Positions 1 through 36,328 of a stretch of 36,328 nt of DNA are shown here, piece by piece. Under the pieces are notes generated by a model, which worked only from the letters and a program-made list of their open reading frames with translations, had not been told where the DNA came from and ran no database searches. Both the position numbers and the translations under genes were made by a program. Origin of the DNA: Candidatus Geohabitans tengchongensis. GTDB lineage: Bacteria > Sysuimicrobiota > Sysuimicrobiia > Sysuimicrobiales > Humicultoraceae. The stretch covers positions 242,173 to 278,500 of the forward strand of contig JAVKIH010000001.1 in the NCBI GenBank assembly GCA_031459625.1, written 5' to 3'. Numbering within the stretch: position 1 is the stretch's first letter; the number at the start of each line of letters is the position of its first letter.

Positions 1-332
1 GCGACGAGCGTGGGGCGGTCGCCGTCGGCCGGCAGCGTCTCCCACACCGGGTAGAGCACCACCCGCTCCGCCGCCGCCGGCGCAAAGAGGGCCAGGTCCT
101 CGGCCAGGCGTTCCGCCGCCTCGCGCGAGGGCAGGACGAGGAGGGCCGCGCCGCCCGTCCCATCGGCCGGCGCGGCCTCGGCCTCCAGGTCGGCCAGCAG
201 GGCGGCCAGCAGGTAGGCCTTCTCCGTCTGGCCGGGCCCGCGCACCCACAGGGGGCGGCGGGCGCGCACCACCTCCACGGCCCGCCGGTGCGGGGGGCTC
301 TGCCGCAGGAGCGCCGTCAGCGCGTTCAGCAT
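1..332 (-). CDS. mfd: Transcription-repair coupling factor Mfd, N-terminal part (runs off the window; not in the ORF track)
   Basis: Manual translation from ATG 332: MLNALTALLRQSPPHRR...PLWVRGPGQTEKAYLLAAL...ALLVLPSREAAERLAEDLALF...VVLYPVWETLP, resembling the UvrB-homology N-terminus of Mfd (A..LA.DL..F, P.WE.LP). GAAGGG SD-like element upstream. Confidence 0.7.
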   Translation of the reverse strand, partial: MLNALTALLRQSPPHRRAVEVVRARRPLWVRGPGQTEKAYLLAALLADLEAEAAPADGTGGAALLVLPSREAAERLAEDLALFAPAAAERVVLYPVWETLPADGDRPTLV

Positions 333-367
333 CGCGTGGTCGCCCTTCAGGAGGAAACCAAACACCC

Positions 368-396
368 ATTATATCGGTTAGAGCGGTGCGGCGGAA
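368..396 (-). promoter_or_regulatory. Putative sigma70 promoter for mfd
   Basis: Perfect TATAAT (complement of 368-373) in an otherwise GC-rich context; weak TTCCGC 17 bp upstream. Confidence 0.5.
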
Positions 397-541
397 GGGA
401 CGCGCCAAGACAGCGTGGCCGAAGCGGGCGGGCGTCGCATCGGGAGGCCGGGGGGACAGCAGGGAGGCGGCGACGGATCGAGAAGGTGTTAGGGATCGGT
501 CAGCAGCCGGGCAGCCAGCCCAAGAAGGGAGGCCGCAGTGG

Positions 542-898
542 ATGTCGGCAAAGACCTATGCCATGTGGGGCGGCATCATCCTGCTGGTCCTGGGCGTCAT
601 CGGCCTCTTCACGGGGCGCGTCTTCATCCTCAACTCGGACATCATCGAAGACCTCATCCATCTCGTGGTGGGCGCGATCCTGGCGTACGTCGGCTTCAGC
701 GGCACCGATGCGCAGGCCAGCACCTGGGCGAAGATCTTCGGGGTGGTCTTCCTGGTGATCGGGGTCGTGGGCTTCTTCCTCCCGAAGCTCTTCAACCTGC
801 TGCCGAGCGGCCTGGCGGCGGCCGACAACATCGTCCACCTCATCTACGGCGTCGTGGGGGTGTGGGCCGGCTGGATGTACAAGCCCGCGACGGCCTGA
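542..898 (+). CDS. Small 4-TM membrane protein, DUF4383-like
   Basis: ATG 542 after AAGGGAGG; 118 aa with four hydrophobic segments and repeated D.IHL motifs (EDLIHLVVG, DNIVHLIYG). Confidence 0.7.
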   Translation: MSAKTYAMWGGIILLVLGVIGLFTGRVFILNSDIIEDLIHLVVGAILAYVGFSGTDAQASTWAKIFGVVFLVIGVVGFFLPKLFNLLPSGLAAADNIVHLIYGVVGVWAGWMYKPATA

Positions 899-914
899 GC
901 CGCCTCGCGCCTCC

Positions 915-3578
915 TCAGCGCAGCACGGCCAGCTCGCGCGGCTCGACCTTGCGGTAGACGCGCTCCGGCGGCCGGCGCACGCCGTCCACCGTGAGCAGGG
1001 CGTCGACGGGGATGCCGAAAAGGCGTTCGTTCTCCTGCAGGTAGGGGAGGATCACCGTCCAGTCGTCGGGGGTCAGGTCGGCGTAGCGGCCGCCGTTGAG
1101 CTGGAGCTCGTCGCAGCGGCCGTGGGGGTCGCGCAGGTAGATGGCCCCGCCGGAGGCGAGCGAGAAGAGGTTGCCGCCCGGATAAGGGGTGGGCAGGTCG
1201 ACGAGCGTCCCGTTGGGAGCGGTGGTGATCCCGTTGAGGATGACGAAGCCGCCCCCCTGCGTGGGGATGCCGGCCATGAAGGACTCCGCCAGGTAGTCGA
1301 GGGCCGTGCCGTTGATGACCACGCGGGGGCGTCCCACCGCGTTGATCAGCGGCCGGCCGGCGGCGGAACCGCGCACGAAGACCTCGCCGCCCTTGGCCCC
1401 GTAGAGGAAGGTCTGCCCGACGTCGCCGTGCACCACCAGCCGGCCGCGCTTGAGGATCTGGCCGAGCTGGTCCTGCCCGTTCGCGTGCACGACCACCGTC
1501 ATCCCGTCGAGCCCTGAGGCCAGGTAGTCGCCCGGGCTGCCGTAGACGTCCAGGTGCACCCCGTCGCTGTGCGGGCCAAAGCCGCAGCCGATGAAGCGCT
1601 GCCCGCGCACGTCGAAGACGACCATCCGCCGCCACCCCAGGCGGTAGGCCTCGACCAGGGCGCGGGCCAGGCTGGACGGGCCTTCCGAGGGGAATCCGAC
1701 GGCGTCCACCAGCAGCAGGGGCTCGGGCCACGTCTCCCGGGGCCGCAGGTGCGCCAGCCGGTGGCGCGCTGGCCAGGCCAGGCGCACCACCCCGTCCCAC
1801 ACCTCAGGGACGGCGCGCAGGACCGTGAAGAGCGTGCCCTGGAGCAGCGCGCGCACCGAGGCGGGCTTCTTCCGCCCCGTGGGGTAGACGCCGTCCAGCA
1901 GCTCGGTGAGCAGGCCGACCGCGCCGCGCAGCGCGGCGGGGTCGAGGAGGGCGAAGCGCTGCACCGCCTCGAGCCACTCCACCAAGTCGGCGTAGGACCA
2001 CTCCGCCATGCGGCGGCGCGCCACTTCGGCCTCCAGCGCCTCGCCGCCTTCGGCCGGCCGCGCGCGCCCACCGCCAGTGCCCGCGGCGCCCTCGCCATCG
2101 CCCACTACGTGGCCGGCCCCGGCGGCCCGGCGGACGACCAGGCGCACGGTGGGCAGGTAGTGGACCTGCCCGGGCGGGACGGTGACCGGTTCCCCGAACT
2201 TGTTGGTGCAGACCAGGTGCGCCGCTTCGCCGGTGCGCTCGACGGTGTAGACGAAGGCGCCGCCGTCGGTGTAGGAGCCGCCGCGGGCGTTCCAGTACCG
2301 GTCGGCCAGGGGGGCGACACGGGGGTCCTCCTGGGCCAGGCTGGCCAGGGCGGCGTCGATGGCCTGCTTCTCCGAGGCGATCACCCCCACCTGGACCAGG
2401 CCGTCCTGCAGCGCGAAGACCTGCGGGCGCAGCATGGAGGTGTCGGTGATGCCGATGAGCTGCCAGGGTCCCCCGCCGCGCACGGTGCGGGCCACGATGA
2501 AGAACCAGGGCCCGTCCGGCGAGCCGTGCAGGTGGGCGCGCTGGACCGCCCGGTACAGCTGTCGGCGGGCGGGAGGCAGCAGGAGGAAGTCCCGCTCCGT
2601 GGTGGGCGCCATGGCCTCGAGCAGGACCTCCAGCGGGTAGCGGAAGGTGCGCGCCCACAGGTCGAAGAGGAGGACCGCCACTTCGGTGTCGGTGAGGAAG
2701 AGCGGGTACAGCCCCCGCTGCGCCAGGTACTCCCCGACGGCGTGGTAGTTGGCGAAGTCGCCGTTGTGCACCAGCGCCACGTCCAGCGCGGCGAAGGGGT
2801 GGGCGCCTCCGGGGTGCCACACGCGCCCTTTGGTGGGGTAGCGCTGGTGTCCGATCCAGACGTGGGCGCGCAGCTCCTCCAGGCGGTAGTACTGGAAGGC
2901 CTGCTCGGCATAGCCCACGATCTTCAGCACCAGCAGGTCCCGTCCGTAGGAGAGGACGAAGGCGCGCATCCTGCCGTCCCCGTAGAGGGCCCGGTTCAGG
3001 CGGAAGGCCCACTGGCTGAGGCACTCGTCCTCCGCGTCCTGCGGGTCGAGCCCCTCCAGGCCCCGCGCCGCCACGAAGCGCTCCAGCACCTCGGGGCGGA
3101 CGCGGGCCACGTACCGCCACACGTCGGGCGGGCGCACGGTCAGCCCCGGGACGTCGCGGTAGTCGTCCACCGTGGGCAACCGCCCGCCCTGCACCACCGC
3201 GAGCTCGGGGAGGAACTGGCGCTCCACCTCGCCGAGGGCCTCGGGGTCGAGCAGGGCGACGTGGATGAGGTAGTGGGTGGCCAGCGTGCGCGCGTCCACG
3301 CCCACCTCCTCGGGGACGAGGCCGCAGGCGGCCAGCCCGCCCCCCTTGCCGTTGCCGCGGTTGTGCATCTGTCGGCAGGGGGCCAGCACGTGCCGGCCGC
3401 GCACCGGGACGGAGGCGGCCAGGCCGACGACCCCGCAGCCGCCCTCCGCCTCGGCCGGCCGCGGCGGCACCGGCACCGGGCCGAGCGCCCGACGCGCGGC
3501 CACGAGCGCCCGCACCCGCGCCGTCGCGTCCTGCGGGCCCGCGGCCGCTCCCCGCACCGGCACCGTCGCCACCGTCAC
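915..3578 (-). CDS. Split-type glutamate synthase subunit: class II glutamine amidotransferase domain fused to GXGXG (GltB C-terminal) domain
   Basis: EGG-CGVVG Ntn nucleophile (Cys48 after a propeptide), NRGNGKGGG, GHQRYPT, GAHPF, VHNGD, TDTEV; C-terminal GXGXG beta-helix repeats (GQRFIGCG, GDYLASG, GDVGQTFLYGAKGG). GTGA overlap with the upstream gene. Confidence 0.85.
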   Translation of the reverse strand: MTVATVPVRGAAAGPQDATARVRALVAARRALGPVPVPPRPAEAEGGCGVVGLAASVPVRGRHVLAPCRQMHNRGNGKGGGLAACGLVPEEVGVDARTLATHYLIHVALLDPEALGEVERQFLPELAVVQGGRLPTVDDYRDVPGLTVRPPDVWRYVARVRPEVLERFVAARGLEGLDPQDAEDECLSQWAFRLNRALYGDGRMRAFVLSYGRDLLVLKIVGYAEQAFQYYRLEELRAHVWIGHQRYPTKGRVWHPGGAHPFAALDVALVHNGDFANYHAVGEYLAQRGLYPLFLTDTEVAVLLFDLWARTFRYPLEVLLEAMAPTTERDFLLLPPARRQLYRAVQRAHLHGSPDGPWFFIVARTVRGGGPWQLIGITDTSMLRPQVFALQDGLVQVGVIASEKQAIDAALASLAQEDPRVAPLADRYWNARGGSYTDGGAFVYTVERTGEAAHLVCTNKFGEPVTVPPGQVHYLPTVRLVVRRAAGAGHVVGDGEGAAGTGGGRARPAEGGEALEAEVARRRMAEWSYADLVEWLEAVQRFALLDPAALRGAVGLLTELLDGVYPTGRKKPASVRALLQGTLFTVLRAVPEVWDGVVRLAWPARHRLAHLRPRETWPEPLLLVDAVGFPSEGPSSLARALVEAYRLGWRRMVVFDVRGQRFIGCGFGPHSDGVHLDVYGSPGDYLASGLDGMTVVVHANGQDQLGQILKRGRLVVHGDVGQTFLYGAKGGEVFVRGSAAGRPLINAVGRPRVVINGTALDYLAESFMAGIPTQGGGFVILNGITTAPNGTLVDLPTPYPGGNLFSLASGGAIYLRDPHGRCDELQLNGGRYADLTPDDWTVILPYLQENERLFGIPVDALLTVDGVRRPPERVYRKVEPRELAVLR

Positions 3579-6064
3579 GACGCCGCCCCCGGCTCCACCA
3601 GGTAGCGCAGCAGGTCCGTCCGCCCGCGCAGTGCCTCCACGCGGCGCAGCCCCAGCCGGCTGAGGATGTCGCGCAGCACCATCGCCCAGGCGCGGTAGAG
3701 GTTGGCGATGCGCTCGGCCCCCCAGTCGGGGTCGATCAGCCGGCTCAGCTCCGGGTCAGTGGTGGTGATGCCGAAGGGGCACCCCTTCCCCTTCTCGCAG
3801 TCGCCCAGCCGCGTACAGCCCAGTGCCACCAGCTCGGCCATGCCGAGCACGACCCCGTCGGCTCCCAGCGCGATGGCCTTGGCCGCGTCGTAGGGGGTGC
3901 GGATGCCGCCCGAGGCCACCAGCACCACCTCGTCGCGGATCCCCTCGGCCACGAGGAAGCGGTGCACCTTGGGGATGGCGTACTCGATGGGCATGGCGAT
4001 GTTCTTCTTGGCGATCTCCGGCGCCGCCCCGGTCCCGCCGTACCCGCCGTCCAGGTGGACGACGTGCGCCCCGGCGTAGTAGATCCCCACGGCCACCATG
4101 TCCACGTCGGTGGGCGTGGAGACCTTCACGGCCACGATGGCCTCCGGGTTGACCTGGCGGATCCAGTCCACGTGCTTCTTGTGGTCCTCCACCGAGTAGA
4201 CGCTGTGGAAGGGGAACGGCGAGTAGAGGCTCACCCAGGCCACCGACTCGCGCATCGCCGCCACGGCCTCGGTGACCTTGCCGCCGAGCAGGTGGCCGCC
4301 CAGGCCCGGCTTGGCTCCCTGGGCGTACTTGAACTCGACGAAGCGGGCGCGCTGGATCGTCTCCTCGCGCACACCGAAGAGCCCCGTGGCCACCTGCGTG
4401 ATGATGTGGTCCTGGTAGGGGACGAGCTCGTCGGGGTAGCCGCCTTCGCCCGTGGAGGTGAAGGTGCCGATGCGCTGGGCGGCCCGGGCGCGGGCGAGCA
4501 TCGTCTGCAGGCTCACCGAGCCGAAGGACATCCCGCCGCCGTAGACCGGCAGCGGCAGGACGAGCTGGGGACCGTCGCCGCGGCGGTTGAGGGCGAGGCG
4601 CAGGTCCACCGTCTCGGGGTCGACCCGCTCCGGCGGCTGCCACGCCGGGTCGACCTCGAAGACGAACCGCAGCCGGTCGAAGCCGCCGCCGGAGCGGCCC
4701 ACGGTGTACTCGCCGTGCGCCGGGGGCCGCCCCGTGGCCGCCATCGCCCAGGTGCCCTGCAGCAGCTCCGGCGGCCAGCGCAGGTCCCCCATGGTGGGCC
4801 GCTCCCCGTCCGGGGAGGTCCCGGGGCGCAGGGGCCCCTCGACGGCAGGCACGAGGCGGCGGAACTCGGCCTCCTCCTCGGCGTAGAAGATGGCCCGTCC
4901 CACCTCCCCGCGCAGCCGCCGCACCTCGCGCAGGCCCATGGCCCCGAGGCACTCCAGGAGCTGGTCGCGCCAGGCGGCCATCAGGTTGACCAGGCGCTGC
5001 GCCCCCCACGCCACATCGAACTCCCCCGCCTCGGCGGCGCAGTGGCCCTTGTCCGCCCACAGCGCGCACCCCAGCGCCACCGGCAGCGTGAAGTCGATGC
5101 CCACCAGGTCGGCGCCGCAGACGATGGCCTTGGGCACGTGCTCGGCCGCGGCGATCCCGCCGCTGGCCACCACCGCGACCGGGTCGCGGAGCCCCTCCGC
5201 CACCAGGCGGCGGTGGACGGCGCGCAGGGCGTCGGCCAGGAACCCCGCCGGCGTGCGGCCGTACTCGTCGGCGGTCAGGTGCAGGACGCCCGCGCCAGCG
5301 CGCACGAAGGCCAGGGCGCGCTCGGGGGTGGTGGCGTCCAGCGGCAGGCGCCAGGCCACCACGGCCCCGGGATGGGCGGCGGCGACCAGCGCCTCGACCC
5401 GCTCGAGGTCCCCGGGATCTGCGGGGCCGTCGACCTCGAGGTAGGGGACGCGAGACCACAGGGGGCGCAGCGCCTCCAGGTGCCGCAGCGGCACGCGCAC
5501 CCCCAGGGCCTCGGTGAACGGGGCCAGGTCGTCGGCCCATTGCTCCGGCTCGAGCAGCGCCACCGTCCCGAGGCGCTGCGCCGCGGCGGCCACGGACAGC
5601 AGCGGCGTCCGGCGCTCCAGCGGCAGGGGGTAGGGGTTGAAGAGGACGGGGAAGGGCAGGGTCAGGCAGGGCGGCAGCGCGTCGGGGGCGTCGAGCCGCA
5701 CCACCTCGGGCCGGCGGCCCACGTCCACGGCGGTGGAGATGTACTCGCGGCCGTGGATGCCGTCGCGCGTGGGGCGCACGATCTCCGACATGTCCAGCCA
5801 GATCCCGTCGAAGCCCGGGCCGGCGAAGGGCCCGCCGTACCCCGCGCCCGAGATGGGGATGCGGCCGCGCTCGGCCATGAACCAGGTCTGGGTGATGATC
5901 TCGGCCGTCCAGTAGGGGTCGCCGGCGCCGCCGCTGGCGAAGGGGGCGTGGCCGTACTTCACGTACTCGTCTCCGCCCTCCAGGCGGAACGCCGCCGGTG
6001 CAGGAAAGGGTGCAGGCGCGGGGTGGGTCTCGATGTGGTAGCGTCCGCCGGGCAGGTCCCTCAC
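3575..6064 (-). CDS. Split-type glutamate synthase FMN-binding subunit with two tandem Glu_synthase-like barrels
   Basis: GTG 6064 overlaps the nadE stop (GTGA); 829 aa. C-terminal barrel has GGMSFGS, STGEGG, QVATG, EFKYAQGAKPGLGGHL, LDGGYGGTGAAP, ASGGIR and a Cx5Cx5C Fe-S motif. The track's extension to 7750 is a shadow of nadE. Confidence 0.85.
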   Translation of the reverse strand: MRDLPGGRYHIETHPAPAPFPAPAAFRLEGGDEYVKYGHAPFASGGAGDPYWTAEIITQTWFMAERGRIPISGAGYGGPFAGPGFDGIWLDMSEIVRPTRDGIHGREYISTAVDVGRRPEVVRLDAPDALPPCLTLPFPVLFNPYPLPLERRTPLLSVAAAAQRLGTVALLEPEQWADDLAPFTEALGVRVPLRHLEALRPLWSRVPYLEVDGPADPGDLERVEALVAAAHPGAVVAWRLPLDATTPERALAFVRAGAGVLHLTADEYGRTPAGFLADALRAVHRRLVAEGLRDPVAVVASGGIAAAEHVPKAIVCGADLVGIDFTLPVALGCALWADKGHCAAEAGEFDVAWGAQRLVNLMAAWRDQLLECLGAMGLREVRRLRGEVGRAIFYAEEEAEFRRLVPAVEGPLRPGTSPDGERPTMGDLRWPPELLQGTWAMAATGRPPAHGEYTVGRSGGGFDRLRFVFEVDPAWQPPERVDPETVDLRLALNRRGDGPQLVLPLPVYGGGMSFGSVSLQTMLARARAAQRIGTFTSTGEGGYPDELVPYQDHIITQVATGLFGVREETIQRARFVEFKYAQGAKPGLGGHLLGGKVTEAVAAMRESVAWVSLYSPFPFHSVYSVEDHKKHVDWIRQVNPEAIVAVKVSTPTDVDMVAVGIYYAGAHVVHLDGGYGGTGAAPEIAKKNIAMPIEYAIPKVHRFLVAEGIRDEVVLVASGGIRTPYDAAKAIALGADGVVLGMAELVALGCTRLGDCEKGKGCPFGITTTDPELSRLIDPDWGAERIANLYRAWAMVLRDILSRLGLRRVEALRGRTDLLRYLVEPGAAS

Positions 6065-7815
6065 GGAGCGGAGGGTGGACCTCCCTCCGAGGCGGCCGGG
6101 GCGGGGATGGGCGGGCGGTACCAGTTGGTGATGGGCAGGCGGCGGTCGCGCCCGAAGGCCTTCGTCGTGATGCGCACCCCCGGCGGCGCCTGGCGGCGCT
6201 TGTACTCGTTCCGGTCGACCATGGTGACGACGCGGGCCACCACCGCCGGGTCGAAGCCGCGCGCGGCGATCTCGGCTGGTGAGAGGTCCTGCTCCACGTA
6301 CAGCTCCAGGATCTGGTCGAGCAGCTCGTAGGGCGGGAGGGTGTCCTGGTCGGTCTGGTGGGGGCGCAGCTCCGCCGACGGGGCGCGGGTGAGCACCTCC
6401 TCGGGGATGACGGCGCCCCGGGCGTTGCGCCAGCGGGCCAGGGCGTAGACCAGCGTCTTCGGCACGTCCTTGATGACGGCGAACCCGCCGGCCATGTCGC
6501 CGTAGAGCGTGGCGTAGCCGGCGGCCAGCTCGCTCTTGTTCCCGGTGGTGAGGACCAGCCAGCCGAACTTGTTGCTGAGGGCCATCAGCAGCGTGCCGCG
6601 GATGCGCGCCTGGATGTTCTCCTCCGTCACGTCCTCGGGGCGGCCGGCGAAGACCTCCCCCAGGGTCCGGCGGAAGGCGGCGAAGACCTCGTCGATGCGC
6701 AGCTCCACCGGGCGGAGCCCCAGGTTGGCCGCCACCTGCCGGGCCAGCCGGTGGCTCTGCTCCGAGGTGTACGGCGAGGGCATGAAGGCCACGTGGACGT
6801 GCTCGGGGCCCAGGGCGTCCGTGGCGATGGTGGCCACCAGCGCCGAGTCTACCCCGCCGGAGAGCCCCACGACGACGTCGCGGAAGCGGTTCTTCCGCAC
6901 GTAGTCGCGCGTGCCCAGGAGGAGGGCCTGGTAGACCTCCTCCAGCGGCGCCAGCGGCGCAGCCACCGCCGGTTCCACTGGTGGGCGCGAGGGGTACCGG
7001 GGCGCGGTCGAGACCGGCACGTGCGGCGTGGGGATGTGCGGCTCTTCCTCCCCGAGCGGCGTGGGCGGCAGGCGGCGCGCCCGCCGCACCTCGTCCAGCG
7101 GCACGTCGCAGACGACCAGCGCCTCCTGGAACTGCGGCCCTCGGGCCAGCACCGTCCCGCGGTGGTCCACCACGAAGCTCATGCCGTCGAAGACCAGCTC
7201 GTCCTGGCCGCCCACCTGGTTCACGTAGGCGATAGCCACCTCGTAGTCGCGCGCCCGGGTGGCCACCATCTCCTCGCGCAGCCGCCACTTCCCCCGGTCG
7301 TAGGGGGAGCCGTTGATGTTCACCAGCAGCAGCGCCCCGGCGGCGGCGCCGGCCTGGCAGGGCCCGCCGGGCGCCCAGATGTCCTCGCAGATGGTCAGCG
7401 CCATGGGCTGGCCGGCCACGGTGAAGACGGGGCAGGCACGGCCCGGGTGGAAGTAGCGCCGCTCGTCGAAGACGCCGTAGTTGGGCAGCCGGTGCTTGTG
7501 GTAGATGCCGGCCACCTGCCCGTCCCAGCACAGGGCCGCGGCGTTGTAGAGGTGGTCGGCGGCGTCCACGAACCCCACGACCACGGCCACCTCGCGGGCG
7601 GCGCGGGCCACCTCCTCCAGCGCCTGGCGGTTGGCCGCGACGAAGTCGGCACGCAACACCAGGTCTTCGGGGGGATAGCCGGTGAGGACGAGCTCGGGGA
7701 AGGCCACCAGGTCCGCGCCGAGCGCCGCCGCCTGCCCGATGCGCTCGCACACGCGGCGTGCGTTGCCTTCGATGTCGCCCACGATCGGGTTGATCTGGGC
7801 CAGGACGATGCGCAC
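6061..7815 (-). CDS. nadE: Glutamine-dependent NAD+ synthetase
   Basis: Nitrilase-like domain (AQINPIVGD, FPEL..TGYPPED, K.RLPNY.VFDE.RYF, ICED.W) plus synthetase domain (GLSGGVDS, ENIQARIRG, TGNKSE, PSAEL, EYKRRQ). GTG 7815 with GGAG SD. Confidence 0.95.
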   Translation of the reverse strand: MRIVLAQINPIVGDIEGNARRVCERIGQAAALGADLVAFPELVLTGYPPEDLVLRADFVAANRQALEEVARAAREVAVVVGFVDAADHLYNAAALCWDGQVAGIYHKHRLPNYGVFDERRYFHPGRACPVFTVAGQPMALTICEDIWAPGGPCQAGAAAGALLLVNINGSPYDRGKWRLREEMVATRARDYEVAIAYVNQVGGQDELVFDGMSFVVDHRGTVLARGPQFQEALVVCDVPLDEVRRARRLPPTPLGEEEPHIPTPHVPVSTAPRYPSRPPVEPAVAAPLAPLEEVYQALLLGTRDYVRKNRFRDVVVGLSGGVDSALVATIATDALGPEHVHVAFMPSPYTSEQSHRLARQVAANLGLRPVELRIDEVFAAFRRTLGEVFAGRPEDVTEENIQARIRGTLLMALSNKFGWLVLTTGNKSELAAGYATLYGDMAGGFAVIKDVPKTLVYALARWRNARGAVIPEEVLTRAPSAELRPHQTDQDTLPPYELLDQILELYVEQDLSPAEIAARGFDPAVVARVVTMVDRNEYKRRQAPPGVRITTKAFGRDRRLPITNWYRPPIPAPAASEGGPPSAP

Positions 7816-7834
7816 GGTGGGCTCTCCGGCCCCC

Positions 7835-7863
7835 GTCTTAGCACCGAGCCCGGGGGGTGTCAA
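7835..7863 (-). promoter_or_regulatory. sigma70 promoter for the nadE-glt operon
   Basis: TTGACA (7863-7858), 17-bp spacer ending TGc, then TAAGAC (extended -10). Confidence 0.6.
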
Positions 7864-7960
7864 GGACGCCGGGGCGGCGGCGGCGGGCCGGTCGGCGCGG
7901 GTCTAAGGGCGCCCGGATGGGGGCAGAATCCTGGTGAAGGTCTCGGCACAATACGGACAG

Positions 7961-8056
7961 GCTCTCCGACAGGGCAAACTCGAAGCGATTCGAGGACGCA
8001 AAGCCACGGGGCCTCCCGGAGCGATCCGGGAGGCCAGCCGGGCCGCCGAAGAGGGC
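7961..8056 (+). ncRNA. c-di-GMP-I (GEMM) riboswitch
   Basis: CGACAGGGCAAAC-TCGAA-GCGA-TTCGA-GGACGCAAAGCC-ACGGGGCC-TCCCGGA-GCGA-TCCGGGA-GGCCAGCCGGGCCGCCGAA matches the GEMM core (GGCAAAC...GNRA...GACGCAAAGC...GCCGA). P1 GCTCTC/GAGGGC; CACAAT -10 at 7947-7952. Confidence 0.92.
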
Positions 8057-8128
8057 TCCGACGAGGTGTGCGGCGCGGGGTCCCGGCGGATCCCGCGCCG
8101 CCGGCATGTTGGGGGAGGAGGGACGGCG

Positions 8129-8602
8129 ATGCGCAGCACACCGGGGGCGGCCGCCTCCGAGCGCGGCGTCACGGTGCTCGAGCTGGGCGTCGCCGTGGCC
8201 TTGCTCCTCCTCGTCCTGGCCACCTCGGTGGTCTCGGTGCGGGCCCACCTGGCCGACCGCCAGCTCACCGGCTGGACGGAGACGCTGGTGAACGACGTGC
8301 GGGCGGCCCAGCAGCTTGGCATCTCGCGCCGTGCCGTCGTGACGGTGACCTTCACGCCGCGCGCCGGTGCGGCGCCGGCGGGCTACACCACGCAGATCGG
8401 GGGCACCACCCTGCGTCGCCAGCCCCTGCCCGTTCCCCTGGACCTCGCCACCACCCTCCCCGGCAATACCCTCCAGTTCAACACGCTGGGGGTGCCCCTG
8501 ATCACCGCCGCTGCCGAGGTCACCGTGACGCACCCGTCCCGCGGCGCCAGCCGGGTCGTCACCATCGCCCCGGTCACCGGAGCGATCACCGTTGGCCCCT
8601 GA
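8129..8602 (+). CDS. Minor type IV pilin / pseudopilin, FimT/GspH-like
   Basis: ATG 8129 after GGAGGAGG; class III signal ERG|VTVLE plus hydrophobic helix; L..D.R.AQQ..I, FN.LG.P and terminal TG.I motifs. Confidence 0.75.
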   Translation: MRSTPGAAASERGVTVLELGVAVALLLLVLATSVVSVRAHLADRQLTGWTETLVNDVRAAQQLGISRRAVVTVTFTPRAGAAPAGYTTQIGGTTLRRQPLPVPLDLATTLPGNTLQFNTLGVPLITAAAEVTVTHPSRGASRVVTIAPVTGAITVGP

Positions 8603-9065
8603 GGGTGCCCGGCGTTCCGCCAGCTCCCGGGAGCCGGTGGGGGATCTCCAGCGGGGACCTGGCCGGCCGCGTGAGCGCGGAGCCGCCCTCGTGGACATCA
8701 TCGTCGGCCTGAGCGTGCTGGCCTTCGTCACGCTGGCCGTGATGAACATCTTCCTCGCCGGCGTCAGCCAGGCCCGCACCGCCGGCGTGCACGGGGAAGC
8801 GGCCGCGTGGGTGCAGGCCGAGCTCGACTACCTGCGGGCGCTGGGCTACGGCCACGCCTGCCTGGCCGCCGGGACGCGCACGCGCACGCCCGGCGCCGCC
8901 GGGTGCACCGCGCTGGAACCGGCGCTCCCCGCCGCCTTCACCCAGGCCACCATCACCGTGGAGGCCGACGTGCCCCTCCCGCGCACGAAGCGGGTGACCA
9001 TCGAGGTCGTCCGGGCCGCGCGCCTCTTCTTCCGGTCGGCGACCTATGTGGCAGACCTGGAGTGA
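8592..9065 (+). CDS. Minor type IV pilin, PilV/GspI-like (alternative start GTG 8637)
   Basis: RERG|AALVDIIVGLSVLAFV, then A...Q.ELD.LR and K.VTI.V, a typical PilV-like layout. Confidence 0.7.
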   Translation: MAPEGARRSASSREPVGDLQRGPGRPRERGAALVDIIVGLSVLAFVTLAVMNIFLAGVSQARTAGVHGEAAAWVQAELDYLRALGYGHACLAAGTRTRTPGAAGCTALEPALPAAFTQATITVEADVPLPRTKRVTIEVVRAARLFFRSATYVADLE

Positions 9066-9714
9066 CCCGCCGGCGCAGCGCCGTAGGGGCGAGGAGGGGT
9101 TCACGCTCCTCGAGGTGATCTCCGCCATGGCCATCATGGCGCTGGCGCTCACCTCCATCCATCTGACGATCGGCTCGGCGGTGCGCTCGAAGCTCTTCAC
9201 CTCGAGCTGGATCCGCAACCAGGCGCAGGGGCGGCTCATCGTGGCCTGGGTGGCCGACCGGGTGCGCCAGGCCGGCTTCCGCGTCGACGGCAGCAGCCCG
9301 GTGGCGCGCTGCCGCGACCCCATCGCCGCGCAGGACCCGGCCTACCGCCCCACCGACACCCAGCTCTACGTGAACGCGGACGTGGACAACGACGGGGCCC
9401 CCGAGACGCGCGGCTTCACCCTGGCGACGGTGGGCGGGCGCACCGTGTTGCAGGAGACCATCATCCCCTGCGCGGTGGGGGCGTCACCGGTGGTGGCCCC
9501 GCTCACCGACGTCCGGCACCTGCACGTGCAGTCGTTGGACTTCGACTACTACGACGCCGCCGGCACCCCCCTCGGGGCCGCCGCCCTGACCACGGTGGCG
9601 GGCATCCGCGCCATCCGGACGGTGCGCGTCCAGGTGCGCCTGGAGGCGGACACCGGCGCCCAGGGGCCGACGACCCAGACATGGAGCACGCACGTCTGGC
9701 TGCGCAATCGATGA
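9046..9714 (+). CDS. Minor type IV pilin, PilW/GspJ-like
   Basis: Canonical EEG|FTLLE N-methylation site; D.VRQAG, L.F.YYD..G, IR.VRV.V and terminal V.LRN motifs. Confidence 0.85.
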   Translation: MWQTWSDPPAQRRRGEEGFTLLEVISAMAIMALALTSIHLTIGSAVRSKLFTSSWIRNQAQGRLIVAWVADRVRQAGFRVDGSSPVARCRDPIAAQDPAYRPTDTQLYVNADVDNDGAPETRGFTLATVGGRTVLQETIIPCAVGASPVVAPLTDVRHLHVQSLDFDYYDAAGTPLGAAALTTVAGIRAIRTVRVQVRLEADTGAQGPTTQTWSTHVWLRNR

Positions 9715-11120
9715 AGCCGCCTGCTGGCCCGGCCGGCCGCTCCCGCACGCGCCTCCGGCGGGAGCCGCGGCGGGGCGCCGGGCCCCGGTCCGGCGGCGTG
9801 GCCTGTGACGAGCGGGGCGCGCTGACGCTGGTGGCGCTGCTCATCATCCTCGTCGTCCTGGTGATCGGGGCGGGGGTGCTGAACAGCCTCCTGGGGGAGG
9901 CGGCGGGCAGCATCAGCTACCGCTACGGCGCCAACGCCTTCCTCGTCGCGGAGGGCGGGCTCAACTGGGCCGCCGCCCGCCTGCGCCAGGTGGACGCCGC
10001 CACCTTTGCGGGCCCCGTGACCCAGTCGCTCCTGGCCGCGGGGGGTCAGCCGGTCGGGGAGTTCACCGTGCAGGTGCGCTGCGTGGATGGCAGGCCGGTG
10101 GGGCCTGATGCGTGCGCCACCGCGCCCCCGTCCCACCGGCGGCTGGTGCGGGCGGAAGGCTTTGTCCCCACCCGGGCGGGGGCGCTCGGCCAGCGCGTCC
10201 TGGAGGCGGTGCTGGAGCAGGACACCTTCTTCCGGCACGCGGTGTGCGGGTACGAGGGCGTGACGCTCGACCAGGGCGTGACCGTCCAGGGGAATGTGGG
10301 CAGCGAGGCCGACCTCATGGTCGGAGGCCCGCGGACCAACCCGGCGCGGATCCGACGGGCCCCGGACGGCAGCCAGCCGGGCAACGCCTACGCCGTCGGG
10401 ACGATCACCTGCAGCGCGGCGGCAGACTGCAAGACGCCCGTGGAGCAGGTGGAGGGGACAGTCAACCCTGGCCAGGCCCCCGGGTCGGTCTGCCCCAACC
10501 GCACCGAGGTGCGGCAGACCTTTGTCTGCACTCCGGGCACCACCGACGTCACCGTCGGTCCCCCGGGCGCCACCTTCACCTTTACCGCCGCCAACGCCCG
10601 CAGCCTGCGGAACCTGGCGACCGAGCGCGACACGACGATCGTCTTCCAGACCACCGCCCCAGGCGAGGTCCTGGAGGTACACCTGGAGACGCTCACGGCC
10701 GGGCAGCGCACGCGCTTCATCGTGCAGGGCCCCGGCCGGGTGCGCCTCTCCGTGAACAGCCAGATGGTCCTGAACCAGCAGGCCCGCTTCGGCCTGGTGG
10801 ACGCCGACCAGAACGGCAGCCCGGACGACGCCAACGGCGACGGGGTCCTGGACCTGGTCCAGGCGGAGCGCCTGGTCGTCCTCAGCTGCAATAATGGGAA
10901 CCCCACCCCCGCGCTGGCCTTCAACCAGACCGGGCAGCTCAGCGGGCTGTTCATCGTCCCCAACGGCACGGTGCAGATGGACCAGGCCCAGCTCAGCAAC
11001 GGGGCCATCCTGGCCGGCCGGGTGCAGTTCGACCGCAGCACGGCCTTCACCTTCGACGCCACCGCCCTCAATGTCGGATTCGGGTTCACCCGGCTGATCG
11101 CCTGGCAGGACCTGCCCTGA
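9711..11120 (+). CDS. PilX/GspK-like tip pilin with large beta-rich C-terminal domain
   Basis: ATGA overlap with the upstream gene; ERG|ALTLVALLII (no E5), A...AEGGLNWA, C-terminal G...VPNG.V, GAI.A..V and terminal W.D. Confidence 0.75.
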   Translation: MKPPAGPAGRSRTRLRREPRRGAGPRSGGVACDERGALTLVALLIILVVLVIGAGVLNSLLGEAAGSISYRYGANAFLVAEGGLNWAAARLRQVDAATFAGPVTQSLLAAGGQPVGEFTVQVRCVDGRPVGPDACATAPPSHRRLVRAEGFVPTRAGALGQRVLEAVLEQDTFFRHAVCGYEGVTLDQGVTVQGNVGSEADLMVGGPRTNPARIRRAPDGSQPGNAYAVGTITCSAAADCKTPVEQVEGTVNPGQAPGSVCPNRTEVRQTFVCTPGTTDVTVGPPGATFTFTAANARSLRNLATERDTTIVFQTTAPGEVLEVHLETLTAGQRTRFIVQGPGRVRLSVNSQMVLNQQARFGLVDADQNGSPDDANGDGVLDLVQAERLVVLSCNNGNPTPALAFNQTGQLSGLFIVPNGTVQMDQAQLSNGAILAGRVQFDRSTAFTFDATALNVGFGFTRLIAWQDLP

Positions 11121-11156
11121 GCGCCCTGCTCACGGCACTCCCCCCGCCAGCGGGTC

Positions 11157-11966
11157 TCACCCGCGCAACCGGGCGGGGAGGAGGCTCGCGGCGGCGAAGG
11201 TGCCGATGGCCAGCAGCACGATCGTCCCCCCGGCGGCCAGATCGAGGTAGAAGGCGGCGACCATGCCGCCGACGACCGCCAGGAGGGCCACCGCCACGGC
11301 GAGGATCAGCGTGCGCCGGAAGCTGCGGGCCAGGCGCAACGCGGTCAGCGCCGGCAGGACGATGAGGGCGCTCGTCAGCAGCACCCCGACGATGCGCATG
11401 GTGACGCCGATGACCAGCGCGACGAGCCCGGTGAAGAGCAGGTTGAGGGCGTCCACGGGGAGACCCTGCACGCGCGCCGCCTCCTCGTCGAAGGTGACCG
11501 TGAACAGCTCCTTGTAGAAGGCCGCCACCGTCCCCAGCACGAGCACGCCGAGCCCGAGGATCACCCACAGGTCCAGCGGCTGGACGGCCGTCAGCGCCCC
11601 GAAGAGGTAGGCGAAGAGGTCGACGGTGAAGCCGTCGGCCAGCCCGAGCAGCACCACCGCCAGCGCGAAGCCGCCCGAGAGGAAGACCGCCAGGGCCGCC
11701 TCGCCAAACAGGCCCCCGCGGCTGCGCAGGCGCTCGATCCCCAGAGCTCCGAGGACCGCGGCCCCCAGCGCTCCCGCCACCGGGTAGATGCCGGCGAGCA
11801 GGGCGGCGGCGATCCCGGCGAGCGCCACGTGGGAGAGGGTGTCGGCGATCAGGCTGAGGCGGCGCAGGACGAGGAAGACCCCCACCACGGCGGCCACCGT
11901 CCCCACCATGGCGCCGGCCAGCAGCGCCCGCTGCATGAAGCCGTACTGCAGGACCTCGGGGAGCAC
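11157..11966 (-). CDS. znuB: Zn/Mn ABC transporter permease
   Basis: FMQRALLAG, LRRLSLIADTLSHVALAG, YLFG, VGVLL..AL...PA (ABC-3 family). Confidence 0.9.
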   Translation of the reverse strand: MLPEVLQYGFMQRALLAGAMVGTVAAVVGVFLVLRRLSLIADTLSHVALAGIAAALLAGIYPVAGALGAAVLGALGIERLRSRGGLFGEAALAVFLSGGFALAVVLLGLADGFTVDLFAYLFGALTAVQPLDLWVILGLGVLVLGTVAAFYKELFTVTFDEEAARVQGLPVDALNLLFTGLVALVIGVTMRIVGVLLTSALIVLPALTALRLARSFRRTLILAVAVALLAVVGGMVAAFYLDLAAGGTIVLLAIGTFAAASLLPARLRG

Positions 11967-11968
11967 GG

Positions 11969-12742
11969 CTAGTGGGTGTGCGCCACCACCCAGCTCTCCG
12001 GGCGGTAGAGCTGGGCCAGGGCCCCGGAGCGCAGCGCCTCCTCGGGGGGGCCGTGAAAGACCAGGGTGCGGTTCAGACAGGCGAGCTGGGTGACCTCGCG
12101 CGCCACCACCCCGATGTCGTGCGAGACCAGGAGGATGGTGGTGCCGCGCTCCTCGTTGAGCCGGCGCAGCAGGCCGTAGAACTGCTCCTGCGCCTCCACG
12201 TCCACGCCCACCGTCGGCTCGTCCAGCACCAGCAGGTCGGGCTCGCCCGCCAGCGCCCGGGCGATGAAGACCCGCTGCTGTTGCCCGGCGCTGAGGCGGC
12301 CCACCGGCTGCGCCTCATGCGCCTGCATGCCCACGGTGGCCAGGGCGCGGCGCGCGGCGGCCACATCCTCCGGGCGGAAGCGCCGCCCGAGCCCCCGCCG
12401 CCCGCAGCGCCCGCTCAGCACCACCTCCAGGGCCGTGGCGGGGAAGCGGGCCTCGAAGGCCACAGCCTTCTGCGGGACGTAGCCCACGCGGTGCCAGCCG
12501 GTGAAGGCGGGCAGCTCCTGCCCGAAGAGGCGCACGTGCCCGCACTGGGGCCGCACCAGCCCCAGCAGGACGCGCAGCAGCGTCGTCTTCCCGGAGCCGT
12601 TCGGGCCGATCAGCCCCAGCACGTCTCCGGCCCGTACGGTGAGCGAGACCCGGTCGAGCACCCGCTCGCGGCCGAAGTCGACGCAGACGTGCTCGACCTC
12701 GGCGACGGGCGGGCGGTCGGCGTGGCGCCAGGGCGCGCTCAT
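11969..12742 (-). CDS. znuC: Zn/Mn ABC transporter ATP-binding protein
   Basis: GPNGSGKTT, GYVPQ, LSAGQQQRV, LDEPT, VSHD, C-terminal HTH (His-Thr-His); ATGA overlap with znuA. Confidence 0.9.
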   Translation of the reverse strand: MSAPWRHADRPPVAEVEHVCVDFGRERVLDRVSLTVRAGDVLGLIGPNGSGKTTLLRVLLGLVRPQCGHVRLFGQELPAFTGWHRVGYVPQKAVAFEARFPATALEVVLSGRCGRRGLGRRFRPEDVAAARRALATVGMQAHEAQPVGRLSAGQQQRVFIARALAGEPDLLVLDEPTVGVDVEAQEQFYGLLRRLNEERGTTILLVSHDIGVVAREVTQLACLNRTLVFHGPPEEALRSGALAQLYRPESWVVAHTH

Positions 12743-13719
12743 CGACACGCCAGCCCCTCGGCCAGGTGCTGGAGGTTCTCCGCCATGACGGTGAGGTAGG
12801 TGCGCCCGGCCCGGCGCTCCTCGGGGGTCAGCCCCTCCAGCGGGTTGAGGACGCGCGTGCGGGCCCCTACCTCGCGGGCCAGCGTCTCGGCCAGGCGCGG
12901 GCTCAGCAGGGTCTCGGTGTAGACGACCCGGACGCCGTGGCGCCGCGCCTCGCGCACCAACTCGCGCAGCCGGGCAGGGGAGGGTTCTGCCTCGGGGCTG
13001 AGGCCGGTGATGGCGATCATGCGCAGCCCGTAGCGGCGGGCCAGGTAGGCGAAGGCGCCGTGGGTGGTGATGAAGGTGCGGCGCCGGCAGTCGCGCAGCG
13101 TGGCGGCGTACCGGCGGTGCAGCGCCTCGAGCTCGGCCTGGAAGCGGGTGGCGTTCCGTGCGTACAGGTCCGCGCCGGCCGGGTCGACCGCCTGCAGCCC
13201 GCGCAGGATCGCCGCCACCTGCCGCTGCGCCAGCACCGGGTCGAGCCAGACGTGCGGGTCGACGGCCTGGGCCGGCCCGCGCTCGCCGGCCGCTCCGCGC
13301 CCGCCGGCCGGCGCACCCGCGTGCGGGTCCTCATGGGGCGTTGCACGGAGGAGGGGCAGGCCGGCGGTCGTCTCCACCACGACCGCATCGTCCGGGAGGT
13401 CGCGCCGCAGCCGGTCCACCCAGGGTTCGAAGCCGGCCCCATTGTAGATGAGGAGGCGGGTGCGGCTCACCCGGGCCAGCTGCTGGGGTGAGGGCTCGTA
13501 GTCGTGCGGCTCGGCGCCGGGCGGGACCAGTGTGGTGACGTCGATCCGGTTGCCGCCCACGCGCCTGGCGAACTCCGCCAGGGTGTCGAAGGAGGCAGTC
13601 ACCGGGACGCCTCCGCCGCGTGGGGCGGGCCGGGCGCACGCGGCCAGCGCCAGGAGCAACACCAGGCCCAGCGCGGGCCGTGACCATCCGACGGTCCGGC
13701 TGGACGCGCGCTCGCTCAT
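12739..13719 (-). CDS. znuA: Zn ABC transporter substrate-binding lipoprotein (ZnuA/AdcA)
   Basis: Lipobox LAAC, EPHDYEP, DPHVWLDP, H.AF.YLA, E.EPSP, LNPLEG. Confidence 0.9.
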   Translation of the reverse strand: MSERASSRTVGWSRPALGLVLLLALAACARPAPRGGGVPVTASFDTLAEFARRVGGNRIDVTTLVPPGAEPHDYEPSPQQLARVSRTRLLIYNGAGFEPWVDRLRRDLPDDAVVVETTAGLPLLRATPHEDPHAGAPAGGRGAAGERGPAQAVDPHVWLDPVLAQRQVAAILRGLQAVDPAGADLYARNATRFQAELEALHRRYAATLRDCRRRTFITTHGAFAYLARRYGLRMIAITGLSPEAEPSPARLRELVREARRHGVRVVYTETLLSPRLAETLAREVGARTRVLNPLEGLTPEERRAGRTYLTVMAENLQHLAEGLACR

Positions 13720-14210
13720 GCTCCGGCCTCAGGGCGTCGCCCCCGGCAGGGACGGCAGTACCCGAACAGCTCCAGCGCGTGCTCCGTCACCTGGAACCCG
13801 CGGACCCGCCGGCCGTCGATGGGCGGCAGGGGGCAGGCGCGGAGCGGGCGGATCGTCCCGCAGGCGAGGCAGACCAGGTGGTGGTGGTGCCGGCCGCGCC
13901 CCGCCGGCTCGTACCGTGCCGGGCCGTCGCCCAACCACACCTGCCGCACCAGGCGCCCCCGCACCAGCGTGTCGAGCGTGCGGTAGACGGTGACGAGTCC
14001 GACCCGCGGGTGGAGCCGGCGGGCGCGGCGGTGGATCTCCTCGGCGGTTTGCGCACAGGTGAGGGCCTGGAGGGTGCGCAGCACGGCGCGGCGCTGCACC
14101 GTGAGCCGCCGACCCTGACGCCGGAACGGCCGGGTGAGGTCGTCGGACGCCGCCGGGGGGGAGGGGGATCCGCGGGGGGCCGTGTTAATTGAAATGGAAT
14201 TTCGTTTCAT
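13716..14210 (-). CDS. zur: Fur-family regulator, probably Zur
   Basis: LT.QR..VL, TVYRTL, HHHHLVC..CG, ELFGYC..C; first gene of the znu operon. Confidence 0.8.
   Translation of the reverse strand: MKRNSISINTAPRGSPSPPAASDDLTRPFRRQGRRLTVQRRAVLRTLQALTCAQTAEEIHRRARRLHPRVGLVTVYRTLDTLVRGRLVRQVWLGDGPARYEPAGRGRHHHHLVCLACGTIRPLRACPLPPIDGRRVRGFQVTEHALELFGYCRPCRGRRPEAGA
14190..14209. promoter_or_regulatory. Putative Zur/Fur operator
   Basis: AT-rich imperfect palindrome TGAAATGGAA|TTTCGTTTCA (8/10 symmetric) between the divergent zur-znu and YibE/F genes. Confidence 0.65.
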
Positions 14211-14216
14211 ATCTTC

Positions 14217-14245
14217 ATGCTGGAGGAGGGGTTCTGGGATGTCAA
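14217..14245 (-). promoter_or_regulatory. sigma70 promoter giving a leaderless zur-znuACB transcript
   Basis: TTGACA (14245-14240)-17 bp-CAGCAT (14222-14217); predicted +1 falls on the zur ATG at 14210. Confidence 0.55.
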
Positions 14246-15393
14246 GGGCTGTGGCCGCTGCCCTCGTCGTGCTGTGGCTCGCTCTCCTCGCCCCGGCCGG
14301 GCCCGTCGCGGCCTCCCGGGGCGGCGCCGGACTGGCCGCCCCGTCCGGGAGGGCCTCACCGGCGGTCGTGCCGGACCACTACGCCTGGGGGCGGATCCTG
14401 GCCGTCCTGGCCGACGAGGAGCGAGAGCTGGCCGGGATGCGGCAGGTGGTCCAGCTGCTGCGCGTGCGCGTCCACAGCGGCCCGGAGCGCGGGCGCGTGG
14501 TCGAGGCCTCCCATGCCGCGCCGGCCGGGGTAGGGGTGCCACGCCTGCAGGCGGGCGAGGCGGTCGTGGTGGTCCGCACGCAGGACGCCACGGGCCTGGC
14601 GTACTTCGTCGTCGACCGCTTCCGCCTGCCGCCGCTCCTGGCGGTCTTCGGCCTCTTCCTGGCGCTGGCCGCGCTCTTCGCGCGTACCCGCGGGGTGACG
14701 GCGGTCGTGGGGCTCGGCGTCACCCTGCTCGTCCTGGCCGGGTTCATCGTCCCGCAGATCCTGGCCGGCCGCCCGCCCCTCCTGGTGAGCCTGGCCGGCG
14801 CCCTGCTCATCGCCTGCACCTCGATCTACCTGGCCCACGGTGTGAGCCGGCGCACCACGGTCGCGCTGGCCGGGACCCTCGCCACGCTGGCGCTGGCGGG
14901 CGGCCTGGCGGTGGTGGCGGTCAGCCTCACCCGCCTCTTCGGGCTGGGGTCGGAGGAGGCGCTCTACCTGCAGGCGCCGCTGGAGGGCCTGAACCTGCGC
15001 GGGTTGCTGCTCGGTGGCATCATTCTGGGGGCGCTCGGCGTCCTCGACGACGTCACGACCAGCCAGGCGGCCGCCGTGGCGGAGCTGGCCCGGGCGGCCC
15101 CGCACCTCTCCGGGAGCGAGCTGGTCGCCCGGGGGCTGGCTGTCGGTCGCGAGCACATCACGGCGCTCGTGAACACGCTGGTGCTCGCCTACGCCGGCGC
15201 GTCCTTCCCCCTCTTCCTCCTCTTCTCGGTGAACCGCGAGCAACCGCTGTGGGTCATCCTCAACGGCGAATTCGTGGCCGAGGAAGCGGTGCGAACGCTG
15301 GTGGGGAGCATTGCGCTCGTGGTGGCGGTGCCGATCACCACCGTCCTTGCGGCCCGGTGGTTGCGCGGAGACGACGCCGCCGGCCACCCGTGA
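14239..15393 (+). CDS. YibE/F family multi-pass membrane protein
   Basis: ATG 14239 after GGAGGAGG; GIILGALGVLDDVTTSQ, G..H...LVNTLVLAYAG, E..RTLVGSI.L..AVP.TT motifs. Confidence 0.85.
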   Translation: MSRAVAAALVVLWLALLAPAGPVAASRGGAGLAAPSGRASPAVVPDHYAWGRILAVLADEERELAGMRQVVQLLRVRVHSGPERGRVVEASHAAPAGVGVPRLQAGEAVVVVRTQDATGLAYFVVDRFRLPPLLAVFGLFLALAALFARTRGVTAVVGLGVTLLVLAGFIVPQILAGRPPLLVSLAGALLIACTSIYLAHGVSRRTTVALAGTLATLALAGGLAVVAVSLTRLFGLGSEEALYLQAPLEGLNLRGLLLGGIILGALGVLDDVTTSQAAAVAELARAAPHLSGSELVARGLAVGREHITALVNTLVLAYAGASFPLFLLFSVNREQPLWVILNGEFVAEEAVRTLVGSIALVVAVPITTVLAARWLRGDDAAGHP

Positions 15394-15546
15394 GCCGTCG
15401 GCGCCTCACCACGCCCGCAGGGTCGCCGGGCGGGTGGCAGTGGGTGACCGCGGCATGGACGAGCCCGGAACGCGCGGCCCGGAGCGCCCGCGGGCTGCCG
15501 GCGTTGACGTCAGGGGCCAAGGGTCAGGCCCGTCCTGCCGCCAGGT

Positions 15547-16140
15547 TTACGGTCCGGGACTCTCCGGGTCGGCGCCCGCCAGGACCGCCTCGGCCACGGC
15601 GCGGAGCGGTCGCCGGGAGTTGCGGCTGGCCCGCTGCAGGCGCAGGTAGGCCTCCTCTTCGCTCAGTCCGTAGCGGCGCATGAGGACGCCCTTGGCCCGC
15701 TCCACCACCTTGCGCGTGGCCAGCTGCGCTTCCAGCTCGGCCACCCGTGCCGCCCCGGCCTGCAGGTCGCGGAACCGGGCCAGGGCCAGCTCGATGGCCG
15801 GCACCAGGTCGCTCTCGCGCAGCGGCTTCATCAGGTAGGCCATGGCGCCGCTGCGGCGGGCCCGGTCCACCAGAGCCCGGTCGCCATAGGCGGTCAGCAC
15901 GATCACCGGCACCTGCTCCCGCTGCGCCAGGGCCTCCGCAGCGGCCAGCCCGTCCATCCCCGGCATCTTGATGTCCACGAAGACCAGGTCCGGGCGCAGC
16001 TTGCGCACCAGGTCCACCACGCGCGCCCCGTCCCCCGCCTCACCGACGACGCGGTACCCCTGTTCCTCCAGCATGGTCCGCAGCCCCATGCGGATGACCG
16101 CCTCGTCGTCGGCGATGACGATGCGTAGGGGTGCCGGCAC
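15547..16140 (-). CDS. REC-ANTAR response regulator (PdtaR/EutV-like)
   Basis: IADDE, DIKMPG.DG, LTAY, KP receiver motifs; RK.VERAKG.LM...GLSEEEAY..LQ..S ANTAR domain. Confidence 0.92.
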   Translation of the reverse strand: MPAPLRIVIADDEAVIRMGLRTMLEEQGYRVVGEAGDGARVVDLVRKLRPDLVFVDIKMPGMDGLAAAEALAQREQVPVIVLTAYGDRALVDRARRSGAMAYLMKPLRESDLVPAIELALARFRDLQAGAARVAELEAQLATRKVVERAKGVLMRRYGLSEEEAYLRLQRASRNSRRPLRAVAEAVLAGADPESPGP

Positions 16141-16141
16141 G

Positions 16142-17758
16142 TCAGGTCCCCTCCGGGTGGGGGAAGGAGAGGGTGACGACCGTGCCCTCCCCCGAGGCGA
16201 AGACCACCTCTCCCCCCAGGTCTTCGGTGGCCAGCGCCCGCACGATGCGCAGCCCCAGCGTCTCGCCGTTGCCCTGGGCGGCGGCCAGCCCCACGCCGTC
16301 GTCGCGCACCTCCACGACGCACCGGCCGTCCTGCCGCCCCAGGTGGATGGCGATGCGCCCGCGCCTCCGGCCGGGGAAGGCGTGCTCGAGGGCGTTCTGC
16401 ACCAGTTCGTTCACCGCCAGGGCCACCGAGGTGGCCGGTTGCGAGGGCAGGTAGAGGTCGTCCCCCGTCACCGTCAGCTCCACCTCCAGCGGCGGGCGGG
16501 CCATGTTCTGCGTGACGGTGCGGGCGACCCGCTCGAGCAGCTCGCGCACGTTCACCATGCGGAACCCTTCCACCGAGAGGATCTCGTGGACCGCGGCGAT
16601 GCTCAGGATGCGATTCACCGTCTCGGTGAGGACCTCACGCCCGGAGACCTCGCGCCCCCCGCGCAGCTGCAGCCGCAGGAGCATGGCGATGGTCTGCAGG
16701 TTGTTCTTCACGCGGTGGTGCATCTCCCGCACCACGGCCGAGCGCACCACCAGCGTGCTGTTCTCGATGGCCAGCGCCGTCTGGTGGGCCAGCGTGGAGA
16801 GGCGCTCGACCTCGTCGGGCGACCAGCGATGGGGGCGGGCGCGGGCGGCCAGGAAGACGCCGATGGCCTTCTCCCGCACCACCAGCGGCACCGCCAGCGC
16901 CGCCCGCAGCGCCGCGCCGGGGACGGTGGGAGCCAGGTCGGGGACGGGCACGGCCCGTTCCTCACGGAGCGCCTGCGCCGCCAGGTCGGCGAAGGCGGCC
17001 GCCTCAGGGCCCACGGCGGCCCCGTGCGCGGCGGTGGGCTCGAGGCGCCCCTGCTCGTGGTCGTAGAGGAGGAGCGCGCAGTGGTCGGCGGCCATCAGCC
17101 GCGCCGCCATCTCCACGATCACCCCGACCATCTCCTCGACGTAGAGCGGCGAGGTGAGCGTCTTGCTGGCCTCGGCCAGGGTGGAGAGCTCGTGCAGCCG
17201 CCGGCGCATCGAGTCGTACAGCGCGGCCTTCTCGATGGCGCCCGCGGCCAGGTCGGCGATGGTCTCCAGGAGCTCCAGCTCGTCGGGGCCGTAGGCGTGC
17301 ACGGCGGTGGTCTGGACGTTGAGGGCCCCCAGCACCCGCGCCCCGCTGCGCAGCGGCACCGCCGCCAGCGAGCGAAACGCCGTCTCGCGCGTCTCCGGCA
17401 GGTAGACGAAACGGGGGTCGCTGGCGGCGTCGCTGCTGGCCACCGGGGTCTCGTGGGCGGCCGCCCATCCGGTGAGGCCCTCCCCCCAGCGCAGGCGGGC
17501 CCGGCCCACCGCTTCCGGCGCCAGACCCGTCGTGGCGCGCAGCACCAGGTACTCGCCGTGGGGATCGAGGAGGTAGATGGAGCAGGAATCCATGCCCATG
17601 ACCTCGGCCGTCTTGCGCGTGATGAGGGCCAGCGTCGTGTCCAGGTCGAGGGTGGAGCCGATGGCCCGGCTGATCTCGCGCAGGGCGGCCAGCTCGGCCT
17701 CCTTGCGGGCCAGGCGCTCCTGCAGCGCCGCCGGATCAGGCAGAGCGGAGTCGGTCAT
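16142..17758 (-). CDS. Soluble GAF-GAF-HisKA_2-HATPase sensor kinase (PdtaS/EutW-like)
   Basis: Two GAF-like domains, EMHHRVKNNLQ H-box, NELVQNALEHAF, DDGVG, LGL.IV; no TM segment. Confidence 0.9.
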   Translation of the reverse strand: MTDSALPDPAALQERLARKEAELAALREISRAIGSTLDLDTTLALITRKTAEVMGMDSCSIYLLDPHGEYLVLRATTGLAPEAVGRARLRWGEGLTGWAAAHETPVASSDAASDPRFVYLPETRETAFRSLAAVPLRSGARVLGALNVQTTAVHAYGPDELELLETIADLAAGAIEKAALYDSMRRRLHELSTLAEASKTLTSPLYVEEMVGVIVEMAARLMAADHCALLLYDHEQGRLEPTAAHGAAVGPEAAAFADLAAQALREERAVPVPDLAPTVPGAALRAALAVPLVVREKAIGVFLAARARPHRWSPDEVERLSTLAHQTALAIENSTLVVRSAVVREMHHRVKNNLQTIAMLLRLQLRGGREVSGREVLTETVNRILSIAAVHEILSVEGFRMVNVRELLERVARTVTQNMARPPLEVELTVTGDDLYLPSQPATSVALAVNELVQNALEHAFPGRRRGRIAIHLGRQDGRCVVEVRDDGVGLAAAQGNGETLGLRIVRALATEDLGGEVVFASGEGTVVTLSFPHPEGT

Positions 17759-17785
17759 GGCGGGGTCGTGTCCGCTGCGGGCGGG

Positions 17786-18268
17786 TCAGTCATACCGGGT
17801 GAAGTGCACGCGGGCGCCAACGGCGATCCCCTTCCGGCGGAAGAGCCCCTGCCGCACCTCCAGCGCGTACCGGGCGGGGGCGCGCGGCTGGTAGACGGGG
17901 AAGGGCCCGTGCTCCGGGTCGGACGCCGGCGCCATGTCCAGGATGTCCACCACACGCCAGGTCCGGTCGATGAAGGCGATGGAGAGGGGGATGAGGGTGT
18001 TCTTCATCCAGAACGCCCAGCGGGCGTCCTCCTCGAAGATGAAGAGCATGCCCCGGTCGTCCGCCAGCGTGCGCCGGAACATCAGCCCGCGCGCCCGGGC
18101 CTCCGGGGTCTCCGCCACCTCCACGCGCAGCACCAGCCGGCGGTCGCCCTGCTCCAGGACGACCCGTCCGCGACCGAAGAGGCGCCCGTCGGCTGCGGGC
18201 TCCGGCGTGGCCCGGTCGGGCACGCCGACGAGCAGGAGGAGCAGGACCAGGGGGATGAGTGCACGCAT
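17786..18268 (-). CDS. DUF192 family exported protein
   Basis: ATG 18268 after GGAGG; signal peptide; EVA.TP..R.RGLMFR, GMLF.F, FWMKNT.IPLSIAFI, YALEV. Confidence 0.9.
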   Translation of the reverse strand: MRALIPLVLLLLLVGVPDRATPEPAADGRLFGRGRVVLEQGDRRLVLRVEVAETPEARARGLMFRRTLADDRGMLFIFEEDARWAFWMKNTLIPLSIAFIDRTWRVVDILDMAPASDPEHGPFPVYQPRAPARYALEVRQGLFRRKGIAVGARVHFTRYD

Positions 18269-18302
18269 GGGGACGAATCCTCCGATCCGCTGTTCGCCTA
18301 TC

Positions 18303-18331
18303 ACGGTAACAGGGGGGCCGGGGCCTTTCCA
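18303..18331 (-). promoter_or_regulatory. Putative promoter for the DUF192-kinase-ANTAR operon
   Basis: TGGAAA-17 bp-TACCGT with extended TG. Confidence 0.45.
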
Positions 18332-18546
18332 CCGTCCGACCCCTGCGGGGCGGTGGCCTGCCGGTTCCAGAGATGCCCAGGCCCGTCCCCGTCCTAGTCA
18401 AGCCGCAAGCCGGGGGCCGGCGCCGCCAGGCTGCCCGTGCACGCCGACGACCGCGTCGTGGGGACCACGCCGGCCGTCATCGCGACCGCGCGGGGCGCCC
18501 TGCGGGTGCTGGCCTCCGGCCCGGCCCAGGGACTACACTGAGCCCC

Positions 18547-19881
18547 GTGAACGCCGGGCGCTGGGAGGTCGTCGTCGTGGGGGCCGGGCCGGCCGGCGGC
18601 AGCGCCGCGCTGGCCGCCGCCCGGTTGGGGCTACGGACGGTGCTGCTCGAGGAGCACCCGACGGTCGGGGCGCCCGCTCACTGCACCGGGAAGCTCTCCG
18701 TGCACGGCTTCGCCGAGTTCGGCGTCCCGCGCGCGTTGATCCGCAGCGCGCTGCGGGCCGCGGCCCTCTACGGGCCCGACGGCACCGTCGCCCGCGTGCG
18801 GCGCGACGCCGTGGACTCCTACGTGGTGGACCGGGACGCCTTCGACCGCTGGCTGGCCGCGGCGGCCGCCGAGGCGGGGGCGGAGGTGGTCACCGGCGTC
18901 CGGATGGGGCGGCTGGCCCGGCGCGACGGCCGGGTCATCGTGGAGGGCGAGCGCCGCGGGCAGACCTTCCGGGCCGAGGCGGGCGTGGTGGTAGATGCCG
19001 AGGGCGCCCGCGCCCTCCTGCCCGCCACGCTGGGGGTGCGCCCGCGCCGCGTCCTCGTCCACGGCCTGCAGTACGAGATGGAGGGCCTCCACCTGGACGC
19101 GGAGGACATGCCGGAGCTGTACTTCGGCCGCCAGTGGGCGCCCGGGTTCTTCGCCTGGATCATGCCGCTGGGCGGCCGGGCCGGCCGTGTCGGCGTGTGC
19201 GTCGACCCGCGCCTGACCCGCCGCCCGCCGCGCGACTACCTGGAGCGCCTCCTGCGGGACCACCCCGTCGTGGCCCGCCGGGCCTCGGGGGCGCGTGTCG
19301 TGCGCAAGCTGGCCGGCCGGATCCCCATCCTGGGAGGCCGGCGGCCCTCCTTCGCGCCGGGCCTCCTCGTCGTCGGGGACGCGGCGGGACACGTGAAGGC
19401 CACCTCGGGGGGCGGCATCTACTTCTCCCTGGTGGCCGGACGCCTGGCGGCCGAAGCTGCGGCGCGGGCACTGGGCGGCGACGCCGCGGCCTACCGGGCC
19501 TACGAGCGGGCCTGGCTGCGCCGCTTCGGCCGCGAGGTGCGCTTCACGGTGGGCGTGCGCCGCATGCTGAATGCCCTCCCTGACGCCGACCTGGCCCGGC
19601 TGATCGCGGCCATCGCCCGCAACCCGCTGCTGCAGCGGGCCATCGAGGAACACGGGGACACCCAGTACCAGTCCCGGCTGCTCCGCCCCGTGGCGGCGCA
19701 GGTCCTGCGCTCGTGGCGCGACCTGCCGCTCGCCGCCCGGGTGGTGCGTGCGCTGATCCGGGGTCTGCTGGAGGGAGACCGCGACGCGGGCCCGGACCCG
19801 GTCGGGCCGGAGCGGGAGGTCGGTGTGCCGCCGGAGGCTGGCAGACGAGCGCCTGCGGGGTCCCCGGAGGGCGGAGCGTAG
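18547..19881 (+). CDS. Geranylgeranyl reductase family FAD-dependent oxidoreductase
   Basis: VVVGAGPAG FAD motif, HCTG, DR..FD..L, F.WI.P, VGDAAG.VK.TSGGGI. GTG 18547 lies 7 nt after TACACT (18534-18539) with no SD. Confidence 0.85.
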   Translation: MNAGRWEVVVVGAGPAGGSAALAAARLGLRTVLLEEHPTVGAPAHCTGKLSVHGFAEFGVPRALIRSALRAAALYGPDGTVARVRRDAVDSYVVDRDAFDRWLAAAAAEAGAEVVTGVRMGRLARRDGRVIVEGERRGQTFRAEAGVVVDAEGARALLPATLGVRPRRVLVHGLQYEMEGLHLDAEDMPELYFGRQWAPGFFAWIMPLGGRAGRVGVCVDPRLTRRPPRDYLERLLRDHPVVARRASGARVVRKLAGRIPILGGRRPSFAPGLLVVGDAAGHVKATSGGGIYFSLVAGRLAAEAAARALGGDAAAYRAYERAWLRRFGREVRFTVGVRRMLNALPDADLARLIAAIARNPLLQRAIEEHGDTQYQSRLLRPVAAQVLRSWRDLPLAARVVRALIRGLLEGDRDAGPDPVGPEREVGVPPEAGRRAPAGSPEGGA

Positions 19882-19980
19882 GGACGCGCGGGCGAAGGCT
19901 CCGCGTGTTCGGATGCGTCCGTCCTGGGATCTGAAGCCGGACTACTAGGGAAATCCTCCCCGCCCGTCTAACACCTCCCT

Positions 19981-21246
19981 ATGCGGGTCATCGCCGATCT
20001 CCACCTCCACTCCAAGTACAGCCGCGCCACCAGTCGGGACATGGACATCGAGCACCTGGCCCGCTGGGGTCAGCTCAAGGGCCTCACCCTGCTCGGCACT
20101 GGGGACTTCACCCACCCAGTGTGGTTCCGGGAACTGCGCGCCCGGCTCACGCCCACCGGGCGGGGGCTCTTCACCGCCGGGGGGATGCACTTCGTCCTCT
20201 CGGTCGAGGTGGCGAACATCTACCCCCAGGGCGGGCGGCTGCGGAAGATCCACAACATCCTCCTCGCCCCCTCCTTCGAGACCGCCGAGCGGATCAACGC
20301 GGTGCTCGGACGCTTCGGCTCCCTCATCGCCGACGGGCGGCCCTCCCTCTCCCTGCCCTCGGACAAGCTGGTGGAGTACGTCATGGAGCTCGACCCCCAG
20401 TGCCTGGTCATCCCGGCCCACGTCTGGACCCCCTGGTTCTCGCTCTACGGGTCGAACTCGGGCTTTGACAGCCTGGAGGAGTGCTTCAAGGACCAGACCT
20501 GCCACATCGCCGCCGTGGAGACCGGGCTCAGCAGCGATCCGCCGATGAACTGGCGCCTCTCGGAGCTCGACCGGGTGGCGCTGGTCAGCAACTCCGACGC
20601 CCACTCCCCGGCCAAGCTGGGACGGGAGGCCAACGTCTTCGAGATGGCCGAGCTGGACTACGGGGAGCTCGTGCGCATCCTGCGCCAGCGGGACACGCGG
20701 GGCTTCCTGTACACCATCGAGTTCTTCCCCGAGGAGGGGAAGTACCACTACGACGGCCACCGCAACTGCGGGCTGCGGCTCACCCCGAAGGAGACGCGGG
20801 CCCTCGGCGGAGTCTGTCCCACCTGCCGCCGGCCGCTCACCGTGGGGGTGATGCACCGCGTCGAACTGCTGGCCGACCGGGAGGAGGGCTTCGTCCCGGA
20901 GGGGGCCGTCCCGTACCGCAACCTGATCCCGCTGGAGGAGGTCATCGCCGAGGCCAGGGGCGCCCAGGTGGGGACCGGCGCTGTGCGCGAGGAGTACCTG
21001 ACGCTGTGCCGGGAGTTCGGCGGGGAGTTCCGCGTGCTGCTGGACGTGCCGCTCGAGGAGGTGGCGCGCCACGCCTCCCCGCGCGTGGTGGAAGGGCTGC
21101 GCCGGATGCGGGAAGGGTGCGTGGTGATCAAGCCCGGCTACGACGGGGTCTTCGGGGAGATCCACCTCTTCGAGGAGGCGGAGGAGGTGCGGGCCGAGCT
21201 GCTCCCGGACCGGGAGGAGGCGGCCGCCCAGATCAGCCTCTTCTGA
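19981..21246 (+). CDS. Endonuclease Q family (PHP domain + Zn ribbon)
   Basis: DLHLHSKYSRATS, GTGDFTHP, PAH.WTPW, ETGLSSD, SNSDAHS, GKYHYDGHR.C...CP.C, GV..RV..LAD, PGYDG.FG. Confidence 0.88.
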   Translation: MRVIADLHLHSKYSRATSRDMDIEHLARWGQLKGLTLLGTGDFTHPVWFRELRARLTPTGRGLFTAGGMHFVLSVEVANIYPQGGRLRKIHNILLAPSFETAERINAVLGRFGSLIADGRPSLSLPSDKLVEYVMELDPQCLVIPAHVWTPWFSLYGSNSGFDSLEECFKDQTCHIAAVETGLSSDPPMNWRLSELDRVALVSNSDAHSPAKLGREANVFEMAELDYGELVRILRQRDTRGFLYTIEFFPEEGKYHYDGHRNCGLRLTPKETRALGGVCPTCRRPLTVGVMHRVELLADREEGFVPEGAVPYRNLIPLEEVIAEARGAQVGTGAVREEYLTLCREFGGEFRVLLDVPLEEVARHASPRVVEGLRRMREGCVVIKPGYDGVFGEIHLFEEAEEVRAELLPDREEAAAQISLF

Positions 21247-21258
21247 GCGCTCCGTGGC

Positions 21259-22455
21259 GTGGCCACCGTCACCCTCAAACCGGGCAGGGACGCCCGCCTG
21301 CTGGGCGGCCACCTGTGGGTCTACGCGGGCGAGGTGGCCCGGGTGGAGGGGTCCTACGAGCCCGGCGACGCGGTGGACGTGCGCGCCGCCGACGGCACCT
21401 TCCTCGGGCGCGGCTACCTGAACCCGCGCTCCACCATCGCCGTGCGCCTGCTGACCCGGCGGCGGGAGGCCGTCGACGCAGCCTTTTTCCGCCGGCGCCT
21501 GGAGGCGGCACTGGCGCTGCGCGCGGGCGGGATCCTGCAGGCGGGGCCGGCACCGGCCAGCGACGCCTACCGGCTGGTCTACAGCGAGGGCGACTACCTC
21601 CCCGGGCTGGTCGTCGACCGGTACGGCGACGTGCTGGTGGTCCAGGTGCTCACCCTGGGGATGGCCCGCCAGCAGGCGTTGCTCGTCGACCTGCTGCGTG
21701 AGCTCACCGGGGTGCGGGCCATCTACGCCCGGAACGACGCACCGGTGCGGGCGCGGGAGGGGTTGCCGCGCGAGCAGGGGTGGCTCTGGGGTGAGGGCCC
21801 CGAGGTGGCGGAGATTCACGAAGGGCCGGTGCGCTTCCGGGTGGCCCTCACTGGGCAGAAGACCGGGTTTTTCCTGGACCAGCGGGAGAACCGGGCGGTG
21901 GCCGCCGCCTACCTCTCCACGCTCGGGCCGGCCCCGGAGGCGCTCGACGCCTTCTGCTACACGGGGGCCTTCAGCATGCACCTGGCCCGCGCCGGGGCGC
22001 GGGTGCTCGGGATCGACATCGACCCCGACGCCGTCGCCGCCGCCGCCGCGCACGCACGCCTGAACGGCGTGGCGGACCGCTGCGCCTTCGAAGCCGTCAA
22101 CGCCTTCGACCGCCTGCGCGCCCTGGTGCGGGAGGGGCGGCGTTTCGACCTGGTCGTCCTCGACCCCCCGGCCTTTGCCCGCACGCGCGCCGCCCTGCCC
22201 CGCGCGGCGGCCGGCTACAAGGAGATCAACCTGCGGGCGCTGCGCCTGCTGCGGCCCGGCGGGATCCTGGTGACCTGTTCCTGCTCGGCGGCGGTGAGCG
22301 AAGCCCACCTGCTGGCCCTTGTCGCCGAGGCGGCCTACGACGCCCGCCGCGAGGTGCGCCTGCTGGAGTCGCGCACCCAGGCGCGCGACCATCCGGTCCA
22401 CCCGGGGATGCCCGAGACGCGGTACCTGAAGTGCCTGATCCTGCGCGCCTCCTGA
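21259..22455 (+). CDS. rlmI: RlmI-like PUA + class I SAM-dependent rRNA m5C methyltransferase
   Basis: GHLWVY, SEGD.LPGL.VDRY, GQKTGFFLDQRENR, F.YTG.F, LDPPAF, TCSCS, DHP...PET.YLK. Confidence 0.85.
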   Translation: MATVTLKPGRDARLLGGHLWVYAGEVARVEGSYEPGDAVDVRAADGTFLGRGYLNPRSTIAVRLLTRRREAVDAAFFRRRLEAALALRAGGILQAGPAPASDAYRLVYSEGDYLPGLVVDRYGDVLVVQVLTLGMARQQALLVDLLRELTGVRAIYARNDAPVRAREGLPREQGWLWGEGPEVAEIHEGPVRFRVALTGQKTGFFLDQRENRAVAAAYLSTLGPAPEALDAFCYTGAFSMHLARAGARVLGIDIDPDAVAAAAAHARLNGVADRCAFEAVNAFDRLRALVREGRRFDLVVLDPPAFARTRAALPRAAAGYKEINLRALRLLRPGGILVTCSCSAAVSEAHLLALVAEAAYDARREVRLLESRTQARDHPVHPGMPETRYLKCLILRAS

Positions 22456-23330
22456 CCGGCGCGCACGGCGGAGATCCTGCGGGGGCGGCGGGTGGGGGTG
22501 CGGTCGCCTCCGGGGACCCCGGACGCGCCGGAGCCGGCGTAGGGGAGGCGCCGCTCGCCTTCGACCACGCCGTGGTCCTCGTCCCCGACCTGGAGGCGGC
22601 GGTGCGGGAGTGTACCGGGCTGGGCTTCGTGGTCGTGCCGGGCGGCGTCCACGAGGGCGGGGCCACCCACAACGCGCTGATCCCGCTGGCCGACGGGACC
22701 TACCTGGAGCTCCTGGCTCCCACCCCCGGGCGGACCATCGAGGTCGCCGGGCCGGGTGCGGCCGGGCATCTCCCGGCCACCTTCGGCGATCGGCTGCGGC
22801 GCGTGGCCGGCCGCTGGGGGTTCGTGGACTTCGCCCTCCTCTGTGCCGACCTGGACTGGACCCTGGCGACGCTCCGCCGGCGCGGTCTGGCCTACGCCGG
22901 TCCGGTCGCGGGCCGTCGGCGCCGGCCCGACGGCGTGCAGGTGGCCTGGCGTGCCGCCTTCCCCGCCGACCGGGTCCTCCCCTTCCTCATCGAGGACCGG
23001 ACCCCGCGGGCGCTGCGGGTGCCGCCTGCTCCTGCGCACCCCAATGGCGCCTCCGGCGTGGAGGAGGTGGAGGTGGCTGCCCGGGACCTGGACGCCGCCA
23101 GGCGGGCCTGGAGCGCCCTGCTGGGGCTCCCCGCCGCCCCGGCCGCCGCGGGCCGGGAGGGGAGCCCGGGAGGCCGTGCCGCAGAGAGCCCGGGTGTGAG
23201 CGTGGCTGTAGGACCCACGAGGATCGTGCTCTTGCCCGCCGGCGCAGATGCTCCGGCGGGGATGGACGGGCCGCAGACCCTCCGGCTGCGCGGGGGCCCG
23301 TGCTTGTCCCCCTCGGGCTGGGGCATATAA
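22431..23330 (+). CDS. VOC / Glyoxalase_3 family protein (start uncertain: GTG 22431 or CTG 22452)
   Basis: FDH.V..V.DL, GG.H..G.THNALI...DGTYLELL, G.R.RPDG..V.W, LPFLI.D.TPR..RV, HPNGA.G. Confidence 0.85.
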   Translation: MPDPARLLTGAHGGDPAGAAGGGAVASGDPGRAGAGVGEAPLAFDHAVVLVPDLEAAVRECTGLGFVVVPGGVHEGGATHNALIPLADGTYLELLAPTPGRTIEVAGPGAAGHLPATFGDRLRRVAGRWGFVDFALLCADLDWTLATLRRRGLAYAGPVAGRRRRPDGVQVAWRAAFPADRVLPFLIEDRTPRALRVPPAPAHPNGASGVEEVEVAARDLDAARRAWSALLGLPAAPAAAGREGSPGGRAAESPGVSVAVGPTRIVLLPAGADAPAGMDGPQTLRLRGGPCLSPSGWGI

Positions 23331-23331
23331 T
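23304..23331 (+). promoter_or_regulatory. sigma70 promoter overlapping the VOC stop codon
   Basis: TTGTCC-16 bp-TATAAT; the VOC TAA lies inside TATAAT. Confidence 0.65.
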
Positions 23332-23337
23332 AGTAGA

Positions 23338-23452
23338 GTGCACGGAGTCGTGAGGCCCTGTTGACATCGGGCTCAGATCACGCGTTCCAGGGCTCAGCGG
23401 ACGGTTGGGCCGGTTCCGGTGGGAGGGAACCTCGGGTTCCCTCCTTTGCTTT
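23338..23452 (+). ncRNA. Candidate structured small RNA or attenuator leader of unknown family
   Basis: Bounded by a promoter and an intrinsic terminator; closing stem 23341-23350/23411-23421 plus internal hairpins; no family recognised. Confidence 0.45.
23422..23452 (+). terminator. Rho-independent terminator
   Basis: GGAGGGAACC-TCG-GGTTCCCTCC 10-bp perfect stem followed by TTTGCTTT. Confidence 0.8.
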
Positions 23453-23510
23453 GCCGGCCCGGTGCGGTGCTGTGCCGGACCTGTCCAGAAGCAAGGAGTG
23501 ACCGCGAGCG

Positions 23511-25055
23511 GTGGTGCCGCGACAGATCCAGATCACCGATGACCTGGACCTCCTCCTGGGGGTCCTGCCACCCCCCATCCGCGCCGCGCTCGAGCGGTTG
23601 CAGCGGGCAGACCAGCTCCTCGAGGTGGTCCTCGACCTGGGGCGCCTCCCCGAGGCGCGCTTCCCGGGGGAGGTGGTCTACCTCGGGGGAAGTCACGTCA
23701 CCCGGGAGGACCTGAAGTACGTCACCAGCCGGGTGGGCGCCTTCGGCAAGGACAACCGCGCCGGCATCGAGCGCACGCTGCACCGCATCAGCGCCATCCG
23801 CAACCGGCAGGGCGAGGTGGTGGGCCTGACCTGCCGCGTGGGGCGGGCGGTCTTCGGCACGGTGGACATCGTGCGCGACGTCATCGAGTCGGGCAAGTCC
23901 ATCCTCCTGCTCGGCCGCCCCGGGGTGGGCAAGACGACGCTGCTGCGCGAGGCGGCGCGCGTGCTGGCGGACGAGCTGCGCAAGCGCGTCATCGTCGTGG
24001 ACACCTCCAACGAGATCGCCGGTGACGGGGACATCCCCCACCCGGGTATCGGCGGGGCGCGGCGCATGCAGGTGCCCGAGCCCGCCCTCCAGCACGCCGT
24101 GATGATCGAGGCGGTGGAGAACCACATGCCCGAGGTCATCGTCATCGACGAGATCGGCACGGAGGCGGAGGCGGCCGCGGCCCGCACCATCGCCGAGCGC
24201 GGCGTGCAGCTCATCGCCACGGCGCACGGCAACACCCTCGACAACCTGCTGCAGAACCCCACCCTGAGCGACCTCATCGGGGGCATCCAGGCCGTCACGC
24301 TCTCCGATGAGGAGGCGCGCCGGCGCGGCACCCAGAAGACGGTGCTGGAGCGCAAGGCGCCGCCCACCTTCGACGTCGTCATCGAGATTCAGGAGAAGGA
24401 CCGGCTGGCGGTGCACCACGACGTGGCCTCGGTGGTGGACCGCTTCCTGCGCGGCGTCCCGCCGCGTCCGGAGCTGCGCATCCGCACCACGGAGGGCGAG
24501 GTGGAGATCACCCAGGCGCCGCCGGCGGCCCGGCTGGAGGCGCTGCCGCAGGGGCGCTTCGCCGTGGCCCCGGTCGAGCCCGACGGCCGGCCGGGCCGCC
24601 GTCCCCTGCGCATCTACCCCTACGCGGTGAGCCGCAACCGCCTGGAGCGGGCCATCCGCGAGCTGCGCGTGCCGGCGCTGGTCACCGACGCGCTGGGCGA
24701 CGCCGACGTCCTCCTCACCATCCGCTCCCAGGAGAAGCGGCAGCCGAAGAAGCTCCTGGACGCCCAGGCCCGGGGCGTCCCCCTGCACGTCATCAAGAGC
24801 AACACCGTCGCCCAGATCCAGGCCTTCCTGCGGGAGCTCTTCGACGTCGACGAGCTGGACACGGAGGAGGCCTCGGCGCTGCGCGAGGTCGAGGAGGCCA
24901 TCGCGGAGGTCTTCGAGTCGGCGCAGCCGGTGGAGCTCAGCCCCCAGAACGCCTTCATCCGCCGCCTGCAGCACCAGCTGGTCCAGCGCTACGGGCTCGC
25001 CTCGGAGAGCCGCGGAGAGGAGCCGATGCGGCGCGTCGTCATCTACCCGCGCTGA
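23511..25055 (+). CDS. Ycf45/SpoIIIAA-like AAA ATPase with C-terminal R3H domain
   Basis: [69 protein letters not shown] (R3H). Confidence 0.9.
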
Positions 25056-25056
25056 G

Positions 25057-25776
25057 GTGGCGGCGGACGACCGGCGTGGCGTCTTCATCACCCTGGAGGG
25101 CGTGGAGGGGGCGGGCAAGACCACGCAGGCGCGGCGGCTGGTGGCGGTGCTGGAAGCCCGCGGAGTCCCGGTCCTGTACTCCCGCGAGCCCGGGGGGACG
25201 GCCATCGGCGAGCGCATCCGGGAGATCCTCCTGGACGACCGGCACGGCGAGATGGCCGCCGAGACGGAGATGCTGCTCTTCGCCGCCTCCCGCGCCCAGT
25301 TCGTGCGGGAAGTGGTCCTCCCCGCGCTGGCCGCTGGCCGGGTGGTCGTCTCCGAGCGGTACGTCGAAGCCTCCCTCGCCTACCAGGGGTACGGCCGCGG
25401 GCTCGATGTCGGGGTGGTCCGCGCCGTGAACGCGGTGGCCACCGCCGGCTGCGTCCCCGACCTGACCCTCCTGCTCGACCTCCCGCCCGAGGTCGGATTG
25501 GCCCGCGCCCGCCACGCGCCGGGGAAGGCGGGCACCCCGGGACGCGGCGACCGCCTGGAGCAGGAGACGGAGGCGTTCCACCGGCGCGTGCGGGAAGGAT
25601 TCCTCGCGCTGGCGGCAGAATCGCCCCAGCACATCGTCGTCGTGGACGCGTCGCGCAGTGTTGACGAGGTGCACGCGGCGATCCTGGCGGCGGTGGACCG
25701 CCTGCTGGCCGCCCGGGACTGCCGTCCCCCGGAGCCCCGGCCGGAGCCCGGGTCGGCGGAGCGCCGTGGCGGCTGA
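25057..25776 (+). CDS. tmk: Thymidylate kinase
   Basis: FITLEG.EGAGKTTQ, REPGGT, LLFAASRAQ, S.AYQG.GRG, PDLT.LLD, DRLE. Confidence 0.95.
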   Translation: MAADDRRGVFITLEGVEGAGKTTQARRLVAVLEARGVPVLYSREPGGTAIGERIREILLDDRHGEMAAETEMLLFAASRAQFVREVVLPALAAGRVVVSERYVEASLAYQGYGRGLDVGVVRAVNAVATAGCVPDLTLLLDLPPEVGLARARHAPGKAGTPGRGDRLEQETEAFHRRVREGFLALAAESPQHIVVVDASRSVDEVHAAILAAVDRLLAARDCRPPEPRPEPGSAERRGG

Positions 25777-25798
25777 GTGCGCGCCGGAGGAGGGGGCC

Positions 25799-26128
25799 AT
25801 CAAACTCGTCCTGGCCGTGGTCCAGGAGCGCGACGCCGGCAAGCTGATGGACGGGCTGACGGCGGCCGAGTTCCAGGCGACGATGCTGGCCAGCACCGGC
25901 GGGTTCCTCCGCGAGGGCAACACGACGATCCTCATCGGGGTGGACGACCGGCAGGTGGACGAGGTGCTGGCCATCATCCGCAAGACCTGCCACCGCCGCG
26001 AGCAGCTGCTCACGCCCATCCCGCCGGTCGTCGAACCGGTGGACTCCTACGTGGCCTACCCCGTGAAGGTCGAGGTCGGGGGCGCCATCGTCTTCGTGCT
26101 GACCGTCGACCGCATGGAGCGCATCTAG
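25799..26128 (+). CDS. darA: c-di-AMP receptor DarA/PstA(Sa)/YaaQ (PII-like, DUF970); probable ATC start, alternative GTG 25766
   Basis: KLVLAVVQ..DA, T.LASTGGFLREGNTT.LIGV, V.VGGA.VFV; tmk-darA-holB synteny as in Firmicutes. Confidence 0.88.
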   Translation: MKLVLAVVQERDAGKLMDGLTAAEFQATMLASTGGFLREGNTTILIGVDDRQVDEVLAIIRKTCHRREQLLTPIPPVVEPVDSYVAYPVKVEVGGAIVFVLTVDRMERI

Positions 26129-26151
26129 CCTTACCGCCCTCGCCCCACCCC

Positions 26152-27183
26152 ATGGCCTTCCGCGACGTCGTCGACCAGCACCACGCGGTGAGGTTGCTGC
26201 GCACGGCCGTTCGGACCGGCCGGCCGAGTCACGCCTACCTGCTCGTCGGACCCGTCGGTGTGGGGCGCCGCACGCTGGCCCTGGCCTTCGCGCAGTACCT
26301 CAACTGCCCCCAGGCCGACCGGGACGCGTGTGGGGTCTGCCGCGATTGCGTCCGCATCGCCCAGGGGCAGCACCCCGACGTACGGGTGTTGGACATGGCG
26401 GCGGACCGCTGGTTCATCCCCCCGCCCCGGGAGCACCGCGGGCGGGAGATCCCCATCGACCAGGTGCGCGCCCTGCGGCAGGATGCAGCCTACCCGCCCT
26501 ACGAGGGCCGGGTGAAGGTCTACATCATCGCCGACGCCGAGCTGCTGAGCCCGGGCGCGGCGAACAGCCTGCTCAAGGTCCTGGAGGAGCCGCCACCTGA
26601 CGTCGTCATCGTCCTCATCGCCGAGTCGACCGTATCGCTGCCCCCCACGGTGCTGTCGCGCTGCCAGGTGGTCCGCTGCGCCTTGCTGTCGGCCAGCGAG
26701 GTGGAGCGCGCCCTGGTGGAGCGCTACGGGGTCCCTGCGGAGCGCGCCCGCTTCCTGGCGGCTATCAGCGCCGGACGGCTGGGCCGGGCGCTGGCCTGGG
26801 CGCAGGACGAGTCGCGGCTGGCGGCGCGCCGCCGCTTCCTCGACCTGCTGGGCGAGCTGGAGACGGCCACCGACACGCAGCGGCTCGACGCCGCCGAGGC
26901 CCTGGCCCGCGACCGGGACCTCCTGCCAGACCTGCTGGAGCTGGCCGCCTTCTGGTACCGCGACCTGCTGGTGTGGCAGGAGACGCAGGATCCGACGCTG
27001 CTGGTGAACCGGGACCGGGAGGCGGAGATCCGGCGCTGGGCGGCGATCCTCACGCCCGAGGACCTCCACCGCCGCTTCGACGCGGTCGAGCACGCCAAGG
27101 ATTCCCTGGCGCGGAACGTCCAGCCCCGCCTCCTGCTGGAGCGCTTCTTCTACCAGCTCCGTTCCCCGGCCGTCCCCGCCTGA
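26152..27183 (+). CDS. holB: DNA polymerase III delta' subunit
   Basis: HAYL..GP.GVG, C..ACG.CR.C Zn module, HPDV, I.IDQVR, AANSLLK.LEEPP, T..SRC. Confidence 0.93.
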   Translation: MAFRDVVDQHHAVRLLRTAVRTGRPSHAYLLVGPVGVGRRTLALAFAQYLNCPQADRDACGVCRDCVRIAQGQHPDVRVLDMAADRWFIPPPREHRGREIPIDQVRALRQDAAYPPYEGRVKVYIIADAELLSPGAANSLLKVLEEPPPDVVIVLIAESTVSLPPTVLSRCQVVRCALLSASEVERALVERYGVPAERARFLAAISAGRLGRALAWAQDESRLAARRRFLDLLGELETATDTQRLDAAEALARDRDLLPDLLELAAFWYRDLLVWQETQDPTLLVNRDREAEIRRWAAILTPEDLHRRFDAVEHAKDSLARNVQPRLLLERFFYQLRSPAVPA

Positions 27184-27222
27184 CGCCCCCGCGTCCGGGA
27201 CTCACCGGCTCTCACGGCCTCC

Positions 27223-28932
27223 TCAACCGCGAGCGCCATCCGCCGCGTCCCCCTGCGCCGCCGTCTCCTCCTCCACCCGCCACCGCTCCAGGTAGGTCCG
27301 CAGCGCTTCGCGCGGGACCCCCAGCCGCTCCCCGGCGTGGCGGATCAGGGTGAGGCCCGCCTCGTGCTCCGGGTGGATGACCTCGTCGGCACCGGCGGCG
27401 TGGAAGAGGGCGTGCTCCTCCGGTGCATGCGAGCGCACGAGCACGGGCAGGTCGGGGCGGAGCACCCGCAGCCGGGCCAGCGCCAGGCGCGCCCTGGTCA
27501 CGTCGGGGATGGCCACGATGGCCAGTCGCGCGGAGGCGGCCCCGGCCTCCCGCAGCACCGTCTCGCTGGCGGCGTCGCCGAAGACGCAGGGCACCCCGCG
27601 CCGCTGCAGCCGCTCGATCACCCGGAAGTCCAGGTCGACCGCCACGTAGGGGATGCCGAAGACGTCCAGAGCACGCCCCACCGTGGCCCCCACCCGCCCG
27701 AACCCGATGATCAGGACGTGGTCGCGCGGGGCGCTCCGCGGGCCGGCGGCCGCCGGGCTCGGGGCTTCCCGGGGCTCCTCGATCCACCGGTGCGCCAGAG
27801 CCGACAGGGCCACCGTGGCGACGATGGAGAGCAGCGACGCCGCCAGGATGGCGTTGGCGAGGGCCGGAGGGATCAGGCCCGCCGTGCGCGCCACCTGGGC
27901 GAGGACGAAGGTGAACTCCCCCGTCTGGGCCAGGTGGACGCTGACCAGGCCCGCGGCGGCCCAGGGGTAGCCGAAGGCTCGCAGGACCAGCGTGCGCGTC
28001 AACGCCTTCCCGCCGAGGATCAGGGCGAGGAGGACCAGCACCGCCGGCAGGTCGGTGAACAGGTCGGCGGGTCGGACGAGCAATCCCACGGAGGCGAAGA
28101 AGAGCGCCGTGAAGACGTCGCGGAGCGGCAGGAGGCGCGCCAGGATCTCGTGCGTGAAGGGCGACTCGCTGATGACCAGCCCGGCCAGGAACGCGCCCAG
28201 CGCCACGGAGAGGCCGAGCGCGCTGGAGAGGCCGGCCGTGCCGACGGCGATGCCGAGCGCGACCACGAGGAAGAGCTCCATGTGCCCCCGTCGCGCCACC
28301 CAGGCCAGCACCGGCGGGGCCAGCCGCTCGGCCACGATGTAGAAGGGGACGATCAACGCCACGGCGCGGCCCAGCGCGCCGAGCAGGGGCAGGAGCCCGG
28401 CAGTGCCGTCCAGGCCGGCGAGGACCGGCAGGAGCACGATGAGCCCGACGGTGATGAGGTCCTCGGCCAGCGAGGTGGCCACCGCCAGCCGGGCGTGGGG
28501 CGCGTGGATCTCCCCCCGCTCCAGGAAGAGCTTGGCCGCCACCATCGTGCTGGCCACCGAGATGGTCATCCCCACGGCGGTCGCCTGCAGCGGCGGCCAG
28601 CCCAGCGCGGCCCCCGCCAGCACGGTGAGCAGGATGAGCAGGGCCATGGTGGCCGGTGCCCCTACGGTGGCCGGGGGCCCCAGGCGGCGCAGCTCAGCCA
28701 GCGAGAACTCGATGCCGATGGAGAACATCAGCAGGACGACGCCGATCTGGGCGAAGACCTCGAAGAGGCGTACCTCGCGCACCCCCGGACCGGGGGTGAA
28801 GGGATTCACCAGCAGCCCGCCCAGCACGTAGCCGAGGAAGAGCGGCTGCCGGAGCAGGACCGCCACGCCGGCGCCGACCAGGATGGCAGCGAAGACCAGC
28901 GCGAGGTCGCGGAAGACCGGGGCCTCCGGCAC
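27223..28932 (-). CDS. CPA2 cation:proton antiporter with TrkA-N/RCK domain (Kef/YbaL-like)
   Basis: GVVLLMFSIGIEFS, SVAST, ALGAFLAG, PLRDVF.ALFF.SVG, Q.GEF.FVL, then IGFGRVG and GDA. Confidence 0.9.
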   Translation of the reverse strand: MPEAPVFRDLALVFAAILVGAGVAVLLRQPLFLGYVLGGLLVNPFTPGPGVREVRLFEVFAQIGVVLLMFSIGIEFSLAELRRLGPPATVGAPATMALLILLTVLAGAALGWPPLQATAVGMTISVASTMVAAKLFLERGEIHAPHARLAVATSLAEDLITVGLIVLLPVLAGLDGTAGLLPLLGALGRAVALIVPFYIVAERLAPPVLAWVARRGHMELFLVVALGIAVGTAGLSSALGLSVALGAFLAGLVISESPFTHEILARLLPLRDVFTALFFASVGLLVRPADLFTDLPAVLVLLALILGGKALTRTLVLRAFGYPWAAAGLVSVHLAQTGEFTFVLAQVARTAGLIPPALANAILAASLLSIVATVALSALAHRWIEEPREAPSPAAAGPRSAPRDHVLIIGFGRVGATVGRALDVFGIPYVAVDLDFRVIERLQRRGVPCVFGDAASETVLREAGAASARLAIVAIPDVTRARLALARLRVLRPDLPVLVRSHAPEEHALFHAAGADEVIHPEHEAGLTLIRHAGERLGVPREALRTYLERWRVEEETAAQGDAADGARG

Positions 28933-28935
28933 GGG

Positions 28936-29847
28936 CTAGGACCGTTGACGGGTGCGGGCGCCGGTGCGGGGCGAGGGGGCGGGCCGCCGACGGGTCGGCG
29001 GCCCCAGGCGGCGGAGACGCTTGAGGACCTCCAGGTTCTGGCGGTCGGGCCCCCTGCGGTCGCCGAAACCCGGCGTCTCGATGAAGCCCGGGAGGTGGCG
29101 GGTGCGGGGGTCGTGGATCAGGGCGCGGAAGCCGGGCAGGCCGATGGTCCCCTGGCCGATGTTCTCGTGGCGGTCCACCCGGCTCCCCAGCGGGGCGCGC
29201 GAGTCGTTGAGGTGGAGGGCGCGGAGGCGGTCCAGGCCCACCGTGCGGTCGAAGGCCCGCAGCGTCGCGGCCACCCCCTCGGGCGTGCGGATGTCGTAGC
29301 CGGCGGCGAAGAGGTGGCAGGCGTCCAGGCAGACCCCCAGGCGAGGGTGGCCGTCGAGGGCGTCGAGGACGGCGGCCAGCTCCTCGAACCGGCTGCCGAT
29401 GGCATCACCCGCCCCCGCGCTGTTCTCCAGCAGGATCATCACCCCGGGGGTCGTGTCCAGCGCCACGCGCAGGGCCGCCGCCACCCGGCCGAGGGCCTCA
29501 GGCCAGGGTTGCCCCATGCGGCTGCCGATGTGGGTGATCACCCCGAGCCCCTCCAGGCGGCGGATCTCCTCGAGCCCGGCGATGAGCGCGGCCACCGACC
29601 GGGCGTAGAACTCGTCGTCGGGGCTGGCCAGGTTGATCAGGTAGGCCCCGTGGGCGACCAGCGGCTCGAGCCCGGCCTGGGCCCGCTTGCGCCGGAAGAG
29701 GGCGACGTCCTCCTCCGGGTAGTCGATGCGCCGCCACTGCCGCGGGTTGCCGACGAAGATCTGCAGGCACTCGCAGCCGATGGCCACGGCCCGGTCGACG
29801 GCCAGGTGGATGCGGCCGCTGATGGAGACGTGGGCGCCGAAGCGCAC
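28936..29847 (-). CDS. nfo: Endonuclease IV
   Basis: GAHVSISG, QIF..NPRQW, H..YLINLAS, LENSAG, C.D.CH.FAAGYD, HLNDS, DRHENIG.G.IG, ETP. Confidence 0.95.
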   Translation of the reverse strand: MRFGAHVSISGRIHLAVDRAVAIGCECLQIFVGNPRQWRRIDYPEEDVALFRRKRAQAGLEPLVAHGAYLINLASPDDEFYARSVAALIAGLEEIRRLEGLGVITHIGSRMGQPWPEALGRVAAALRVALDTTPGVMILLENSAGAGDAIGSRFEELAAVLDALDGHPRLGVCLDACHLFAAGYDIRTPEGVAATLRAFDRTVGLDRLRALHLNDSRAPLGSRVDRHENIGQGTIGLPGFRALIHDPRTRHLPGFIETPGFGDRRGPDRQNLEVLKRLRRLGPPTRRRPAPSPRTGARTRQRS

Positions 29848-29857
29848 GCGTGCGCGC

Positions 29858-30301
29858 TCAGTCCAGGTCGGTGGCCCACCAGGTGGCGCGCTCTCCCGCC
29901 ACCCACCGGCGGATGCGCTGGCGCAGGGGCGCCGGGAGGAGGTTGCGGCGGTCCAGGTCGTCCAGCGACGACCAGAAGAACTCCAGGTGGGGCTCCCGCG
30001 AGACCGGCGGGGTAGGCGGAGCGAGGTCCTCGGCGACGACCTCGAAGACGTGATTGATCTCGTGGTGACGGCGCCCGCCGTCCTCCCACAGCGCCTCGAG
30101 GCCGCCCAGGTACCCGACGACCCGCACGGCCACGCCCAGCTCCTCTTCCAGCTCGCGGGCGAGGGCCTGGGTGAGGGTCTCGCCCGGGTGGACGGTGCCG
30201 CCGGGCAGGAAGGTGTTCCCCCGTCCCAGCGCGTGTGCCAGGAGCACGGTGCCGTCCTTCAGGATCACCGCCCGCGCGAGCAGCCGGATCGTCTCCGCCA
30301 C
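29858..30301 (-). CDS. NUDIX hydrolase
   Basis: Nudix box PGG.V.PGET...AL.REL.EELG. Confidence 0.9.
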   Translation of the reverse strand: MAETIRLLARAVILKDGTVLLAHALGRGNTFLPGGTVHPGETLTQALARELEEELGVAVRVVGYLGGLEALWEDGGRRHHEINHVFEVVAEDLAPPTPPVSREPHLEFFWSSLDDLDRRNLLPAPLRQRIRRWVAGERATWWATDLD

Positions 30302-30351
30302 GCCCAGCAGGTTCGCGTTGCGCGGCCCCCGCCCCTGCCCGCGAGGCCGCC

Positions 30352-30395
30352 TATAATGCCCGTGACGGTGGCGTCCTGGGGGACGCGGCCGTCAC
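30352..30395 (+). promoter_or_regulatory. -10 element and 5'-UTR hairpin of the PLP lyase gene
   Basis: TATAAT 30352-30357, then a 14-bp hairpin GTGACGGT-G-GCGTCC-TGGG-GGACGC-G-GCCGTCAC (30362-30395). Confidence 0.5.
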
Positions 30396-30417
30396 CACAG
30401 GGGGAGGAGGCGGAGCG

Positions 30418-31590
30418 GTGGCGGTGCGAGGGTTCAACACCAGAGCGGTGCACGGCGACGGGTGGCGCGACCCGCTGGGCGCGGTGAGCCCGCCGATCTA
30501 CGAGTCGACGACCTTCCGCTACCGCACCGTGGCCGAGGGGGCGGCGCTCGGTGCGGACCGCGGCGAGGGCTACTACTACACGCGGTGGGGCAACCCCACG
30601 ACGCAGGCCCTGGAGGCGCGGGTCGCCCTGCTGGAAGGGGCGGAGGCGGCCATCGCCACGGGGTCGGGGATGGGGGCGATCAGCACGGTGGTGCTGGGAC
30701 TGGTGGGCCGCGGCGACCTCGTGGTGGCCCCGCGCGCCGTCTACCAGGCCACCTACGAGCTCTTCACCCAGGTGCTGCCCGCCTACGGCGTAGAGGTCAC
30801 CCTGCTCGACCGCCCGGCGGTGGAGGCGTACGAGGCGGCGCTGCGGCCGACCACGCGCCTGGTCTACGTGGAGACGCCGAACAACCCGTTGCTCGACATC
30901 ACCGACATTGCCGCGGTGGCCCGCCTGGCGCGTGACCGCGGCGCCCTCACCGTGGTCGACAACACCTTCGCCACGCCCTACAACCAGCAGCCGCTGGCCC
31001 TCGGCGCCGACCTGGTGGTGCACAGCCTGACCAAGTACCTGGGGGGCCACGCCGACGTCACCGCCGGGATCTTCTGCGGGTCGCGGGAGCTCGTGCTGCG
31101 GCTGCGGCCGCGCTTCCGCATCTTCGGCCCCGTGCTCGACCCCTTCGGCGCCTGGCTGGTCCTGCGCGGGGTGCGCACGCTGGGGGTGCGCATGGAGCGG
31201 CACAACCAGAACGGGCAGCGCCTGGCCGAGTTCCTGGCCGCCCACCCGCGGGTGGAGCGGGTGCACTACCCCGGGCTGCTGGACCATCCGGGCCACGCCG
31301 TGGCGCGCCGGCAGATGCGCGGCTTCGGCGGCATGCTCTCCTTCGAGGTGCGGGGCGGCTTCGAGGCCGGGGTGCGCGTGGTGGAGGGGCTGCGCCTGGC
31401 CACGATGGCCGTGAGCCTGGGGTCGCTGGAGACCCTCGTCACCCACCCGGCCTCCACCACCAGCGTGGGCATCCGGCCGGAAGACCGGGCCCGGGCCGGG
31501 ATCCGGGAGGGGCTGATCCGGGTCTCGGTGGGGATCGAGGACGCCGACGACCTCATCGCCGACTTCGGCCAGGCGCTGGACCGGGCCTGA
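30418..31590 (+). CDS. Cys/Met metabolism PLP enzyme (methionine gamma-lyase / cystathionine gamma-synthase family)
   Basis: GTG 30418 after GGAGG; PIY.STTF, YTR.GNPT, SGMGAI, ETPNNP, VDNTFATP, HSLTKYLGGH (PLP Lys), VSLG, R.SVG.ED. Confidence 0.92.
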   Translation: MAVRGFNTRAVHGDGWRDPLGAVSPPIYESTTFRYRTVAEGAALGADRGEGYYYTRWGNPTTQALEARVALLEGAEAAIATGSGMGAISTVVLGLVGRGDLVVAPRAVYQATYELFTQVLPAYGVEVTLLDRPAVEAYEAALRPTTRLVYVETPNNPLLDITDIAAVARLARDRGALTVVDNTFATPYNQQPLALGADLVVHSLTKYLGGHADVTAGIFCGSRELVLRLRPRFRIFGPVLDPFGAWLVLRGVRTLGVRMERHNQNGQRLAEFLAAHPRVERVHYPGLLDHPGHAVARRQMRGFGGMLSFEVRGGFEAGVRVVEGLRLATMAVSLGSLETLVTHPASTTSVGIRPEDRARAGIREGLIRVSVGIEDADDLIADFGQALDRA

Positions 31591-31636
31591 TCCGGAGGGA
31601 ACCTGGAGGCGCTGCACGGGAGGCCGGCAGCGAGGG

Positions 31637-31680
31637 CTTGACGCACCCTTGTCGTCGTCTTGACACATCTCGTCTATGCT
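31637..31680 (+). promoter_or_regulatory. Pho-box-like array (3 x 11-bp direct repeats) plus -10
   Basis: CTTGACGCACC / CTTGTCGTCGT / CTTGACACATC in exact 11-bp phase; TATGCT -10 at 31675-31680. Confidence 0.7.
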
Positions 31681-31687
31681 GGCGCTG

Positions 31688-32644
31688 ATGGCCGCGAGCC
31701 CACCGTCGGCAGGCCCGGGTCGGAGCGCCGCATCCGAACCGGCTCCCTTCGCCCGCGAGTTCGCCCTCCTCGAGGAGATGACCCGGACGATCGAGGCGGC
31801 GGCCCAGGCCCTGGTCGCCGGCCTGGAGGGGCGTGAGCCCTTGTCCCAGGTGTGGGCCCGGGTGCGCGACCTGGAGCACCAGGGGGACGCCGTGGCCCGC
31901 GACCTGTTCGATGCGCTGGTCACCCCGCGGGTGGGCGGTCCGGCGCCTGAGGCCTTCAAGGCCCTCACCGGGCTGCTGGACGACGTCCTGGACGCCGTCG
32001 AGGCGGCGGCCGCCCGGCTGGCCCTCCACCGCATCCGCCGCGTGCTGCCGGCCGCGGTGAGCCTCGGGCGCATCGTCCTCGAATCGGCCGGGGTCCTCCG
32101 CCAGGCCGTGGCCGCGCTGCGGGGGACGCAGGACCTCTTCCCGCTGACCCGCGCCCTCCACCGGCTGGAGAACCAGGGGGACGACGTATTGCGGGACGCC
32201 ATCGAAGCCCTCTTCGCCGGGGAGGCCCACCCCAGGGACATCATCAAGTGGAAGGACATCTGCGAGATCCTGGAGCAGGGCACCGACCGGTGCGAGGACA
32301 TCGCCAACGTGCTGGAGACCTTCCTGGTGCAGACCGGCGGCGGGGACCACCTGGTGGCGGGGCAGGTGGTCCTGGACGTGGGACGCCACGAGGTGCGGGT
32401 GGGCGGCGCTCCCGTCCCGCTCTCGGCCAAGGAGTTCGGGGTGCTGCACCTGCTGCTGCGCCACCAGGGGAAAGTCGTGCGGCGCGAGCGGCTGCTGCAC
32501 GAGGTGTGGGGCGGGGACTACTTCGGCGACGCCCGCACCCTGGACACCCACATCGGCTGGCTGCGCAAGAAGCTCGAGGCCCGGGGCGGCGTGCGCATCG
32601 TCGCCGTCCGCGGCATCGGCTACCGGCTGGACCTGACGGGCTGA
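31688..32644 (+). CDS. DUF47 (PhoU-like) domain fused to an OmpR/PhoB-type winged-helix DNA-binding domain (track start 31676)
   Basis: DUF47 motifs LEHQGD, LDDVLD, LENQGD, KWKDI.E.LE..TD.CED.AN.LE; QTGGGD linker; Trans_reg_C motifs L..KEF..L..L, V.R..LL..VWG, RT.D.HI..LRKKL, VRG.GYR. ATG 31688 lies 7 nt after the -10. Confidence 0.88.
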   Translation: MAASPPSAGPGRSAASEPAPFAREFALLEEMTRTIEAAAQALVAGLEGREPLSQVWARVRDLEHQGDAVARDLFDALVTPRVGGPAPEAFKALTGLLDDVLDAVEAAAARLALHRIRRVLPAAVSLGRIVLESAGVLRQAVAALRGTQDLFPLTRALHRLENQGDDVLRDAIEALFAGEAHPRDIIKWKDICEILEQGTDRCEDIANVLETFLVQTGGGDHLVAGQVVLDVGRHEVRVGGAPVPLSAKEFGVLHLLLRHQGKVVRRERLLHEVWGGDYFGDARTLDTHIGWLRKKLEARGGVRIVAVRGIGYRLDLTG

Positions 32645-32728
32645 GGGCGCGGTGTCGCTCCTGCTCCACGCTGCCTGAACCCCGCCCGCACCCCGGACGT
32701 GGCGCTCCGCGGCTGGCCGCGGCCGCGA

Positions 32729-32794
32729 ATTGACCTGCGCTTCACCGACAGTTCCCCTACGCTTCACCCAGCCTTGCCTCTGGCACGGTAGCGT
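32729..32794 (+). promoter_or_regulatory. Pho-box-like array (5 x 11-bp direct repeats) plus -10 upstream of pstS
   Basis: ATTGACCTGCG / CTTCACCGACA / GTTCCCCTACG / CTTCACCCAGC / CTTGCCTCTGG; TAGCGT -10 at 32789-32794. Confidence 0.75.
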
Positions 32795-32899
32795 GCAGGA
32801 CGGCGGCGGGATCCTCGCCGCGCCGTCGGGGGGCGCGGACGCGCCGTAGGCGGTGTTGCTGCCGCCGCACATCCGATGCGGGGAGAGGAGGAGACGGTG

Positions 32900-33895
32900 A
32901 TGCGCAGCGCGTTGGCGCGGATGGTTGGCGCCCTGGTGGGGCTGGTGCTGGCGGTGGTGCCGGCAGCGGCCCAGCAGCCCATCAAGCTCGACACCCGCCT
33001 GGTGGCCTACCGGCCGGTGAGCGGGATCAGCGGCAACCTCACCAGCGTGGGGTCCGACACGCTCAACAACCTGATGACGCTGTGGGCGGAGGGGTTCCGC
33101 CGCTTCTACCCCAACGTGCAGATTCAGATCGAGGGGAAGGGGAGCAGTACGGCTCCGCCGGCGCTGATCGCCGGCACCGCCCAGCTCGGCCCCATGTCCC
33201 GGCCGATGAAGGCCGGCGAGGTGGACGCTTTCGAGAAGAAGTACGGGTACAAGCCGACGGCCGTCCGGGTCGCCGTGGACGCACTGGCGGTCTTCGTCCA
33301 CAAGGACAACCCCATCCGGTGCCTGACCCTGGAACAGGTGGACGCCATCTTCTCGAAGACGCGCCGGGCGGGGCACCGGGAGGACATCAGGACCTGGGGG
33401 CAGCTCGGCCTGACCGGAGAGTGGGCCAACCGACCGATCAGCCTCTATGGCCGCAACTCCGCCTCGGGAACCTACGGCTACTTCAAGGAGCACGTCCTGC
33501 GGAACGGTGACTTCAAAGACGAGGTGAAGGAGCAGCCCGGGTCCGCCGCTGTGGTGCAGGGCGTGACCGTCGACCGCTACGCCATCGGGTACAGTGGCAT
33601 CGGCTATGCCACGGCAGGGGTGCGGGCTGTTCCGCTGGCCGAGCAGGCCGGCGGGCCCTGCGTGGAGGCCAACCAGCAGAACGCTTACGCCGGCACCTAC
33701 CCGCTGGCACGGTTCCTCTTCATTTACGTGAACAAGCCGCCCACCCGTGGCGTTGACCCGCTGGTTCGAGAGTTCCTTCGGTTCGTCCTGTCACGGCAGG
33801 GACAGGAGATCGTGGTCAAGGACGGCTACTTCCCCGTCTCCGCGCCGATTGCGCTGGAAGAACTCGCCAAGGTGACGGCCGGGGGCGGGAGCTAG
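32900..33895 (+). CDS. pstS: Phosphate ABC transporter substrate-binding protein
   Basis: AGGAGG SD; signal peptide ending [38 protein letters not shown]. Confidence 0.95.
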
Positions 33896-33902
33896 CGTCG
33901 CG

Positions 33903-36164
33903 GTGGCGCTCCCGCAGCTGAAGCCGTTGCCTGCCGGCGGGCCCTCCGCCGCGGGGGCCCGTCCCGCCCCCCCGGCGGCTGCGCCCGCCTGGCGTCTGCG
34001 GGCGGACCGGCTGGCCGCGGGAGTCGTCCGCCTCGGCGGTCTGGCCGTCGTCCTCTCCATCCTGGCCATCCTCGCCGTCATCCTGGTGGAAGTCTTGCCC
34101 CTGGCGCGTCCGGCCCGGGCTCGGGCGGTCGGAACGGTCCCGGCGGTGGGGGTGGGCCGGCCGCTGGTGGCGGACGTGGACGAGCACCGCCAGGTCGCGG
34201 TCGTCGTCGGCGACGGCGGGTTGGGCGTCGTGCCCATCGGCCCCGAGGCCCGCCGGCCGGCAGACCTGCCGCTTTGGGACGTGCCCGTGGCCGGGGCGGC
34301 GCGGGCGGGGCGAACGCTCCTCCTCGGGCTGTCCGACGGACGGGCGCTGGGCGTGGAGGTGGCGTACGACGTCGTGTTCTCGGCCGACGGCCGGCGGACC
34401 GTCACGCCGCGGGTGTCGGGGGGAGCACCGCTGGTGGTGGATCCCTCGGGCCGCTCCCTGGCCCGGGTGGCCTATGCGCGGACACGCGCGGGGCCGGTGG
34501 TGGCAGCGCAGACCGGGCCGCGGGAGGTCACCCTGGTGCGCGTCCGGGAACGCCGGGCCCTCGTGGGAGCATCGACCCGCGAGGTGGTGCGCGACCGGCT
34601 GACCCTGCGGATCGCGGGGGAGGTCACCGCCCTCGCCCTGGACGGGCGGGGTGACGCCCTCTTCGTCGGGACTTCGGTGGGCCAGCTCCTGGCTCTGGCG
34701 CCGGCCGGCCCACGGCCTCGGGTCCTGGCGGTGGCCCAGGTCAGCCGCCAGGGGACGGCCATCACCGTGCTGGGCTTCCTCCTGGGGGACCGCACGGTGA
34801 TCACAGGAGACGCCGCGGGGCGGGTGGCCTCGTGGCAGCTCCTCGGCCAGACCACCGGGCGGCTGAGGCTGCAGCGCATCCACGAGTTCGCGCCGCTGGC
34901 CGCACCGGTGACGGCCTTCGCCGCGTCGCACCGGGACAAAGGGTTCCTGGTGGGGGACGCCGACGGCCGGGTGCACCTGGGTTACGGGACGACGGGGGAA
35001 ACCCGGCTGCGGGTGCGGGCGGTCCGCGGAGGGCTGCGCGCCCTGGCGTGGGCGCCGAAAGGGGACGGCTTCCTCGCCATCGACGCCGCCGGTCGGCTGA
35101 GCCACTGGGCGCTCGAGGTGGGGCATCCCGAGGCCACGCGGCACACGCTCTTCGGCAGGGTCTGGTACGAAGGCTACGAGGCGCCGGCCTACGTGTGGCA
35201 GTCCACCGGTGGCACCGATGACTTCGAGCCCAAGCTCAGCCTGACGCCGCTGGCCTTCGGGACGCTCAAGGGCACCGCCTATGCCCTGCTCGTCGCCGTG
35301 CCGGTGGCCCTGGTGGGTGCGCTGTACGCGGCGCAGTTCATGCACCCGACGCTCCGGGCGCTGGTGAAGCCCGTCGTGGAGATCATGGCCGGGCTGCCGA
35401 GCGTGGTGCTGGGCTTCCTGGCCGGCCTGTGGCTGGCTCCGCGGGTAGAGCGGGTGGTCCCCGGCATCATCCTCATGCCGCCCGCGATGGCCGCGGCGAT
35501 CCTGGCCGCGTTCCTGCTCTTCCGCCTGGTGCCCGCCCCGGTCCGGGGCCGGGTGCGCCCGGGCATGGAGCTGGTCGTGCTGGTCCCCGCCGTCCTCCTG
35601 GGAGGGTGGCTGGCGCTGCGGCTGGGCGGCCTGGTCGAGGCGGCCCTCCTCGACGGGGACTTCCGCACCTGGCTGCCGCGTGCGGTCGGGCTCACCTATG
35701 ACCAGCGCAACGCCCTGGTGGTGGGGCTGGCCATGGGCTTCGCCGTCATCCCCATCGTCTTCACCATCGCCGAGGACGCGCTGGCCAACGTCCCGCCGCA
35801 TCTGGCGGCCGGCGCGCTGGCCCTGGGCGCCACTCGCTGGCAGACCGCGCTCCGGGTCGTCCTGCCGACGGCCAGCCCCGGCATGTTCTCCGCGGTGATG
35901 GTGGGCTTCGGGCGCGCCGTAGGGGAGACGATGATCGTCCTCATGGCCACCGGGAACACGCCGGTCATGGACTGGTCGCCCTTCAGCGGCTTCCGGGCGC
36001 TCTCGGCGAACGTCGCGGTGGAGCTGCCCGAAGCGCCCTACGGAGGGACCCTGTACCGCGTCCTGTTCCTGGCGGCCCTGCTGCTCTTCGTCACCACGTT
36101 CCTGGTGAACACCGCGGCCGAGGTGGTGCGCCTGCGGCTGCGGCGACGGTATCAGGCGCTGTGA
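33903..36164 (+). CDS. pstC: Phosphate ABC transporter permease PstC with large WD40/beta-propeller-like insertion
   Basis: WYE.Y..P.YVWQS, PL.FGTLK, KP.VEIMA.LPSVV.GF, DQRNA, ALGATRWQT, GRAVGETM.VLMATGN. Confidence 0.92.
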   Translation: MALPQLKPLPAGGPSAAGARPAPPAAAPAWRLRADRLAAGVVRLGGLAVVLSILAILAVILVEVLPLARPARARAVGTVPAVGVGRPLVADVDEHRQVAVVVGDGGLGVVPIGPEARRPADLPLWDVPVAGAARAGRTLLLGLSDGRALGVEVAYDVVFSADGRRTVTPRVSGGAPLVVDPSGRSLARVAYARTRAGPVVAAQTGPREVTLVRVRERRALVGASTREVVRDRLTLRIAGEVTALALDGRGDALFVGTSVGQLLALAPAGPRPRVLAVAQVSRQGTAITVLGFLLGDRTVITGDAAGRVASWQLLGQTTGRLRLQRIHEFAPLAAPVTAFAASHRDKGFLVGDADGRVHLGYGTTGETRLRVRAVRGGLRALAWAPKGDGFLAIDAAGRLSHWALEVGHPEATRHTLFGRVWYEGYEAPAYVWQSTGGTDDFEPKLSLTPLAFGTLKGTAYALLVAVPVALVGALYAAQFMHPTLRALVKPVVEIMAGLPSVVLGFLAGLWLAPRVERVVPGIILMPPAMAAAILAAFLLFRLVPAPVRGRVRPGMELVVLVPAVLLGGWLALRLGGLVEAALLDGDFRTWLPRAVGLTYDQRNALVVGLAMGFAVIPIVFTIAEDALANVPPHLAAGALALGATRWQTALRVVLPTASPGMFSAVMVGFGRAVGETMIVLMATGNTPVMDWSPFSGFRALSANVAVELPEAPYGGTLYRVLFLAALLLFVTTFLVNTAAEVVRLRLRRRYQAL

Positions 36165-36328
36165 GGGGCGGCGCAGCGGCGGTGCGGCGGGAGGGCTCCG
36201 GCGGGCTGTGGCGCAGCGGCGACCTCTTCGTCTGGCTCAGCGGCGGCGCGCTGGCCCTGGCCTTGCTCATGGTAGCCGGCCTCGTCGGGCTGGTGGCGGC
36301 CCACGGGCTCGCGTACTTCTGGCCGCGC
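36161..36328 (+). CDS. pstA: Phosphate ABC transporter permease PstA, 5' fragment (runs off the window)
   Basis: GTGA overlap with the pstC stop; translates ...WRSGDLFVWLSGGALALALLMVAGLVGLVAAHGLAYFWPR, like the N-terminus of long-form PstA. Confidence 0.8.
   Translation, partial: MRGGAAAVRREGSGGLWRSGDLFVWLSGGALALALLMVAGLVGLVAAHGLAYFWPR

Follow-up and report, generated by a model that had tools for sequence, protein, structure and literature searches.

A PitR domain fused to a PhoB-type winged helix: a candidate one-component phosphate regulator in CSP1-3/Sysuimicrobiota

We analysed a 36,328-nucleotide stretch of DNA from Candidatus Geohabitans tengchongensis (the window), in which a single gene next to the pst genes encodes a PhoU-like domain of the PitR type joined to an OmpR/PhoB winged helix. 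The architecture is conserved in the phylum, and the gene is linked to pst and phoU and lost along with them. A Pho-box-like repeat stands at a fixed distance from the -10 element before pst, ugpB, phnS2 and mgsA. The fusion is probably a one-component activator of the phosphate-starvation regulon that fills the role of PhoB-PhoR with no phosphorylation step. A one-component phosphate regulator had been proposed in a sequence-only reading of this DNA. Conservation, neighbourhood, co-loss, near-exclusion with pst-linked PhoB-PhoR and the operator speak for that proposal, with the correction that the input domain is PitR and not PhoU proper.

Results

Architecture of the fusion protein

The gene is one open frame of 318 amino acids (Table 1). 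Its product matches PF01865 (PhoU_div/DUF47) over residues 19–213 (E 5.7e-12; 45.9 bits, curated cut-off 24.4) and PF00486 (Trans_reg_C) over residues 241–314 (E 1.2e-25; 89.8 bits, cut-off 26.2). The Pfam search gave no match to PF00072 (Response_reg), and the protein is thus without a receiver domain and its phospho-accepting aspartate. NCBIfam response-regulator models matched residues 206–317 only, far under their cut-offs; among these, the PhoB model TIGR02154 scored 73 bits (cut-off 296; residues 221–315 only). The best winged-helix matches were RegX3 and this PhoB model. The sequence-only reading had described one continuous frame leading from DUF47 through QTGGGD to an intact Trans_reg_C domain with no receiver, directly upstream of the pst genes, and each of these points holds.

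a. Table 1. Features of the fusion locus, in window coordinates.
Feature	Position	Strand	Evidence or remark
Three 11-bp direct repeats (cTTGAC, cTTGTC, cTTGAC), putative Pho-box-type operator of the fusion gene	31637..31669	+	
-10-like hexamer TATGCT	31675..31680	+	15 nt after TT of last repeat, 7 nt before ATG
Fusion gene, PitR/DUF47 + OmpR/PhoB winged helix	31688..32644	+	ORF, Pfam, homologues, AF2 model
PitR (PF01865) six-helix bundle, residues 19–213	31742..32326	+	Pfam, fold match, conservation
Diverged loop, residues 77–90	31916..31957	+	Comparison with stand-alone PitR
Inter-domain joint QTGGGD, residues 215–220	32330..32347	+	Conservation
OmpR/PhoB winged helix, residues 221–316	32348..32635	+	Pfam, mapping onto PhoB
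Five 11-bp direct repeats (TTGAC, TTCAC, TTCCC, TTCAC, TTGCC), putative pstSCAB-phoU operator	32729..32783	+	
-10-like hexamer TAGCGT	32789..32794	+	15 nt after TT of last repeat
pstS, phosphate-binding protein	32900..33895	+	TIGR02136 above cut-off
pstC, permease, long form, 753 aa	33903..36164	+	TIGR02138 192.7 bits, just below 196.45 cut-off
pstA, start	36161..36328	+	pstB, phoU beyond window, same contig (G000:C1, to 281777)

An AlphaFold2 model of the fusion (pLDDT 88; 42 sequences in the alignment) shows a run of six long helices (residues 22–216) that lead almost directly into the winged helix. The top fold match is the PitR-type protein BT4638 (3L39; Foldseek TM 0.87 of target, rmsd 2.0), and a VIA fit to 3L39 gave Z 28 over 203 residues. 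The same structure served as template for modelling S. aureus PitR (PMC11705898). PhoU proper (PF01895) acts in the same pathway and has a related fold (Z 20–22 to 1T72, 1XWM, 2I0M and 1SUM). Unlike it, the fusion has no PF01895 match and lacks both PF01895 repeats of PhoU; the sole PF01895 match in the genome is the gene at C1:281169-281735, and a separate phoU closes the pst operon. Homodimer prediction with two copies of residues 18–318 scored 0.00, evidence neither for nor against a dimer. Databases annotate the start at ATG 31676 (322 aa); because this codon sits within the -10 hexamer, 31688 is the likelier start.

Distribution of the fusion

The fusion is found in 52 of the 94 genomes of CSP1-3/Sysuimicrobiota, full-length in 46 and as fragments at contig ends in six. 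At least 120 homologues (the best 120 of 265) all have both domains, with 62–100% identity, and the inter-domain spacing is identical in all 116 homologues in which it is measurable. A GTDB-wide scan returned 52 loci. Twenty-one of these are fusions, titled Armatimonadota, Ca. Fervidifonticultor or unclassified, while the other 31 are at most 42% identical and cover about one domain. Fervidifonticultor belongs to CSP1-3/Sysuimicrobiota (PMC11604079; the main text of that paper contains neither 'pst' nor 'regulator'), and no full-length fusion was found outside this phylum in the searches made. The best 150 matches among 1.84 billion 50%-cluster representatives comprised one intact full-length fusion plus fragments, and the ESM Atlas gave generic winged-helix clusters only, under 0.9. 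No longer fused form was present among 7992 candidates of 558–2000 aa, which speaks weakly against such forms. Two candidate divergent fusions, P0224 and P0247, were discarded, both being receiver-domain regulators. The representatives search also yielded P0168 (451 aa), which has a PhoU-like N-terminal half (by eye) and a C-terminal DUF47/PitR domain; it is a single record and could be a read-through.

An assembly chimera, or a chance read-through of adjacent pitR and phoB, might be suspected from the adjacent and co-oriented pitR and phoB of some relatives, and from unitigs of the probable source runs, which break near the joint. It is excluded by the full-length form in 46 genomes, the fixed spacing, the monophyly of both domains (below) and one contig of another study (run X5), which spans window positions 30201–34470, joint included, at ~97% identity.

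Conserved residues of the PitR domain

Acidic residues E63/D67, D98/D99/D102, E161/D165 and E196/D200/E203/D204 are invariant in the PitR domain of the fusions, and the four acidic motifs they form are present in 119–120 of the 120 homologues listed (best 120 of 265). The E/D-x3-D motifs are shared with 104 stand-alone PitRs. In PhoU structures such acidic motifs bind metal and phosphate. The motif has been named E(D)XXXD (PMC5686610).

When 42 fusions were compared with the 104 stand-alone PitRs, all invariant acidic residues and the KWK motif were seen to be kept, the N-terminal phenylalanines and the TF.TP.DREDI loop to be lost, and a set of fusion-specific conserved residues to be gained (W56, R60, A70, R71, F74, F151 and H153-T154-R155). 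The TF.TP signature occurs in none of the 120 homologues listed (best 120 of 265), and the loop at residues 77–90 is among the least conserved parts of the family; the stand-alone DUF47 that the window's genome encodes beside pit reads TFITPLDREDI. Both the acidic motifs and the divergence of this segment, noticed earlier in the window's copy, are properties of the family. The joint contains an invariant glycine (G217). The window's copy departs from the family at K65Q, E136V and H153L.

Genomic neighbourhood

Fusion loci from 51 of the 52 fusion genomes were surveyed. A pst, phoU or pit gene is present in 43 of the 51, with pstS directly downstream in 29, and pit or pitR is adjacent in only two. 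Where pst lies elsewhere, phoU is often the fusion's neighbour (L045, L047, L049, L054, L094). Among the fetched loci, the transcription unit of the fusion never includes a kinase gene; four loci have unrelated pairs at a distance of 1–7 kb.

Presence and absence follow the same pattern. Sixty-nine genomes are pstB-positive: 42 have the fusion only, 22 PhoB only, four both and one, 64% complete, neither. Among the 25 genomes without a pstB match, 18 have neither regulator, six the fusion and one PhoB. The match is exact in the window's own family (f1, 34 genomes), with fusion and pstB in 22 and neither in 12; in all these counts the two genes are linked, so that an incomplete bin may be missing both, and relatives do not count as independent. 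Five fusion-less genomes are 95–96% complete. All five encode Pit and none has an intact phoU locus: PhoU gave no match in four, and in the remaining one, G016, the locus is a remnant.

This G016 locus (L232, G016:C57:1-1700) is a remnant or misassembled pho locus, in which the beginning of the fusion continues in frame as the end of pstB, with an arsC-like ORF (by eye), a repeat array and phoU fragments after it.

Pit was considered as the fusion's partner and rejected: fusion-less genomes keep Pit, and no array is found at the separate pitR-pit operon of the window's genome. The fusion gene follows Pst/PhoU, not the Pit transporter. At least three pstSCA types occur beside the fusion in different genomes, namely one with long PstC/PstA (as in the window), a short type and a third at ~30% PstS identity (window 32900–36328 compared with L038, L043, L050 and L057). 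Each type has the same repeat array, which suggests that the transporter has been swapped under a retained regulator.

Alternatively, the PitR domain could bind no Pi itself and be a docking module that PhoU or the PstB motor captures during transport, sequestering the regulator at the transporter and leaving its role as activator the same. Such docking would agree with the tracking of Pst/PhoU instead of Pit, with phoU as the frequent neighbour where pst is elsewhere, and with the loss of the PitR-specific loop and phenylalanines and the gain of a new conserved surface. In S. aureus, PitR acts together with its transporter, and PhoPR output rises when PitR is lost, with total Pi unchanged (PMC13170248). 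We nevertheless consider docking unlikely: none of the acidic motif residues varies, which fits a ligand site that has been kept, and S. aureus PitR gave no two-hybrid signal with PhoU, PstB or PhoR, negatives on which the authors themselves urge caution (PMC11705898).

The winged helix and its descent

The winged helix is 44% identical to that of E. coli PhoB over 87 aa. Mapping onto PhoB shows that E177, W184, G185 and E191 have kept equivalents (E267, W274, G275 and D281); W184 and G185 belong to the activation loop of PhoB, and E177 and E191 to an acidic patch (PMC3973317). T194 and the wing residue R219 are also kept. Four residues differ, V190, D192, V197 and R201, the first two of which are in the activation loop. 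R201, the guanine-reading arginine of PhoB, is W291 in the fusion. W291 was considered as the cause of T instead of G in the box, an idea dropped because a regulator with a different recognition helix also stands by TTCAC repeats.

Both domains of the fusion are monophyletic in trees. The PitR domain forms its own long-branched clade, outside the phylum's own PitR clade (quick tree, 50 rows). The winged-helix tree resolves no sister group, and an AU test gave p 0.45 on descent from the phylum's pst-linked PhoB. The careful version of this tree has 40 rows, with long-branch rows left out, including the regulator on contig C4 of the window's genome. In the quick tree, the C4 regulator is a long branch inside the PhoB groups (support 87); it scores 173 bits on the PhoB model, and the best match of its kinase is of the heavy-metal type. 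Origin of the fusion by simple deletion between adjacent pitR and phoB is attractive from synteny, and the trees give it no support.

Operator repeats and promoters

A matrix fitted to 39 pstS-upstream regions of fusion loci describes an 11-bp repeat, cTT(C/G)(A/G)C. Thirty-three of the 39 regions score at least 29 bits for four repeats (mean 28.1, compared with 7.6–8.4 in 10 shuffles). Of the six low regions, four belong to upstream paralogous genes for binding proteins, and each of two tandem pstS pairs contributes one. A score filter removed a further five, divergent pstS regions (four of fusion loci, one of a PhoB locus), and arrays are visible in the four from fusion loci. An exact three-repeat pattern matched 59 of the 94 genomes, as against seven for the reversed control; in family f5 it matched one of 12.

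A both-strand scan of the window's genome found just two sites. The top site is that before pstS (32729–32783; 34 bits for four repeats), which was in the training set. The site before the fusion gene (31637–31669), which was not, scored 24.5 bits with the matrix trained on pstS promoters only. These are the two repeat arrays that the sequence-only reading had picked out; they are real, and are the only ones in the genome. The repeats at 31637–31669 are a putative autoregulatory operator.

In 24 of the 33 arrays a TAnnnT hexamer begins 15 nt beyond the TT of a repeat, and in 30 it lies within 1 nt of this distance. The same 15-nt offset occurs in E. coli phoA (GTCA to TATAGT) and at pstS in nine of ten PhoB genomes, where the repeat is TTAA(C/T). 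Arrays of (A/G)TTCAC with 11-bp spacing and the same -10 offset also precede genes for Gly/Met-rich membrane or exported proteins beside other OmpR-type pairs (L203-L210, L221-L224, L228, L238, L240), and constitute a predicted second conserved regulon of the phylum. Since these other pairs share TTCAC spacing and offset, the geometry says 'OmpR-type activator' and not the fusion specifically.

The arrays overlap the -35 zone, and several repeats resemble TTGACA. Considering also that PhoU and PitR are negative regulators, the fusion could be a Pi-dependent repressor, which when loaded with Pi covers the -35 region of pst and leaves on starvation. However, a sigma-70 scan gave no -35/-10 consensus pair and no -35 at 16–18 nt spacing, and the repeats, at 9 or 20 nt from the -10, do not fall where a -35 should. 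The -10 offset, moreover, is the one seen at activator-dependent phoA and at the PhoB-linked pstS of sister genera, and most activation-loop residues are kept. Repression in this manner is improbable.

The -10-to-ATG layout of the window recurs in 19 of 47 fusion loci. With the -10 only 7 nt before the ATG, the fusion transcript probably lacks a leader. At the fusion gene of most relatives there is an extended -10 without an array, so autoregulation would be optional. RNA run X4 yielded contigs with flat depth, informative on neither expression nor start sites.

Among the 50 loci examined, fusion-type arrays precede ugpB (G092), phnS2 (G023, G016) and phoU. The ugp and phn genes are classical members of the Pho regulon. 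In seven loci of family f4, the fusion gene is followed by an array, a -10 and mgsA (methylglyoxal synthase); three of these are in genus g23, with pst elsewhere. An array before mgsA is thus seen beside the fusion in f4, and it is seen as well in the pst locus of one PhoB genome (L046, L051, L052, L106, L109, L113, L122, L179). Methylglyoxal synthase acts on DHAP with release of Pi and is inhibited by Pi (PMC11850910). In the window's genome, no mgsA was found.

Further arrays were observed. In several f3 genomes, an ORF of 63–72 aa (motif RRAEV) has its own array and -10 (L099, L100 and L103, after phoU; L226, L229, L247 and L235); it has no Pfam or NCBIfam match and is a candidate regulon member. 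Three-repeat fusion-type arrays precede the gene for V-type ATP synthase subunit K in two loci, L234 (G046:C95) and L243 (G044:C87), one of them in a genome where the fusion was not found. Fusion-type arrays persist in some fusion-less genomes (G016, G034, G046, G056). The pstS promoters of genus g26 keep PhoB-type TTAAC repeats, and no PhoB orthologue was found in g26.

PhoB-PhoR and other two-component pairs

In genera g21, g24 and g25 the fusion is absent, and the same slot reads (pit)-pitR-phoB-phoR-pstSCAB-phoU. With this regulator and kinase as queries, orthologues at 74% or more were found only in family f4. A 60–66% type occurs in f5 and f7, pst-adjacent in three of 13 fetched loci, and no pst-linked PhoB orthologue was found in the 56 genomes of f1 and f3. 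Four of the 27 genomes with pst-linked PhoB-PhoR also hold the fusion, and all four are g23. Of the six g23 fusion loci, none is beside pst and three are without an array nearby.

The window's genome (2.76 Mb, 94% complete) was checked for phoR/phoB, as had been suggested. It has two REC-OmpR/kinase pairs (C4 and C14), both on other contigs and neither near pst. In the careful tree the C14 regulator falls outside the pst-linked PhoB groups. The main rival explanation is that this universal, WalRK/PhoPR-like C14 pair reads the repeats, and that the fusion is an accessory modulator or regulates a side branch (e.g. mgsA). On the PhoB model the C14 regulator reaches 259 bits and pst-linked PhoB 251, neither attaining the cut-off of 296. 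The C14 regulator and its kinase come close to the PhoB, PhoR and WalRK models, and profiles cannot separate C14 from PhoB. Fusion and PhoB do coexist in the four g23 genomes, and at 94% completeness phoBR could be missing from the genome. On the other hand, PhoB genomes, in which the pst repeats are TTAAC and not TT(C/G)AC, contain the C14 group (97/95 support) too. None of the fetched loci has this group next to pst, the window's genome has no array near either pair, and the absence of a pst-linked PhoB orthologue extends over all 56 f1 and f3 genomes. We judge this explanation very improbable; it and the repressor reading are both less likely than a one-component activator.

Other features of the window

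A c-di-GMP-I-GGC riboswitch aptamer (7964–8051, +; RF03167, 61.3 bits, cut-off 59) lies upstream of an ORF cluster at ~8600–11117, one ORF of which has a prepilin N-methyl motif. At 25057–27183 (+), a cluster comprises tmk, a cyclic-di-AMP receptor (PF06153, DarA/PstA type, 25799–26128) and holB, which suggests c-di-AMP signalling in the phylum. A GAF-GAF-HisKA_2 kinase followed by a REC-ANTAR regulator is encoded at 15550–17758 (-), and a Fur/Zur-type regulator followed by a znuA-type metal ABC transporter at 11160–14210 (-).

Discussion

We propose that in the one-component activator the PitR bundle would take the receiver's place, both as on/off switch and for oligomerisation. When Pi is scarce, the winged helices would assemble along the 11-bp repeats, very probably binding head-to-tail and several at a time. 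Given such binding, activation through contact of the retained PhoB-type loop with sigma region 4 is quite likely, and polymerase would be recruited at promoters without a usable -35. PitR of S. aureus is a homodimer (PMC11705898), so it is plausible that dimerisation, which phosphorylation brings about in PhoB, comes from the bundle here. Once Pi is abundant, this bundle would hold the fusion off, in keeping with the repressive role of PitR in S. aureus (PMC13170248). The most likely off-switch would be Pi plus a divalent metal at the invariant acidic motifs, a proposal on which we are evenly divided; contact of PitR with PhoU or PstB would be the alternative. Direct Pi-metal binding and capture by PhoU/PstB are inseparable by sequence. 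More tentatively, the PhoU-like domain may itself bind Pi (with metal) and switch the PhoB-type domain allosterically, in which case one soluble protein would have replaced the whole phosphorelay.

The winged-helix fold of the fusion is common to PhoB (E. coli), PhoP (B. subtilis, S. aureus, Streptomyces) and RegX3 (Mycobacterium). As for PhoB-type regulators, its predicted boxes are 11-bp tandem repeats at the phoA offset, with pst, ugp and phn as putative targets. Unlike PhoB, PhoP and RegX3, the fusion has no receiver, phosphorylation site or linked kinase, its input domain being PitR, and unlike PhoB it has tryptophan in place of the guanine-reading arginine. Known PitRs (PhoU2, DUF47/PhoU_div, PF01865) are single-domain proteins, nearly always beside pitA (PMC13170248). 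The fusion resembles them in its above-cut-off PF01865 match, 3L39-like six-helix bundle and acidic motifs, and differs from them in carrying a DNA-binding domain, lacking the TF.TP.DREDI loop, forming its own long-branched clade and co-occurring with Pst/PhoU. It likely works like PhoB, yet is not a response regulator, and has a PitR domain, yet is not a Pit accessory protein.

Two kinds of protein comparable to the fusion are already known, kinase-free OmpR-type activators (ToxR, CadC) and archaeal transcription factors bearing PhoU. The archaeal PhoU-family factors consist of an AbrB-like domain and PhoU domains. Like these, the fusion joins a PhoU-like domain to a DNA-binding domain; unlike them, it has another DNA-binding fold, and PitR rather than PhoU. 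It would be an independent bacterial solution. Seven PhoU-like transcription factors are reported in P. furiosus, with no mechanism given where they are listed (PMC6316755). In ToxR, CadC and TcpP, and in ChxR-type proteins, an OmpR-type winged helix is driven without a kinase (PMC5430869, PMC3960148). ToxR and CadC carry the winged helix at the N-terminus, together with a membrane helix and a periplasmic sensor, the reverse of the domain order in the fusion, and ChxR keeps the receiver fold, whereas the winged helix of the fusion is C-terminal to a PhoU-like bundle.

Whether the architecture had been characterised before was also asked. A literature search, most subscription papers being outside its reach, found no description of a PitR-winged-helix fusion. 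The 2026 PitR survey (PMC13170248) treats single-domain PF01865 proteins, and its main text does not contain 'fusion', 'fused' or 'DNA-binding'; this negative covers the main text, and Data S1 (926 genomes) could list such proteins.

How PhoU-like proteins perceive phosphate, through transporter activity or cytoplasmic Pi, is debated (PMC13170248). If the PhoU-like domain does bind Pi directly and switch the DNA-binding domain, the fusion would be without precedent in bacteria as a one-component Pho regulator, and would be the first system to let ligand sensing by a PhoU-family fold be read in a tube as DNA binding. In the known systems, a membrane kinase, an ABC transporter and PhoU are all required. 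With a soluble 318-aa hot-spring protein that has PitR, a DNA-binding output and predicted operators, the question could be addressed using purified components; the protein could also find use as a compact phosphate sensor. The fusion would also represent the displacement of a two-component system by a one-component one within a phylum, and would explain part of the genomes that seem to lack phoBR.
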